A stretch of 64,000 nt of DNA from Kiritimatiellia bacterium (lineage in GTDB: Bacteria > Verrucomicrobiota > Kiritimatiellia > JAAZAB01). The stretch covers positions 64,001 through 128,000 of the forward strand of contig JAXGPF010000006.1 of assembly GCA_040767085.1 (NCBI GenBank), in the 5' to 3' direction. Positions 1 through 64,000 of this stretch are shown here, piece by piece (position 1 is the stretch's first letter; every line of letters starts with the position of its first letter). The notes beneath the pieces were generated by a model. It saw only the letters and a list, made by a program, of their open reading frames with translations. It had not been told where the DNA came from and did no database searches. The position numbers and the translations under genes were made by a program.

Positions 1-1295
1 TACTTGGCTTGATACGCGCTGGAATTGGTGAGCATCGCCGACGGAGCAGAGAACGACCAGTAGGCTGTCGCCTCGGATACAATTCCTGTGGTGACTACAG
101 TAAGCGTATTGGAATATTTTTCGAAATAAAAGTTTGTGATCAACATCACGGGGTTGGAGATCATCGTAGAATACGGCATTCCCCAAGGACCCTGGCCCCA
201 ATATACATCTTGCCCTTGATAAATAAAAGTTCTGTTGACCGGGGTGTCACCAAAATTATATGTATCGCCGGACAAACGCCAGGAAACACCATTGTCAAAA
301 CTCCACTGGCCATAGTTGATGTCGTTGGAAGCTCCATCCCTTAAATAAATTTGAGTCAGTTTACTGCCGCTATAGGTGTAATTGCCAATGTAATCAGTAG
401 TTACGTCTTTGGCATTTAGTTTTGAGACTGCGCTGGCAGTCGAATATCCAGCAATCGACCCAAATGTCACTGTGTACGTGCCAACCGGGGCATCGGGGAT
501 GTTGGTCACCCCTGTGCCAAATGTGGAGTTAGTGTAATCAGTCGGATACTGGGTAATCTCCCATGTGGCATTCGTCAACGGATTGGCATATTCATCTTGC
601 GGCAGTATATGAATGTCGCCGTATTGCCGTGTGTAAATACCGGTCACAGCCTGGGGATCAGCGCCGGTCACGTTAGTGGTTACATTACCAGGCTTATCGT
701 AGCCTGGCAGATTGGAAAACACGATCGTGACCGCCCCGGTAGGCAAGGGATATAAAGGTGTTTCCACCGGCGAGCCATCACCGTAATGTATTTGCGTGTA
801 CTTGGCTTGATACGCGCTGGAGTTGGTGAGCATCGCCGACGGCGAAAGGAATGACCAATAGGCATTCGTCTCCGTCACGATGCCCGTAGTGACGACTGAC
901 AGCGTGTTGGAATATTTAAAAAAGTAGAAGTTAGTGGTAGTATCCAGATCGGGATTGACCACCCAAGTCTCATGGGGCATGCCCCACTGGCCGTTGGAAG
1001 CGTTAATGCTCCAGTAAACATCCTTGCCGCGATAAATAAACTCAATGTCGCGGGAAGTTCCGCCCAGGTCAACGAATGAACCGGAATTATGCCAGGTGGA
1101 GCCGTCGGTATTCAGCCATTCCGTCCCGGACAGATGCGTGCCGTCGGTGGCGCGCAAATACAACCGGATGGCCCAGGCGGGATGCGTGATCAGGGCGCCG
1201 GCGGCGAGGCACAGCCCCAACAGGCAGGCGCGCAGTCCGCGCGCCCAGCGATATCGGCCGGAAATCCGGCTTATTTTATTCAATTCGCGTGTCAT
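1..1295 (-). CDS. Large secreted beta-rich repeat protein (PEGA/Ig-like modules), partial, runs off the left edge
   Basis: Absent from the ORF track because it has no stop in the window. Manual translation from ATG 1295 is open to base 1: MTRELNK...LLGLCLAAGALITHPAWA (signal peptide). The motif YWSFxxPSAMLTNSSAYQAK recurs at a 798-nt (266-aa) period (nt 799 and nt 1). Confidence 0.85.
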   Translation of the reverse strand, partial: MTRELNKISRISGRYRWARGLRACLLGLCLAAGALITHPAWAIRLYLRATDGTHLSGTEWLNTDGSTWHNSGSFVDLGGTSRDIEFIYRGKDVYWSINASNGQWGMPHETWVVNPDLDTTTNFYFFKYSNTLSVVTTGIVTETNAYWSFLSPSAMLTNSSAYQAKYTQIHYGDGSPVETPLYPLPTGAVTIVFSNLPGYDKPGNVTTNVTGADPQAVTGIYTRQYGDIHILPQDEYANPLTNATWEITQYPTDYTNSTFGTGVTNIPDAPVGTYTVTFGSIAGYSTASAVSKLNAKDVTTDYIGNYTYSGSKLTQIYLRDGASNDINYGQWSFDNGVSWRLSGDTYNFGDTPVNRTFIYQGQDVYWGQGPWGMPYSTMISNPVMLITNFYFEKYSNTLTVVTTGIVSEATAYWSFSAPSAMLTNSSAYQAK

Positions 1296-1407
1296 GGCGT
1301 TATTCTCGTTTTGATTATTTGAACCAGGCTTTGTTCTGTCTTTACCATTAAATTAAACTACCATATCCTTGGTTGAGACGCAATGTTTTTTTCTCAATTT
1401 TAAAACA

Positions 1408-1543
1408 CGTAGTGCGCCACTACTTGGCGCAATTCGGATGCCGGACGCCGAACGCCGTTCGGCGCTACAGCCGGAATTCGGACGGCCAAATTGCGCGCCG
1501 GTTGAGCCTGATTTACGGCTGTAGTGCGCTACGGCGTGGCACA
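1408..1543. repeat. GTAG/CTAC-type palindromic REP-like cluster
   Basis: Intergenic stretch with cgtagtgcgccactac, cgccgaacgccgttcggcgctacagccg and cggctgtagtgcgctacg short palindromes. Confidence 0.4.
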
Positions 1544-1583
1544 TTCCGCCTCCGTCATTCCGGTCAAAACACTGGACGCGGAC

Positions 1584-3788
1584 TCACGACTGATCATCCA
1601 TCCGAACGACTTCCACCGGGCATTCGGGAATGGCTTGCATAAACACCCGGCCGTAGCGTCTGGTGGAAATGCGGGAATCCAGCACGACGATGATTCCCTC
1701 GTCCGTGGCGGACCGGATCAGGCGCCCCACCCCCTGGCGGAATTTCAAGACGGCTTCCGGCAGGGAATACTCCCAGAAGGCGTCGCCGCCGCGCGCGCGG
1801 ATCAAATCCATGCGGGCCTTGGTCACCGGCTCATCGGGCACGGCAAACGGCAGGCGGGTGATGATGACATTGCTCAAGGCCTCGCCGCGCACGTCCACGC
1901 CCATCCAAAAACTGTCCAGCCCGAACAAAACCGCCCGGCCGGACTCCCGGAAACGGCGTAGCATGGCATGCCGCGACAGGCCCTGCCCCTGCACCAGCAG
2001 CGGCAAATCCAGCTCCTCCAGAAATGGCGCCAGGCGCTGCGCGATCTCCCGCATCAAGACTGCGTTGGTAAACAGGACAAACGCCCGGCCGCCCGTCTTC
2101 CGGAGAAAAAAACGGATGTTGGTTTCGAGGGCCGCGGCAAATCCCTCCGCACGCGGGTCGGGCATGTCTTCCACGACGAACAAGCGCATCTGGCGCATGT
2201 AATCGAAGGGGGAGTTGACGATCAATTCCGCGGCTTCCGCCCCGCCGATGCGCTCTTTGAAATATTTGATGCTGCCATCGACCGAGAGGGTGGCGGAAGT
2301 CAACACCACCGACTCAAACCCTTTAAACAAAGCATCTTGCAACATGGGCCCAACCTCCACCGGCGCGGAGCACAGGCTGTATTTAATATACCCGGCGCGG
2401 TGGCTGCCGCGGGCGAATTCGGTTTCTACCCAGTAAACCTGGTTGGCCAGGGACTGCCGCATGAAAGCCTGCAGGCTTTCGCACATGGCCTGGCCGCGCC
2501 GGGCCAGGGCGGTCAGTTCCGTCTGCATGTCCAGGCTCTCCGTTGCCTCGGCCTGCCGCTTTAAAATCGCGCTGATTTCACGCAGGCGCTCGGGCAACAT
2601 GCCGGCGCAATCGAGCGGTTGCTGCGCTACCCGCCGGGTCTCGCGGCCTTCCAAGCCGGCCCACTGGTGGATGCTCTCGAAAAAAACCTCCGCATCATGC
2701 CAGGCATGTTGCAGCAACTGGACGCCATCGGCATCGCCCAACGCGACCATCAGGCCGCGCCCGGCGGATTTCCGGCGATGGCTTTCATCCTGGGCGGCAT
2801 CGCCATTGTACAACCGGCGCAGCCAGAATTCCAGCCCGCCCTGGGTCAGGCGCAGGCCGAAATGCTCGCTGGCCACCGACTCGATACAATGCGCTTCATC
2901 CAGCACCAGCGTGTCGAATTCCGGCAAAAAGCCGGTTTCCAGGCCGCTGGCGCCGGGCGCCAGTCCCATGGCAAGATTTGAAAAAAAGAGGTGGTGGTTG
3001 AGAATCAACAGGTCGGCGTCAAACGCGGCGGCCCGGGCGCGCATCAGGAAACATCGCCGGTAATACTGGCACTTGCGATTCAAACAGTTGTCATATTCCG
3101 CGCACACCTGCCGCCATAAATCCGGCGGGGGCGGCTCCAAAGCGCCATCGCTGAAGGCCGATATGCTGCCGTCAAACACGGCCGCGGACGTGGCGACGTC
3201 CCCGGACGTGGCGACGTCATCGGCTCCGGATGCTGCGACGCCGGCCAGTGACATTTCCTCGGCCATGCGCACCAGTTCCTCGAGGTCGGCGGCCTGGTTC
3301 TGGTAGAACAAGTCCGGCCCCAACTGCCGGGCGAGGAACAGGCGGCGCAGGCACAGGTAATTGTTGCGGCCCTTACAAATCACCGCCCTTAAATTCAGGC
3401 CCATCCGGCGCAACAGGAACGGGATGTCACGCCGCGCCAATTGCTCCTGCAGATTGATGGTATAAGTCGAAACCGCGACGGGCTTCTCCCCGCCCTCCGC
3501 GGCCAGGCGCAGTAATGGGGCCAGGTAGGCAAAGGTTTTGCCGACCCCCGTGCCGGCTTCCACCGCCAGATGTTCCGGGGTCAGGATGGCGTTGGCCACC
3601 GCCAGGGCCATGGCGCGTTGCTGCGGCCGTTCTTCGTAAACAAAATCATCGGCATCCGCCGACGGGATGCCGTCCGCCGACGGCGGCCGGCCGGCCAGCA
3701 AGCCGGACGGGCCGAACAAGGCGTCCACATCTTCCAGGATGCCGGCTTGCATTTTATCGGTTGAATTATTCTGGATGGAAGCGATCAT
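1584..3788 (-). CDS. dinG: DinG/YoaA-family ATP-dependent DNA helicase with Fe-S cluster
   Basis: ERPQQ Q-motif, EAGTGVGKT Walker A, KGRNNYLC, Cys cluster, DEAH, TSATL, GVDVRG, QGVGRLIR. Start uncertain (3788 or 3752). Confidence 0.9.
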   Translation of the reverse strand: MIASIQNNSTDKMQAGILEDVDALFGPSGLLAGRPPSADGIPSADADDFVYEERPQQRAMALAVANAILTPEHLAVEAGTGVGKTFAYLAPLLRLAAEGGEKPVAVSTYTINLQEQLARRDIPFLLRRMGLNLRAVICKGRNNYLCLRRLFLARQLGPDLFYQNQAADLEELVRMAEEMSLAGVAASGADDVATSGDVATSAAVFDGSISAFSDGALEPPPPDLWRQVCAEYDNCLNRKCQYYRRCFLMRARAAAFDADLLILNHHLFFSNLAMGLAPGASGLETGFLPEFDTLVLDEAHCIESVASEHFGLRLTQGGLEFWLRRLYNGDAAQDESHRRKSAGRGLMVALGDADGVQLLQHAWHDAEVFFESIHQWAGLEGRETRRVAQQPLDCAGMLPERLREISAILKRQAEATESLDMQTELTALARRGQAMCESLQAFMRQSLANQVYWVETEFARGSHRAGYIKYSLCSAPVEVGPMLQDALFKGFESVVLTSATLSVDGSIKYFKERIGGAEAAELIVNSPFDYMRQMRLFVVEDMPDPRAEGFAAALETNIRFFLRKTGGRAFVLFTNAVLMREIAQRLAPFLEELDLPLLVQGQGLSRHAMLRRFRESGRAVLFGLDSFWMGVDVRGEALSNVIITRLPFAVPDEPVTKARMDLIRARGGDAFWEYSLPEAVLKFRQGVGRLIRSATDEGIIVVLDSRISTRRYGRVFMQAIPECPVEVVRMDDQS

Positions 3789-4080
3789 TGCGCATATCCG
3801 GCCAATAAAATTCCTGAATTTTGCATGAATATTGGCGTTGAAATGATTTGAAGCAATCACAGAGCGTGCAAATTAATTTTTGCACGATTAACTACTGTCA
3901 CCCATATGGTTACGCGAGCATATTTTCCAGAAACGCCAATATTCCCCGGCGGCCGGCCGCGCGATTTTGGCGCGGTGCAGCGTTGGCAAGGGTTCCATGT
4001 ATATGAATACACCATCACCCTCGCCGCCTTGCCCCGCGCCAAACTTGCGCGGTGCAAAATTCAGGAAATTAAAAAAAGAC

Positions 4081-4109
4081 TTGCCCTATCGGGCAGCTTA
4101 TGGCACATT
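4081..4109 (+). promoter_or_regulatory. Putative sigma70 promoter for tRNA-Gly
   Basis: TTGCCC-17 nt-CACATT, with an upstream A-tract and TG before the -10. Confidence 0.4.
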
Positions 4110-4131
4110 AACTGCGAATCAAGCAGCAAAA

Positions 4132-4206
4132 GCGAGCGTAGCTCAGTGGTAGAGCTCTACCTTGCCAAGGTAGATGTCGAGGGTTCGAATCCCTTCGCTC
4201 GCTCCA
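4132..4206 (+). tRNA. tRNA-Gly (anticodon GCC)
   Basis: GCGAGCG/CGCTCGC acceptor stem, TAGCTCAGTGGTAGAGC D-arm, CTACC-TTGCCAA-GGTAG anticodon arm, GGTTCGAATCC T-arm, encoded CCA. Confidence 0.97.
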
Positions 4207-4259
4207 TCTTCTTCCGTCGTCCCTGCCATCCCGATGGAGGTTGGGAGCGGATTTTTTTC

Positions 4260-4380
4260 TCTCACAAAGCCACAAAGTCACCAAGCAAGCATCATTCCTC
4301 CTTCGTGGCTTAGTGTCTTTGTGAGAGATCATTTTCTCCGTCTCTGCCCCTCTGTGCCTATGTGCCTTTGCCCCTCTCTG
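4260..4380. repeat. Periodic imperfect hairpin (TCTCA...TGAGA) followed by an 8-mer ctntgtgc/ctntgccc run
   Basis: ~26-bp inverted arms with 8-nt internal periodicity (4260-4326), then a tandem 8-mer run overlapping the pgi stop. Same layout at 22928-23030. Confidence 0.7.
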
Positions 4381-6004
4381 TTTGTCTGAAAAACCGGATC
4401 AGGGCGTTGGTCGAGGAATCGTGCTGCAAGTCCGGTTCCGCTGGGCTCTGCAACTCCGGCAGTATTTTCCCGGCAAGCTCCTTGCCCAATTGCACACCCC
4501 ACTGGTCGAAGGAATAAATCTGCCAGATTACGCCCTGGACGAAAATTTTATGCTCATACAGGGCAATCAACCGCCCCAGCACGGCCGGCGTCAATTCTTC
4601 GGCCATGATGGTGTTGGTGGGGCGGTTGCCTTCAAAAGTCTTGTGAGGAATCAAATCGCCCGGCACGCCGGCCGCCTGCAGTTCCGCCGGCGTGCGCCCG
4701 AAAGCCAGGGCCGCGGTCTGCGCGAAGAAATTCGCCATGAGCTTGGCGTGATGATCGCCGGTGGGATGATGCGAACGGCAGAAACCGATGAAGTCCGCCG
4801 GCACAAGCTTGGTGCCCTGGTGGATCAACTGGTAGAAGGCATGCTGGCCGTTAGTGCCCGGCTCGCCCCAGATGATCGGCCCGGTCTGCCACGCCACCCG
4901 GCGGCCGCGCCGGTCAACATACTTGCCGTTGCTTTCCATGTCCGCCTGTTGCAGGTAGGCCGGGAACCGGCACAGGGACTGGTCATAAGGCAGGATGGCA
5001 TGGGTCTGGGCGTCGCAGAAATTGTTGTGCCAAATCCCCAGCAACGCCAGCAGCACCGGCAGATTCAGTTCCGGCGGCGCATCGCGGAAATGGTTGTCCA
5101 TGGCATGGAACCCGTCCAGCATCTCCGAGAAATGCTCCGGACCAATGGCCAGCATCAGGCCCAGTCCCACCGCCGAGCAGAGGGAATACCGGCCGCCCAC
5201 CCAATCCCAGAACTCGAACATGTTGCCGGCGTCAATCCCGAATGCCCCGACCGCCTCGGCATTGGTGGAGACAGCGACAAAATGCCGGGCCACGGCCGCG
5301 GACTGCTTCAAGGTGTACAGCAGCCAGTCGCGCGCCGTCAGCGCGTTGGTCATGGTTTCCTGCGTGGTGAATGTCTTGGAGGTGACGATGAAGAGCGTCT
5401 CCTCCGGGCACATCTCCCGCAACGCTTCGCACAGGTGCGTAGCATCCACATTGGACACGAACCGCACCTGGAGCTCATGCCGCGCGTAGGGTCGCAGGGC
5501 CGCGCAAGCCATCGCCGGCCCCAGATCGGATCCGCCGATACCGATGTTGACCACATTGCGGATCGGCTTGCCGGTGAATCCGCGCCATTCGCCGTCGCGC
5601 ACCGCCGCGGCAAATTGCCCCATCTTGTCAAGGACGCGGTTGACTTCCGGCATGACATCCCGGCCATCCACCAGGATCGGCGTATTGGAGCGGTTGCGCA
5701 GGGCGATATGGAGCGCCGCGCGATTTTCGGTGCGGTTGATGGCCGCGCCGGCGAACATGGCCGCGCGCGCCGCCGGCAGCCCGCACGCCGCCGCCAGCGC
5801 CTGCAGCAGGCGCATGGTTTCCGCCGTGATCCGGTTTTTAGAGTAATCCAGCAATAACCCCGCCGCTTCCACGGTAAAATGCCGCGCGCGTTCCGGGTCC
5901 GCCGCGAACAATTCGCGCAAATGCGCCGTCCGCATCTGCACGGCATGCGCCGCCAGCGCCCGCCATTCCGGCAGGTCCGTCAAAGGTTTGTCCAAATTAA
6001 GCAT
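4358..6004 (-). CDS. pgi: Glucose-6-phosphate isomerase
   Basis: [42 protein letters not shown], FDQWGVxLGK motifs. Confidence 0.98.
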
Positions 6005-6179
6005 GGTGTTTGATCTCCCGTCCGTGGTTCACCCGCCGCCCGCCATGGTCGGCCGATCGCAGCTCACGGATAATGCCGCGCTGTTTGCCAAACCGCTCCA
6101 TACTACCGCGCCGCGGAAAAAATTGCAAATCCCGCATATAAGCTTGCCTATCCGGCGCCGGCCGCTTATATTTTCCGGC

Positions 6180-6914
6180 ATGTCGAATCTTTTGGTCATC
6201 ATCCCAACCTATAACGAGTCCGACAATGTGCGCGGGATCGCCGCCGCCGTTTTCGCCGCGGCGCCCGCCGCCCACCTGCTGCTGGTGGACGATAATTCGC
6301 CGGATGGCACGGGCCGGATTGCCGACACCATGGCCGCCGCCGACCCGCGGGTCCACGTGCTGCACCGCCCCGGCAAAAGCGGCCTGGGCCGGGCCTACAT
6401 CGCCGGGTTTCAATGGGCGCTGGAACGCGAATACCGGTTCATCATGGAGATGGACGCCGATTTCTCACATAACCCCGCCGATATCCCCCGCTTTATCCAG
6501 GCCATGGACCAGGCCGACCTGGTGTTGGGCTCGCGCTACATTAACGGGATCCGCATCATCAACTGGCCGCTCGAACGGCTGATCCTGAGCAAGGCCGCCA
6601 GCATGTATGTGCGCCTGCTCACCCGCATGCCGTTCAGCGATCCCACCGGCGGATTCAAATGCTTCCGCCGCGAGGTGCTCGCCGCGATCAACCTGAATGA
6701 AATCGTCTCCAACGGTTATTCCTTCCAGATCGAGATGACGCACACCGCCTGGCGTAACGGCTTCCGCATTGCCGAGATTCCGATAATTTTCGAGGACCGG
6801 CGCTCCGGCCGTTCCAAGATGCATTCGTCCATCGTTCGGGAAGCTTTGTGGATGGTGCTCAAGCTGAGCTTCCGCCGCCGGCGGCACAAATTGCAGGCCA
6901 ATCCGGCAGCGTAG
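6180..6914 (+). CDS. GT2 polyprenol-monophosphomannose synthase (Dpm1/Ppm1-like)
   Basis: IIPTYNE, VDDNSPDGTG, MDADFSH, GSRY, GYSFQIEM. Start moved to ATG 6180. Confidence 0.9.
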   Translation: MSNLLVIIPTYNESDNVRGIAAAVFAAAPAAHLLLVDDNSPDGTGRIADTMAAADPRVHVLHRPGKSGLGRAYIAGFQWALEREYRFIMEMDADFSHNPADIPRFIQAMDQADLVLGSRYINGIRIINWPLERLILSKAASMYVRLLTRMPFSDPTGGFKCFRREVLAAINLNEIVSNGYSFQIEMTHTAWRNGFRIAEIPIIFEDRRSGRSKMHSSIVREALWMVLKLSFRRRRHKLQANPAA

Positions 6915-6948
6915 TCCGATGAAGCAGGGCGCAGGCCGGATGTCGCAG

Positions 6949-6974
6949 GTAGGGCGCGATCTCCGAGCGCGCCG
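6949..6974 (+). repeat. GTAG-type REP
   Basis: GTAGGGCGCGATCTCCGAGCGCGCCG; identical inverted copy at 10970-10995. Confidence 0.75.
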
Positions 6975-7005
6975 CTCCGGGAATGATGCCGAATTGGAAC
7001 CAACC

Positions 7006-7935
7006 ATGCCCCCCAATCCTCCGCCCATGATTGACACCCCGCCGCCCCGCTGGCTGGATTACATCCAGGCGCTGCGGCCCCGGCAGTGGATCAAAAACGG
7101 GGTGGTACTGGCCGCTTATTTTTTCGCACTGGGCGATAAAAACCAGCAGGTGCCGCCCGCCGCCTTTTTTACCGCGTTGGCCGCGGCGGCGTTCTTCACC
7201 ATCGCCGCCGCCGGCATTTATCTCTTTAACGACCTGCGCGACCGGGAACTCGACCGCGCCCACCCGGTAAAATGCCGCCGCCCGATAGCCGCCGGGCGGA
7301 TTCCGCCGCTAGCGGCGGCCGGCATGGGAACTGCCTTGCTGGCCGGCGGCCTGGCGGGGGCCTGGCTGCTGGCGCCGGGTTTCGCCCTGGCGCTGGGCGG
7401 GTACATACTCCTGCAGATTTGCTACACCCTTTTCCTCAAACAACTGCACCTGGTGGACGTTTTTGTGATTGCCATCGGATTTGTGCTGCGCGCCGCGGGC
7501 GGCGGCCTGGCAATTGATGTGCGCATTTCGCCCTGGCTGATCATCTGCACTTTTCTGATGGCGCTGTTTCTGGCGCTCTGCAAGCGCCGGCATGAAATGC
7601 AGTTGGGCGCCGATAACGGCGGCGCGGCCGCCTTGCGCCCCAGCCTGGCCGCCAGCAGCACATTGCTGCTGGACCAATTGATCGCCATTACCGCCGGCGC
7701 CGTGGTGATCGCCTATGCCATTTACACCCAGTGGCCGGAAACCGTCGCCAAATTTCAAACCCACCGGCTTTACCTGACCCTGCCCTTCGTCGTGTTCGGA
7801 GTCTTCCGCTACCTCGACCGGGTGTACATCCATGACCGCGGCGGGGAGCCGGAATCCGTCCTGCTGGCCGACATCCCGCTCCTGGCGGACATCGCCCTGT
7901 TCGCCCTGGCGGTCCTGGCCATCACCTGTTTCTGA
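7006..7935 (+). CDS. UbiA-family decaprenyl-phosphate phosphoribosyltransferase-like membrane protein
   Basis: RPRQWIKN, YLFNDLRDRELDRAHPVKxxRPIAAG, LALCKRRHE, FGVFRYL; many TM helices. Confidence 0.88.
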   Translation: MPPNPPPMIDTPPPRWLDYIQALRPRQWIKNGVVLAAYFFALGDKNQQVPPAAFFTALAAAAFFTIAAAGIYLFNDLRDRELDRAHPVKCRRPIAAGRIPPLAAAGMGTALLAGGLAGAWLLAPGFALALGGYILLQICYTLFLKQLHLVDVFVIAIGFVLRAAGGGLAIDVRISPWLIICTFLMALFLALCKRRHEMQLGADNGGAAALRPSLAASSTLLLDQLIAITAGAVVIAYAIYTQWPETVAKFQTHRLYLTLPFVVFGVFRYLDRVYIHDRGGEPESVLLADIPLLADIALFALAVLAITCF

Positions 7936-7991
7936 TTTCCAAAGTCGTCCCCTGCCACCTTGCGTGGCAGGAACGAAAGGTTACAGGTTCA

Positions 7992-8101
7992 CCACAAAAG
8001 AACGCGAAAGAGCACAAAAGTGAAAACCTCTTTTTTGCGTCTCTTGCGTTCTTTTGCGTTCTTTTGTGGATAATTCAAAATCCCGAACACCGAACACTTT
8101 T
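7992..8101. repeat. 10-nt-periodic hairpin (ccacaaaagaacgc...gcgttcttttgtgg) plus a ccgaaca 7-mer end motif
   Basis: Inverted arms 7992-8020 and 8030-8069, followed by cccgaacaccgaacacttt. Lies between convergent genes. Confidence 0.7.
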
Positions 8102-8110
8102 TGAACCCCG

Positions 8111-10666
8111 TCATTCGAACAAGGTCAACTGGAACTGGTCCGTGCGGATTTTGCGGGGCCGGCGCACTGCCAGTTTGGGCTGGCCGGCTTCGCCCAGTTC
8201 GCCTTCTTCGAGGTTGAGCAGGATTTCGCCGGCGCGTTCGACCACTTCCGGCGGCAAGCCCGCCAGCCGGCCAACCTGGATGCCGTAACTCTTGTCGGCG
8301 CCGCCAGGCGCGATCTTACGCAGGAAAACCACGCGATCGCCCTGCTCCCGCGCCAGCACGTTGTAGTTTTTGACCCCGGACAGGGTCCGGGCCAGGTCGG
8401 TCAATTCATGGTAATGCGTGGCGAACAGTGCCCGGGCGCCGATCTTGTCGTGCAGGTACTCGGCTACCGCCCAGGCGATGCTGATGCCGTCAAAAGTGCT
8501 GGTGCCGCGTCCGATTTCATCGAGGATCACCAGGCTGCGCGGGCCGGCATTGTTGAGGATGTTGGCGGTTTCCTGCATTTCCACCATGAAAGTGCTCCGG
8601 CCGCGCGCCAGGTCGTCCCCGGCGCCGACGCGGGTGAAGACGCGGTCCACCGCGCCGATTTCCGCCGCCGATGCGGGCACAAACGACCCCATCTGGGCCA
8701 TGATGACAATCAGGGCCGCCTGGCGGATATAGGTTGATTTCCCGGCCATGTTGGGCCCGGTGATGATGTGCAGGCGGTTGGCCCCGCCGTCCAGCAGGAC
8801 GTCGTTGGGCACGAACCGCTCGCCTTCCAGCACCTGCTCCACCACGGGATGCCGGCCGTCGCGGATGACGATGGCATCGTCCTCGGTGATTGTCGGACGC
8901 GTATAGCGCAGCGCCACCGCGCGGTCGGCCAGCGCGGCCAGCGCGTCCAGCGCGGCCAGGGCGGCGGCCGCGCGCTGGATGGCGGCGGTTTCCTGTAGCG
9001 CGGCGGCGCGGATACCGGCGAACAGTTCCTGTTCCAGCAGGATGGCGCGGTCATGCGCGCCGATGATCCTGGCTTCATACTCCCGCAGTTCCGGCGTGAT
9101 GAACCGCTCGGCATTCACCAGGGTCTGCTTGCGGGAGTAATTTTCCGGCACGTTGCCGCACTGGCCCTTGGAGACTTCGATGTAATAGCCGAAAACCCGG
9201 TTATGCCGGATTTTCAAAGTCTTGATGCCCGTGCGCTGCTGTTCCTGCGTCTGGTATTCCGCCAGCCAGTCGCGCCCGGAGGCCGCCGCCGCGCGCAACT
9301 CGTCCAAGGGCGCGTGGTAGCCCGGCCGGATCATGCCGCCTTCCTTCACCGTGGCGGGCGGCTCGTCCACCAGGGCGCGGTCAATCAGCGCCACGAGATC
9401 CGGCTGGGGTTCGATGCCCGCCGCCAATTCCCGCGCCGCCGGCGCGGCGGCGGCGTCCAGCCGGCGCCGGATTTCCGGGAGCATCGAGAGCGACTGCCCG
9501 AGCGCCCTGACATCCCGCGCGTTGCCCCCGCCGCCTTCCAGCCGCGCGATGATCCGCTCCAGGTCGCGCACCTGGCCCAGCAGCTCGCGCAACTCGCGCA
9601 GCAAGGCCCGCTCGCTGGTAAAAAACTCCACCGCATCCAGACGCCGGCGGATGGCGGCGGGCCGGACCAGCGGGCGCATCAGCCAGTCCCGCAGCAGGCG
9701 TCCGCCCATGGCCGTGCAGGTGGCGTCCAGCACATCCAGCAGGCAGGCCGCCGCGGGCCGGCCCGGGCGCGCGCCGGCGGCCGGGAGGCCGGCCGCGCCC
9801 GGCCGGAGCGCCGGCCGCGCCGCCACCAGTTCCAGGTTGACGCGCGACGCCTCGTCCATCAGTAGAAAGTCCTCCTGGCTGCGGATCGCCAGCCGCCGCA
9901 CGTGGGCGACATTGCGGCTTAAGGTGTTTTTAACATAGTACAGCGCCGCGCCGGCCGCGCCGACCAGGGCCGGACAATCCGCGCAGCCGAATCCGTCCAA
10001 CGACTGCACGCCGAAGTGGCGGGTCAGCAGATCGCCGGCAGACGCCGGATCGAAAGTCCAATCGTCCTGCGGGGTCAATATCATTTCCGGCCGCGTTTGG
10101 CGCAGCCATTCCAGCGCCCCGCCCGGCTCGAGCATGTCCGCCGGCGCCACGCACTCCGAGGGCGCCAGCCGGGCCAGGGTTTCCTCCACGCCCGCCCGGT
10201 TCGCGGCTTTCTCGGCGTAAAACTCGCCGGTGGACAAATCCAGCGCCGCCAGGCCGAACACGCCGTCGCGGGCATACACGCCGGCGAGATAGTTGTTGCG
10301 GTTGGCGTCCAGCACCTGGTCGGCCACCACGGCCCCGGGCGTCACGATACCAGTGACTTCCCGGCGGACGATGCCCTTGGCGGTGGCCGGATCCTCCACC
10401 TGGTCGCAGATCGCAACCTTCCGGCCCGCGCGGATCAGGCGGGCAAGATACATCTCCGCGGCATGATGGGGCACGCCGCACATCGGCACCCCCTGGCGCT
10501 TGGTGAGGGTGATATCCAGCAGGCGCGACACCTCCAGGGCATCCTCGAAAAACATCTCGTAAAAATCACCCAGCCGGAAAAACAGGATGGCGTCCGCCGG
10601 CAGCTTGGCCTTGATCTGCCGGTACTGCTGCATCATGGGAGTTATGCTGTCGGACTTGCTCGTCAT
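8111..10666 (-). CDS. mutS: DNA mismatch repair protein MutS
   Basis: TPMMQQY, GDFYEMF, GPNMAGKST, STFMVEM, DEIGRGTST, ATHYHEL, SYGI. Confidence 0.98.
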   Translation of the reverse strand: MTSKSDSITPMMQQYRQIKAKLPADAILFFRLGDFYEMFFEDALEVSRLLDITLTKRQGVPMCGVPHHAAEMYLARLIRAGRKVAICDQVEDPATAKGIVRREVTGIVTPGAVVADQVLDANRNNYLAGVYARDGVFGLAALDLSTGEFYAEKAANRAGVEETLARLAPSECVAPADMLEPGGALEWLRQTRPEMILTPQDDWTFDPASAGDLLTRHFGVQSLDGFGCADCPALVGAAGAALYYVKNTLSRNVAHVRRLAIRSQEDFLLMDEASRVNLELVAARPALRPGAAGLPAAGARPGRPAAACLLDVLDATCTAMGGRLLRDWLMRPLVRPAAIRRRLDAVEFFTSERALLRELRELLGQVRDLERIIARLEGGGGNARDVRALGQSLSMLPEIRRRLDAAAAPAARELAAGIEPQPDLVALIDRALVDEPPATVKEGGMIRPGYHAPLDELRAAAASGRDWLAEYQTQEQQRTGIKTLKIRHNRVFGYYIEVSKGQCGNVPENYSRKQTLVNAERFITPELREYEARIIGAHDRAILLEQELFAGIRAAALQETAAIQRAAAALAALDALAALADRAVALRYTRPTITEDDAIVIRDGRHPVVEQVLEGERFVPNDVLLDGGANRLHIITGPNMAGKSTYIRQAALIVIMAQMGSFVPASAAEIGAVDRVFTRVGAGDDLARGRSTFMVEMQETANILNNAGPRSLVILDEIGRGTSTFDGISIAWAVAEYLHDKIGARALFATHYHELTDLARTLSGVKNYNVLAREQGDRVVFLRKIAPGGADKSYGIQVGRLAGLPPEVVERAGEILLNLEEGELGEAGQPKLAVRRPRKIRTDQFQLTLFE

Positions 10667-10767
10667 CGGTTATTTCCCGCTTTACCCGCCATCCGCATGA
10701 AGGAGTAATTTACACCCATTGACCAGAGTTGTAAATAACAGGATTGCCGCATGGCATTTCTAATCAG

Positions 10768-11047
10768 GGCTGCGTCATTCCCAGAACAGACGGCCATTCG
10801 ACAGGGCTCATGGCAGGCTCGGTGCGGCATGCCCGGCATAGCTTCAGCGTAGCCGGCAGGGATATCTTGACCTGCCTCCGGAATCCGTATGCATGCTTCG
10901 GTAGGGCGGCCAGCTTGCCCAGCGTAGCCTTGGCAAAGCCTGGGTCCCTTGGCCGCCTCTGATCCGGAACGGCGCGCTCGGAGATCGCGCCCTACCTCCG
11001 GAATGGCGTGCAAGGCGCGGGATCGAGCCGCCGAGAATGACGCAGCC
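10768..11047. mobile_element. ~280-bp non-coding element bounded by 13-bp inverted repeats and containing a REP pair
   Basis: GGCTGCGTCATTC (10768-10780) and GAATGACGCAGCC (11035-11047). The same terminus adjoins REPs near 40359 and 51078. Confidence 0.55.
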
Positions 11048-11085
11048 GTGTATTTCTGGTTGCCAACACCAACCGTCATATATAG

Positions 11086-11320
11086 AGTGTCCGGGATTCA
11101 CGGTTCAGGGATGCCGGAGGTTCAACGGTGGTTTGATGTTGGAATTGGTTGAAAGTTTTCTGGGACAGTGTCCGGTATTCAGTGTTCCGAGAACCTCTAT
11201 TAACCATGAAACCTTAACACCCTAACACCTTAAAACCTTAAAACCTTAACACCCTAACACCTTAAAACCCTAACACCCTAACACCTTAAAACCTTAAAAC
11301 GTTAAAACGTTAGTTTTGGG
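11086..11320 (+). repeat. Composite interspersed element ending in an 8-mer tandem array ACC(T/C)TAA(A/C) x12
   Basis: Array at 11211-11313 counted unit by unit (last units ACGTTAAA). The body aligns with the reverse complement of 24186-24408. Confidence 0.85.
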
Positions 11321-11332
11321 CCAGGAGCAAAC

Positions 11333-12349
11333 ATGGCGGAAGTAATTGCGGCGCGGGTAGAGGTCTGCGATGATCGAAATCAGAAATATACCGTGCCATA
11401 TTGGCGGGTGCGTTCGGGCAAAAACGGCCCATGCCTGCTGGTGACAGCGGCGATTCACGGCACGGAACTCCACGGGGTGGAATCCATCCGGCGTTTTCTG
11501 CCGCTGGCGGCGGACGGCCTGGCCCGGGGGGAATGCCTGCTGGTGCCGGTAGCCAACCCCCTGGCGGTGCAAAAACGGCAGCCGCATATGGACTTCGATT
11601 CGCGCCGTTATTTCGGCACCGATACGCGCCACAACGCCAATTGCGTCTGGCCCGGCGCCGCCGGCGGCAACAACGCCGAGCGGTTGGCGCATGCGCTTTT
11701 TCAACAAGTCGTGCCGCGGGCCACGCATCTGATCGATCTGCACGCCTATTCCCGCATCTGGGCGCCGGTTGTCTATGCCCGCACCAATTACGCGCCAAGC
11801 CTGCAACTGGCGCGCGCGGCGGGATTGCGCTTCGGACGCCATAGCGATGCCTACCCGGACGCCGCTCAACGCCCGGTGTTTCCCTGCATCCTCTCGACGC
11901 TCTTCAACGAGACCGACCGCACGGCCATCGCCATCGAGTTGTCCGGCCAATGCGTTATCGCGGAGGCGGAGGCTGCCTGCGGCCTGCGCGCCATTGTCAA
12001 CTGCTGCAAGTCACTGGAGATGCTCCCGGGCGAGCCGGAAATTCTGTCCGGCCCCATGGTCTGGCTGAATGACGCCCGCGAATTGAAAATCGCCGCGCCG
12101 CATGCCGGCTTGTTCATCCCCGCGCCCGTGGCGCTGGGCGGACGCCTGGAAAAAGACGCTCTGTTAGGTTGCGTGCTGGACCTGCAGGATTTGCGCCAAA
12201 CGCCCGTGCGCGCCCCGGCAGCCGGCTGGCTTTACCGGTTTGGCCCGATCCGGGGCGTCAGCAAAAACGACATTGCCGAAGATCCCATGACCGTGATGCA
12301 TCCTTACACCACGGCCGGTGAAATCCTGGCCATCATCCTGGGGGATTGA
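11333..12349 (+). CDS. Succinylglutamate desuccinylase/aspartoacylase family (peptidase M14-like) metallohydrolase
   Basis: AAIHGTE, VPVANP, IDLHA, IELSG; C-terminal barrel-sandwich (IAAPHAGLF). Confidence 0.85.
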   Translation: MAEVIAARVEVCDDRNQKYTVPYWRVRSGKNGPCLLVTAAIHGTELHGVESIRRFLPLAADGLARGECLLVPVANPLAVQKRQPHMDFDSRRYFGTDTRHNANCVWPGAAGGNNAERLAHALFQQVVPRATHLIDLHAYSRIWAPVVYARTNYAPSLQLARAAGLRFGRHSDAYPDAAQRPVFPCILSTLFNETDRTAIAIELSGQCVIAEAEAACGLRAIVNCCKSLEMLPGEPEILSGPMVWLNDARELKIAAPHAGLFIPAPVALGGRLEKDALLGCVLDLQDLRQTPVRAPAAGWLYRFGPIRGVSKNDIAEDPMTVMHPYTTAGEILAIILGD

Positions 12350-12355
12350 GTCTTA

Positions 12356-15241
12356 ATGCAATTGGAACCCGTGCCGGCGCAACCGCCGGAATCTTCGTGG
12401 AAGTTCGTGGAGGAACTCCGGCAGCCCCGGCACCAGCCGCGCCCCTGGCGCCGCCGCCAGCCGCGGCCGGGCGAAATCAGCCTGGCCGCCGGCGTGGAAA
12501 TCATGCCGGGATTCGATGATCCGGACAATTGTCTGGAAACCGCTTACGCCGACTTGCGCGCCTTCCTGCAGGCCGCTGCGATCCCCGCCGGCGGCGGTTA
12601 CCGCATCGCCACCGGCCGCGCGCCGACCCCCTGTTTTGAAGCCTACCGGCTGGAAATCGCGGCGGACGGCTGCCGGATTCTGGCGGCCGACGCCGAGGGC
12701 ATCCGGCGCGGCATTTATTTTCTGGAAGACGAAATCGCGCGCGCCGGCGGCCCGTTCCTCAAGCCCGGCGTGACGGAGCGGCGGCCGGCGGTCAAGACCC
12801 GGGTGTCCCGCTGTTTCTTCGGCCCCATCAAGCGCCCGCCGAAAATGCGCGACGAATTAATGGACGAGGTTGATTACTACCCGGACCATTACCTGGCCCG
12901 CCTGGCCTATGAGGGCGTCAACGGACTCTGGCTGACGGTGGCATTCCAGGACCTGGCGCGCACCGACCTGGCGCCGGAATACGGCGCGGACCGCGAGCGG
13001 CGCCTGGCCAAGCTGCGGCGCACCATCCGGCAATGCCGCCGCTACGGCATCAAAATCTACCTGTTTACCATCGAGCCGCTGGCCTGGTCCCTGGATTCCC
13101 CGGTACTGCGCCGGCATCCGGAACTGGGCGGGATACGTCTGAATGACCGTGTGGCTTTCTGCCCTTTTTCGGATACCGCCCGGCGTTATCTCCACGATTG
13201 CCTGCGCAGCATTTTTGACGACGCCCCGGGCCTCGGAGGACTGATCAACATCAGCCTGGGCGAGCGCGGAACCACCTGCGCGCTGCGCGGCGTCCCATGC
13301 CAGACCCTGTGCCGGCGCGGCATCCAGGCGCAGCCCTGGGAAATCCTCCAGGAAACCATGGCCGCCATGCTCGCCGGCATGCACGCCGCCGATCCGGCGG
13401 CGGAATTGATCTGCTGGCTCTATGTTCCAGGCAACAGCACCGGCAGCGCGCCCGCCAATTTCGAGTGGATTAAAGACATCGCCGGACATATCCCGCCCGG
13501 GGTGATCTTCCAGTATAATTTCGAGTCCAACGGCGAGAAGGAGCAGTTGGGCAAGCCGCGGCATGCCGGCGACTACTGGCTTTCGTACGTCGGGCCCAGC
13601 GGTATTTTCGAGGAATGCGCCGCGCGCGCCCGGGCGGCCGGCGCGCGGGTTGCGGCCAAGCTGCAAGTGGCCTGCTCGCATGAAGTGGCGACCGTGCCCT
13701 ACGTCCCAGTCCCGTCAAGCCTGTATCGCAAATACGCCGGGATGCGCCGGCTGGATGTCAGCGCCGTGATGATGTGCTGGTATTTCGGCAATTTTCCGGG
13801 AATCATGAACAAGGCGGCCGGCGAACTGGCCTTCGAGCCATTCCCGGCCAGCGAGCGCGAATTCCTGCGCCGGCTGGCCGCGATCAACTGGGCCGACCGC
13901 GCGGATGACGCCGCGCGCGCTTACGAGCTGCTCTGGCGCGGGTATGAAAATTATCCGGTCAACTGCATGATGCAGTACTATGGGCCGATGCACGACGGTC
14001 CGGTCTGGCCGCTGTTCCTGGCCCCGGCGGACGCCCCCCTGGCGCCGACCTGGCTCTTGAAAATGGATTACAGCGGCGACCGCATCGGGGAGGCTATTAA
14101 CTATTCCCATGCGCTCGAGGAAGTGCTGGAACTCTGCGGCGCCATGAGCCGGGATTGGAACCGCGGCGTCGCCATCCTGAAGAATCTGCTGCGCGACTTT
14201 GACGGCCGGCCCGACCGCGCCCGCGAAGTCGGCATCGCCGAGGCGCTGGGGATTCATTTCCAGAGCGCCAGCCATATTTTCCGGTTTTACGCCCACCGCG
14301 AAAGGCTGTTCCATGGCGAAGTCCGCGACCCGCGGGCAACCTTGCAGGCCATGCGCGGAATTGTGGAGGCGGAGTTGGCGCTCGATGCGCGGCTGCTGGA
14401 ACTGGCGGAAGCCGACGCCACGCTCGGTTTCCATCCCGAGGCCGAAGGTTATAAATACTTCCCGGCCAAAATCCGCTGGCGGATGCGGCAGTTGCAAAAC
14501 CTCCTGGAGGTTGATTTTCCGCGGTTGGCGGAACAAATCCGCGGCGGCGGGCCTTTATTCCCGGAGTACACCGGCAAAACCATCACCGGCCTGGCCGCCG
14601 CTTGCCCGCGGCGGCCGGCCGCCGGCGGCGATAACTGGGGGAAGCGGCCCTGGGAGACTAACCGCCATCTTACCGCGCAGCATATGCTGACCGCCAGTCC
14701 GGCGGCCGCCGGACCGGGTGAATGGCAAGCCGCCTGGCAGGCGGCGCAGGACGCCGATGCGCTCTACTTCCGGGCGCGCTGCCCCGCCGCCGGCGCGGCG
14801 GAAATCTGGCGGAAAACTTTCCCGGGGCAGGAAATTCCGGCCGTCAACGCGACTGAAACGCTGGCGATCGAAATCGAGCCGCGCCGGCTCTGGCCGACGG
14901 AAACTTTCCTGATTGACCGCGCCGGCCATGTCGCTTACCGGGCCGTCAGCGGCCGGCGCCAGTCCGGCAACTGGAGCCAGTCAGGCGGCTGGAGCATCCT
15001 GGAGCGCGCGGAGGATGAAAATTTCTGGACGTTTACATTCCGCCTGCCCTGGTCTTTCTTCGAGGGCATGGTGGTCCCCGGCCGGCCCATCCGGGTCAAT
15101 GTCATCCACCGCTGGGAGCCGGGCGCCGCGGGCATCGCCGTCTGGTCCAGTTGGGCGCCGCCGGCGCGCCCGCCCTTCGCGCGCCTGGGTTATGGATACG
15201 CCACGCCCGCCGAGTTGGGCTGGCTGGCAGCGTCAGGCTAA
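12356..15241 (+). CDS. Large hypothetical protein: GH20-N/zincin-like domain plus probable TIM barrel (unclassified glycoside hydrolase-like)
   Basis: 961 aa with strong GC3 bias. EAYRLEI...ILAADAEGIRRGIYFL resembles the hexosaminidase N-domain; LAYEGVNGLW and YGIKIYL resemble barrel strands. Confidence 0.65.
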   Translation: MQLEPVPAQPPESSWKFVEELRQPRHQPRPWRRRQPRPGEISLAAGVEIMPGFDDPDNCLETAYADLRAFLQAAAIPAGGGYRIATGRAPTPCFEAYRLEIAADGCRILAADAEGIRRGIYFLEDEIARAGGPFLKPGVTERRPAVKTRVSRCFFGPIKRPPKMRDELMDEVDYYPDHYLARLAYEGVNGLWLTVAFQDLARTDLAPEYGADRERRLAKLRRTIRQCRRYGIKIYLFTIEPLAWSLDSPVLRRHPELGGIRLNDRVAFCPFSDTARRYLHDCLRSIFDDAPGLGGLINISLGERGTTCALRGVPCQTLCRRGIQAQPWEILQETMAAMLAGMHAADPAAELICWLYVPGNSTGSAPANFEWIKDIAGHIPPGVIFQYNFESNGEKEQLGKPRHAGDYWLSYVGPSGIFEECAARARAAGARVAAKLQVACSHEVATVPYVPVPSSLYRKYAGMRRLDVSAVMMCWYFGNFPGIMNKAAGELAFEPFPASEREFLRRLAAINWADRADDAARAYELLWRGYENYPVNCMMQYYGPMHDGPVWPLFLAPADAPLAPTWLLKMDYSGDRIGEAINYSHALEEVLELCGAMSRDWNRGVAILKNLLRDFDGRPDRAREVGIAEALGIHFQSASHIFRFYAHRERLFHGEVRDPRATLQAMRGIVEAELALDARLLELAEADATLGFHPEAEGYKYFPAKIRWRMRQLQNLLEVDFPRLAEQIRGGGPLFPEYTGKTITGLAAACPRRPAAGGDNWGKRPWETNRHLTAQHMLTASPAAAGPGEWQAAWQAAQDADALYFRARCPAAGAAEIWRKTFPGQEIPAVNATETLAIEIEPRRLWPTETFLIDRAGHVAYRAVSGRRQSGNWSQSGGWSILERAEDENFWTFTFRLPWSFFEGMVVPGRPIRVNVIHRWEPGAAGIAVWSSWAPPARPPFARLGYGYATPAELGWLAASG

Positions 15242-15254
15242 TCGGCTCGCTAAG

Positions 15255-15389
15255 GATTATGCCAAAGGCATGACAAGGAGCTTTATCCCGCTCCTGGCGG
15301 GATCGCCCTACCTTCGGGATGGCGTGCGGCCTTCCTACCCGGAGCGGCGCGCAAGGCGCGGGCCGCGCTGGCGGCACTGCGCGCCCTAC
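15255..15389 (-). repeat. REP-derived composite repeat
   Basis: A ~55-nt block (tgacaagg..tttatcccgct.cctggcgggatcgccct) is shared with 49460-49516 and followed by cgcgccctac. Confidence 0.65.
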
Positions 15390-15401
15390 CCCTGAGTCAG
15401 G

Positions 15402-17528
15402 CTAATAATACAGCCCGGAGTTGATCCCGCTGGCCACGACGCTGTAAAAAGCGTCGCGCACGCGCTGGTAGCCGGCGTCGTTGGGATGGTTGGCGCTTTC
15501 CGCCTCGATCAGCGAGGATTGCCAGCCGGATACGGCGGTGATGGCTTCGTAAACCTGCGCCACGGGGACATCCAAATCCGCGGCGATGTCGTAAATATAG
15601 GGATTGAACTCCAGAATCCGGGCATACTGGGCGCTGCGGTCAATCGTGGCGGTGGAAATCACCGGCGAAATCGTGGCCAGCACCAGGGGCATGCCCCGGT
15701 CCTGCGCCGCGCCGATCATACTGCGCAAATTGCTTGCGATTTGGGAATAGGAACGCGAGCCGCCCAGGTCGTTGATGCCTTCCATTAACAAAACCAGTTG
15801 CGGCACGTAAGTATCCAACATCGTCGCGAAACGGCCAATGCCTTCGCCCGTGTCTTCGCCGTCTTTGCCGACGTTGATGGAGACGAAATAATCGCCGAAA
15901 TGTTCGTTCAGCTTGTTTTCCAGCAGGATCGGATACCCGGTGGCGGGACTTTGCGAACTGCTGCCGTAGCCGTAAGTGATGCTGTCGCCGAAACACAGGA
16001 AATAAAACGACTGGTTGCGGGTTGCGGATACCGGCTGCCACGCGCCGCCGGCCCCGCCCAGGGTGGCCTGCATGCCCGCGTAATGGCTCCCGGAAAACAT
16101 CACCCCCCAGGCCCCGGACGCCACCTGGCGCACCATCGGATCGGCCTTGCCGTCCCCGTCGTAATCCGCCGGTTCCGGCCGGCAGCCGGCGCCGCCCCAG
16201 AGGGCGGATACCATGGCGTATTCCGCGCCGGACATCATCACCACCCACTTGCCCGTGCCGGTATGATACAAGGCCGGATCGGCCTTGCCGTCCCCGTCGT
16301 AATCCGCCGGCGCCGCCCGGTACCATGGCCCGCCGAATACCGTCCGGAGCGGAGCATACTGCGCGGCGGAGGACAAGATCAGCCAGACGCCCTGCCCTTC
16401 GTGCTGCAGCGCCGGATCGGTCAGGCCGTCCCCATCGTAGTCCGCCGGCACCGGCCGCCAGCCGCGGCCGCCGAACTCGATCCATAAATCCTGGTCCGGC
16501 ATGCTGGACGGCCGGACGCGCCAGACGCCCTGCGCCTCATGATACAGCGCCGGATCGGCGATGCCGTCGCCGTCAAAATCGCCGGCCAGCGGCCGGTATT
16601 GATCCCCGCCGAAGTACAGCGTGGCCATGCGGTATTCGTCGCGCGATTGCAGCACCGCCCACATCCCGGAACTTTCGTTATACACCGCCGGATCGGCCCG
16701 GCCATCGCCGTCATAATCGCCGCAGAGCGCGGCAAACTCGCGGCCGCCGAAGTTGAAGATCGTCTCGGCGTAATTCCAGCCGGACAGGTAAGCCCGCCAG
16801 GTCTGGTCAACGGCGTTATACAAAACCAGATCCGCCTTGCCGTCACCGTCATAATCGCGGGCGGCCGCCGCCCGCCGCCAGCCTTCCGCGCCGGCGCTGA
16901 ACTCGCCGACAATATCGCTGGCAGACACACCCCGCACCCGATATACATAGCGCTGCGCCGGCCGGGCGGATTCATCCAGGCAAGCGGTGGACGCCGTATT
17001 GGTCAAAAGGATTGCGGAAGCTTCGTCGTTGGTCGAGAGATGGCGCCAGACCTGGTATTTCACGGCGTAGGCTGCCGGCGCCCATGCCAAAGCCACCGCG
17101 TTGAACAGCGTGCCGGTGCCGGCCGTCAGACCGCGGGGCGCCGCCAACCGGCAATAGCCCATCGCGCCGGCGCTGAACGCGCTGTTGGTCAAGCCGTCGC
17201 TGGACTTGATCCAGTAATAATAGTAAACGCCCGGCGCGGCGCCGGCATCGTCGTAATACAGGTTGGCGGTTTCAGCCGTTAGCGATGCGGCTTCGGCCAC
17301 ATCGCCGGTATGGCGGAAAACAAAATAATTAGATGCGCCGGCCGCGGCTTCCCAGGTCAGATTGACCCGGTTGGTGTAATCGCCGGCGGTGGCCGTCACG
17401 TTGGCGGGCGGTACCAAAGCCAGCGCCGCCCCGGCGCCCGCCAGGCCGTACCAGCCGGCCGCGAGCGCCAGACGGAGGCGGCGCCGCGCGCCGCGCTTAA
17501 CCCGCGCCTTGCCCCGGCAAATTTTCAT
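15402..17528 (-). CDS. Secreted protein: 2 FN3-like domains, 6 FG-GAP/VCBS repeats, C-terminal SGNH/GDSL hydrolase
   Basis: Signal peptide; six D(Y/F)DGDGxxD repeats; FGDSITYG, EGIND, NHPN blocks. ATG 17528 overlaps the upstream stop (ATGA). Confidence 0.85.
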   Translation of the reverse strand: MKICRGKARVKRGARRRLRLALAAGWYGLAGAGAALALVPPANVTATAGDYTNRVNLTWEAAAGASNYFVFRHTGDVAEAASLTAETANLYYDDAGAAPGVYYYYWIKSSDGLTNSAFSAGAMGYCRLAAPRGLTAGTGTLFNAVALAWAPAAYAVKYQVWRHLSTNDEASAILLTNTASTACLDESARPAQRYVYRVRGVSASDIVGEFSAGAEGWRRAAAARDYDGDGKADLVLYNAVDQTWRAYLSGWNYAETIFNFGGREFAALCGDYDGDGRADPAVYNESSGMWAVLQSRDEYRMATLYFGGDQYRPLAGDFDGDGIADPALYHEAQGVWRVRPSSMPDQDLWIEFGGRGWRPVPADYDGDGLTDPALQHEGQGVWLILSSAAQYAPLRTVFGGPWYRAAPADYDGDGKADPALYHTGTGKWVVMMSGAEYAMVSALWGGAGCRPEPADYDGDGKADPMVRQVASGAWGVMFSGSHYAGMQATLGGAGGAWQPVSATRNQSFYFLCFGDSITYGYGSSSQSPATGYPILLENKLNEHFGDYFVSINVGKDGEDTGEGIGRFATMLDTYVPQLVLLMEGINDLGGSRSYSQIASNLRSMIGAAQDRGMPLVLATISPVISTATIDRSAQYARILEFNPYIYDIAADLDVPVAQVYEAITAVSGWQSSLIEAESANHPNDAGYQRVRDAFYSVVASGINSGLYY

Positions 17529-18706
17529 GCGGTCCTCCCGGTCAAACTGCAATGGTCCAACCGCACGCCCTCGCAATGCCGGCAGACCAGGGTCTCGGCG
17601 CCGGCGGCATGCAGCGTCATATTGCTGAACGACACGTCCCGAATTACCGTTTCCGGACTACCCTTGATCAGGATGGGCCCGCCGCTTTTGACCCGGAAAT
17701 TGGCGAAACTGAATCCGGCCAGGCATGGCAGCGCGAGCCCGTCATCCACGTCAATCTTGATCGGATGCCGGCCGCAGTCAATGACAAAATTATCGAACAT
17801 GATGTTCCGGATATCCGCCGTGCCGCCGCGCGCCGCATTCAGATAGCGCCGGGGATGGTTGCAGACGACGCCATTGGCGCGGCTGGCGATGACGATATTG
17901 CTGAAGGCGCAGTTGCGGATCACCGCGTCGCTGGGGCAGCCGATCCGGATGCCCTGGCAGGTGCTGTCCAGCACGCAATTGCTCACCGTCACCCGCTCGC
18001 ACACCGCCGGATCGTCGTGCAGCCTTTGCATGGCCCGCAACACCAGGCAATCGTCGTCCGTGCGGATGATGCAATCGCTGACGGTGACATCCCGGCAGGA
18101 GTCCAGGTCAATGCCGTCGTTGTTGATCATGCGCTGGTCGCCGAGAATTCGGATCCGGCGGATGCTGACGCGTTCGCACATCATCAGCAGGAACGTCCAG
18201 CAGGGCGAGTCCGCAAACAAGGCGTCTTCGATGCGCACATCGGCGCATTTATGAAACATAACCAGCCGCGGCCGGCGGGCGGGTTTGCCGGAGGCGAATT
18301 TGCCGCCGGGCGTCAGGCCGGCGGCCTGGTCGTAAAATTGCGGCCCCGAGGCGTTGATCTCGCCCGGCCCGGTAATGGCGATGTTGCGCGCGTGCTGCGC
18401 GCCGATCAGGTAATCGGCCGTGCGTTCCGGCGCATTCTCGTGGTGGAATCCGGGTGAAACCAGCGGCCGGTAATCGGCCGGGTTGGGGCTGCCGATGATC
18501 CGGCAGCCGGGCGCGAGATACAGTTCCACGTTGTCCCGCAAGTCCACCGGGCCGGTCAGGAACGCGCCCGGCCCGCAGAACACCCGGCCGCCGCCGGCCG
18601 CATGGCAGGCATCCACCGCCTGTTGGATGGCCGCGGTGTTCATGGTCCGGCCATCCGGCTTGGCGCCGTATGCCGCAATGTCGAAAATTCCGCTGGATTT
18701 ATTCAT
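17525..18706 (-). CDS. GH28-like / pectin-lyase-fold glycoside hydrolase
   Basis: YGAKPDG..NTAAIQQAVD, GAFLTG, DSPCW, NNDGID, DDC; beta-helix repeats; no signal peptide. Confidence 0.85.
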   Translation of the reverse strand: MNKSSGIFDIAAYGAKPDGRTMNTAAIQQAVDACHAAGGGRVFCGPGAFLTGPVDLRDNVELYLAPGCRIIGSPNPADYRPLVSPGFHHENAPERTADYLIGAQHARNIAITGPGEINASGPQFYDQAAGLTPGGKFASGKPARRPRLVMFHKCADVRIEDALFADSPCWTFLLMMCERVSIRRIRILGDQRMINNDGIDLDSCRDVTVSDCIIRTDDDCLVLRAMQRLHDDPAVCERVTVSNCVLDSTCQGIRIGCPSDAVIRNCAFSNIVIASRANGVVCNHPRRYLNAARGGTADIRNIMFDNFVIDCGRHPIKIDVDDGLALPCLAGFSFANFRVKSGGPILIKGSPETVIRDVSFSNMTLHAAGAETLVCRHCEGVRLDHCSLTGRTA

Positions 18707-18830
18707 GTTTTATTTTCTTTGGGATGCTACCGTTGTTTTTTGGTTTTAGCTCACTTAACGGGAAGGCTATTTCGTTCGTATTACGTGGTTTAAAACAACA
18801 TAAAGATTCATTGATCGCCATCTTACATCG

Positions 18831-18955
18831 GTAGGGCGACGTCTCCGACGGAGCCGTCCCGCGGCTCGCCCGGAGGTCTCGCCCTACCTGACGGCTTGCC
18901 CAGCGTAGCTGCAGTGAAGTCCGTCAAAGCCGGACGTAGCCCGCCCGGAGGTCTC
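18831..18955. repeat. Inverted REP pair (REPIN-like) plus partial copies
   Basis: GTAGGGCGACGTCTCCGACGGAGCCG and CGGCTCGCCCGGAGGTCTCGCCCTAC. Confidence 0.75.
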
Positions 18956-19039
18956 ATTCTTCTGCTAATTTTACATAACCTCGAGTTCCGGCGGGGCAAG
19001 TCCACCGGGGGGGGGTAAAATTGGCTCGTATGCTTGATT

Positions 19040-20329
19040 TTACAGCCGCTGTTCTTTCCCCGCCGGACGCAGGATGGTTTCGCCGTCCATATAAGGCGCC
19101 AGCGCCGGCGGCAGCGCCACCGTGCCGTCGGCCTGCTGGCCGTTTTCCAGCAACGCCACCACCAGGCGCGGCAGCGCCACGCCCGAACCGTTGAGGGTAT
19201 GCACGAATTCCAGCTTGCCGGCGGCATTCCGGTAACGGATGTTGGACCGGCGCGCCTGGAACGCCTCGAAATTGCTGCAGGAGGACACTTCCAGCCAGGC
19301 ATTCTGGCCGGGCGCCCACAGCTCGATGTCATAGCACTTGGCGGCGGCGAAACTCAAGTCGCCGGCGCAGAGCGCTAAAACGCGGTAGGGCAATTCCAGC
19401 CGCTGCAACACATCTTCGGCATTGGCGGTCAGGGTTTCCAGCTCCGCATAAGACTGGTCCGGCGCCGCGAATTTCACCATTTCCACCTTGTCGAACTGGT
19501 GGACGCGGATCAAGCCCCGGGTTTCGCGGCCGGCGGCGCCGGCTTCGCGGCGGAAACAGGGCGAATACGCCACCAGGCGGACCGGCAGGGCGCGCTCCAG
19601 GATTTCTTCGCGGTAAATATTGGTCACCGGCACCTCGGCGGTGGGAGCGAGATATAACTCATCCGCCGGCAGGTAATACATATCCTCGGCCATCTTGGGC
19701 AATTGGCCGGTGCCGGTCATGGCGGCAACGTTGCAAAGATACGGCGGGGCGACTTCCAGATAACCATGTTCGCGGGTATGCAAATCCAGCATGAACCGGA
19801 TCAGGGCGCGCTCCAGGCGCGCGCCGGCGCCGACCAGCATGGGGAATCCCGCACCGCTCAGCCGCGTGGCGCGGCCGAAATCCAGCAGGCCCAGGCTTTC
19901 GCCCAGGGCCAGGTGCGGCCGCGGGGTAAAATCGAAAGCGCGCGGCGCGCCCCATTGGCGCACTACGACATTGCCCGCGGCATCCGCTCCCAACGGCACG
20001 CTGGCATGCGGCAGATTGGGGATGGCCAGCAAGGCGGCGCGCAAATCGGTTTCCAGCCGGCGCAATTCGCCGTCGCTTTCGGAAATTTGCCGGCCCAGCG
20101 CCTTCACTTCCTGCTGGCTGGCAGCCGTGTCCTGGCCGGCCTTCTTACGGCGGCCGATTTCCTCGGAAGCCGCATTGCGCTGACGCTTGAGTTCATCCAC
20201 CGCCGTCGTCAGCCGGCGGCGTTCTTCATCCAGGCGGCGCAGCGGCCCGAGAAAATCCGCCGGGCCGCGTTTTTTGAGGGCCGCTTCGACGGCCGCGGTA
20301 TTGTCGCGAATCTGCTTCAGATCCAGCAT
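19040..20329 (-). CDS. serS: Serine--tRNA ligase
   Basis: N-terminal coiled coil, GTGQLPK, PTAEVP, FRREAG, RVHQFDKVE, EVSSCSN, HTLNGSG. Confidence 0.98.
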   Translation of the reverse strand: MLDLKQIRDNTAAVEAALKKRGPADFLGPLRRLDEERRRLTTAVDELKRQRNAASEEIGRRKKAGQDTAASQQEVKALGRQISESDGELRRLETDLRAALLAIPNLPHASVPLGADAAGNVVVRQWGAPRAFDFTPRPHLALGESLGLLDFGRATRLSGAGFPMLVGAGARLERALIRFMLDLHTREHGYLEVAPPYLCNVAAMTGTGQLPKMAEDMYYLPADELYLAPTAEVPVTNIYREEILERALPVRLVAYSPCFRREAGAAGRETRGLIRVHQFDKVEMVKFAAPDQSYAELETLTANAEDVLQRLELPYRVLALCAGDLSFAAAKCYDIELWAPGQNAWLEVSSCSNFEAFQARRSNIRYRNAAGKLEFVHTLNGSGVALPRLVVALLENGQQADGTVALPPALAPYMDGETILRPAGKEQRL

Positions 20330-20383
20330 AATTATCCTCCCTGCCGCCGCATAATTTCCTTGAAAACTATCGGGTAATATGGC

Positions 20384-21001
20384 ATGAACCTGCTAAATAT
20401 GCAAGTCCGCAAGCGGCTGATCATGGAACAAACCACCTATGATTTGAATCGGGCGGTGCACCTGGCGCGCTGCGAGGTGTTTTTCGACATGTCCGTGGCG
20501 CGTGTCCAGGAATGCATCGATGAACATGCCGGGCGCCGGCGCAAGGCCCACATGGAGACCGCCATCTATTTCCTCCAGTCGGCGCTGGAGCACGCCACCC
20601 TGGCCTCCAAGTCCTCGCGCGCCAGTCCTCAGGAAAAAGCCTTCGTCCGGTTTCTGCAACTGGTGCTCTGCCACCTGCGCTCGGCCGGCGCTTTGATGGA
20701 AAACGAGGAGGAACTCAAGGACACCGGCAGCCAGTTGTGGCAGTTTTTGAACCGCAAGTCCGGCGCGGCCGAAGCCCGGAAATTTACGCGCAGCAGCGAG
20801 CAGTTGCTGCAGGATGTGTCCCATCTGTTCGCCATGGCCCACGAGCCTTTACGCGACTTGCGCCAGGCGGTCACCGCCCGGATGGACGAAGGCGATACCG
20901 CCCGCCATGGCGCGGCGTTGGCCGGCCTGCGCGAACATTACGCGGACCTGGAACACCACTGCCGGACTCATTCCCGGCCGAATTTCCTGTTCAATTCCTG
21001 A
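20384..21001 (+). CDS. Hypothetical alpha-helical protein
   Basis: Fills the serS-mutL gap with host-like codon usage; start 20384 or 20423; 3' end overlaps the mutL 3' end. Confidence 0.65.
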   Translation: MNLLNMQVRKRLIMEQTTYDLNRAVHLARCEVFFDMSVARVQECIDEHAGRRRKAHMETAIYFLQSALEHATLASKSSRASPQEKAFVRFLQLVLCHLRSAGALMENEEELKDTGSQLWQFLNRKSGAAEARKFTRSSEQLLQDVSHLFAMAHEPLRDLRQAVTARMDEGDTARHGAALAGLREHYADLEHHCRTHSRPNFLFNS

Positions 21002-22881
21002 AGCGAAATGTGGATCAAGGTTGGACGCCCGTGCGGACAGGTATAGGGCATGGCCGTCCGAATCAGCTGTTCCAGCAGGGCGTCCACCTGCCTCTGGTCC
21101 AACGGCTGCGAAGCCTTCACCGCTGCATGGCAGGCGGCGCGCATCGCCTGTTCTTCGCGGGTGGCGCGTCTGGCATCCGCGATGGCGCCGGCGGCGGTGC
21201 CGGCGTCATCCAGGCGGGCGGCGATGGCCGCGATGATTTCCGACGGCGCGCCGGTTTCCAGGCAAGCCGGCACGGCGTCCACGACAAAAGCGTCCCCGCC
21301 GAATTCCGCGATACCGAACCCGATCCGCTGCAACAACGGCAGGCAGCGGCGGACGCGCGCCGCATCCGTCGGCGGCAATTCCAGCGTGACCGCGCTCAAC
21401 AGGGGTTGCGCCGCCACATTTTGCGTCTCGTATTCGCGGCGGAACCGCTCATACAACACCCGCTCGTGCGCCGCATGCGGGTCCAGCAGCGCCAGGCCGT
21501 CGGCGGTTTCCAGCACGGCATACCGGTTGCCGACAAATCCCAGCAACCGGTACCACGACCATGGCGCTCCGGCGGCGGCATCTTCCGTTGAACTGCGCAC
21601 AGTCACGGCAGCCGCCGGAATTTCACCGCCCGGCTGGGCCCCATTCGCCGGCGGCACGGCGGTTTTGCCGGGACAGGGCGTAACCCCGCCGATCGCCGTC
21701 AGCGGCAAGGCGATCGGACGGGGCGGCGCCCCGCCCACTCCCGCGCCCGTCCAGGGACGGGCCTGCATGGCTCGCAAAAACCGGTCCATGGCCGGGAGGT
21801 CAACGCCGGGCTGGTCCTGCCCGAGTGCCGGCGCCGGCGCCCCGGCGGACTGCGCCCCGGCGGGCGGCGACGGCAGGTCGGCCGTCTCCGCCCTTAAAGC
21901 TTCGGCCAGCGCGGCGACTATGCCGTTGCGCACCGCGGCGGAATCGCGGAACCGGACCTCTTTCTTGGTGGGATGTACGTTGACATCCACCATGCCGGGC
22001 TCCAGTTCCAGGAACAAGAACAACACCGGATGCCGGTCGGGCGGCAGCACTCCCTGGTAGCCGGCGCGGATGGCTGCATACAAAACCGGCGCGCCGGCGG
22101 GCCGGCCGTTGACGTAAAGGTACTGCTCCCCGCGATCGCCGCGGCCGGCCGCCGGCAATCCCGCATAACCCGCGATGGATAAGCCCGGGTGGCGGTAGCG
22201 CACCGGCCGCAGGTTTTCCAGCGGCAGCGCGGGAAACAGCTCCCGCAGCCGCTCCGCCAATTCCGACTGCGCCGGCAGGGTGTAAATCCGGCGGCGGTCG
22301 GCGGTCAGGGTAAATCCCGTTTCCGGCCTTGCCAGGGCAGCCGTGATGAAAGTGCGGCGCACATGGTCGTTTTCAGTCGGCGCCGACCGCAGAAACTTGC
22401 GGCGGGCAGGCACGTTGAAGAAGAGGTTGCGGACTTCGATCACCGTGCCCGGCGCGCCGCCCGCTTCGCGCACATCCTGGATCTTGCCGGCGGCCATGGT
22501 GATTTCCGTGCCCGCCACGCTGTCGGCCGGCCGGGTATGCAGGCGGAACCGCGCAACGGCGGCAATGGCGGCCAGGGCCTCGCCCCGGAATCCCATGGTC
22601 CGGATACGTTCAATATCGGCCGCATCCTGAATCTTGCTCGTAGCGTGGCGTTCAATGGCCAGGAGGGCGTTGTCCCGGGTCATGCCGACGCCATTATCGG
22701 CCACCCGCACCAGGGTGCGCCCGCCGTCGGCCACTTCCACATCCACCTGGGTGGCGCCGGCATCCAGGGCGTTTTCCAGCAGTTCCTTCAAGACGGAAGC
22801 CGGGCGCTCGACAACTTCGCCGGCGGCGATCTGGTTGATCACATGGTCCGGCAGAACATGAATATTTCCGGCGTCGGTCAT
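20968..22881 (-). CDS. mutL: DNA mismatch repair endonuclease MutL
   Basis: IAAGEVVERP, ENALDAGA, HATSK, GFRGEAL, DVNVHPTK, DPHAAHERVLYE, CPHGRP. Confidence 0.97.
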   Translation of the reverse strand: MTDAGNIHVLPDHVINQIAAGEVVERPASVLKELLENALDAGATQVDVEVADGGRTLVRVADNGVGMTRDNALLAIERHATSKIQDAADIERIRTMGFRGEALAAIAAVARFRLHTRPADSVAGTEITMAAGKIQDVREAGGAPGTVIEVRNLFFNVPARRKFLRSAPTENDHVRRTFITAALARPETGFTLTADRRRIYTLPAQSELAERLRELFPALPLENLRPVRYRHPGLSIAGYAGLPAAGRGDRGEQYLYVNGRPAGAPVLYAAIRAGYQGVLPPDRHPVLFLFLELEPGMVDVNVHPTKKEVRFRDSAAVRNGIVAALAEALRAETADLPSPPAGAQSAGAPAPALGQDQPGVDLPAMDRFLRAMQARPWTGAGVGGAPPRPIALPLTAIGGVTPCPGKTAVPPANGAQPGGEIPAAAVTVRSSTEDAAAGAPWSWYRLLGFVGNRYAVLETADGLALLDPHAAHERVLYERFRREYETQNVAAQPLLSAVTLELPPTDAARVRRCLPLLQRIGFGIAEFGGDAFVVDAVPACLETGAPSEIIAAIAARLDDAGTAAGAIADARRATREEQAMRAACHAAVKASQPLDQRQVDALLEQLIRTAMPYTCPHGRPTLIHISLQELNRKFGRE

Positions 22882-22886
22882 ATGCG

Positions 22887-23030
22887 GAAAGTGTCCGGTG
22901 TTCAGTGTTCGGTGTTATACGGAAAATTCTCATACGAAGACACCCAGGCGCCAAGGAAGAATCTCTCGGTTTTCGTGGCTTCGCGTGAGATTATCTGCTC
23001 CGGCTTTGTGCCTTTGCCCCTTTGTGCCTT
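22887..23030. repeat. gtgttca/gtgttcg 7-mer end motif, TCTCA...TGAGA hairpin and ctttgtgc/ctttgccc run
   Basis: Combines the left-end motif of the 11086 element with the architecture seen at 4260-4380. Confidence 0.65.
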
Positions 23031-23062
23031 CTTTTATGCCACGCAAGGTGGCAGGGTACGAC

Positions 23063-24094
23063 TCATGTGCCGCCGGGCGGCGGTGCGCCGGCATGCAGGC
23101 CCGCCGCCGGCCTTTCCGGCAGCGGCACGGCGCGGATGCCGGTTAAAAAGCAGCGGATGGCGCCCAGGGGCAACCCCAGATCGGTCCGCAGCGGCACCAT
23201 GCTCCAGGGCAGGCTGCTGCGCGCCAGGCTGATCAAATCGGACTGCTCGGACTTCAGGGAAACATCCAGGAAGGAAGCCGCCCACATGTCGAAATTGCGG
23301 CCGCGGCCCCGGGCGTCGCGATGGGGGCGGGCGGCGAAATACATCGCCGGGATTTCCGCGCCCAGCGCCGGCACGGCATCGCGCTCCCGGCTGAAATTGA
23401 GCCGGAAAGGCACCAGATCGCCTTCGGTGTAAATATACACCGGCGTCTCCGGATCGAAGGCGGCCAGTGATTGGTCGTTGTGGTAGTTGGCGTGCAGGAT
23501 TTTCAGGAAACGCGAAACCTCGCGGCCCTGGCGCGCCAGATCTGCCGCGCCGACCAGGTTGGTGCTGACGGTATTAAACAGGTAATCGTGGCAGGCATAA
23601 TCCAGCGCGCCGGTTTCGACATTATAAATTTCGAGGTTATCCAGGAATTTACGCCGGCACAACAGGCTGATCCGCTGCTTCGAGCGTTTGACGAACAACA
23701 CGGCGTTGAGGTCGGGCATGGTCAGCACCGCCGTAATGCGGTTGTAAATCTGCACCATGCCGCGCTGGGCTTCGGCGCCTTCCGCCCCCGTGCTCAATAC
23801 GAATTCCACCAGGCAGGCCGGGCGGGCGGCGCCGTCCGGACCCGGCCAGCGGCCTTCCACGGCGGTGACCTGGGCATCGGCCAGTTGCTTGAGTTCCAGC
23901 CCCAGCAGGCGGTAAGCCACGGAATAATCCATGCGCACGGCCGGCTTTTCCGGCTGGAACCGCCGGTGCACCCCGGCCGTGTACTCATCCTCCGCGCCCC
24001 GCGCGGCGCCGGCCGCCAGCGCGGCCAGGATGACGGCCAGGACGGCGCGGCTACGCCCCGTCCAGGATAGGCGTTTGCAACGACAAGGATTCAT
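23063..24094 (-). CDS. Hypothetical exported protein
   Basis: 343 aa, signal peptide (AVLAVILAALAAGAARGA), host-like codon usage; no motif recognised. Confidence 0.7.
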   Translation of the reverse strand: MNPCRCKRLSWTGRSRAVLAVILAALAAGAARGAEDEYTAGVHRRFQPEKPAVRMDYSVAYRLLGLELKQLADAQVTAVEGRWPGPDGAARPACLVEFVLSTGAEGAEAQRGMVQIYNRITAVLTMPDLNAVLFVKRSKQRISLLCRRKFLDNLEIYNVETGALDYACHDYLFNTVSTNLVGAADLARQGREVSRFLKILHANYHNDQSLAAFDPETPVYIYTEGDLVPFRLNFSRERDAVPALGAEIPAMYFAARPHRDARGRGRNFDMWAASFLDVSLKSEQSDLISLARSSLPWSMVPLRTDLGLPLGAIRCFLTGIRAVPLPERPAAGLHAGAPPPGGT

Positions 24095-24145
24095 AAAAAT
24101 CGAGGCATGATAACAAATTTCCGGCGCTTGGCCAGCGTAAATTGC

Positions 24146-24173
24146 TTGCCGGTTCCCCCGGGATGATTATAAT
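24146..24173 (+). promoter_or_regulatory. Putative sigma70 promoter for tolB-pal
   Basis: TTGCCG-16 nt-TATAAT. Confidence 0.5.
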
Positions 24174-24185
24174 GGGAATATTTGC

Positions 24186-24408
24186 AAAACACGCGTTTCG
24201 AAAGTTTTAAAGTTTTATGGTGTTATGGTGTTAAGGTTTAACTGGTAACAGGTGTTCTCGGAACACTGAATGCCAGACACTGCCCCATAAGACTTTCTAC
24301 CAATCCCAACCTCAAAAAACCGTTGAACCTGAATTAACCTCAAATAACCGTTGAACCTGATTCAACCTCCGACAACCCTGAACACCGAACACTAAACATC
24401 GGACACTT
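24186..24408 (-). repeat. Second, inverted copy of the composite 8-mer-array element, with an internal 28-bp tandem duplication
   Basis: The reverse complement aligns with 11086-11320; aacctcaaa(a/t)aaccgttgaacctga occurs at 24308 and 24336. Confidence 0.8.
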
Positions 24409-24430
24409 TTAAAGAGACGCAGGAGACATT

Positions 24431-25645
24431 GTGAAAAGAACCTTGACCTGGCATGGATTGATCTTGATGCTGCTCCTCGCCGCCACCGCGCCGGCGCAGG
24501 TCCGGGTCACTAAAACCATGACCGCCGCCTCGCTGCTGGACATCTCCGGCCTGAAATATTCCGGCGGCGGCGCCGCGGAATTGTTTTACCGGACGCTGGA
24601 AGCCGACCTGGCGCGCTCCGGCTGGTTTGAAATCATCTCCGCCGGGCGCGCGGAATTCACCGTCACCGGCACGGTGGAGCCGGCGGGCGACAACCTGGTG
24701 GCGCGCTGCGAAGCCTACAACGTCATCTCCCGCGAACGCTACCTCGGCAAGGCCTACCGTATGCCCGCGCGCGACGCGCGCCGCATGGCGCACCAGGTGG
24801 CCGACGACATCATCCAGGCGCTCACCGGCCAGCCCGGCATGTCCGCCACCCGCATCGTCATGGTCGGCAACCGCACCGGCCGCAAGGAGCTTTACATCTG
24901 CGACTCCGACGGCGCCAACCTGCGCCAGCTGACGCGCGATCAAAGCCTGAGCCTGTCGCCCAAGTGGAGCCCGGACGCCAGGCAAATCGTTTACACCTCC
25001 TTCCTGTCATACTTCCCCGACGTGTACCTGGTGACCCTGGAAACCGGCGCGCGCCGGCGCGTGTCCAATTACCCCGGCCTGAACTCTTCCGCGGCCATTG
25101 CGCCCGGCGGCGATGAACTCGCCCTGACCCTTTCCAAGGACGGCAACCCGGACTTGTTCATCAAGGATTTGCGCTCCGCCCGCCTGACGCGCCTGACGCG
25201 CACCAGCCGGGCGGCGGAGGCCAGTCCGGCCTGGTCGCCCGACGGCCGGCGCATCGTTTACGTCTCCGACGCGTCCGGCGCGCCGCAGCTTTACCTGATT
25301 GACCGCAACGGCGGCGACCCGCGGCGCATTACCAGCAGCGGCGCCGAAAACGTCGACCCCGACTGGGGCCGCAACGGTTTCATCGCCTACTCCAGCCGCA
25401 TCGGCCGCGGCTACCAAATCTGCGTGCTCAATCCGGAAACACTGGCTTTCCGCCAGATCAGCGACGGCAACGGCGACTACGAAGATCCCTCCTGGGCGCC
25501 CGACGGCCGACACATCGTCTGCACCCGCACCCGCAACCGTATCTCGCGCCTTTTCGTGCTTGACAGTATGAGCGCTTCTTGTATAAGTTTGCTCCCGGAT
25601 TCTGAAGCCGGGGAGTGGTTTGCGCCGGCCTGGTCGCCCAAGTGA
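24431..25645 (+). CDS. tolB: Tol-Pal system beta-propeller protein TolB
   Basis: GTG start after AGGAG; signal peptide; AHQVADDII; repeated PxWSPDG (PD40) motifs; directly upstream of pal. Confidence 0.92.
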   Translation: MKRTLTWHGLILMLLLAATAPAQVRVTKTMTAASLLDISGLKYSGGGAAELFYRTLEADLARSGWFEIISAGRAEFTVTGTVEPAGDNLVARCEAYNVISRERYLGKAYRMPARDARRMAHQVADDIIQALTGQPGMSATRIVMVGNRTGRKELYICDSDGANLRQLTRDQSLSLSPKWSPDARQIVYTSFLSYFPDVYLVTLETGARRRVSNYPGLNSSAAIAPGGDELALTLSKDGNPDLFIKDLRSARLTRLTRTSRAAEASPAWSPDGRRIVYVSDASGAPQLYLIDRNGGDPRRITSSGAENVDPDWGRNGFIAYSSRIGRGYQICVLNPETLAFRQISDGNGDYEDPSWAPDGRHIVCTRTRNRISRLFVLDSMSASCISLLPDSEAGEWFAPAWSPK

Positions 25646-25709
25646 GGCGCGTTGGGCAGCGCGGCAGTTATTTTTCGGAATGGCGGCAACTTTGTTGGAG
25701 GAAGCATTT

Positions 25710-26249
25710 GTGAAGAATCGCTTGTTTACACTGACGGTGCTATTGATGGCGGGAATGCTGTGTTTGAACATGGGCTGCCGGCGCAAAAAAGGCGGCTTGG
25801 CCGGCGGCGACGCCGGTGGCGCCGATAGTATCGCCGGCGTGAGCGGCGCGGGGGATTTGTCCGCCGAAGGCTGGGAAGCCGGCCGGCCGGAGAACATGCA
25901 ACTGATATCCGGACTGAAGTTCGAAAACGTGCAGTTTGAATACGACAGCACCCAGATCAGCGGTAGCGAGCGCGGTAAAATCGAGGCCGTGGCGGAGTAC
26001 CTGCGCGCCAACCCCAAGGTTGGCGTCATCGCGGAAGGCCACTGCGACGAACGCGGCAGCCTGGAATACAACATGGCCCTGGGCGAAAGGCGCGCCCTGG
26101 CCGTGCGGGCTTACCTGATCGGCCTCGGCATTGACGGCGCCATCATCCAGACCAAGAGCTACGGCGAAGAAAAACCGCTGGCGCCCGGCAACGACGAAGC
26201 TTCCTGGGCGCAGAACCGCCGCGTGGAATTCGTGTTCTATAATTATTGA
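25710..26249 (+). CDS. pal: Peptidoglycan-associated lipoprotein (OmpA family)
   Basis: GTG after GGAGG; lipobox-like MGC; EGHCDERGSLEYNMALGERRA, SYGEEKP, NRRVEF. Confidence 0.93.
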   Translation: MKNRLFTLTVLLMAGMLCLNMGCRRKKGGLAGGDAGGADSIAGVSGAGDLSAEGWEAGRPENMQLISGLKFENVQFEYDSTQISGSERGKIEAVAEYLRANPKVGVIAEGHCDERGSLEYNMALGERRALAVRAYLIGLGIDGAIIQTKSYGEEKPLAPGNDEASWAQNRRVEFVFYNY

Positions 26250-26255
26250 TGTTTT

Positions 26256-26300
26256 AAAAAGGGAGAAGCTGGCGGATGCGCCGGCTTCTCCCTTTTTTTT
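26256..26300 (+). terminator. Rho-independent (likely bidirectional) terminator
   Basis: AAAAA-GGGAGAAGCTGGCG-gatg-CGCCGGCTTCTCCC-T8. Confidence 0.9.
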
Positions 26301-26428
26301 GCCCGGACAGCGCCCAAATTGTTTTCGGCAGGACGGTGCGCAACACCCTGCTTCGTCAGACTGCCCAGGGCACGCAGTGGCGCCGCTGCAACATACATGA
26401 CTGTGCTGGCAAAGAATGCAAAGCCGCC

Positions 26429-26743
26429 ATGATCTCCTGTGTCAATGCCGCGCCGGCCGCTTTCCCGCCCCTCGCCTTCTTCGGCGGCGCCGGCGCGGGC
26501 GAAATCCTGCTGGTCCTGCTGGTGCTCCTGCTGCTCTTCGGCGCGCGGCGCCTGCCGGAACTGGCGCGTTCCCTGGGACGGGCCATCGGCGAACTCCGGC
26601 GCGCCTCCCAGGATTTGACCCGCGAAGTCATGCTTGATGCGCCCCCGCCGGCCCGCCCGCCGCCGGCGCCTGAAGATCAAACCGCGCCCGACGACGAGCT
26701 CCCGCCGCCCCAACCGCCCGCGCCGGCGGCATACCAGGGCTGA
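26429..26743 (+). CDS. tatA: Twin-arginine translocase TatA/TatB family subunit
   Basis: GEILLVLLVLLLLFGARRLPELARSLGRAIGELRR followed by a Pro-rich tail. Confidence 0.88.
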   Translation: MISCVNAAPAAFPPLAFFGGAGAGEILLVLLVLLLLFGARRLPELARSLGRAIGELRRASQDLTREVMLDAPPPARPPPAPEDQTAPDDELPPPQPPAPAAYQG

Positions 26744-26793
26744 ATGCCAAGCCTGGCTTATTGCCAAAAATTGATGTTTGCGTTATTTCAAAA

Positions 26794-26804
26794 TTTGTAT
26801 ACAG
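26794..26804. promoter_or_regulatory. Probable GntR/FadR-family operator (TGTATACA palindrome)
   Basis: TTTGTATACAG lies 10 nt before the gntR ATG; matches the TTGTATACAA-type boxes of FadR-subfamily regulators. Confidence 0.55.
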
Positions 26805-26814
26805 TATTCAATCA

Positions 26815-27462
26815 ATGAGCGCCATTGACCAGTCGCTGCTGACCGCGCGGGTGTACGAGCACCTCCGGGAACGCATTGTCAACAAGACCTTCCCCGCCGG
26901 CGCGCGGCTGGCGGAGGAAACCATCTCCGCCGAGTTGGAAGTCAGCCGCACCCCCGTGCGCGAAGCCCTGCACCGCCTGACGCAGGAAGGCTTTGTTGTT
27001 TACGCGCCCCGGCGCGGCTGCCGCGTCAAACCGCTCAGCTGCCGGGAAGTCGAGGATATTTTCGAATTGCGCTCCATCCTGGAGCCGCTGGCTTTGCGGG
27101 AAGCCTGGCCCCGCATCACGCCAGCGGATATCGCGCGCCTGGAAACCCGGCTGGCGGAACTGGACCGCATATCCGCCGGCGGCCAGTCCCAGGCGGCCCT
27201 GGCCGCCGACGACGATCTCCACGACCTGTTTTGCCAGCGCTGTTCCAACCGCTACCTGCGCGAATATCTGCGCCACCTGATCCAGTTGAGCCGCCCTTAC
27301 CGCAGTTTCGGCGCCGGCGCCCGCGCGCACCTGCGTCAATTGCACCGGCAGCGCAAGCAAATCCTGGCGGCGCTGCGCGCCGGCCGGAAGGAACTGGCCG
27401 GACAATTGCTGCAACGTCACATCCGCGCGGGACAACAGGAAATTTTATCGCGTTTGGCATGA
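26815..27462 (+). CDS. GntR-family (FCD) transcriptional regulator
   Basis: VYEHLRERI..AGARL.E..ELEVSRTPVREAL HTH; FCD-like C-terminus. Confidence 0.92.
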   Translation: MSAIDQSLLTARVYEHLRERIVNKTFPAGARLAEETISAELEVSRTPVREALHRLTQEGFVVYAPRRGCRVKPLSCREVEDIFELRSILEPLALREAWPRITPADIARLETRLAELDRISAGGQSQAALAADDDLHDLFCQRCSNRYLREYLRHLIQLSRPYRSFGAGARAHLRQLHRQRKQILAALRAGRKELAGQLLQRHIRAGQQEILSRLA

Positions 27463-27472
27463 GGCAAAAAAC

Positions 27473-28150
27473 ATGCAGACCAACCGGCATGACTTGGTGG
27501 ATTTGAACGCCCAGGGCCTGGCCATGGCCCTGCACAGCCTGGCGCCGGTCAGCGGCGGCGCCGCGGCCCTGGCGTACATGCGCCGCCTGATCCAGGGCGG
27601 CACGGACCGCCCGTTGCCGGGCATTGTGCGGCGCGGCGAGCCGGAGCTGCCGCCGGATGCCGTCGCCGTGGGGTTCAGCAGTCCCGTGGCGACGCAGGGC
27701 GCGCGCCGGCGGGCGGCCGCCGTGGTCCGCCCGGCCGGGATCGCCCGGCAAACCACGCCCTACACCGTGTTCCAATTGCCGTTCGCGGGCCGTTCGCCCG
27801 CCCTGCGCGCGGCGCTGGCCATCCGGCGGATTTTCGCCGGCCAGTCCAGCATCGGCATCTGGGGGTCAGCCGCCTTGGAAATTTACACCGGCCTGCCTTT
27901 TACGCATGCCGCCTCCGACATAGACCTGGTGCTGCGGGGCGTCCGCGCCGGCGAAATCCGCGCGACCGTGGCAGAGATTGACCGCGCGGCCGGCGCCGCG
28001 GGAGTGCGGGCGGATGTCGAAATTACGCTCCGCTCCGGCATGGGCATCAATGCCCGGGAATACCTGTCGGAGGCGCCGATGCTGCTGGCGAAAAGCCTGC
28101 GCGCCGTGGGATTAATGCCCCGGGCGGCGGCGCTGCGGGCGCTGGCGTGA
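27473..28150 (+). CDS. mdcG: Malonate decarboxylase holo-ACP synthase (phosphoribosyl-dephospho-CoA transferase)
   Basis: RHDLV, IVRR, WGSAALEIYTG, SDIDL, ADVEI, LLAKS; operon context. Confidence 0.85.
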   Translation: MQTNRHDLVDLNAQGLAMALHSLAPVSGGAAALAYMRRLIQGGTDRPLPGIVRRGEPELPPDAVAVGFSSPVATQGARRRAAAVVRPAGIARQTTPYTVFQLPFAGRSPALRAALAIRRIFAGQSSIGIWGSAALEIYTGLPFTHAASDIDLVLRGVRAGEIRATVAEIDRAAGAAGVRADVEITLRSGMGINAREYLSEAPMLLAKSLRAVGLMPRAAALRALA

Positions 28151-28195
28151 TGCCGGCGCGGGCGGGCAACCAAAATAAAAATTAATGGTTTAACC

Positions 28196-29101
28196 ATGTC
28201 CAAAATAAATCCAATATCTGCAACATTGCCAGCGGACGGGCCCGGCTGGATTGCGGAAATCGCCGTCCGGGCCATGCTGCTGGAAGCCGCCGCCACTCCC
28301 AAGCCGGGATTGGTGGACCTGGAAAACAGCGGCGCGCATGCGGACATGAATTATTTCACGTTCCTGCGCGGCACGGCCGCCCTGGCGCCCTGGATGCAGC
28401 GGCTGGCGCAGCGGGGCTGGGATCATGCCGGCAGCCTGCCAGCGCTGTTCGCCGCGCTGCGCCCGCTCGGCCGGGCCGCGGAAAAGGCCATGCTGCGCGC
28501 CACGGGCAATGTCAACACGCAGCGCGGCCTGGTGTTTTCCGTGGGGCTGGCCTGCGGCATCGCCGGCCGCCTGGCGCGCACGGAGGGCTGCATCACGGCC
28601 GCGCGGCTTTGCCGGCAGATGGCGGCGTCCGCCCGCGGCCTGTGCGCGCGGGAATTGCAGGGGCTGCCCGCTGCGGCGCCGGGCCGGCGTTTAACGCCGG
28701 GCGAACGGGCCTTCCGCCGGCATGGCGCGGCCGGGGTGCGCGGCGAGATCGAAAAAGGACTGCCCCTGGTGCGCCGGCAAGGCCTGCCGGCGCTGCGCCT
28801 GGCGCTGCGCCGGGGCTGCACGATCAACGACGCCGCGCTGCACGCGCTGGTCGGCATCCTGGAGAAGATTGTTGACACCACCATCCTGCACCGGCACAAT
28901 CCGCGCGTCATGCGACAGGCGCAAAGCGCGGCGCGCGCCATCCTCGCGGCGGGCAGCGTTTTTACGGAAGCCGGGCGCCGGCTTTTAAGGAACACCGGCG
29001 CGGAGTTCACTGCGCAAAACATCAGTCCGGGCGGCGCGGCCGATCTGCTGGCGCTGACCCTGGCCTGTCACTACTGGGAAAGCGAGGTCAAGCTGCAATG
29101 A
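28196..29101 (+). CDS. mdcB: Triphosphoribosyl-dephospho-CoA synthase (CitG/MdcB)
   Basis: TPKPGLVD..SGAHADM, ATGNVNTQRG, GVRGE, DTTILHR, SPGGAADLLA. Confidence 0.93.
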   Translation: MSKINPISATLPADGPGWIAEIAVRAMLLEAAATPKPGLVDLENSGAHADMNYFTFLRGTAALAPWMQRLAQRGWDHAGSLPALFAALRPLGRAAEKAMLRATGNVNTQRGLVFSVGLACGIAGRLARTEGCITAARLCRQMAASARGLCARELQGLPAAAPGRRLTPGERAFRRHGAAGVRGEIEKGLPLVRRQGLPALRLALRRGCTINDAALHALVGILEKIVDTTILHRHNPRVMRQAQSAARAILAAGSVFTEAGRRLLRNTGAEFTAQNISPGGAADLLALTLACHYWESEVKLQ

Positions 29102-29217
29102 CGACATTATTAACCGGTATTTCCGTCACCATCCTGGGCATGACGGTGACCTTCGTCGGCCTGGCGGGATTATGGGGCGCCATTACAATCATCGGGATAA
29201 TCGTCAACCGCCGGTAG
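29098..29217 (+). CDS. 39-aa OadG-like single-TM subunit of the Na+-transporting decarboxylase
   Basis: Below the ORF-track cutoff: MTTLLTGISVTILGMTVTFVGLAGLWGAITIIGIIVNRR*. ATGA overlap with the mdcB stop; OadG-type GxxxTxxGMxxxFxxL; sits directly before the beta subunit. Confidence 0.8.
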   Translation: MTTLLTGISVTILGMTVTFVGLAGLWGAITIIGIIVNRR

Positions 29218-29244
29218 AGTTGCTTTCAATTGCGGAGCTTATTT

Positions 29245-30384
29245 ATGCATGGATTACTGGAAAGTTTTGCGCGGTTCGGCGCCGGCACGGGATTTGCCGC
29301 TTTCACCTGGGGGCATGGCGTCATGCTGGCCATTGCCGGCTTGTTGCTGTACCTGGCCATCGTCAAAAAATTCGAGCCGCTGCTCCTGCTGCCGATCGGA
29401 TTCGGCATGCTGCTGGCCAACCTGCCCATCGGCGGCCTGATGGACGCGCCGCGCGACGGCGCCCTGGGCGGCCTGCTGTGGTACCTTTACCAGGGAGTGA
29501 AACTGGGGATTTATCCGCCGCTGATTTTCCTCGGTATCGGCGCCATGACGGATTTCGGCCCGCTGCTGGCCAATCCGAAAACGCTGCTGCTGGGCGCGGC
29601 GGCGCAATTCGGCATTTTCGGAACGTTTTTAGGCGCGCTGGCCATGGGGTTCACCCCCAGCGAATCGTCTTCCATCGGCATCATCGGCGGCGCCGACGGC
29701 CCGACCGCGATCTTCCTCACCGCCCGCCTGGCGCCGCACCTGCTGGGCGCGGTGGCGATCGCCGCGTACTCGTACATGGCGCTCGTGCCGATTATCCAGC
29801 CGCCGATCATGAAACTGCTGACCACGGCCCGGGAACGCGCCGCGCCCATGGCGCAGTTGCGCGAGGTTTCCCAGCGTGAAAAAATCATTTTCCCCGTGGC
29901 CGCCACCATCCTGGTGTGCCTGCTCGTGCCGGCGGCCGCGCCGCTGGTAGGCATGCTGATGCTGGGCAATCTGCTCCGCGAGTGCGGCGTAACCGAGCGG
30001 CTGAACCAGACGGCCCAGCATGAACTGATCAATATCGTCACCATTTTCCTGGGCCTCACCGTCGGCGCCACCACCGGCGCGGAATATTTTCTGCGCTGGC
30101 AGACAATCGGCATCATCGTGCTCGGCCTGCTGGCCTTCGCCATGGGCACGGCCGGCGGCGTCCTGCTGGGCAAGGCAATGTATTACCTGACTGGCGGCAA
30201 GGTTAACCCCCTGATCGGCGCCGCCGGCGTTTCCGCCGTGCCGATGGCCGCGCGGGTGGTGCAGAAGGTGGGCCAGCAGGCCAATCGGCAGAATTACCTG
30301 CTGATGCATGCCATGGGGCCGAATGTCGCCGGCGTAATCGGGTCGGCCCTGGCCGCGGGAATGTTGCTGTCGTTGTTCGGATGA
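29245..30384 (+). CDS. madB: Na+-transporting carboxybiotin decarboxylase beta subunit (OadB/MadB/GcdB family)
   Basis: [71 protein letters not shown]. Confidence 0.95.
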
Positions 30385-30394
30385 AAGGAAAAAC

Positions 30395-30874
30395 ATGACG
30401 CTTAATAAAGATGTGCTCATCGAATTGATGCAAAAAGTCCGCGAGAGCGGCATCCGGGAATTGATCGTCACTCACGACCGCGTGGAAATCCGGACGGGGG
30501 AACCAATCGCGGCCGGGCGCGTTTTGCCGGCAACCTCCGCCCCCGCTCCAGTCCCAGCCGCCGCGGCAGGGCCGCTCGCGGCCGATGCCCCGGCGGCGCC
30601 CGCGGCTGATGCCGCGCCGGGCAAGACCGCGGAGGCCGTGGCGGCGCCCATTCCCGGCATGGTTTTCGTGGCGCCGGGCCAGGACCTCAACCAGCGGCCG
30701 CTGCCCGGCCCCGGGGCCGCCGTGCGGGAAGGCGATGTGGTCGCCCTGGTCGAGGCCATGAAAATGTTCAACGAGATATACGCCCCGGCTGCGGGCGTGA
30801 TTGACCGGATTGCCGCCGGTAACAAGACCATGGTGAAAGTCGGCGATCCCATCCTCTTCATCCGGCCGGACTAG
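30395..30874 (+). CDS. Biotin carboxyl carrier protein (AccB/MadF-like)
   Basis: EAMKM biotinylation motif, Ala/Pro linker, AccB-like N-terminus. Confidence 0.92.
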   Translation: MTLNKDVLIELMQKVRESGIRELIVTHDRVEIRTGEPIAAGRVLPATSAPAPVPAAAAGPLAADAPAAPAADAAPGKTAEAVAAPIPGMVFVAPGQDLNQRPLPGPGAAVREGDVVALVEAMKMFNEIYAPAAGVIDRIAAGNKTMVKVGDPILFIRPD

Positions 30875-30908
30875 CCTGCCGCGCCGGCACCGGGAGGGCC
30901 GGCATGCC

Positions 30909-32669
30909 ATGACGATCAACCAGAGTTTTCTTGAAAGCATTTTCGGCGCGCCAGCCGGCACTCCGGCGGCGACGGCCGCCCGGCCGGCCGCCCCGCGGGA
31001 GGCATCTGCGCCGGCAACCGGCTGGAACAAGCTGCGCCAGAACTACTGCGCGCGGCTGGCGCGGGCCGCCCCCATTGCCGGCGGCGCCAAACTGGTGGAT
31101 TCCGCGCGGATCACGGAACTGCTGCAGGCGGTGATCGAGCCGGGCGACCTGGTGGCGCTGGAAGGCAACAACCAGAAACAGGCCGACTTCCTGGCCCGCG
31201 CGCTGGTCCGGCTGAATCCCGAACGGATACACGACCTGCACATGGTGCAATCCGTGCTGGCCTTGCCGGAACACCTGGACCTCTTCGAAAAAGGTATCGC
31301 GCGCAAGGTGGATTTCTGTTATTCCGGACCGCAAGCCGCCCGCCTGACGGAACTGTTGGAAAACCGCCGGATCGAAATCTGCGCCATCCACACCTACCTG
31401 GAGCAATACGCCCGGTACTTCGTGGATTTGACGCCGCGCGTGGCGCTGGTGGCCGCCGATTATGCCGATCCCCAGGGAAACCTCTATACCGGCTACAACA
31501 CCGAGGATACGCCCGTGCTGTGCGAAGCCGCCCACTTCAAGGCCGGGCTGGTGATCGCCCAGGTCAACGCCATCCGCGACGATCTGCCGCGCGTGGATGT
31601 GCCGGGCGGCTGGGTGGATTTCGTCGTGACGGCGGACCGTCCCTACTATATCGAACCGCTCTTCACCCGCGATCCGCAAGCCATTACCGACACCCAAATC
31701 CTCATCGCCATGCTCTGCCTGAAGGGGATTTACGCCCGTTACGGCGTGCAAACCCTCAACCATGGCGTCGGCTTCAACACGGCGGCCATCGAATTGCTGC
31801 TGCCGACCTACGGCGCGGAACTGGGTTTGCAGGGCAAAACCTGCTCGCATTTCATGCTCAACCCCCATCCCACGCTCATCCCCGCCATCGAATCCGGCTG
31901 GGTGCGGAGCGTTTATTCGCCCGGCGGGGAACTGGGCATGGAAAACTACGTGCGCGCCCGGCCGGACGTTTTCTTCGTCGGCCCCGACGGCTACATGCGC
32001 TCCAACCGCGCCTTCGCCCAGACCGCCGGGCTGTACGGCATTGACATGTTCGTCGGCTCCACCCTGCAGATCGACCAGTACGGCAACAGTTCCACGGCCA
32101 CCGCGCGGCGTATCGCCGGCTTCGGCGGCGCGCCGAACATCGGCTGCGACGCCCCCGGCCGCCGCCACGCTTCGCCCGCCTGGCAGGCCGCCGGCGCCGA
32201 ATGCCGGTTCCAGCGCGATTTGATCGGGTCCATGCCCCGCGGCAAGAAACTCGTGGTGCAGGCCGTGGAGACTTTTGCCGAGGGCATGCGTCCCGCCTTC
32301 GTCGAAAAACTCGACGCCTGGGCCCTGGCCGAGAAATACGGTTTCCAGCAGCCGCCGGTGATGATTTACTCCGACAACCTGACGCACATCGTCACCGAAG
32401 AAGGCATCGCCAGCCTCCACCAATGCGCCACCCTGGCCGAACGCATGGCCGCCGTCAGCGCGGTGGCCGGCTATACCGAAATCGGGGCGCGCGTTACCGC
32501 GCGGCAGCGGCAGGATTTGCGCGACCGGGGCATTGTGCAAACGCCGGCGGACCTGGGCATCGATCCGGCCCGCGCCAATCACGAACTGCTGGCGGCTCGC
32601 AACATGCGCGACCTGGTCCAGTGGTCGGGCGGCTTGTATGATCCGCCGGGACGGTTCCGTAACTGGTAA
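30909..32669 (+). CDS. mdcA: Malonate decarboxylase alpha subunit (acetyl-S-ACP:malonate ACP transferase)
   Basis: LEGNNQKQADFL, IHTYLE, NTEDTP, LNHGVGFNTAAIELLLPT, GFGGAPN, WSGGLYDPP. Confidence 0.96.
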   Translation: MTINQSFLESIFGAPAGTPAATAARPAAPREASAPATGWNKLRQNYCARLARAAPIAGGAKLVDSARITELLQAVIEPGDLVALEGNNQKQADFLARALVRLNPERIHDLHMVQSVLALPEHLDLFEKGIARKVDFCYSGPQAARLTELLENRRIEICAIHTYLEQYARYFVDLTPRVALVAADYADPQGNLYTGYNTEDTPVLCEAAHFKAGLVIAQVNAIRDDLPRVDVPGGWVDFVVTADRPYYIEPLFTRDPQAITDTQILIAMLCLKGIYARYGVQTLNHGVGFNTAAIELLLPTYGAELGLQGKTCSHFMLNPHPTLIPAIESGWVRSVYSPGGELGMENYVRARPDVFFVGPDGYMRSNRAFAQTAGLYGIDMFVGSTLQIDQYGNSSTATARRIAGFGGAPNIGCDAPGRRHASPAWQAAGAECRFQRDLIGSMPRGKKLVVQAVETFAEGMRPAFVEKLDAWALAEKYGFQQPPVMIYSDNLTHIVTEEGIASLHQCATLAERMAAVSAVAGYTEIGARVTARQRQDLRDRGIVQTPADLGIDPARANHELLAARNMRDLVQWSGGLYDPPGRFRNW

Positions 32670-32707
32670 TCCAGATTCAGGTTAATTTATCCGGCATGGG
32701 AGGGAAA

Positions 32708-33022
32708 ATGGCTGTCGCCGAATTTACGCTTGCATTTACCGCCGCCAGGATCAAACCGCTGGCGGCCGCATGGTCGCACGCCGGCGTGGTTTCGTCCGGC
32801 GACCTGGAAGTTTTGATCAAGCCCGATGCCGGCAGCGGCCGGGCCGTGTTCCATGTCCGGACCAAGGCGGCGGGCTTCGAGGCCGTCTGGCGCCAGGTGC
32901 TCGAGCGCCTGACGCAGCGCCTGGAACTAGGCGATGTCCAGGTCTATATCAACGATAATGCCGCCACGCCGCCGGTAGTGGCGCGGCGAATTGAACAAGC
33001 CGTGCGGGAGGGCAGTGAATAG
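32708..33022 (+). CDS. mdcC: Malonate decarboxylase acyl carrier protein (delta)
   Basis: GVVSSGDLEVL prosthetic-group Ser motif; INDNAATPPVV; GGAGG RBS. Confidence 0.92.
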   Translation: MAVAEFTLAFTAARIKPLAAAWSHAGVVSSGDLEVLIKPDAGSGRAVFHVRTKAAGFEAVWRQVLERLTQRLELGDVQVYINDNAATPPVVARRIEQAVREGSE

Positions 33023-33048
33023 CGGTCGGAAGTGGTCGGCATCCGGGA

Positions 33049-33170
33049 TTCAGTGTTCGGGATTCCGGCGTAAAACCTTAACACCCTAAAACCTTAAAAC
33101 TTCCAAAACTTCAGTGTTCGGGTTTCCGGCGTAAAACCTTAAAACCCTAAAACCTTAAAACTTCCAAAAC
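33049..33170 (+). repeat. Two tandem 61-bp mini-copies of the 8-mer-array element inside the mdc operon
   Basis: ttcagtgttcggg(a/t)ttccggcgtaaaaccttaa(c/a)accctaaaaccttaaaacttccaaaac at 33049 and 33110 (2 mismatches). Confidence 0.85.
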
Positions 33171-33204
33171 GTGAGTTTGGGAGAATGTTCGGCGAGATGC
33201 ATGC

Positions 33205-34188
33205 ATGAATAAATCCAATTGGGAATCTTTACAGACACAGAGTTTCGCCCGCGCTTCCGCCCGCGCCCGCGCCCGGGGGATGCTGGACCCGGGCGCCTTC
33301 CGCGAAACCCTCGGCCCGCCGGCCATGCTCACCAGCCCGCATTTGCCGGTGCTGGGCGAGGTGGCGGAATTCGACGATGGGATGGTCGCCGGCGTCGGCC
33401 GGCTGGACGGCCGGCCGGTCTTCCTGGTTTCCATGGAAGGCGGTTTTTTCGGCGGCGGCATCGGCGAGGTCAACGGCGCCAAGATGTTTGCCGCCATCCG
33501 CCTGGCCGTGGAAACCTGCGCGGCGCTGGAACAACAGCATGGCGGATCCCTGCCGGATGGGCGCCGGCCGGCTGTGGTCATTTCCTTCGACACGGGCGGG
33601 GTGCGCCTGCACGAGGCCAATGCCGGCCTGCTGGCGCACGCGGAAATCATTGACGCCATCCAGGATGCCCGCGCTCAGGACGTGCCCTTGATTGCGCTGT
33701 GCGGCGGCCGCATCGGCGCCTTCGGCGGCATGGGATTTGTCATCATGGCCGCCGACGTCATCATCATGAACGAGCAGGGCCGTATCGGCCTGACGGGGCC
33801 GGAAGTGATCGAGCAGGAGATGGGGCCGGCGGAGTTCGACGCCTCCGACCGCGCCCTGGTCTGGCGCACCACGGGCGCCAAACACCGCTACATCATGGGT
33901 GATTGCGACTATCTCGTGGAAGACTCCATCGGCGCCTTTCGGCGCCAGGCGCAGGCCGTGCTGCGGCTGGACCGACCAACCATCGCCGGCATGCGCAAGA
34001 CCGGCGCCCCGGCGCTGGTCCGGCGCGAAAAGCAGCGCGTGGCGCTGGCCGCGCAAAATGGCATCAAGGATTCCGCGGACCTGTGGCGCCTGGCGGGCAA
34101 TCCCAACCCGGCGGCGCTGACGGAAATGCCGCTCGCAGAATTTTTGAAAAACGTGTCCCGGCTGCCGCCGCCGCCGATCCCGAATTGA
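33205..34188 (+). CDS. mdcD: Malonate decarboxylase beta / carboxyltransferase subunit (MdcD/MadC)
   Basis: SPHL, FDDG, GGGIGEVNGAK, DTGGVRLHEAN, FGGMG, GLTGPEVIEQE. Confidence 0.92.
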   Translation: MNKSNWESLQTQSFARASARARARGMLDPGAFRETLGPPAMLTSPHLPVLGEVAEFDDGMVAGVGRLDGRPVFLVSMEGGFFGGGIGEVNGAKMFAAIRLAVETCAALEQQHGGSLPDGRRPAVVISFDTGGVRLHEANAGLLAHAEIIDAIQDARAQDVPLIALCGGRIGAFGGMGFVIMAADVIIMNEQGRIGLTGPEVIEQEMGPAEFDASDRALVWRTTGAKHRYIMGDCDYLVEDSIGAFRRQAQAVLRLDRPTIAGMRKTGAPALVRREKQRVALAAQNGIKDSADLWRLAGNPNPAALTEMPLAEFLKNVSRLPPPPIPN

Positions 34189-34214
34189 TTGAAAGCATTT
34201 TTTACACCAATATC

Positions 34215-35141
34215 ATGCAAAATTCAGACATGAACTTTATCGGCAAGGGGCGCGCGGCCATCGAACTGCTGGTGGACGCAGGCAGCTTCCAAGAAAACAT
34301 TGTCGGGGCCGCATCGTTCGACCCGGCATACGCCCAGCCGGCGGTGGTCGGCACGGCGCAGTTGGACGGCCGGCCGGCGACCGTGATCGCCAACGACGCC
34401 CGTAAAAGCAACCCGCGTTTCAAGGTGGTGTACAGCGGCGTGATCGGCCTCGAGGAAGCCTACAAGATGGCCGAGGCGGTGTATGCCTCCATCGAGGCCG
34501 ACCGCGCCCGGCCGCCGGCGGAGAAACGTCCCATCCTGCTGGTGGTGGACACGCCGGGCAACGCGCCCGGCAAGCTGGAGGAAATCATCGGGATGAACAA
34601 GGCCACCGTTGCCTACCAACTGGCCCTGTCCGAAGCGCGCAAGGCCGGGCATCCGTCGGCGGCGCTGGTGGTGGGCCGCGGCATCAGCGGCGCGTTTCTC
34701 TGCCACGGCCTGCACGCCGGCTCGGTCTTCAGCCTGTCCGAGCGCTACGGGACGATGGTGCATGTCATGCCGCTCACCAGCATTGCCCGGATCACCAAAA
34801 TCCCGCTGGAAGAATTGCAGCGGCATGTGGTTGACAATCCGGTCTTCGCTTCCGGCCCGGCCTTTGTGCACAAGCTGGGCGGCATCAATGAGATCGTGGA
34901 CGACATGGCGCAAGCGCGGCCGATGATCATCCAGGCCATCGCCGCCCAGCGCGCGGCATTTCCCCGCGGGGAAGAGCACGGCTTCGGCCCCGTCGGCCGG
35001 ATGCGGCTGGGCATTGAACGCGGCGGCCGGCCGGCCATCGGCGCGGTGCTGCGTCGGATGCGCCTGGAGGCGCAAGACGCCCTGCAGGCGCTGGGCCTGG
35101 CCGTATCAATCCCGGCCGCCGGACCCGGCCCCGGCGCATGA
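34215..35141 (+). CDS. mdcE: Malonate decarboxylase gamma / carboxyltransferase subunit (MdcE/MadD)
   Basis: GVIGLEE, KRPILLVVDTPG, ARKAGHP, GRGISGAFLCHG, VHVM. Start moved to ATG 34215 (or 34230). Confidence 0.88.
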   Translation: MQNSDMNFIGKGRAAIELLVDAGSFQENIVGAASFDPAYAQPAVVGTAQLDGRPATVIANDARKSNPRFKVVYSGVIGLEEAYKMAEAVYASIEADRARPPAEKRPILLVVDTPGNAPGKLEEIIGMNKATVAYQLALSEARKAGHPSAALVVGRGISGAFLCHGLHAGSVFSLSERYGTMVHVMPLTSIARITKIPLEELQRHVVDNPVFASGPAFVHKLGGINEIVDDMAQARPMIIQAIAAQRAAFPRGEEHGFGPVGRMRLGIERGGRPAIGAVLRRMRLEAQDALQALGLAVSIPAAGPGPGA

Positions 35142-35172
35142 TGCGATGGCGGGCGGCCTGGCCAATCGGGGA

Positions 35173-36249
35173 TTAACCCCGCGGATTTGCGTCGGCGGGG
35201 CCCGGCCAGGTTTGCAGGAATTTGACCAGCACCTTCAGCACATTGTCGAACACCGACAGCCGCGCCACCTCGAAGCCGTGGCTGTTTTCGCGGACATGTC
35301 CGATGAAGGCTACGCCGGGCGCCCCGCCGGCATCGTACACCGCGCTGGCGTCGGAACTCGGCTTGGTATAAACGACGCGCTGCAAGTCCACGCCGGCGGC
35401 GGCCGCCGCCGCGCTCAACGCCCGGATCAAGCGCTGGTCGTAGCAGATTTTAAAATCCTTGATCCAGAGGCCGGGCCGTCCGTCCAGTTTCAACGGCGTA
35501 TCCTGCATGACGGGGCAGCCGTCCACCGCGATGAACGCCGCCGGCTGCTCGCGGTGCGCCAGGACCTTGGCGCCGTGGCAACCGCCTTCTTCATGGACGG
35601 TGAAGGCCACCAGCAGCGGCCAGGCCGGCGAAATTTTCTCCGCGCGGATCGCCGCCAGCAGGCGCAGCAGCGCCACCATGCCCATGCGGTCGTCAAAAGT
35701 CCAGGCGCCGACCAGGGGGTCGGACGGATCCCCCAGCAAGACCGGGCCGCGGCCCGCGCGCGCCGGCACGAGCGAAGCGCCTTCCTGCACGCCGGCCGCG
35801 CGCAATTGCGCCTCGGACAACCCGGTCAACACCCAGTAGTCGCTCCAGTCCAGCGCCTTGTTCAGTTCGCGGATATGGCCCGACCCGCACGACAGCACGC
35901 CGGGCAGAATCGCGCCGTCGCCGATAATGTCCATCAGGCGTTCGCCGGTCTTATGCGGCATCAATCCGCCCGACGGCACAACGCGCAGACGGCCATCCGG
36001 CTCGATCCGGTTAACCATCAGGGCGATTTCATCCATGTGCGCCGCCAGGACCACCGGGGCGCCGCCTTTGCCTTCGGTCAACCGCACGAGCACGTTGCCC
36101 GCCGGATCGGTCTCCGGCGTGAAACCCAGCGCGGCGATTTTGCGCCGGACCAACTCCGCCATGGCGGCCTCCCGGCCGGGCGGCGCGGGCACCGCCAGCA
36201 ATTCTTCAAACAACGCTAGCGCCGGATGCTGCTGGCTTGATTTTGGCAT
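35173..36249 (-). CDS. M42-family metallo-aminopeptidase
   Basis: PPGRE, AAHMDEI, FDDRMG, TVHEEGG, AVDG, SDA, NSHG. Confidence 0.9.
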   Translation of the reverse strand: MPKSSQQHPALALFEELLAVPAPPGREAAMAELVRRKIAALGFTPETDPAGNVLVRLTEGKGGAPVVLAAHMDEIALMVNRIEPDGRLRVVPSGGLMPHKTGERLMDIIGDGAILPGVLSCGSGHIRELNKALDWSDYWVLTGLSEAQLRAAGVQEGASLVPARAGRGPVLLGDPSDPLVGAWTFDDRMGMVALLRLLAAIRAEKISPAWPLLVAFTVHEEGGCHGAKVLAHREQPAAFIAVDGCPVMQDTPLKLDGRPGLWIKDFKICYDQRLIRALSAAAAAAGVDLQRVVYTKPSSDASAVYDAGGAPGVAFIGHVRENSHGFEVARLSVFDNVLKVLVKFLQTWPGPADANPRG

Positions 36250-36361
36250 ATTATCCTTTCGCGATAATTGCATAAAATTATTCCGCATCAAACAAAGCGT
36301 CGATTATTGACGGATGGGCTCGTTTGTCAAATATAATCACGGAAACCATCGCGTAAAAATC

Positions 36362-36390
36362 TTGACTTGGCTTACCGGTGAAGGTAAATT
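36362..36390 (+). promoter_or_regulatory. Putative sigma70 promoter for HAD-thiC-mazG
   Basis: TTGACT-17 nt-TAAATT. Confidence 0.55.
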
Positions 36391-36444
36391 AAACGCTTTG
36401 AATCGAAATAATCAGCGGTCATCTCGTCAAGCCGGAGTCCCAGC

Positions 36445-37158
36445 ATGTCAACTACCCAATCCAAAACCGCCAAGGACGCCAAAAGCGCCAAGCCCTGCCT
36501 GGCATTAGAACTGGAAACCATCGCCTTCAATGGCAGCCAGGTAATATATGAAGCACTGGCATCCATTTTTAAAAACCGCGGCTTTCAGTTGACCCCGGAA
36601 ATCTTCACCCGGTTCAACTTGGCGCGCCCGACCGCACGCGCGCTCAACCGCATGCTGACCGCGCTGGCCGTCAATTCCAGCGGCATCGAAGCCATGTCCG
36701 CGGAAATAGCGCAGCTATGGCCGAAAAAACTGGCTCAAACCAAGCCCATCCCGGCGGTGGTGAAACTGCTGGGCGATGCCGCCCGCCAAGGCATTCCGCT
36801 GGGAGCTATTACCGCCTGCCCGGCCGCCCCGGCGCAGGATCTGATTAAAGCGCTGGCGTTAAACGCAGAAGTCGCGCTGGTCAATCTGCCGGCCGCCAAT
36901 GGCAACGGCCGGCCGCGCCCGGAAGCCTGGACCAAGCTGGCGCACCAGATGCAAGCCTCCCCCGCGCAATGCGTGGCGTTAGCCAACTCCGCCGTCACGG
37001 CGCAAGCGGCGATTATGGCCGGCATGCATGCCGTGGCCATCCCGGATGCCTTCAGCGTCTTCCAGGATTTCGGCGGAACCGACTTGCTTTTCGAGAAGCC
37101 CGCGTCGCTCCCTCTGGTGGAAATCATGGCGCTGGCTGCTCCCGTCACAAGAGCCTGA
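36445..37158 (+). CDS. HAD-superfamily (beta-PGM/CbbY-like) protein with degenerate catalytic motifs
   Basis: HAD layout (RPRPEAW..A..M...PAQCVAL..S...QAA..AGM; QDF), but motif I reads LELET and motif IV reads ANS. Confidence 0.7.
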   Translation: MSTTQSKTAKDAKSAKPCLALELETIAFNGSQVIYEALASIFKNRGFQLTPEIFTRFNLARPTARALNRMLTALAVNSSGIEAMSAEIAQLWPKKLAQTKPIPAVVKLLGDAARQGIPLGAITACPAAPAQDLIKALALNAEVALVNLPAANGNGRPRPEAWTKLAHQMQASPAQCVALANSAVTAQAAIMAGMHAVAIPDAFSVFQDFGGTDLLFEKPASLPLVEIMALAAPVTRA

Positions 37159-37165
37159 ACGAGTT

Positions 37166-38497
37166 ATGGCTGTTTCAACGCAACTGCTGCTGGCCCGCGC
37201 CGGCCGCCTCTCGCCGGCCATGCGCCGGGCGGCGGAGGCCGAAGGCATGGCCCCGGAACGCATCCGCGCCGCGCTGGCAACCGGCGCGGCGGTGATCCCC
37301 TGTAATCCCGCCCACACCGGGCTGCGCCCGGTGGCCGTCGGCCGCCAATTCCGCACCAAAGTCAACGCCAATATCGGCCGTTCCGGCGAAAAATCCAGTC
37401 TCAACGAGGAATTGCACAAAATTGAGATTGCGCTCAGCGCCGGCGCCGATTGCGTGATGGATCTCAGCGTCGGCCCGCGGCTCGGCAGCCTGCGCCGCCG
37501 CCTCCTGGCCGTCTGCGCCGCGCCATTCGGCACGGTGCCGGTTTACGAAGCCGTCTCGCGCACCGGCGGGCAGGTTGAGCATTTCGATCCGGATGTTTTA
37601 ATGGAAGTCATCGCCGAGCAGGCGGAGCAGGGAGTGGATTTCATGACCTTGCACGCCGGGTTGCTCCGAAAATACATCCCGCTGGCCCAGGAGCGGCGGG
37701 CAGGCATTGTCAGCCGCGGCGGCGCCATCCTGGCGCGCTGGATGTCCGACCGCCGGCGCGAGAACCCGCTGTACGAGCGCTGGGACGAAGTCCTGCAAAT
37801 CTGCCGCAAGCATGACGTGACGGTCTCGCTGGGCGACGGCCTGCGCCCGGGTTGCATCGCCGATGCCGGCGATCGCGCGCAATTTGCCGAACTGCGCACC
37901 CTGGGCAAACTGGTGGAGCGCTGCCGCGGCGCCGGCGTGCAGGTCATGGTGGAAGGCCCCGGCCATGTGCCCTTCGACCAGATTCGCAGCCAGGTGGGCC
38001 GGGCGCTCCGCGTCTGCCGCGACGCGCCCTTTTATGTGCTGGGCCCGGTGGTCACCGACATCGCGCCGGGGTACGACCATATCACCGCGGCGATCGGCGC
38101 CGCGGCCGCCGCCGCCGCCGGCGCCGCCCTGCTCTGCTACGTTACCCCCGCGGAACACCTGGGCTTGCCCGATGCCGGGGAAGTGCGCGCGGGCATCATC
38201 GCTTTCCGCATTGCCGCGCATGCCGCCGACCTGGCCAAGGGGTTGCCCGGCGCGCGCGCGCGGGATGACGCCATGACCGACGCCCGCACGTCTTTCGATT
38301 GGCAACGCCAGTTCCAACTGGCCCTGGATCCGCCGGGCGCCCGGCAGATTTTCCGCCGCAAGCAACCCGGCCGCGCCGGCGCCACCGCCGATCACTGCAC
38401 GATGTGCGGCGCTAATTTCTGCGCCATGCGCATCGCCGCCGGCATCCGCGGCTCCGGGACAGCCCGGTGCAACTCCTCCGGTCAACGCCATGCCTGA
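37166..38497 (+). CDS. thiC: Phosphomethylpyrimidine synthase (short form)
   Basis: KVNANIG, MDLS, GTVPVY, GIVSRGG, LGDGLRPG, EGPGHVP, GYDHIT, YVTPAEHL, CTMCGxxFC. The BzaA/B/F paralogs are not fully excluded. Confidence 0.88.
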   Translation: MAVSTQLLLARAGRLSPAMRRAAEAEGMAPERIRAALATGAAVIPCNPAHTGLRPVAVGRQFRTKVNANIGRSGEKSSLNEELHKIEIALSAGADCVMDLSVGPRLGSLRRRLLAVCAAPFGTVPVYEAVSRTGGQVEHFDPDVLMEVIAEQAEQGVDFMTLHAGLLRKYIPLAQERRAGIVSRGGAILARWMSDRRRENPLYERWDEVLQICRKHDVTVSLGDGLRPGCIADAGDRAQFAELRTLGKLVERCRGAGVQVMVEGPGHVPFDQIRSQVGRALRVCRDAPFYVLGPVVTDIAPGYDHITAAIGAAAAAAAGAALLCYVTPAEHLGLPDAGEVRAGIIAFRIAAHAADLAKGLPGARARDDAMTDARTSFDWQRQFQLALDPPGARQIFRRKQPGRAGATADHCTMCGANFCAMRIAAGIRGSGTARCNSSGQRHA

Positions 38498-39353
38498 TCC
38501 TGAAAACATGCGCGGCGGCATGGCGGCGTCCGTCCCATCCATGGAGCAGTTGCTGGCGATCATGGAGCGGCTGCGCGCGCCCGGCGGCTGCCCCTGGGAC
38601 CGCGAGCAGAACCTGCAATCGCTCAAGCAATATCTCGTGGAGGAGTGCTACGAGGTGATTGACGCGATTGACGGGGGGCAGCCGGACAAACACGCCGAAG
38701 AGCTGGGCGACCTGCTGCTCCAGATCGTGTTCCAGGCCCAGTTGCAGAAAGAAGCGGGGCGGTTCGATTTTCACGACGTCGTGCGCCATATCTGCGCCAA
38801 GCTGATCCGCCGGCATCCCCACGTTTTCAGCGATGTGCGGGCCGATGACACCCGGACGGTGCTGCAAAACTGGGAAACCATCAAGGCGGCCGAAAAAGCC
38901 GGGCAGGCCGGCGCGGATGCCGCCGCCTTACCTTCCATCATCGGCGAAATCCCGCGCCACCTGCCGGCCCTGCACAAGGCGCACCACCTGCAGAAAAAAG
39001 TATCCCGCATCGGCTTTGACTGGGACCAGGCGCGCGATGTCATCGCCAAAATCGAGGAAGAACTGCAGGAAGTCAAACAGGCGCTGGCCGGCGGCGATGC
39101 CGCCGGCGTGCGCGAGGAAATCGGCGACCTGCTGTTCGCGGTCGTTAACCTGAGCCGGTTCCAGGGAATCAATGCCGAGGAGGCCCTGAACCGCGCCGTC
39201 AGCAAGTTCACCCGCCGCTTCCAGCAGGTGGAGGCCCGGGTGCAGGCCGCCGGGCGGCAGTTGACCGCCTGCACGCTGCCGGAACTCGAAGAGCACTGGC
39301 AGGCGGTCAAGCGCGCCGAACCAAACGGCGGCGAAACGGCCCCGGCGGATTAA
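38490..39353 (+). CDS. mazG: Nucleoside triphosphate pyrophosphohydrolase
   Basis: GCPWDREQ, EECYEV, EELGDLL, RRHPHVF; second domain EEIGDLLF. Confidence 0.95.
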   Translation: MPDPENMRGGMAASVPSMEQLLAIMERLRAPGGCPWDREQNLQSLKQYLVEECYEVIDAIDGGQPDKHAEELGDLLLQIVFQAQLQKEAGRFDFHDVVRHICAKLIRRHPHVFSDVRADDTRTVLQNWETIKAAEKAGQAGADAAALPSIIGEIPRHLPALHKAHHLQKKVSRIGFDWDQARDVIAKIEEELQEVKQALAGGDAAGVREEIGDLLFAVVNLSRFQGINAEEALNRAVSKFTRRFQQVEARVQAAGRQLTACTLPELEEHWQAVKRAEPNGGETAPAD

Positions 39354-39364
39354 AGCGGCGGCGA

Positions 39365-40102
39365 TTATTCGCCGCGCACCATCGGCACGAACCGCACCGG
39401 CAAATCTTCCTTGACCACCGCCGCGCCGGCCTCTTTGCGCAGGATCACCAGGCGCTGCGCATACCGGCCGATGGGCAGAATCATCCGCCCGCCTTCCCGC
39501 AGTTGTTTCACCAGGCTTGACGGTATTTCTTCCGGCGCGCAGGTGGCGATTATCGCATCAAACGGCGCGTGCTCCGGCCAGCCCTGGTAGCCGTCACCCG
39601 TCCGGATTTGCACTGCTTGAAAACCTTCCGCATCCAGCACGGCGCGCGCATGCCGGGCCAGTTCCGGAATGATCTCGATGGTGTAAACCCGGGCGCCGCC
39701 GTGCGCCAGGATGGCAGCCTGGTAGCCGGACCCCGTGCCGATTTCCAGAACTTTTTCGCCCGGCTGCAACGCCAGTCTCTCGGTCATATAGGCGACGATA
39801 TAAGGCTGGGAAATAGTCTGGCCGTAGCCGATGTCGCAGGGATGGTCGCCATAGGGATCGGCGCGGCGGCGGTAAGCCTCCGGGAGGAAGGCGTGCCGCG
39901 GCACATCGCGCATGGCCGCCAGCACCGCCGGGTTGGTGATGCCGTAATCCGCGAGTTGCCGCAGCATCGCGGCGCGGCCACGCGAGTTTGCGGCGTCCGG
40001 CGGCAAGGCATCCGGCGCGGGCTCCCGCGCACAACACGCGCCTGCAAAAAGCAGCAGGCCAGCTCCGAGGGCCTGCAGTCCGATTAGTTCAAGCATTCCC
40101 AT
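39365..40102 (-). CDS. pcm: Protein-L-isoaspartate O-methyltransferase
   Basis: VPRHAF, GQTISQPYIV, VLEIGTGSGYQAA, GDGYQGW, APFDAI, VRFVPM. Confidence 0.95.
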   Translation of the reverse strand: MGMLELIGLQALGAGLLLFAGACCAREPAPDALPPDAANSRGRAAMLRQLADYGITNPAVLAAMRDVPRHAFLPEAYRRRADPYGDHPCDIGYGQTISQPYIVAYMTERLALQPGEKVLEIGTGSGYQAAILAHGGARVYTIEIIPELARHARAVLDAEGFQAVQIRTGDGYQGWPEHAPFDAIIATCAPEEIPSSLVKQLREGGRMILPIGRYAQRLVILRKEAGAAVVKEDLPVRFVPMVRGE

Positions 40103-40273
40103 GCCGCCATGATAAACCCGGCGGGGGAAATGTCAACCGCCATGTTTTGAATCCTTTCAGCCTGAAATCGCCGGCAGATGCCGGAAAACTGGGATCAATG
40201 CTACCGGAGCAGTCCGGCTTGGCCGGACTTTTCTTCCGGATTGCGCCGCGCCGTGGCGCCACTAGAGCCGGAG

Positions 40274-40425
40274 CGGCTCGCCCGGAGGTCTCGCCCTACC
40301 CATGGCGAATGCTTATGCAATGGTAGGGCGAGGTCTCCGACCGAGCCGTCTTTTCTGAGAATGACGCAGTCTTACGCAGGGCAAGCCGTGGCCGTGCCCG
40401 GCGTAGCTGTAGCGAAGCCGGGCGC
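40274..40425. repeat. REP pair, GAATGACGCAG terminus and cgtagc...gcgaag palindrome
   Basis: Identical in part to 18862-18887 and to the reverse complement of 51098-51124. Confidence 0.75.
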
Positions 40426-40427
40426 CA

Positions 40428-41261
40428 CTACACGACAAACTCCCATGCCAGCAATGCCAGCCCGGCCAACAGCAGGTAATACCGGAACAGGCGGAAGGAA
40501 TACGACCGGAAAAACCAGAGACAGAACCGGATAGCCAGCAGGCTGACGCCGAAACTGACGCCGAACCCCGCCCACATCAAACCGGGGGGAATTGCCGGCG
40601 GAGGCGCTTGCCACACCGACGGCAATTGCCAGACCAGCGCGCCGGCAATCGCCGGCACTGCCATGTAAAAAGAGAACCGCACCGCCCCGGCCCGCCGGTG
40701 TCCGCGCAAGACTCCGGCGCCGGTGGTCCATCCCGAGCGGGAAGCGCCCGGCAGCAGCGCCACCGCCTGGGCCAGGCCCGTCCAGAACGCATCGCGCCAA
40801 TTGAAACTTTCCAGCGCGCGCGCGCCGCCGGCGCGCCGCGCCTCCCAACGGTCGCACAACCAGAACCACAGCCCGGTGGCGACCATGCTCAAGCCGGCGT
40901 TCAGGCCGCTGCGCGCCCCGCCGGCGTCTTCCAGGAAGCGGAACAACCAGGCGGCAGCCAGCACCGCCGGCACGGTTGCAACGATCAGCAGCCAGGGAAG
41001 GCGCCGGTAAAAAACCGTTGCTCGCCCCGGCCGCAGCAGTCCCTGCGCCGCCAGCAGCCACTCGCGCCAGAAATAGACCAGGATCGCCGCCAGGCTGCCG
41101 GCATGCAGGATGGTGTCGAAAAACAGGCCGCCATCGTCCGTCCAGCCGCACAGCCGGCGCAGAATCACCAGATGACCGGAACTGCTGATGGGGATGAATT
41201 CCGTCGCGCCCTGCACACAGGCCAGGATCAAGGCCTGGCAGGGAGTTAAAACGTTTTCCAT
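40428..41261 (-). CDS. uppP: Undecaprenyl-diphosphate phosphatase
   Basis: QGATEFIPISSSGHL, PGASRSG, FSFYMAVPAI. Confidence 0.95.
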   Translation of the reverse strand: MENVLTPCQALILACVQGATEFIPISSSGHLVILRRLCGWTDDGGLFFDTILHAGSLAAILVYFWREWLLAAQGLLRPGRATVFYRRLPWLLIVATVPAVLAAAWLFRFLEDAGGARSGLNAGLSMVATGLWFWLCDRWEARRAGGARALESFNWRDAFWTGLAQAVALLPGASRSGWTTGAGVLRGHRRAGAVRFSFYMAVPAIAGALVWQLPSVWQAPPPAIPPGLMWAGFGVSFGVSLLAIRFCLWFFRSYSFRLFRYYLLLAGLALLAWEFVV

Positions 41262-41333
41262 GGAGCAAATTTAAAAACTGCCGGTTTGAAAGAATTCAGA
41301 AGTCAGGAGACGACTTGTGAAATTGGATCAATA

Positions 41334-44300
41334 TCACCAAAGCGACGGCAACACCGGCTGGAAGCCCGCGCCCAGTCCGCCCGGGAAAGCCTGATCGCTA
41401 TTGAACAACACTTTCCCGGCCAGGTTGCGGATTTTCCACCGGCCCGCGTCCGCGTGATACACCGCTAAGTCGTAAATGCCATCGCCATCGTAATCTCCGG
41501 GCACCGGCTGCCAGCCGGCGCCGCCCCACACGAGGCCTTCGGCGATCATGGCCTGCTTGGTGAGCGACCAGGACGACCATATGCCGTAGACCGGGTGATA
41601 GACGGCCAGGTCAAAAATACCATCGCCATCGTAATCCCCCGGCGCCGGCCGGTAACCGGCTTCGCCGAAAGCCTTCCCCCAGACAATCTGGCGGCCGTCG
41701 GCGGAAAGAATGTACCAGTAGCCGGAGGCATCGTGGTAGAGGGCGTAATCCGCGGCGCCATCGCCGTCGTAATCGCCCGGGACGGCCGTATAACCCGGGC
41801 CGGTCAAACTCTCATCCCAGACGATCGTCCTGCCGTCCGCCGCGGAAATGACATACCAGTAACCGTTATTATCCCGGGCATACAATGCGCCGTCAAACCT
41901 GGCATCGCCGTCGTAATCGCCGGCTACCGGCCGCAAACCCGGCCCGCCGAATGGCACATCCCGGCATAAAACCTGCATTTTATACACGGAGGCGATCATC
42001 CATAATCCGGCCGGCTCGTTGTACAAGGCCGCATCGGCGTAGCCATCGCCGTCGTAATCGCCGGCGATCGGGCGCCAGTCCGGCCCGCCGAACTGCGCGC
42101 CGGCGGCGATCCATTGCCATTGGTTGGTCCGGCCGTTCAGGAAGTCCTGGTAGCGCGCCAGCGAGCCGATATACCAGGCGCCGGAGCCGGCATGGTACAG
42201 CGCCAGGTCGGACACGCGGTCGGCATCGTAATCGTTGTAGATGAAGGCGCCGGTGCCCGGGACCACGACGCCCACCCCGCGGGCGATGGTATTGGAAAGC
42301 AAGGGGCCGTTATAGAACTGGGGATGCTGGCCGGGATTCCGCAGGGTGGTGTTTGTAGCGGCATAGTCATGCAATTCCTTAAAGCTGTAATTGCCGTTCA
42401 GATCATGGTCGGGGGTGGTCTTGCCGCAGGCTTCGAGGAGGTAACCGGTGTAGAGGCCGTGGTCGCCGATTTCCGCGCTGAGTTCATGGGCGTCGCAGGC
42501 GGTCATGAAGGCGATGTTGGCGCCAAAATCACGCGGGAGCGGCAATCCCCGGGCGCGATATTCCGCGGTCTTGATCCGACGGTAATGGGTCATCACCCGT
42601 TCGACGAATGGCCAGTACACCGGCCGGCCGTCCTTGAACATGCCGGCGGAATGGCAGGTGTCAATAATCAATACTACGCGGGTATCGGCGCGGAAGCGCG
42701 CAAGGTCGGCCGCCATTTCGTAATCGTAATAACTGTCGTCATAAGCGCAGATGAAGGTGACTTCGCCATCCACGCCGCCATGGCTGGAATGCGTGTACAG
42801 GATCAAATCGCCCGCGGCCGCGCCGGCGGCCAGTGACTGCAAGGCATTGCGCAGCGTGCTCTTGGTGGCCTGGCGGTCGGCAAACATCTGGATATCCGAC
42901 GCCGCCCAATGGTTGGACGGATCGCCCAGCAGCATTTGCTCCTTGATGCCAAAAGCGTCGTTCGTGCAGGCTTCCAGGGCGCCCGGCTGGCCGCCGGGGT
43001 AGGCCGGTGAATAATTGTCAATCCCCACCACGATGGCGTCGCGGACCGCGGAGACGGGAATGACGGTCGAACCGCACCAGCCGGAATCGGTATTGCTGAA
43101 ATTAGTGCTGACGCCGTAGGAATTGCGGGACTTTACCTTGTAATAATAAGTTATGTTGGTCTCCACCCCGTAATCCTGGAACACGGTCGAGTTATGGTTG
43201 GTGACGACAATGGCCGGCTGGTTGGTGCCATGGCTGCGCCAGAGATCGTAACCCAGCGCGCCGCCGGCGCTGTCCCATGAAACCTGGATGTAATTGGTGT
43301 AAGCGCCGTCGGTCGCCGTCAGGCCCGCGGGGGTTTCCGGCAGACTTTCGGTGCTGGGGCCGCTGATGAAATTCAAGGTCAGATCGTATTGGACGTCGTA
43401 GCGGTCCTGCGCATCCTTCAGGATCAGCGTGTACTTGCCGCCGGCGGTCAGGGCCAGGTTGGTGATGGCGGCGGTCTGCTGCAAAATATCCGTGGCCTGC
43501 GCGATCAATTCGGCGTCCGGATCGTAAAGTTCCAGGACCGGGTTCAAGGCCGGGGTCTTTTCCTGCATGATCACCGAGATCACGTCGCCCGGGACGGCGT
43601 TGAAAAACGCCACGTCCAGATCGCCGGGCTTGTCGATGGCGCCGGACTTGGTTTCGCCGTTGACGATCAAGCCGATGTCTTTTTCCACGCCATCGAGTTC
43701 CCCGGGAATTTTCGCCATGGACAGCACATAAGGACCGCGGGAATTGAACAGGTCATTACAGGCGATGGTATATATGCCCGTCTGGATTAAAACCGGCGAG
43801 GTGATTTCCGCGCGGTATTCCGGCGTGTAAACATTCGTGACCTGATTTCCCTCCGGATCGAACAACTGGATGGCCGGCACGAGGATGGCCGCGCCCTGGC
43901 CCATCCGGATTTGCACGCGGCAGGGATTGGAGATGGCGATCATGCCGGGGTCCAGATCCGCCCCGACATCGATTGCGCCTTCCAGCGCCTGGCCGCTCAG
44001 GATCGGGCCTACGTCCAAATCATCATAGGATGGCGGTTCGTGGGGCATGCGCAGAATCGAGACGCTGTAACTCAATTCGTTGGAGTAATTGGCCAGGGCG
44101 GACGGCAGTATGACATGCATGGCATGCCAACTGTAGTTGGAGATGCTGATTTTCAAGTCCTGCTTGGTAAAAGCGTTCACCAAACCGCCGGCAATATTAG
44201 TCGCGGCCTCTAAATCGCTGAAAACGCTGATATCCGGCACGTATGGGACGTTTGCATCCTCGCAGGCCAGGCGGATCAGCACCGTCTCGCCGGGCCGCGC

Positions 44301-44462
44301 GTCGAAGTAGTACGGGTCCACCCAATTATTGGTGGACAGGGTATCCGTAAAATATTGTCCCGACTCAATCGGGCTGGCCGCCGCCGTTCCGACCGCCAGG
44401 CCGACCGAGGCCGCCAACATCCAGCAGGCATTGCGCGCTGACCATCTCATGCAGGTTTTCAT
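41334..44462 (-). CDS. Secreted protein: PPC-like domains, FN3-like domain, caspase-like (C14) peptidase, 6 FG-GAP repeats
   Basis: Signal peptide; AIVVGIDNY, CTND, HSSHGG (His), IIDTCHS (Cys), GLYT, QHPQ; six DYD(G/A)D repeats. Start chosen by GGAG spacing. Confidence 0.85.
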   Translation of the reverse strand: MKTCMRWSARNACWMLAASVGLAVGTAAASPIESGQYFTDTLSTNNWVDPYYFDARPGETVLIRLACEDANVPYVPDISVFSDLEAATNIAGGLVNAFTKQDLKISISNYSWHAMHVILPSALANYSNELSYSVSILRMPHEPPSYDDLDVGPILSGQALEGAIDVGADLDPGMIAISNPCRVQIRMGQGAAILVPAIQLFDPEGNQVTNVYTPEYRAEITSPVLIQTGIYTIACNDLFNSRGPYVLSMAKIPGELDGVEKDIGLIVNGETKSGAIDKPGDLDVAFFNAVPGDVISVIMQEKTPALNPVLELYDPDAELIAQATDILQQTAAITNLALTAGGKYTLILKDAQDRYDVQYDLTLNFISGPSTESLPETPAGLTATDGAYTNYIQVSWDSAGGALGYDLWRSHGTNQPAIVVTNHNSTVFQDYGVETNITYYYKVKSRNSYGVSTNFSNTDSGWCGSTVIPVSAVRDAIVVGIDNYSPAYPGGQPGALEACTNDAFGIKEQMLLGDPSNHWAASDIQMFADRQATKSTLRNALQSLAAGAAAGDLILYTHSSHGGVDGEVTFICAYDDSYYDYEMAADLARFRADTRVVLIIDTCHSAGMFKDGRPVYWPFVERVMTHYRRIKTAEYRARGLPLPRDFGANIAFMTACDAHELSAEIGDHGLYTGYLLEACGKTTPDHDLNGNYSFKELHDYAATNTTLRNPGQHPQFYNGPLLSNTIARGVGVVVPGTGAFIYNDYDADRVSDLALYHAGSGAWYIGSLARYQDFLNGRTNQWQWIAAGAQFGGPDWRPIAGDYDGDGYADAALYNEPAGLWMIASVYKMQVLCRDVPFGGPGLRPVAGDYDGDARFDGALYARDNNGYWYVISAADGRTIVWDESLTGPGYTAVPGDYDGDGAADYALYHDASGYWYILSADGRQIVWGKAFGEAGYRPAPGDYDGDGIFDLAVYHPVYGIWSSWSLTKQAMIAEGLVWGGAGWQPVPGDYDGDGIYDLAVYHADAGRWKIRNLAGKVLFNSDQAFPGGLGAGFQPVLPSLW

Positions 44463-44696
44463 AGACATTGCTCCATTCCCGCGTAATCCCATAACCCTAC
44501 CCCATGCGGCCAGTTTGGCAAGTTTCCAGGGGGCGGTCAATCATAAATTCGTCCGCCGCCGGTATGTTGTGCGCGACGGCATCCTGAAAAAACTTGCTTT
44601 CCGAAGCGGGTTTGCTAGTATGATAGTTAATCGGACTGATGTGTGCGGGCGCTTGCGCTGGCAACGCCCCTATTTTTTATCCGGACGGGGGCCAAA

Positions 44697-45101
44697 ATGA
44701 AAAAACGTAAAATCTGCATTACCCAACAGGACCAGGCGCGTCTGGAAGAATTGCTGCTCACCGCCGGCAACCAACGCGAGCGATCCGACCTGGCGGAACT
44801 GGCCGCCGAACTCAGCCGGGCGACGGTCGTGGAAGCCAGCGGGATTCCCGCTTCCCTGGTCACGATGCATTCCCAAGTCAGGCTGAAGGACCTGGACACG
44901 GGGGAAAAGATGGTGTTCACGTTGGTGTACCCCGGCGAGGCCAACATTGAAGCCGGCAAGATTTCGGTCATCTCGCCCATCGGCACCGCCATCCTGGGCT
45001 ACGCCGCCGGCGATGAAATCTCCTGGAAGGTTCCCGACGGCAAGCGCCGGATCAAAATCGAAGAAGTGCTCTTTCAGCCTGAAGCCGCCGGCAAACCCTG
45101 A
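44697..45101 (+). CDS. rnk: Regulator of nucleoside diphosphate kinase (GreA/GreB family)
   Basis: ELSRA, VTMHS, TLVYP, ISVISPIGTAILG. Confidence 0.9.
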   Translation: MKKRKICITQQDQARLEELLLTAGNQRERSDLAELAAELSRATVVEASGIPASLVTMHSQVRLKDLDTGEKMVFTLVYPGEANIEAGKISVISPIGTAILGYAAGDEISWKVPDGKRRIKIEEVLFQPEAAGKP

Positions 45102-45190
45102 AGCGCCGCCGGACGGCGGACGGGCGCGATGAATGGCAGTTCGGCGTGCGCGGACGGGCGCGCCCGGCACTCTCAGAAGATGGATATCCC

Positions 45191-46081
45191 ATGACCTTGG
45201 GCGCGGTGGATTTATTGTTCAATATGGCGGTCATGCTGTTCTGGATGCGCGCCTGGGAATCCAACCGGCAGACCGACCTGTCCAATCCATACCTGGCCGG
45301 CGTCCGGAATTTCACCCAACCCGTGCTGGAAGCGCTGGCGCGTTTCCTGCCGGGGCGTTCCACCCGGTTGGCCGCGGGCTGCTGCTGGCTGGGCTTGATC
45401 GTTTTCCGCGGTCTGGCCCTGCCCCTGGCTAACCCGGACGCCGCCACCCGGATGTGGCAAATCCAATGGGGATTCATGGTTTTCACTCCGCGCGTTGCGC
45501 CGGCCTGGCCGGCGGCGGGCGGTATGATTTTCAGCCTGGCATCCTTTGCCGCCTTCCTGTTTCAAGTCTGGGTTCTGGCCTTGCTTTACACAGCCGTCCG
45601 GCAGCCGGAACGGCCGGCGGAATTTTTAAAAGCCATGGCCGAGCCCTGGTCTTCCCGCGCCGGGTTCGTCCGTCCGGCCATTATCCTGGCCGGCGGCGCG
45701 GCGGCGGCCGGCCTGCTGTATTTTGCCGCCGGCGGCGCGGCGGCCCCGGAGCCGTCGTTCTGGGCGCGGCCGGCCTGGTGGATCATGCGGGAACTGGTGA
45801 ACGGTCTGGCCGGCGCGGCGAATGTGCTGGCCGTGCTGCGCTCGCTGATGCTCATCCTGCTGATCGGCACCTGGGTGGCGCTGTTCGGGGGCGCGGGAAG
45901 CGTGATGGAAATCTGCCGCGATTGGCTGGACTTTCTCCTGGGGCCGTTCCGGCGTTTCCGCCTGCAGGTCGCCATGTTCGACTTGACGCCCATCATCGCC
46001 TACATGGCGCTCGGGCTGGCGCATTTCCTGCTCTACGGCTATGCCCTGCGCATGATTTTTTTCATCATTCTCCACTCCTGA
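45191..46081 (+). CDS. yggT: YggT-family membrane protein
   Basis: NPY..TQPVL and LGPFRR..FDLTPII YggT motifs; adjacent to DUF167. Confidence 0.7.
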   Translation: MTLGAVDLLFNMAVMLFWMRAWESNRQTDLSNPYLAGVRNFTQPVLEALARFLPGRSTRLAAGCCWLGLIVFRGLALPLANPDAATRMWQIQWGFMVFTPRVAPAWPAAGGMIFSLASFAAFLFQVWVLALLYTAVRQPERPAEFLKAMAEPWSSRAGFVRPAIILAGGAAAAGLLYFAAGGAAAPEPSFWARPAWWIMRELVNGLAGAANVLAVLRSLMLILLIGTWVALFGGAGSVMEICRDWLDFLLGPFRRFRLQVAMFDLTPIIAYMALGLAHFLLYGYALRMIFFIILHS

Positions 46082-46093
46082 AAGAACACTGCC

Positions 46094-46378
46094 ATGTCCG
46101 CCGCGGACCAACATCTCCTGGAATTGCACATCGTGCCGCGGGCCAGCCGGACGGAAATCCAGGGCTGGCACGGCGGCGCGGTGAAAATCCGCCTGCAGGC
46201 TCCGCCCGTGGACGGCAAGGCCAACCGGGTGCTGCTGGAATTCCTGGGGCAGGCCTTAAATCTGCCGGCCGCCCGGCTGACGCTCGTCAGCGGCGCCGCC
46301 GGCCGGCGCAAGCGCGTGCGCGTGGCGGGACTGTCCGGGGCGGAAGTGCAGCGGCGGCTGGGGCTGCCGCCGCCATGA
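46094..46378 (+). CDS. yggU: DUF167/YggU family protein
   Basis: VPRAS, APPVDGKAN, LVSG..GRRK. Confidence 0.9.
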   Translation: MSAADQHLLELHIVPRASRTEIQGWHGGAVKIRLQAPPVDGKANRVLLEFLGQALNLPAARLTLVSGAAGRRKRVRVAGLSGAEVQRRLGLPPP

Positions 46379-46430
46379 TCCGCTCCAAACGCCCCGGGCC
46401 GCCCGCCGTTAATTTTGCGGGAGGAATGCC

Positions 46431-47921
46431 ATGCCTTTACCGGATAACATCCGTCAGAAACTGCGCGAACTGCCGGATAAGCCCGGCTGCTACCTGATGC
46501 GCGATGCGCGGGGCCAGATCGTTTACATCGGCAAGGCCGCCTCGCTGCGCAAGCGGGTGGTTTCCTATTTCCGGCCGGGCACACTGCGCCGCAGTCCTCC
46601 AAAACTGCGCAGCCTGATCCACAGCATCGCCGATTTCGAATGGATCGTGCAGGCTTCCGAGGAGGCGGCGGCCTTGACCGAAGGGCGGTTGATCAAGGAT
46701 TACCGCCCGCGTTACAACACGCTGTTCAAGGATGACAAGCGTTTTCCGCTGCTGCGGATTGACCTCCGGCAACCCTTCCCGTTTTTCCGCCTGTGCCGCA
46801 TCCAGCGCGACGACGGCGCGGAGTATTTCGGCCCTTATACCTCCAGCGCGGCCATGCGCGCGGCGCTGGAATTCCTGGAAAAACATTTTGGTTTGCGCCG
46901 CTGCACGGTGCCGGCGCCCGGCCCGCAGGATCATAAACATTGCCTGAACGATATCATCCGGTTCTGTTCAGCGCCCTGCCTGGGTAAAATCGGCCCAACC
47001 GAGTACCGGCAGCGCGTCGAGGAAGCCTGCGCCTTCCTCCGCGGCGAACGCCCGTCCTTGCTGCAGACCGTCCGGGATAACATGCAAGCGGCGGCGCGCG
47101 CCCAGGATTTCGAAAAAGCCGCTGCCTGGCGCGACACGCTCGAATTGCTCTACACCGCCATCCGCCGCCGGCGCCGCCTGGCCACCACGGTCAAACCTCC
47201 GGCGGATGCCGGCGCCGCCGGCCTGGAGGCTTTGCGCGCCGCCCTGGGGCTGGAGCACCTGCCGCGGCTGATGGAAGCCTACGATATTTCCAACATCTCC
47301 GGCACCCATGCCGTCGGCAGCCTGGTCGCCGCCGTGGATGGCAAGCCGGCGCCGGCGCGCTACCGCCGGTTCCGCATCAAGACAGTCATGGCCGCCAACG
47401 ATGTCGCCATGCTCGGCGAAGTCATCCGCCGGCGCTTCGCGCGGCTGCTTCAGGAAAACGGCATCCGGCCGGATTTGCTGCTGATTGACGGCGGCCTGCC
47501 GCAGTTGCGCGCCGCCCGCGCGGAACTGGTTCGGCTGGGCCTGGCGGAGTTGCCCGCCATCGGCCTGGCCAAGCAATACGAGGAAATCTACACCGAAGCC
47601 GCCGCCGGCGTGAAGGTTTTCACCCTGCCGGCCGATTCGCCGGCGCTCCTGCTGCTCCGCCGGCTGCGCGACGAAGCGCACCGGTTCGCCCTGACCTACC
47701 ACCGGCGGCTGCGTGCGCAACGCATCCGGGAATCGCAACTGGACGATATTCCCGGCATCGGCCCGCGGCGCAAGCAGTTACTGATCAAAACCTTCGGGTC
47801 ATTCGCGCGCCTGGCACGGGCCGCGCCGGAAGAGATCGCCGCCGTGCCCGGCGTCGGCCCGGAACTGGCCCGGCAGATTTGCCGGCATTTGACCCATCAA
47901 AAAAAGGAAAACAACGAATGA
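46431..47921 (+). CDS. uvrC: Excinuclease ABC subunit C
   Basis: PGCY..IVYIGKA GIY-YIG, PRYN, YDISN, IDGG, RDEAHRFA, HhH motifs. Confidence 0.96.
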   Translation: MPLPDNIRQKLRELPDKPGCYLMRDARGQIVYIGKAASLRKRVVSYFRPGTLRRSPPKLRSLIHSIADFEWIVQASEEAAALTEGRLIKDYRPRYNTLFKDDKRFPLLRIDLRQPFPFFRLCRIQRDDGAEYFGPYTSSAAMRAALEFLEKHFGLRRCTVPAPGPQDHKHCLNDIIRFCSAPCLGKIGPTEYRQRVEEACAFLRGERPSLLQTVRDNMQAAARAQDFEKAAAWRDTLELLYTAIRRRRRLATTVKPPADAGAAGLEALRAALGLEHLPRLMEAYDISNISGTHAVGSLVAAVDGKPAPARYRRFRIKTVMAANDVAMLGEVIRRRFARLLQENGIRPDLLLIDGGLPQLRAARAELVRLGLAELPAIGLAKQYEEIYTEAAAGVKVFTLPADSPALLLLRRLRDEAHRFALTYHRRLRAQRIRESQLDDIPGIGPRRKQLLIKTFGSFARLARAAPEEIAAVPGVGPELARQICRHLTHQKKENNE

Positions 47922-49360
47922 AATCCCAGCGTTCCAAACCACCCGCCCGACGGCGCGCCAAAATCGTCTGCACCATCGGTCCGGCCAGCCGGTCGCCAGC
48001 CGCCATCGCCAGCCTGATCCGCGCGGGCATGAATGTCGCCCGGCTGAACTTCTCGCACGGCACGTACGACGAACATGCCGCCACGATCAAAAACATCCGC
48101 GCCGCGAGCGCCCGGCTCGGGATCCAGGTCGCAATCTTGCAGGACCTTTCCGGGCCGAAGATGCGCATCGGCCGGCTGAACGCCGGCCGGGTTGACTTGA
48201 AACCGGGACAGCGCTTCACGCTGACTTTGCGGGACGCGCCCGGGGATCAGTCGGCCGTCTCCGTCAACTTCCCCGGCCTGGTGAAAGCCGCCGCCGTCAG
48301 GCAGCGCATCCTGCTCGGCGACGGGATCATCGAATTGCAGGTCGCCGGCAAAACAGCCGACACGCTGGTCTGCAAGGTCATTGCCGGCGGATCGCTCGCA
48401 TCGAACCAGGGGATTAATGCGCCGGGCATCGTGCTGCCGGAAGGCGTGCCCACGGCCAAGGACCGCGCCGATCTGGCGTTTGGCTTGAGTCACGGGGTGG
48501 ACTGGGTGGCCCAGTCATTCGTCAGCGCGGCCGGCGAGTTGCGGACTTTGCGCCGAGAAATCCGGGCAGCCGGCCGCGACGTGCCGATCATCGCCAAGAT
48601 CGAGCGGCGCGACGCCCTGCGCAATCTCGACGCCATCGTGGCCGAAGCCGACGCCGTGATGGTCGCCCGCGGAGACCTGGGATTGGAGATCGGACTGCAG
48701 GAGGTGCCCTTCGCCCAGAAGCATATCATCCGGCAGGCCGGCCGGGCCGGCAAGCCCGAGATCACCGCCACCCAGATGCTTGAATCCATGATCGCCAATC
48801 CGCGCCCCACCCGCGCCGAAGTCAACGACATCGCCAATGCCATATTGGACGGCAGCGACGCCCTCATGCTGTCCGGAGAAACCGCCGTGGGCGCTCATCC
48901 CGCCGCTGCCTGCCGTGCCATGGCGGCGATCGCCGCGGCCGCGGAAGCGCATATTGATTATACTGCCAGCCTGCGCGGCTGGGAAAGCGACGGCCAGGCC
49001 GGCAGCGGCGCGGCCATCGCCTATGCCGCCTGCTGGACGGCCGTCGAAATCCAGGCCAAGGCCATCATCTGCTGCACGCGTTCTGGTCTGACCGCCCGGC
49101 TGATCGCCCGTCATCGCCCGGAGGCCCCGCTCGTCGTCGCCAGCCCCTTTGACGATACGCTCCGGCGTGCGATGCTTTACTGGGGCGCCTGCCCCGTCCG
49201 CGTGGAGTTGGCCGACAGCACCGACCGGATGATCACGCTCGCGCGCGAGGCCGTGTTACAGGCCGGCCTGGCCAAGCCCGGCGACAAGGCCGTGATCGTC
49301 GCCGGCATTCCTGTGGATCATCCCGGCCAGACCAACATGATCAAGGCCGATACCCTTTAA
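47918..49360 (+). CDS. pyk: Pyruvate kinase
   Basis: IVCTIGPAS, RLNFSHG, IAKIE, MVARGDLG, ATQMLESM, PTRAEVND, LSGETA. Confidence 0.97.
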   Translation: MKSQRSKPPARRRAKIVCTIGPASRSPAAIASLIRAGMNVARLNFSHGTYDEHAATIKNIRAASARLGIQVAILQDLSGPKMRIGRLNAGRVDLKPGQRFTLTLRDAPGDQSAVSVNFPGLVKAAAVRQRILLGDGIIELQVAGKTADTLVCKVIAGGSLASNQGINAPGIVLPEGVPTAKDRADLAFGLSHGVDWVAQSFVSAAGELRTLRREIRAAGRDVPIIAKIERRDALRNLDAIVAEADAVMVARGDLGLEIGLQEVPFAQKHIIRQAGRAGKPEITATQMLESMIANPRPTRAEVNDIANAILDGSDALMLSGETAVGAHPAAACRAMAAIAAAAEAHIDYTASLRGWESDGQAGSGAAIAYAACWTAVEIQAKAIICCTRSGLTARLIARHRPEAPLVVASPFDDTLRRAMLYWGACPVRVELADSTDRMITLAREAVLQAGLAKPGDKAVIVAGIPVDHPGQTNMIKADTL

Positions 49361-49414
49361 CCTGAATCCGGCACAATCAAAACCAATCAATCGTATGGAA
49401 AAAAACAAAACTGG

Positions 49415-49555
49415 GTAGGGCGAACTCTCCGAGTGAGCCGCCCCTACGGCGCCGCCGGATCATGCCATGGGCCTGACAAGGGAGTTTATCCCGCTTCCTG
49501 GCGGGATCGCCCTGCCGAATTAACCGGACGGCGCGCAAGGGACTGCGCGCCCTAC
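49415..49555. repeat. REP composite between convergent pyk and msr
   Basis: GTAGGGCG...CCCTAC units; shares a block with 15255-15312. Confidence 0.7.
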
Positions 49556-49626
49556 CGTCTGTTTGCCAAAGGTGAACTGTTTTTTTCTAGGTGGCCAAAT
49601 TTTTTTAGCCTTCCCGCGCAGGGGCA

Positions 49627-50667
49627 TTACTCGATATCCGTCAAATCCACATGGCAGTACCCGCCGGGATTTTTGCCCAGATAATCCTGGTGGTATTCCT
49701 CGGCCGGAAAGAACTCGGCGGCCGGCACGATGGCTGTGGTGATTTTTCCCCGGTATTTGCCGGATTTTTCCAGCGCCGCCCTGGACTGTTCCGCCGCCGA
49801 CTGCTGCGCGGGCGTATAATAGAAAATCACCGACCGGTACTGCGTGCCAGTGTCGTTGCCCTGGCGGTTGCCCTGGGTCGGGTCATGGATTTTCCAGAAA
49901 TGGCGCAGCAAACGATCATAGCCGATGCGGGCCGGGTCATATACAATTTCCACCGCTTCGGCATGCCCTGTGCCGCCGGCGCAAACTTCCGCGTACGAAG
50001 GATTTTTGGCATCGCCCCCGGTGTAGCCCGCCCGCGTTCGCAGCACGCCCGGCACGCGCTTGAAATACGCCTCCACGCCCCAGAAGCAGCCGGCCGCAAA
50101 ACAGGCGCGCTCCGCCGGCGGCGCGCCGGGCGCGGCCAGTTCCGGAAACAGCCGCAGATACTCGCCATAACCCCGCGCGGCCAATTCGGCCGCGGGAATG
50201 AATTCCAGCGCGGCGGAATTGATGCAATAGCGTTTGCCATCCGGACCCGGCCCATCGTCGAACACATGGCCCAGGTGGGTATCGGCGGCGGCGCTGCGCA
50301 CCTCAATCCGCTCCCTGCCCAGGGTATGATCCGGCCGCGTGGCGATATTGGCGGAATCCAAAGGCTTGGTAAAACTCGGCCAGCCGCAACCGGCGTCGTA
50401 CTTGTCGGCGGAACTGAAAAGCGGCCGGCCGGAAACCACGTCCACATAGAGGCCCGGCTGTGTGTTGTCCCAATAGGCGTTCTGGAAGGGCGGCTCGGTG
50501 CCATTCTCGCAGACCACCCTGAACTGTTCGGCCGTAAGCTTCTTTTGCAAGGCCGCCCGGTTAGACGGCGCGGCTGATGCGTGTTTTTCCGAGGTGTTTT
50601 TCATGGTCAACCTTCTTTCGCAACCGCATGTTACGGCCAGCAATACCACGCCGGCCAACCAAACCAT
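49627..50667 (-). CDS. msrAB: Bifunctional methionine sulfoxide reductase, MsrB-MsrA fusion
   Basis: GTEPPF, GCGWPSF, HLGHVF, RYCINS (MsrB); AGCFWG, GTQYRS, AEEYHQ (MsrA). Start uncertain (50667 or 50604). Confidence 0.93.
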
Positions 50668-50688
50668 CTTCCCTGAAAGGCAACGTAC

Positions 50689-50792
50689 GGAAAAATGATT
50701 TAGCGCATTTTTGCGCGGTTTATTGGACGAAACCGTCCGGAAACGGGACGGGGGCCTCCCGGCTTCATCAAAAATGCGCCAAATCATTTTCC
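50689..50792. mobile_element. MITE-like element with ~24-bp terminal inverted repeats
   Basis: GGAAAAATGATTTAGCGCATTTTTG ... CAAAAATGCGCCAAATCATTTTCC; homologous inverted copy at 58516-58642. Confidence 0.7.
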
Positions 50793-50823
50793 ACCCTCCT
50801 CAGAAAATCCGCAGGCAGGGTGG

Positions 50824-51124
50824 TCCGGCTTCGCCGGGCACAGCCTTGGCAAAGCCTGGGTCCCTTGGCCGCCGTTTTTCGACCATGGCCGCCGTTTCCG
50901 GACGGCGCGCAAGGGACTGCGCGCCCTACCATTTCATAATTATTTGCCATGGGTAGGGCGCGCTCTCCGAGCGCGCCGTTCCACATTCCATCGGCAACAA
51001 TTATAATGATCCTTCTTTGCGTTCCTTGCGATCTTTGCGGTGAATTTTTCCTGGCCTGTCGCCCCCGTAAGCCAGGGCCGCATCATTCTCGGAAAATACG
51101 GCTCGGTCGGAGACCTCGCCCTAC
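50824..51124. repeat. REP cluster
   Basis: Three GTAGGGCG/CGCCCTAC units; agccttggcaaagcctgggtcccttggccgcc is identical to 10926-10957. Confidence 0.75.
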
Positions 51125-51259
51125 CCCCGGAACTCTATCGAGCAAATAAAAGGGCGCGGCACACGCCGTTCCGTCTCACCCAACGCCCGCCCGCGACGCA
51201 AGGGCGCGCTTACCGGCGCGCGCTTCGTTCAACCCCGCAGCACACGAAAGTTCCCCTGA

Positions 51260-52768
51260 TCAACGCGGACGGCTGGTTGGCCGGCCGCGTCCACCGGGGC
51301 GCGGGCCGCCGGAACGCGGGCGGCCGCCGGGCCGGAACCCGCCGGGCCGCCGCAGAGGCGGCCGGCGCGGGATTTCATCGGCCACCGCCGCCAGCCCGGC
51401 CGGGCGCGGCGGCAACTGCAGCCACTCCGCCGGCGGCTGCTCGTAAGGCAGGCTGCGGCCGATGAATTTTTCGATTTCCATCATGTTGAACGCGCCCGCC
51501 TCGCAGGCGAAGGCCATGGCCACGCCGGAAGCGCCGGCGCGGCCGGTGCGGCCGATGCGATGGACATAATCTTCCGCCTCTTCCGGCAGATCGTAATTGA
51601 CGACATGGCTGATGGCATCCACGTGGATGCCGCGCCCGGCCACATCGGTGGCCACGAGCACCTTGACCTGGCCGGCGCGGAATTTTTCCAGGATTTTCAG
51701 GCGCTGCGTTTGCGGCACATCGCCGGAAAGCTGATCGCAACTCACCCCGTAGGAGCGCAATTGCCGCGTCAATTGATCCACCGTGTCGCGCCGGTTGCGA
51801 AAGACCAGCACGCGTGTGACCTCCGGCTGCCGCAAGATATGCAGCATCAGCGCCAGCTTGCTGCGGGCGGGCACGGAAAAGATGCGTTGCTGAATCGAGT
51901 CCAGGGTAACTTTTTCCGGCTCGATCTCCACCTTGACCGGATCGTTCATCCAGCGTTCGGCCAGGCGCATCACCTCGGGGCTGAGCGTAGCGCTGAACAG
52001 CATGGTTTGCCGGCGGTTTTTGGGCGGCAGGCTGTAAACGATCTTGCGCACATCGGGAATAAAACCCATGTCCAGCATGCGGTCGGCCTCGTCAATCACC
52101 AGGATTTCCACCTGGCGCAAATCCAGCACGTGCGAATCGCGGAAATCCAGCAGCCGGCCGGGCGTGGCCGCCACGATATCGCACGGGGAACGCAGTTGCT
52201 GCTGCTGCTTGCCGTAATCCATGCCGCCGTAAACCGCCAGGGCGGTGCAGCCGCAATGCCGGCCCAGCGCCTCGGCGTCATGATGAATCTGGATCACCAA
52301 CTCGCGCGTGGGGGCCAGGACCAGCATGCGCGGCGTGCCGGGTTTGCGGGCGCCCGGCAACGGGTTCGCCAGAAACCGCGCGAACGCCGTAATCAAAAAG
52401 GCCGCCGTCTTGCCGGTGCCGGTCTGCGCCTTGCCGGCCACATCCTTGCCCTGCAACGCCGGAGGCAGGCACAGGGCCTGCACCGGCGTGCAATATTGAA
52501 ATTTCAAATCCGCCACCGCGTGCATGATTTCCGCCGGCAGGTGCAGATCGTGGAAACGAGCCTTGCCTTCCGCCGGCTCCACCTGGAATTGATTCAAGTT
52601 CCAGGCCGGCGCCGGTATGGGACGCGCGGGGGGGGGCGTGGAACGCGGACGCCGTTCCACCCGCGATTCAGCGCGCCGCGGTGGCGCGACGGGCGGTGTT
52701 TTCACCGCCGGCGCGGCTGCCGCGCGCCGCCCGATCTTGATCAACTTACCGCCTATTTTTTTCAGCAA
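51260..52768 (-). CDS. rhlB: DEAD-box RNA helicase (RhlB-like)
   Basis: AQTGTGKT, PTREL, TPGR, DEAD, SAT, ATDVAGRG, HRIGRTGR; N-terminal FQVEPAEGKARFHD. Confidence 0.85.
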   Translation of the reverse strand: MLKKIGGKLIKIGRRAAAAPAVKTPPVAPPRRAESRVERRPRSTPPPARPIPAPAWNLNQFQVEPAEGKARFHDLHLPAEIMHAVADLKFQYCTPVQALCLPPALQGKDVAGKAQTGTGKTAAFLITAFARFLANPLPGARKPGTPRMLVLAPTRELVIQIHHDAEALGRHCGCTALAVYGGMDYGKQQQQLRSPCDIVAATPGRLLDFRDSHVLDLRQVEILVIDEADRMLDMGFIPDVRKIVYSLPPKNRRQTMLFSATLSPEVMRLAERWMNDPVKVEIEPEKVTLDSIQQRIFSVPARSKLALMLHILRQPEVTRVLVFRNRRDTVDQLTRQLRSYGVSCDQLSGDVPQTQRLKILEKFRAGQVKVLVATDVAGRGIHVDAISHVVNYDLPEEAEDYVHRIGRTGRAGASGVAMAFACEAGAFNMMEIEKFIGRSLPYEQPPAEWLQLPPRPAGLAAVADEIPRRPPLRRPGGFRPGGRPRSGGPRPGGRGRPTSRPR

Positions 52769-52827
52769 CCTTTTGATGTTATGTCTCCTCTAATGATTGT
52801 GCCGTGTCCGTTGTTCCGGCATACCAG

Positions 52828-52875
52828 CCTTAACACCCTGACCCCTTAAAACTTCCAGAAACGCGAGCTTTGGAG
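52828..52875 (+). repeat. Degenerate right end of the 8-mer-array element
   Basis: ccttaacaccctgaccccttaaaacttccagaaacgcgagctttgg resembles the ends at 33140-33180 and 24186. Confidence 0.55.
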
Positions 52876-53221
52876 TGTTGGAATACATGAAATTTAGCAT
52901 GAATCCGCGGGAAATCAACTGGAATCCGCCATGACTGCCAAGCTTGGGCAGGGCTAATCTGCGTCAACCTGCATGATCTGAGTATCCGCTTGCTTCCGCG
53001 CCCGGGCATCACGGCGCGCAAGGGACTGCGCGCCCGGCCGGTGTTGATGATTCTTCCCTCCGTGCCCGGTCAAGTTTAATCCGCGTCAATCTGCGGATTC
53101 TGCGGATTCGCCTACTTCCGTGTGCCAGCAAACCGCTGTTGCGCACCGGGCATGAAATATGTATGCTGTTTCGATTGCGGCGCGTCCGCGCGGATGCGCC
53201 GCCGCCCGGATAATAATCATC

Positions 53222-54589
53222 ATGCACGATTCCGATACCATTGCCGCCATTGCCACGGCGCCGGGCGCCGCGGGCATTGCCATTGTCCGCCTTTCCGGGC
53301 CGGCTGCCCCGGCGATTGCCGCCCGAATCTTCACCTGCGGCGGTACGCCGCCGGATTTCCAGGCCCGGCGCTTATTGCGGCATGGTTTCATCCGTTCGCC
53401 GGAAGGCATAGCGGACGAAGTGCTGTTGCTGATGATGCGCGCGCCCCGCAGTTACACCGGGGAAGACGTGGTGGAACTGCAAGGCCATGGCGGCAGCGTG
53501 CCCGCCCGGCGCGTGCTGGAACAAGTTTTGCGCGCGGGCGCGCGGCCGGCGGAGCCTGGGGAATTCACCCGCCGGGCCTTTTTGAATGGCCGGCTGGACC
53601 TGGTGCAGGCGGAAGCGGTGCTGGACCTGATCCATGCGCAATCCGAACGGGCCGCCGCCGCCGCGCTGGAGCAATTAACGGGCAAACTCAGCGCGCCCCT
53701 GGAAGATGCCCGGCGGAGCCTGCTGGAAGCCGCCGCCGAACTTGAAGCCACGCTGGATTTCACGGAGGATGAAACGCCGGCCGAGGTTTTCCCGGCGGTC
53801 CGGCGGCGCCTGGCGGCGGCGGCGGAAACGCTGGACGGGCTGCTGGCCACCTGGGAGGAAGGACAACTGCTGCGGGAGGGCATGCGGGCGGTGATTTCCG
53901 GCCGGCCGAATGTCGGCAAGTCCACCTTGCTGAACGCCCTGCTGGGACGCGACCGCGCCATCGTCTCGGACACGCCCGGCACCACGCGCGACCTGATTGA
54001 GGAAACCTGGCTGCTGGACGACTACCCGGTGCGGCTGGCGGACACGGCCGGCTTGCGCGCCGCCGGTTGCCAGGTGGAACAGGAAGGCGTCCGGCGCGCC
54101 CGGCGCCTGATGCGCGTGGCAGACATGCATCTTTATGTCATTGACGCCTCCCAGCCGCCTCACCCGGACGATGCGGCCAACCTGGCGGAAATCCCGCCCG
54201 ACCGCTGTCTGCTCCTGCTCAACAAGAGCGATTTGCCCGCGCGTATTGTTCCCGGCGATTTCCCGGGGCGGACCGCCATCCCCACGGCGCTGATCCGCGG
54301 CGAAGGCGTGGCACGTCTCAAGGCTGCCATGCGGGACCGTTTACACCGGGCCACGGCCGCGCCGCCGCCGCATGCCGCGATTTCCGCGCGCCATCGAACC
54401 ATCCTGGAAGCTGCCCGGGCCGATACGCGGCAGGCGCTGGCGATCCTGGCCGGACAGCGGGAGGATTTGCTGGCGCCGGCATCGGCGGCCATCCGCGCCG
54501 CGGCGGAACAAATCGGGCAAATGCTGGGAAAAACCTATTACCCGGAACTGCTGGATGCCATCTTCAGCCGGTTCTGCATCGGTAAATGA
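53222..54589 (+). CDS. mnmE: tRNA modification GTPase
   Basis: DTIAAIAT, SYTGED, GEFTRRAFLNG, GRPNVGKS, GTTRD, DTAG, NKSD, FCIGK. Confidence 0.97.
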   Translation: MHDSDTIAAIATAPGAAGIAIVRLSGPAAPAIAARIFTCGGTPPDFQARRLLRHGFIRSPEGIADEVLLLMMRAPRSYTGEDVVELQGHGGSVPARRVLEQVLRAGARPAEPGEFTRRAFLNGRLDLVQAEAVLDLIHAQSERAAAAALEQLTGKLSAPLEDARRSLLEAAAELEATLDFTEDETPAEVFPAVRRRLAAAAETLDGLLATWEEGQLLREGMRAVISGRPNVGKSTLLNALLGRDRAIVSDTPGTTRDLIEETWLLDDYPVRLADTAGLRAAGCQVEQEGVRRARRLMRVADMHLYVIDASQPPHPDDAANLAEIPPDRCLLLLNKSDLPARIVPGDFPGRTAIPTALIRGEGVARLKAAMRDRLHRATAAPPPHAAISARHRTILEAARADTRQALAILAGQREDLLAPASAAIRAAAEQIGQMLGKTYYPELLDAIFSRFCIGK

Positions 54590-54599
54590 CGGGAATGCC

Positions 54600-55649
54600 A
54601 TGAAAACCGCGGAATTCACATACGCCCTCCCGCCGGAATTGATCGCCCAATCCCCGCTGCCCGAACGCGCCCAGTCGCGCATGATGGTCGTAGACCGGCG
54701 CGGCGGCGCCATCCGGCATGCCCGGGTGGCCGACTTGCCGGGCATCCTGCGCCCCGGAGACCTGCTGGTGCTGAATGACACCCGGGTCATCCCGGCGCGG
54801 CTGTTCGGGCGCAAGTCCGATACCGGCGGACGCGTGGAAGTTTTGCTGGTCGAAGAAACCGCCCCGGATGAATGGGACGTGCTTTGGCGCGCGTCCCGGC
54901 CGCCGCGGCCCGGCAGCGGGTTGGAACTGGCCGGCGGCTGCATCCGGGCCGAAGTGCTGGAACCGCCCCGGCATGGCCTCCTGCGCGTACGCCTGCATTA
55001 CCAGGGAAATTTTATGGAATTGCTGGAAGCGCACGGCCAGCCGCCGCTGCCGCCTTACATCAAAAGGCCGGCTGGCGGGAACGCGCCGGAACAAACCGCC
55101 GAAGACCGCCGGCGTTACCAGACCGTCTTTGCCCGCCAGCCGGGCGCCGTGGCCGCGCCGACCGCCGGCCTGCATTTCACCGACAGCCTGCTGGCAGACC
55201 TGGCGGCGCGCGGCATCCGCAACGTGAAAATCACCCTGCATGTCGGTCCGGGAACATTCCGCCCGGTAACGTGCGCCAGCATCGCCGACCACCGCATGGA
55301 TGCCGAACGGTTCATCGTGCCGGCGGAAACCGCCGATGCCTTCAACGCCGCCCGGCATGCCGGCGGACGCGTGGTGGCGGTCGGCAGCACGGTGGTCCGG
55401 ACGCTGGAAACGGCGGCCGGCCCCGACGGCCTGGCGGCGGGCGCGGGACGCAGTTCGCTGTTCATCCATCCGCCCTACCGGTTCCGGGCGGTGGACGCGA
55501 TGCTGACCAATTTCCACCTGCCCGCCTCCACGCTGCTGATGATGGTCAGCGCCCTGGCCGGCCTGGAACTGACCCGGCAGGCCTATGCCCTGGCGGTGCG
55601 GGAACGCTACCGCTTTTACAGCTATGGCGATTGCATGCTGATTTTATAG
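54600..55649 (+). CDS. queA: S-adenosylmethionine:tRNA ribosyltransferase-isomerase
   Basis: LIAQ, NDTRVIPARL, PLPPYI, YQTV, AAPTAGLHF, TLHVG, TNFHLP, FYSYGD. Confidence 0.97.
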   Translation: MKTAEFTYALPPELIAQSPLPERAQSRMMVVDRRGGAIRHARVADLPGILRPGDLLVLNDTRVIPARLFGRKSDTGGRVEVLLVEETAPDEWDVLWRASRPPRPGSGLELAGGCIRAEVLEPPRHGLLRVRLHYQGNFMELLEAHGQPPLPPYIKRPAGGNAPEQTAEDRRRYQTVFARQPGAVAAPTAGLHFTDSLLADLAARGIRNVKITLHVGPGTFRPVTCASIADHRMDAERFIVPAETADAFNAARHAGGRVVAVGSTVVRTLETAAGPDGLAAGAGRSSLFIHPPYRFRAVDAMLTNFHLPASTLLMMVSALAGLELTRQAYALAVRERYRFYSYGDCMLIL

Positions 55650-55676
55650 GCCGGCGCGCCGGCCATGCGGGCGGCG

Positions 55677-56231
55677 TCAGTTGGTGATCTTCTTCAATTC
55701 GTCCCGCAGCCGCGCGGCTTCCTCGTAATGCTCCGCTTCCACCGCCTGGGCAATGCGCCGCTTGAGATCTTCGATTTTCGCCGCGCCGGTCAGCGGCGCG
55801 GCGCGTTCGAGCGAGAGGTGGCCGTTGCCGGCGGTGTCGCGCACAATCACACCGGCGGCCTCCATGACTTCCGGCGCCACCAGCACGGGTGCGCCGCAGC
55901 GCAGCGCCAGGGCGATCGCATCGCTGGGCCGGGCGTCCATCGTGGATTCCAGGCCATTGGCTTCCAGAATCAGCCTGGCATAGAATGTGTTGTCGGCCAG
56001 GTCGCAGATTTCCACCCGCTTCATCCGGCATTCCAGGTGGTCCAGGACCTGCTTGAACAGATCATGCGTCAACGGACGGGGCGGCCGCACCCCCTCCAGC
56101 ACCAGGGCAATCGCCTGCGCCTCGGGCGGTCCGATAAAGACCGGCAGCGTACGCTGGTCCTGCTGGCTGCGCAGGAACACCACGAAGCCCATGTTGGAAA
56201 GCGAAACCTGCGCCACTTTAACCGGAATCAT
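55677..56231 (-). CDS. Bifunctional nuclease family (DUF151) protein with C-terminal UVR domain
   Basis: LPVFIG..EA, RPLTHDL, TFYA, DARPSDAIALA; AVEAEHYEEAARLRDE. Confidence 0.92.
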   Translation of the reverse strand: MIPVKVAQVSLSNMGFVVFLRSQQDQRTLPVFIGPPEAQAIALVLEGVRPPRPLTHDLFKQVLDHLECRMKRVEICDLADNTFYARLILEANGLESTMDARPSDAIALALRCGAPVLVAPEVMEAAGVIVRDTAGNGHLSLERAAPLTGAAKIEDLKRRIAQAVEAEHYEEAARLRDELKKITN

Positions 56232-56337
56232 ATCAGCACCTCTTTTGACCTAAACTTGCCAACTGCCGGACTTATGCTGAATACCGGTATTTTAGGCGAA
56301 ATGCCTCCCGCCGTCAAGCACTAGCGGAAAACCCCAA

Positions 56338-58215
56338 CTAAAGTTTATGAATCCGCCGCACACTGCCGGCCTGCCCGAATTTGCGGTAAACTTTCGCGGC
56401 CCAGTTGAATGCCCGATCCACCCGTCCGACCAGGGTGATGGGCCGCGGAAACAGCAAGGCCAGGTTCTGCGGCAGGTCGCCGATCCGTAAAATGCCGGGC
56501 AACTCGGGCGTGTCGGGATGCGCATGACTGGCCGGCAGATCGGCCAGAATCACCCCGGCGATTGCCGGATCGAGCAAGGCCGCGTAAACCGCCAGCACGG
56601 CGGTCCGGCCTTCGCCGTAAAGCGTAATCGGTCCGGCAAACGGCTGCTGCCGGACAATTTCGATGCCGTCCAGCAGGTCCGACACCTGGCGCTCGGGCAG
56701 GGACTGGCCCAGCAAGGGATAACTGCGCCGCAGCGTCCAGAGATACCCCGGGCCGACCGAAGTCGCCGCGGTATTGCGGACTTCGACGCAGGCGGTGGCA
56801 TGATTTGCGGTAAGCGCCATTGGCCGGCCGGCGCCGAAATGCCCGGAACGCAGGGACTCCGGCAAGGCAAACGCGACCACCGGCACGCGCGCGGCGGCGC
56901 CGGGGCAGCCGGTTCGCACCCGCAGTTCCAGGTTGTCCGCAGTCCGGAAAACATGGCTGGTAAATTTGATGCCCGCGCGGCTTACGCCGTCCGCGCGGCA
57001 TTCGACCAACTCGGGGCGGGCAGGGAGAGCGATGTTGCGGAATGTCAATTGCCGCATCTTTTTAATGGTTGCCCGCTGCCAGGCCGTCCATGGCTTGCAG
57101 GCGCCCACCGGCGGGGCCGGCGCCCTGAAAGGCAGCAGTTCATCCGCCCGGCGCATATTGTCATGGCGCGGCGGCTGGCCGTTGAACACGCGCAAAATCC
57201 TCTCCGATTCTACCCGGTCGGTCACGTCTTCGGCCACCGGACGCGGATCGTCTTGCAGGTGCCGGTTAAACCACTCGAAAATGGCGCGCCGCTGCTTGGG
57301 CGTGTAACCGTGCGGGGCGACATCTTCCGCCAGGGCCACCTTGTCCGCCGCGCCCAGCCGGGCGTACTGGTGCTTGATCCGCAAATACACGTCCCGGAAG
57401 GCGTAAGGCCGCCAGAGCATATCTTCGGTGCAGGAAGCTATCAGCAGGGGCCGCGGCGCGATCAAGGCGCCGAGATCCGGCGTGCACCACTGGTGATAAT
57501 TGATCCAGAAGGCGCAGTCGCAATGGCCGTCCGTGGCGCGGTCGGCGATCAATTGCTCGATGCTGCCGGTCTGGCAGGACGGCGCCACGCACTTGACCCG
57601 CTCGTCCGCCGCGCCCAGGAACCAGGACATCGCGCCGCCGCCGGAATTGCCGGTGACGCCCAGGCGGCCTGGATCCACATCCCGGCGCGCGACCAGGTAA
57701 TCCAGCGCGCGCATGGCGTTCCACACTTCCATGCCGGCGGGGGTGTAACCCCGGCTGATCCAGTCCCAGCGCCCCAGGCGGTGCGTGCCATGGTGGACGC
57801 CCTGCGCTTCGCCAAGCTGGATCGGATCCAGGATCAACGCCACATAGCCATGCTGGGCGAACCAGCGCGGATGCGCCTGGTATGTCGGGCTGGCCTTGCC
57901 GATGGCATGCCCGCACAAATAAAGCACCGCCGGCAATCGGCCGCCGATTTTTTCCGGCCGGTAAAGATTGCCCGGCACATACGCCCCCGCCAGACTCTGG
58001 AAATGGATTTTCTCGATGACATAGCCCGGCCGCTTCAAACATCCGGTGACCACGGCCTTGAGCGGCGCGCGTTGCGGCAACGGCAGGAGCCCCAGCATTT
58101 CCAGCCATTGGGCGCGGCGCGCGGCCAGACTGCGCTGCCACGCCGCCGCCGCCGCGGGATTAATTAACGAAGAGGACGAAACCCGCCGCGCCTGATTTTT
58201 TATGGATTGATACAT
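56338..58215 (-). CDS. Alpha/beta-hydrolase (acetylxylan-esterase-like, two-domain)
   Basis: GNLYRP, LCGH, RALDYL..R.DVD, GVTGNSGGG nucleophile elbow, IAPRPLLI; GGAGG RBS before ATG 58215. Confidence 0.85.
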   Translation of the reverse strand: MYQSIKNQARRVSSSSLINPAAAAAWQRSLAARRAQWLEMLGLLPLPQRAPLKAVVTGCLKRPGYVIEKIHFQSLAGAYVPGNLYRPEKIGGRLPAVLYLCGHAIGKASPTYQAHPRWFAQHGYVALILDPIQLGEAQGVHHGTHRLGRWDWISRGYTPAGMEVWNAMRALDYLVARRDVDPGRLGVTGNSGGGAMSWFLGAADERVKCVAPSCQTGSIEQLIADRATDGHCDCAFWINYHQWCTPDLGALIAPRPLLIASCTEDMLWRPYAFRDVYLRIKHQYARLGAADKVALAEDVAPHGYTPKQRRAIFEWFNRHLQDDPRPVAEDVTDRVESERILRVFNGQPPRHDNMRRADELLPFRAPAPPVGACKPWTAWQRATIKKMRQLTFRNIALPARPELVECRADGVSRAGIKFTSHVFRTADNLELRVRTGCPGAAARVPVVAFALPESLRSGHFGAGRPMALTANHATACVEVRNTAATSVGPGYLWTLRRSYPLLGQSLPERQVSDLLDGIEIVRQQPFAGPITLYGEGRTAVLAVYAALLDPAIAGVILADLPASHAHPDTPELPGILRIGDLPQNLALLFPRPITLVGRVDRAFNWAAKVYRKFGQAGSVRRIHKL

Positions 58216-58229
58216 TGCTTCCTCCGATT

Positions 58230-58400
58230 TTACTCCACCGTAACGGTTACCGCATCGTATAGAACCATGCCGCCCGGGTAATGCAAAATGCCGTCCATGG
58301 GATAGTCCACGGCAAAATACACATGATACAGACCGCGCGGCAGCGCGGCGGATGCATTGATCCCGCCCGGCGCCGCCGGCAACATGGCGGCCAGGACCAT
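58230..58400 (-). pseudogene. Short ORF resembling an isolated C-terminal beta-domain fragment of a secreted protein
   Basis: GLYHVYFAVDYPMDGIL...YDAVTVTVE* is protein-like, but the upstream frame degrades toward the MITE at 58516. Confidence 0.35.
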
Positions 58401-58515
58401 GGCCGCGGACACCTTGCCGAATCTCCGCCATTTTGCCGGCAATCCTCCTTGCCGCCGGCAGCCAATGCCGGACCCACACCCGTCAATGCGCGAATTCAGA
58501 TTCCCTGAAGAGGCT

Positions 58516-58642
58516 GGAAAATGATTTGGCATTTTCTTGATGGAGCCGGGACGCCTGCCCGCGGATTGGCAGTCTGGCCCTCGTCCCGTTTACGGGCGAC
58601 TTGGTCCGCCAAAGCGCGCAAAAATGCTCCAAGTCATTTTCC
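58516..58642. mobile_element. MITE-like element, second copy (inverted, with an internal insertion)
   Basis: GGAAAATGATTTGGC ... CCAAGTCATTTTCC; the reverse complement aligns to 50689-50792 including aaacgggacg.gggcc and tcccggct.catcaa. Confidence 0.7.
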
Positions 58643-58809
58643 GGTATGGGCGTGAAAACATCCCCGCACGCAAGGGCGCCCCGGGAAATCTGATGTCGAG
58701 TTTTTGCATAATCTTTCTTTCCCGCCACGCAAGGTTGAATGGGTGGGCCTTTCGATATTGGTTCAGTTAATTGCTCGACAGCCACAAGCTCTCTCGCCGA
58801 TTTGGCCGT

Positions 58810-59076
58810 GCGCAGAGATTGGCATCGCGCTTAATCAAGTCCATGTTCAGGATTGTCATTTCCTCTATAATGGCAAGGGATCTATTGTGGTTTTCGAAGA
58901 ATTGCCGGGCAATGGCAACGCGCTTTTGCCAGGGGTATATCTAGCGTGTGCGCTTGCCCTTATTGAGCGGGAAGTAGGGGCTGCTTATTGCGCGTACCGA
59001 TCACCTTCACCGATCCACGCATCTCAGGGCCAAGCCGCCCAAGTTCCTCTTGAAGTTTTTGCACCGTCCACTGCAT
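58810..59076 (-). pseudogene. Decayed small gene, possibly an IS-associated accessory ORF
   Basis: MQWTVQKLQEELGRLGPEMRGSVKVIGTRNKQP / YFPLNKGKRTR*IY..KRVAIARQFFENH / LAIIEEMTILNMDLIK; needs two frameshifts and a stop to read through. Confidence 0.4.
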
Positions 59077-59159
59077 TGCACACTCTGACTCATAATATTT
59101 CAAATAGTTATCCCTAGCATTGCTTTCTCAATTATCCATGTATTAATAATATTGTTTCC

Positions 59160-60428
59160 TCACCAGAATTTGTGGGTGATTACCGGTTCGGGCAATTGCC
59201 CAAGGGTATGATATAGCGCCATTTCCGCGCCATGAAAAGTTCTGAAGCCATAAGATCGTTTGGTAACCACTCGAGCTTTATTGTTCAAGCCCTCGGTTGC
59301 GCCAGTAAAAACCTCGTTTCTGGCTCTGATCCAGTTCAAAAGCAGCTCCTCGTGTTTAGCAATGGTTTTAGCCGCCTTAATGATTGGCGCAATGCGGCTA
59401 CGACAGGCGCGCTTGACCCATGCCTGGAGATAATTACGCGCCCAGGTTGGGCTGTGATAGCTCCAAAAATGCTGAAAGCTTTCCTTGAACAAATAGGCGC
59501 GGCCGGTTTGCAGTCTTGTGCCCAATATCCGATCAAGCATTTCGCGAGCTTTGCCGCGCACGCGGGTTTTGCGGCGCAGCAAGGTCCAGCGCATTTTCTT
59601 GAGTTTTTGCTTGGCCGCCGGACGCGCTGTCATCGCCGCCATATCCCGGCGCCGGACCTCGTCCACGGCGGCATTCAAGGTTTGCACGACATGGAAGCGG
59701 TCAATCATGTGGCAACCGTGGCTGAGGCTCGCAGCAATGACTTTCAGATAAGGTCGCCACATATCGCTACATATATGTCGAATGCCGGCCAGCACGGGTT
59801 TTCCCAAAGATTGCAACCCTTTACGCAGCGCGGCCGCCCGGCGGGTTTGGCCGACCCAGAGCAATCGGCGGCATTGCGCATCAATCTGATAGATCAAGGT
59901 CAGATAGTTCTTGCTCTTTTTACCGTTGCCTACGTGGAGTTCATCAACACCAATCGCCGTTATATTGGCCAATTCCCGGTGCGCCAAGCCCCATTCCACC
60001 ATCCACTCGACCGACCGATAAACCGCCTGCCAACTGACTTTGAAAATCAGCGCCGTCTCTTTCCAGGACAACCTCCGCGCCCAGTTCCCCAAAAAAAGCA
60101 TCAGCGCCTTGCTGTAGGGTCGTTTGCCATCGCTCCAAGGCAGCGCTTCCACCACCACGCCATGTTCGGGGCAATTTACCCGGCGCGGACTATAATGCAA
60201 AAAAGCCGGCACATTCAAAATGGGCACAAACGCCCATATCCGTTCAGGCAGAGTGTCGTATGTCGCCAGCGGTCGCCCGCAACGCGAGCAGCATGCCGCG
60301 CGTTGGCGATGCGGACGAATGCTTATATCCACTTTCCATTGGCCGCGACGATCCAAAACCATACAAGTTTCCTGATAAATAAAACGTTTCAAAGGTTGCA
60401 AACGATTCAAAATTGTTTTAAGTTTCAC
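59160..60428 (-). CDS. ISL3-family transposase
   Basis: CxxC/CxxH zinc finger, GVDE, SDMW, DRFHV, EGLNNK, SYGFR; GTG start after GGAGG; stop inside the IRR. Confidence 0.95.
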   Translation of the reverse strand: MKLKTILNRLQPLKRFIYQETCMVLDRRGQWKVDISIRPHRQRAACCSRCGRPLATYDTLPERIWAFVPILNVPAFLHYSPRRVNCPEHGVVVEALPWSDGKRPYSKALMLFLGNWARRLSWKETALIFKVSWQAVYRSVEWMVEWGLAHRELANITAIGVDELHVGNGKKSKNYLTLIYQIDAQCRRLLWVGQTRRAAALRKGLQSLGKPVLAGIRHICSDMWRPYLKVIAASLSHGCHMIDRFHVVQTLNAAVDEVRRRDMAAMTARPAAKQKLKKMRWTLLRRKTRVRGKAREMLDRILGTRLQTGRAYLFKESFQHFWSYHSPTWARNYLQAWVKRACRSRIAPIIKAAKTIAKHEELLLNWIRARNEVFTGATEGLNNKARVVTKRSYGFRTFHGAEMALYHTLGQLPEPVITHKFW

Positions 60429-60963
60429 CTTGGGCTGGTCCTCCTTTTTTTGTGTTCACCCATTGCATACGCAATGGATTACGGAAAGGCCAGCCTATTT
60501 TTTTGCCGCCGCTTTATCTCCGTTCCGCCATCGCGCCAATCAGGAGTTATTAATCAGGCTGCTGCGGGGCCGCCAAACGCCCAAAGCGGCAGGCTGTTAA
60601 TAACTCCACCATCTTTTGGCGCCATTGCTTGGAGAACTTCTTAAACTTTAAAACCTGTTTTTTACCCACAAATTCTGGTTAGGAGCCATTGTTTTAAGTT
60701 TCACCTTGGGCTGGTCCTCCTTTTTTTGTGTTCACCCATTGCATACGCAATGGATTACGGAAAGGCCAGCCTATTTTTTTGCCGCCGCTTTATCTCCGTT
60801 CCGCCATCGCGCCAATCAGGAGTTATTAATCAGGCTGCTGCGGGGCCGCCAAACGCCCAAAGCGGCAGGCTGTTAATAACTCCACCATCTTTTGGCGCCA
60901 TTGCTTGGAGAACTTCTTAAACTTTAAAACCTGTTTTTTACCCACAAATTCTGGTTAGGAGCC
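60412..60963. repeat. Exact 276-bp tandem duplication of the IS left end
   Basis: 60412-60687 equals 60688-60963 (IRL, leader and first transposase codons). Confidence 0.93.
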
Positions 60964-61752
60964 ATAATATTTAAACCCCCATCGCTTGAAATAACGCCAT
61001 GCGCTGGTAATAAAATACCATGTAAAACGCATGTTTTTATGTGCTGAACGTTCCCAGAAATGCACCACAGCTGTGCCGGGGCAATAAAATGTTTTATGTG
61101 TTTTTTGTACACGCCGACAAAGATCAGTGTCTTCAAAATACAGAAAATATTGTTCATCAAAACCGCCAATATTTTTAAGCACGGATGTCCGGCAAAACAT
61201 AAAAGCTCCGCTGATGGATGGCACTTCACACACTCTCTCATAGCCAATATCACGCATTTCATAAAAATCCATCCGTTTACGGAATAGCGGCTTCAATACG
61301 CCAGGCAGAAATCGGCGAAGAAATAAATCATATATTGATGGATATCGTTTATTTAAGCCTTGAATAGTTCCGTCTTTATTCAATATTTTGGGCGCTACTA
61401 TTCCTGCTTCTGGATTTGCTTCCATAAAACAACGCAATGCCATAAATGTATCTGCCTGCACCGTCATGTCAGAATTCATAATAACAAAATATCGACTGTC
61501 TGATCTTTTCAGATTGAGATTATGGTTTGCGCCATATCCAGCAATTGCATCATTACAAATCAATTCGACTTCCGGATAATCACGGCAAATAAAATCAGAT
61601 GTTCCGTCCACGGACCGGTTGTCAACCAGCAGTATTTTAGCGCTTGCCTGATGCGCCGCCGGCAACAGTGTTGGCAATAGCCTCTCCAAGTGGTGTTTTT
61701 GATTATGGCTAACCAGCGATATAACAATATCTTCTTTATTTACCGAATGCAT
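60955..61752 (-). CDS. GT2 glycosyltransferase (WbbL/rhamnosyltransferase-like)
   Basis: VDNRSVDGT, GYGANHN, MNSD, SGAFM, GGFDEQYFLYFEDTDLC. Confidence 0.9.
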   Translation of the reverse strand: MHSVNKEDIVISLVSHNQKHHLERLLPTLLPAAHQASAKILLVDNRSVDGTSDFICRDYPEVELICNDAIAGYGANHNLNLKRSDSRYFVIMNSDMTVQADTFMALRCFMEANPEAGIVAPKILNKDGTIQGLNKRYPSIYDLFLRRFLPGVLKPLFRKRMDFYEMRDIGYERVCEVPSISGAFMFCRTSVLKNIGGFDEQYFLYFEDTDLCRRVQKTHKTFYCPGTAVVHFWERSAHKNMRFTWYFITSAWRYFKRWGFKYYGS

Positions 61753-61873
61753 TTTCTTAATTGATATTTTCTCCGCTGTTTTTCCCAGGCTGTTCCAGTG
61801 TAAATAATAAACGGTTCAGTAGCATACCATAGAAAACATAAAGTGTTGGAATGACCCCCGGCGTCATAACATA

Positions 61874-62680
61874 ATGACGGGCGAGCAAGCCAAACCGAAA
61901 GGATTATTCCAACAGTAAAATAATACACCATGTTGAAGCAGGTCTGCAATCTTTATCCTGGATTGCGCAGGATTTTTCTGCCGCATTTGGTGAATCGTCT
62001 GGCGCAGGAACACGGCGTTGATAAAAAGAGCAGGACATTTACGCCATGGAGTCATGTGGTGGCATTGCTTTATGTGCATCTGACGCACGCCATGGGCTTG
62101 AACGATGTTTGCGACAGTTTTAAAATGCATAAGGGCGCGTTGGCAACGATCCGAGGCGCCACGCCCCCTGCGCGCAACAATCTGAGCTACTCCAAAATAG
62201 TACGAGTTGCGGCTATGGCGAAAGAGTTGCATTTGGCTATGATTGATTGCCTAATACGGCAAAGCCCAGCTTTTGCGCTCAGCAAAATCCGCAGCGGCTA
62301 TTTGCGGCGTTTTCGCCGCGCCATTCACACATTTGATTCCACAACGATCATACTGGTGGCGAATTGTCTGGACCGGGCCAAACAAAGGCGACAGAAAACG
62401 GCGGCGAAATGTCACTTGCGGCTGAACATGCAAAGTATTCTGCCGTCTTACGGGATTATAGAAAATGCCATATTTCATGATGCCCGCAAAGCGTGGGATC
62501 CATGCGCAAGCCTGCAAAAAGGCGAAATTGTGGCGTTTGACAAGGCTTATGTGGATTTCACCCATCTGCATGAATTGACGGAACGCGGAGTTGCTGAGTG
62601 ACGAGGGCCAAGGATAATATGCGCTATCACATTGTAAAACGGCTGAAGCGAATCGGCAATAAACGGGTTTGGGGTGATTC
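61874..62680 (+). pseudogene. IS4-family transposase remnant (frameshifted and truncated)
   Basis: SRTFTPWSH, RNNLS, FDSTTI, AKCHL, HDA, FDKAY; frameshift near 62600 before VTRAKDNM; C-terminal catalytic Glu region missing. Confidence 0.8.
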
Positions 62681-62801
62681 CTGTGGGACAGCCATGTGTA
62701 CGAAGGGGGGGGGCATAGTGGAATATTACAAATATACCGGAACTGAACTTCTGGATAACAACTCATATTTATCAGGAAATAACGGCTTTTCAGACCATAT
62801 A

Positions 62802-63974
62802 TTAATCTTGTGGAATGCTAGTGTTTACAACATACTTATTATAAAGTCGGTCATAAAGCTTGTTGTAATTATGCACCATGATGTCAACCGAGAATAATGT
62901 CTCTACGCGCGCACGAGCATTATTTCCAATTGCAGATCTTTTCCCAGGATCAACGACTAAACTATCCAATGCACAACAAAACGAATCAATATCATCCAGC
63001 TTGACACAAATACCACCCTGTCTTTTATTTATAATTTCATTTAATGGCCCAATATCATAAACAACGCACGGCAACCCGGTTGCCATCGCTTCGACCAGTG
63101 CCAGCCCGAAGCCCTCAGCCCGTGTTGTCATGGCAAAAATATCAAAAGCCTGAATTACGCGTGGAATATCCGTGCGGAAACCAGTCAATATTATTGATCT
63201 CGACAAACCGGACGCGGCAATCATATTTTCCAAATTCCTGCGTTCATTACCTTCGCCAACTATTACAAATTGCAACATATTGTTTTGCTGCAACATTATA
63301 CGTGCGACATTTATTAGCGCCGAATAGTTTTTTCTATGTATCAGACCGCCGACCGAACCAATTACTATTGCGCTAAGAGACAGCCCTAATTCCTTTCGGA
63401 CATTATTGCACTCACGACGATATTGATCATATTTATTATATTCTATTCCATTATAAATTCTCACAACCTTTTCAATCGATATGTTCATGCTTTTTTGTAT
63501 ATGCTTACAAACACTATCTGACACTCCGACATGAATTACTGCTGTACTGTCTGTTAATTTCTCAAGGCATCTTGCTGCACTATCTCGAAGTTTATTTCCC
63601 ACCATATAATCTTCAACCCCATGATGAGTTGATATTACCATTGGGACACCTGCAATCCGGGCGGCTATTCGGCCGTAAATATTTGCTCGTAAAAGATGAC
63701 AATGCAATATTTCTGGTTTTTTTAAGCGCAACGCCTTAACCAGCGGAAACAAAATGCGCGCATCCAAGAAAGAGCGTGCCATTTTAAAATCAAGGTATTC
63801 AGAACCTGTGCTCTGTATCGTCGCGCTTAAGTCGCGATCAGCCGGCGCGGGATAAAGCGACCATACGGAGAACCTATACCGTTTTTGATCAGAACGTTCA
63901 ACAATCGGAAATAGCACATTGCTTGGTCCATGATTGGCCATGCAAGATGTAATTAGATGACATATTTTTATCAT
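62802..63974 (-). CDS. GT4 glycosyltransferase
   Basis: ILHCH, IYNGI, GFRTDI, EGFGLALVEAMATGLP (EX7E); AT-rich. Confidence 0.92.
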   Translation of the reverse strand: MIKICHLITSCMANHGPSNVLFPIVERSDQKRYRFSVWSLYPAPADRDLSATIQSTGSEYLDFKMARSFLDARILFPLVKALRLKKPEILHCHLLRANIYGRIAARIAGVPMVISTHHGVEDYMVGNKLRDSAARCLEKLTDSTAVIHVGVSDSVCKHIQKSMNISIEKVVRIYNGIEYNKYDQYRRECNNVRKELGLSLSAIVIGSVGGLIHRKNYSALINVARIMLQQNNMLQFVIVGEGNERRNLENMIAASGLSRSIILTGFRTDIPRVIQAFDIFAMTTRAEGFGLALVEAMATGLPCVVYDIGPLNEIINKRQGGICVKLDDIDSFCCALDSLVVDPGKRSAIGNNARARVETLFSVDIMVHNYNKLYDRLYNKYVVNTSIPQD

Positions 63975-64000
63975 TATAAACGAAATGCGATTAATTTATA

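What the first reader, a model, noticed from the sequence alone, without database searches (positions are those of the whole stretch)
26815..35141. Na+-pumping, biotin-dependent malonate decarboxylase operon in an unexpected host
Seen: gntR-mdcG-mdcB-(oadG-like)-madB-biotin carrier-mdcA-mdcC-mdcD-mdcE are co-oriented with short gaps or overlaps. Known: the common Klebsiella/Pseudomonas enzyme is soluble and biotin-free, whereas Malonomonas rubra couples the reaction through a biotin protein (MadF) to a membrane MadB Na+ pump. The beta subunit here keeps the OadB functional motifs GGADGPT and [17 protein letters not shown]. Inference: this organism conserves energy from malonate to acetate + CO2 as a Na+ gradient, with a gene order different from M. 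rubra and in a probably PVC-lineage host where I know of no description.
Basis: partly seen in the sequence, partly recalled or inferred. Interest (0 to 1): 0.72.

Follow-up and report, generated by a model that had tools for sequence, protein, structure and literature searches.

The report
Malonate sodium pump with swapped parts
A sludge-dwelling Kiritimatiellia bacterium carries a complete gene set that likely turns malonate (or a close relative) into acetate and CO2 while pumping sodium, a known trick of Malonomonas rubra, but it uses a different membrane pump subunit and biotin carrier and has an altered substrate pocket.

Summary
The ten co-oriented genes are real. The host is a Kiritimatiellia (PVC) bacterium, likely an anaerobe. 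The carboxyltransferase pair is of the pump-linked Mad type, not the soluble Klebsiella/Pseudomonas type (tree 100/100; one motif separates 45 of 45 pump-clade from 57 of 57 other sequences). The 95%-complete genome has only this one pump subunit, and no oxaloacetate or methylmalonyl-CoA carboxyltransferase was found to claim it. A biotin-dependent, Na+-pumping malonate decarboxylase is therefore the best reading. Corrections: the membrane subunit is not MadB (182 bits against a cut-off of 597; AU p=0.0001) but a general OadB/MmdB/GcdB-type beta with a tail-less OadG peptide. The biotin carrier has an AccB-like thumb insert. The priming ligase (MadH-like) lies on another contig after a rearrangement. 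No MadLM transporter was found. MdcA has Pro where 112 of 113 other loci keep the Phe under malonate C2, so the substrate could be a 2-substituted malonate. A general-type beta beside Mad genes also occurs in one Bacillota and one Nitrospiraceae genome. Verdict: new variant of a known system, nothing assayed. The scan's earlier notes held no match.

The parts
26795..26803 (+). Probable operator TTGTATACA (TKGT-2nt-ACMA spacing of the MdcY group) just upstream of gntR
   Evidence: 1 match in window, 0.07 expected, 5 of 100 shuffles reach 1; same core upstream of gntR in L010, L103, L119 but not seen in L107, L142; spacing rule from PMC4494728
26815..27462 (+). GntR/FadR-family regulator (GntR + FCD), likely MdcY/MatR-like repressor
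   Evidence: homologues of 27-40% identity beside many soluble mdc operons
27473..28150 (+). MdcG-type holo-ACP synthase
   Evidence: TIGR03135 passes
28196..29101 (+). MdcB/CitG-type triphosphoribosyl-dephospho-CoA synthase
   Evidence: PF01874 254.8 bits; just under TIGR03132 cut-off; single copy in genome
29098..29217 (+). 39-aa OadG-like membrane peptide without the cytoplasmic tail
   Evidence: PF04277 27.9 > 27; hydrophobic throughout; conserved in relatives
29245..30384 (+). Carboxybiotin decarboxylase / Na+ pump beta subunit of the general OadB/MmdB/GcdB type (not MadB), 379 aa
   Evidence: keeps 10 of 11 tested StOAD residues, Asn311 is His
30395..30874 (+). Biotin carrier (EAMKM) with a conserved N-terminal segment, Ala/Pro linker and an insert at the AccB thumb position
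30909..32669 (+). MdcA/MadA acyl-ACP:malonate ACP transferase; Phe312 equivalent is Pro338
32696..33022 (+). Malonate decarboxylase acyl carrier protein with the GVVSSGDLE serine loop (start may be the second ATG at 32708)
   Evidence: TIGR03130 passes; sequence
33049..33170 (.). 61-bp tandem duplication of a genome-wide intergenic element; not part of the machine
   Evidence: L010 has a 56-nt spacer here
33205..34188 (+). MadC-type carboxyltransferase subunit (database label MdcD)
34215..35141 (+). MadD-type carboxyltransferase subunit (database label MdcE), motif DTPGNAPG

Best explanation
The operon encodes a Malonomonas-type (Mad) malonate decarboxylase core plus a general-type membrane beta subunit, an OadG-like peptide and a biotin carrier, which together likely decarboxylate malonate to acetate and CO2 while exporting Na+. 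Inferred cycle: MdcB and MdcG put the phosphoribosyl-dephospho-CoA arm on the ACP; the MadH-like adenylating ligase encoded on contig C24 primes it with acetate; MdcA swaps acetyl for malonyl and releases acetate; the MadC/D pair moves the free carboxyl to the biotin of the carrier; the beta subunit decarboxylates carboxybiotin and pumps Na+. The OadG peptide has no tail, so it probably only stabilises beta, and the carrier probably shuttles freely or docks through its own N-terminal segment. Shown: genes, families, residues, phylogeny, co-occurrence, absence of rival partners in a 95%-complete genome. Inferred: every catalytic step, the ion, the substrate and the uptake route.
For: Single OAD_beta gene in the genome, inside this operon. 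No OadA (best TIGR01108 score 33.5 against 756.5). PF01039 finds only MdcD, MdcE and two AccA/AccD-sized genes. D+E tree: 22 pump-type rows against 10 soluble rows split at 100/100, and the window sits with the pump type; a fast tree of 102 rows agrees. The Gln100 position that contacts the malonyl group in soluble MdcE (PMC5534430) is Gln in 57 of 57 outside rows and Asn, as G-N-[AG]-P-G, in 45 of 45 pump-clade rows. Of 121 non-relative loci with an mdcE match, all 44 with a beta gene have pump-type MdcE and none of the 57 soluble-type loci has a beta. Beta keeps Asp203, Ser382 and Asn412, the Na+ ligands of StOAD (PMC7274780). MdcA keeps 8 of 10 pocket residues, including Arg341, Asn292 and Gln345. 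The block gamma-beta-carrier-A is kept in 6 relatives of 3 genera. The MadH-like gene is intact, follows mdcE in G001 and G015, and is present in 6 of 41 genomes, all of which carry this operon; its model has a PaaK-type adenylating fold. BirA homologue present. Rnf and a membrane pyrophosphatase are present, no heme-copper oxidase was found, and the best DNA holders are sludge and landfill metagenomes.
Against: Nothing was assayed, and no M. rubra sequence was available for direct comparison. NCBIfam labels MdcD/E 'biotin-independent', though it gives the same label to the subunits of MadB loci. Beta has His at Asn311, where Ala lowered StOAD activity by over 40%. MdcA has Pro for Phe312 and Val for Ile261. 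No MadL/MadM was found (tblastn; the family search rang in no control, so it proves little). The madH-like gene is detached from the operon. The F-type c subunit is closest to H+-type rings, so what uses a Na+ gradient is unsettled. G021 has the operon but no madH match (64% complete).
Confidence: 0.7

Rival explanations
1. Same biotin- and Na+-coupled machine, but the preferred substrate is a 2-substituted malonate (such as methylmalonate, giving propionate), alone or besides malonate.
For: Phe312 lies under the C2 methylene of bound malonate in P. aeruginosa MdcA (PMC5534430 section 11). It is Pro in the window and 6 of 6 clade loci, but Phe in 112 of 113 other loci. Three of five clade-specific MdcA changes (window positions 287, 338, 411) are at or four residues from listed pocket positions; MdcE has six clade-specific changes.
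Against: All polar ligands of both carboxylates are kept. The regulator and operator resemble those of malonate operons. No pocket geometry was computed, and Pro could be compensated. The Bacillota sister locus L206 keeps Phe.
Confidence: 0.15
2. The system decarboxylates malonate but is poorly coupled, moves H+ rather than Na+, or is decaying, so it conserves little energy.
For: Asn311-to-His in beta; madH detached; no transporter found; F-type c ring looks H+-type.
Against: All frames are intact in the window and conserved at 68-94% across relatives. The three Na+ ligands are kept. The His is shared by distant clade members. madH is intact in the three genomes where it is detached.
Confidence: 0.07
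3. The AccB-like carrier also hands malonate-derived carboxybiotin to the cell's acetyl-CoA carboxyltransferase (AccA/AccD), sparing ATP in malonyl-CoA synthesis, with the pump as overflow.
For: Every named near neighbour of the carrier that names an enzyme is an ACC carrier; best PDB hit is E. coli BCCP; it has an insert at the thumb position, which methylmalonyl-CoA decarboxylase and other carriers lack (PMC11926652).
Against: Only 76 bits against TIGR00531 (cut-off 115). A profile of the N-terminal 34 residues hits 1 of 88 AccB-length neighbours and neither of the genome's own AccBs. The insert is two residues longer than in AccB and differs in sequence. The genome has two separate accB-accC pairs.
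Confidence: 0.05
4. Two unrelated modules sit side by side: a soluble biotin-free MdcACDE, and a beta/gamma/carrier set serving another carboxyltransferase.
For: Database labels say 'biotin-independent'; beta's closest outside relatives (69-76%) are general-type betas, mostly labelled Bacillota where named.
Against: MdcD/E are pump-type by tree and motif; no other candidate carboxyltransferase; only a 26% FabD-like match for MdcH, the primer of soluble systems; linkage conserved across genera and in a Bacillota genome.
Confidence: 0.03

Closest known systems
Malonomonas rubra Na+-translocating malonate decarboxylase (Mad system, EC 7.2.4.4)
   Same: ACP transferase, ACP with its two modifying enzymes, MadC/D-type carboxyltransferase, biotin protein, OAD_beta-family pump, and a MadH-like ligase elsewhere in the genome. 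Scheme from PMC8085960 and PMC7274780 (passages); gene names recalled from Berg et al. 1997 (not seen).
   Different: Beta is not MadB (31-34% identity to MadB-type betas; fails TIGR03136; AU p=0.00014). Carrier is 159 aa with a thumb insert, against about 70 aa in MadB loci. An OadG-family peptide is present. No MadL/MadM found. madH is unlinked. MdcA Phe312 is Pro.
Soluble biotin-independent malonate decarboxylase MdcACDE (Klebsiella, Pseudomonas, Acinetobacter)
   Same: Homologous MdcA, ACP, MdcD, MdcE, MdcB, MdcG and a GntR-type regulator.
   Different: MdcE only 26-39% identical to soluble-type MdcE against 52-58% to pump-linked ones; lacks Gln100/Tyr102; no dedicated MdcH found; has carrier and pump.
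Oxaloacetate, methylmalonyl-CoA and glutaconyl-CoA decarboxylase Na+ pumps (OadGAB, Mmd, Gcd)
   Same: Beta of the same subfamily (TIGR01109; 420 bits to StOAD 6IVA) and a gamma/delta-like membrane peptide.
   Different: No OadA or MmdA/GcdA found; the gamma peptide lacks the cytoplasmic tail that binds the alpha subunit in StOAD (PMC7274780); the substrate is activated on an ACP.

Membership tests
Mad-type Na+-pumping malonate decarboxylase | MadA/MdcA ACP transferase with the malonate-binding residues | tested here: met
   TIGR01110 passes; 8 of 10 pocket residues identical, Ile261 is Val and Phe312 is Pro
Mad-type Na+-pumping malonate decarboxylase | ACP with modifiable Ser plus MdcB- and MdcG-type modifying enzymes | tested here: met
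Mad-type Na+-pumping malonate decarboxylase | MadC/D-type carboxyltransferase pair | tested here: met
   tree 100/100 with MadB-linked pairs; motif 45 of 45 against 0 of 57; two neighbours carry a source's MadD name
Mad-type Na+-pumping malonate decarboxylase | Biotin carrier protein and a biotin ligase | tested here: met
   EAMKM carrier in operon; BirA homologue on C24
Mad-type Na+-pumping malonate decarboxylase | Membrane carboxybiotin decarboxylase of the OAD_beta family with Na+ ligands | tested here: met
   PF03977 538.9 bits; Asp203, Ser382, Asn412 kept
MadB subfamily (TIGR03136) | Score over 596.9 and grouping with MadB | tested here: not met
   182 bits; AU test rejects one clade, p=0.000138
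Mad-type Na+-pumping malonate decarboxylase | Acetate:ACP ligase (MadH) to prime the ACP | tested here: inconclusive
   Intact 369-aa gene on C24, 56% to the gene after madD in a MadB locus, adenylating fold; the name MadH and its activity are recalled and assigned by position
Mad-type Na+-pumping malonate decarboxylase | MadL/MadM Na+/malonate symporter | tested here: not met
   no tblastn match with four queries; genome 95% complete
Mad-type Na+-pumping malonate decarboxylase | Avidin-sensitive, Na+-dependent decarboxylation and Na+ export | not testable with these tools
   needs biochemistry
Soluble biotin-independent MdcACDE | MdcE with Gln100/Tyr102 and membership of the soluble clade | tested here: not met
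Soluble biotin-independent MdcACDE | Dedicated MdcH malonyl-CoA:ACP transacylase | tested here: not met
   three MdcH-like queries find one 26% FabD-like gene, unlinked
AccB (TIGR00531) | Full-length score over 115.2, with homologous N-terminal domain and thumb | tested here: not met
   76.1 bits; thumb-position insert present, N-terminal homology not supported

The most novel reading that the evidence does not exclude
A rebuilt Mad lineage that replaced MadB/MadF with a general-type pump and a thumb-bearing carrier and also opened the MdcA pocket (Phe312 to Pro), making it the first ACP-based Na+ pump that conserves energy from a free 2-substituted malonate such as methylmalonate, without CoA.
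Probability: 0.15. Interest if true: 0.7.

Novelty: new variant of a known kind. Interest (0 to 1): 0.42.

Why it matters
Energy conservation by malonate decarboxylation has been worked out biochemically in essentially one organism (PMC8085960, PMC7274780). This locus shows that the soluble Mad core can be wired to an ordinary OadB/Mmd/Gcd-type pump and a different biotin carrier, so these Na+ pumps are more modular than the four textbook systems suggest. It gives a sequence rule (G-N-[AG]-P-G against Gln) that separates pump-linked from soluble malonate decarboxylases, which a current database labels alike as 'biotin-independent'. It also suggests that some Kiritimatiellia of anaerobic sludge gain energy from dicarboxylate decarboxylation. 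If the altered MdcA pocket changes the substrate, it would be a new energy-conserving reaction.

Tried and rejected
The Atlas held no entry for the MadH-like protein; fold prediction and search were used. PDB sequence searches found nothing for the MadH-like protein or the V-type K subunit; the K subunit shows residues that I recall as a Na+ signature, untested. Two RNA-library runs held short identical pieces across the operon and its neighbours alike, as contigs only, so they show no transcription. Promoter and terminator scan: 3 and 6 sites against 1.4 and 8.5 expected, uninformative. 'Carrier N-terminus is an AccB N-terminus' was tested alone and not supported. 'The clade is the deepest pump branch' (fast tree) was replaced by a nested position in the careful tree. 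A single origin of all general-beta Mad operons is neither shown nor rejected (AU p=0.115). Horizontal arrival is not visible in base composition: operon GC 0.64-0.72 (0.54 for the small peptide) against 0.62 for the contig. The spacer repeat was rejected as a functional part. PMC107221 and PMC3370838 are not held. Nine literature searches listed no description of a Mad system with a general-type beta or in Kiritimatiellia; the library lacks most subscription papers, including the primary M. rubra papers, and no supplements were read (Figure 1 supplement 1 of PMC7274780 aligns MadB with other betas and was not seen).
Full report
Observation. Ten + strand genes run from 26815 to 35141 with gaps of -4 to 45 nt, except 182 nt between the ACP and mdcD. 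That gap holds a 61-bp tandem copy of a genome-wide intergenic element. Curated families confirm MdcG, MdcA, the ACP, MdcD, MdcE and a Na+-decarboxylase beta subunit above their cut-offs; MdcB is just under its cut-off; the 39-aa ORF passes Pfam OAD_gamma. A TTGTATACA site at 26795, kept upstream of gntR in three relatives, fits the MdcY-group spacing described in PMC4494728 (passages).

Host. The nearest named mdcA locus (93%) is a Kiritimatiellia MAG with the same ten genes and the same flanking tolB, pal, tatA and M42 peptidase genes at 77-95% identity. The genome is 4.08 Mb and 95% complete. It has Rnf and a membrane pyrophosphatase; no heme-copper oxidase was found. Five runs in three studies hold half or more of the operon's words: sludge and landfill metagenomes, one study possibly the source. 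An anaerobic host is inferred.

Is the core soluble or pump-linked? NCBIfam calls MdcD/E 'biotin-independent', but gives the same label to the subunits of loci with true MadB, so the label does not decide. Identity does: among 74 named loci with an mdcE match, the 16 with a beta gene are 52-58% identical to the window's MdcE, and 57 of the 58 without are 26-39%. A careful tree of 32 chosen D+E rows splits 22 pump-type from 10 soluble rows at 100/100 with the window on the pump side; a fast tree of 102 rows agrees. In soluble MdcE, Gln100 and Tyr102 likely contact the malonyl group (PMC5534430: part 1 of 7, passages and section 11 read). That Gln is kept in 57 of 57 rows outside the pump clade, whereas 45 of 45 pump-clade rows read G-N-[AG]-P-G, closer to AccA's PGAYPG. 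Many of these rows are near-copies, so the counts are not independent events.

Whom does the pump serve? The genome has one OAD_beta gene, no OadA and, besides MdcD/E, only two AccA/AccD-sized carboxyltransferase genes. Its two other biotin carriers sit in accB-accC pairs. In the host's family, 6 of 24 sampled relatives have a beta gene, and in each it lies in this operon; one of them has a second beta elsewhere.

What differs from M. rubra. (1) Beta scores 182 against the MadB cut-off of 596.9. Its nearest outside relatives are 69-76% identical general-type betas, mostly labelled Bacillota where named, and an AU test on 31 rows rejects grouping it with MadB (p=0.000138). It keeps 10 of 11 residues tested in StOAD/KpOAD, including the Na+ ligands Asp203, Ser382 and Asn412; Asn311 is His (PMC7274780, passages and section 9). 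(2) The OadG peptide lacks the tail that binds the alpha subunit in StOAD. (3) The 159-aa carrier has a nine-residue insert where AccB has its seven-residue thumb and where carriers of MadB loci have none. Its best hits are AccB proteins, but its N-terminus alone does not match AccB N-termini (1 of 88), so an AccB origin is suggested, not shown. About ten clusters among 5.8 billion proteins are close to it. (4) The gene that follows madD in MadB loci, a 369-aa adenylating enzyme by fold that I take to be MadH (name recalled), follows mdcE in G001 and G015. In this genome, G002 and G003 it lies intact on another contig, here still beside the gene that follows it in G001. A rearrangement split it off. 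(5) No MadL/MadM was found; uptake is unexplained. (6) MdcA keeps all polar malonate ligands, but Phe312, under the C2 of bound malonate, is Pro in the window and 6 of 6 clade loci and Phe in 112 of 113 others.

Spread. Ten of 401 sampled genomes of the class match MdcE; seven are this pump type, all in one family and three genera, and three are soluble-type. Three of 401 phylum-wide genomes match at E <= 1e-40, all of this genus. Of 121 non-relative loci with an mdcE match, 42 have MadB, 2 a general-type beta (a Nitrospiraceae MAG and an unnamed metagenome contig of this clade), 20 pump-type loci show no beta (mostly short contigs) and 57 are soluble-type. Among 401 genomes of the phylum of a Christensenellaceae genome, four have pump-type MdcE: one with MadB, one with a general-type beta in the order gamma-beta-carrier-A-ACP-C-D-H, one with no beta in the operon, one cut by a contig end. 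That Bacillota locus is sister to the window's clade in the D+E tree (98/94), and the clade nests among MadB-linked loci (95/91), which suggests that MadB was replaced and that the operon came from Bacillota; no donor test was run. Whether the Nitrospiraceae case is a second swap is open (AU p=0.115).

Mechanism. Most likely (0.7): MdcB/G arm the ACP, the ligase acetylates it, MdcA exchanges acetyl for malonyl, MadC/D pass the carboxyl to the carrier's biotin, and beta/gamma decarboxylate carboxybiotin with Na+ export, as described for M. rubra (PMC8085960, passages). All steps are inferred from homology and context. What uses the gradient is unsettled: the F-type c subunit is nearest to H+-type rings and the V-type K subunit had no PDB match. 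Rivals: a 2-substituted malonate as substrate (0.15), weak coupling or H+ (0.07), carboxyl hand-over to ACC (0.05), two unrelated modules (0.03).

Novelty. It works like the Mad pump and meets the core membership tests, but fails the MadB and MadLM tests: a new variant of a known kind. Nine searches of the held library (listings seen) showed no description of this arrangement or of malonate decarboxylase in Kiritimatiellia, but the primary M. rubra papers were not available. The scan's earlier notes gave no match by words or by sequence. A specialist would find the swap and the pocket change worth testing, not startling: interest 0.42.

Noticed in passing
G000:C24:346046-347155 (L127:1501-2610), outside the window: Detached, intact MadH-like ligase gene between a mechanosensitive-channel-like gene and a Tad-pilus-like cluster; a transposase-like ORF lies about 2 kb upstream.
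   Followed up: yes
window 33049-33170 and about 22880-22910: Low-complexity dispersed intergenic element; 113 BLAST pieces across the genome. G002 has a different dispersed element inserted between mdcD and mdcE.
   Followed up: partly
protein P0251 (cluster of P0130): A carrier of this clade's type (38% to the window's) is labelled Candidatus Methanofastidiosa archaeon, MBN1785452.1. Its context could not be read; it may be a transfer to an archaeon or a binning error.
   Followed up: no
L087:8001-13632 and L193: A Christensenellaceae chromosome has pump-type madACD, madH and mdcG without beta or carrier in the operon; its only full beta is a general-type one in a gamma-carrier-beta-alpha cluster elsewhere, so one pump may serve two decarboxylases.
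   Followed up: partly
L105:8761-10380, L106:7642-10522, L018, L024: Divergent mdcA genes (56-59%) in two other Kiritimatiellia genomes and two Syntrophales MAGs, some without neighbouring mdc genes; L106 has Pro at Phe312 and His at Gln345, L105 Lys at Arg228. Possibly other substrates.
   Followed up: no
L017:4757-15161, L026, L043: Rhodobacter capsulatus, Breoghania and Prosthecomicrobium carry full MadB-type pump operons; the R. capsulatus beta scores 772.6 on TIGR03136.
   Followed up: partly
G000:C22:291000-299000 and 569000-578000: Two diverged copies of a multi-gene block (tmk, holB-like, aroQ, accB, accC and following genes) in one contig.
   Followed up: no
window 23063-24094 (-): 343-aa ORF with a signal-peptide-like start and no Pfam or NCBIfam match.
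   Followed up: no
window 58001-64000: GC drops from about 0.65 to 0.44 at the window's end, suggesting an acquired island.
   Followed up: no
L069:7406-7843: MadB-type loci often carry a HutP-like gene instead of a GntR regulator.
   Followed up: no
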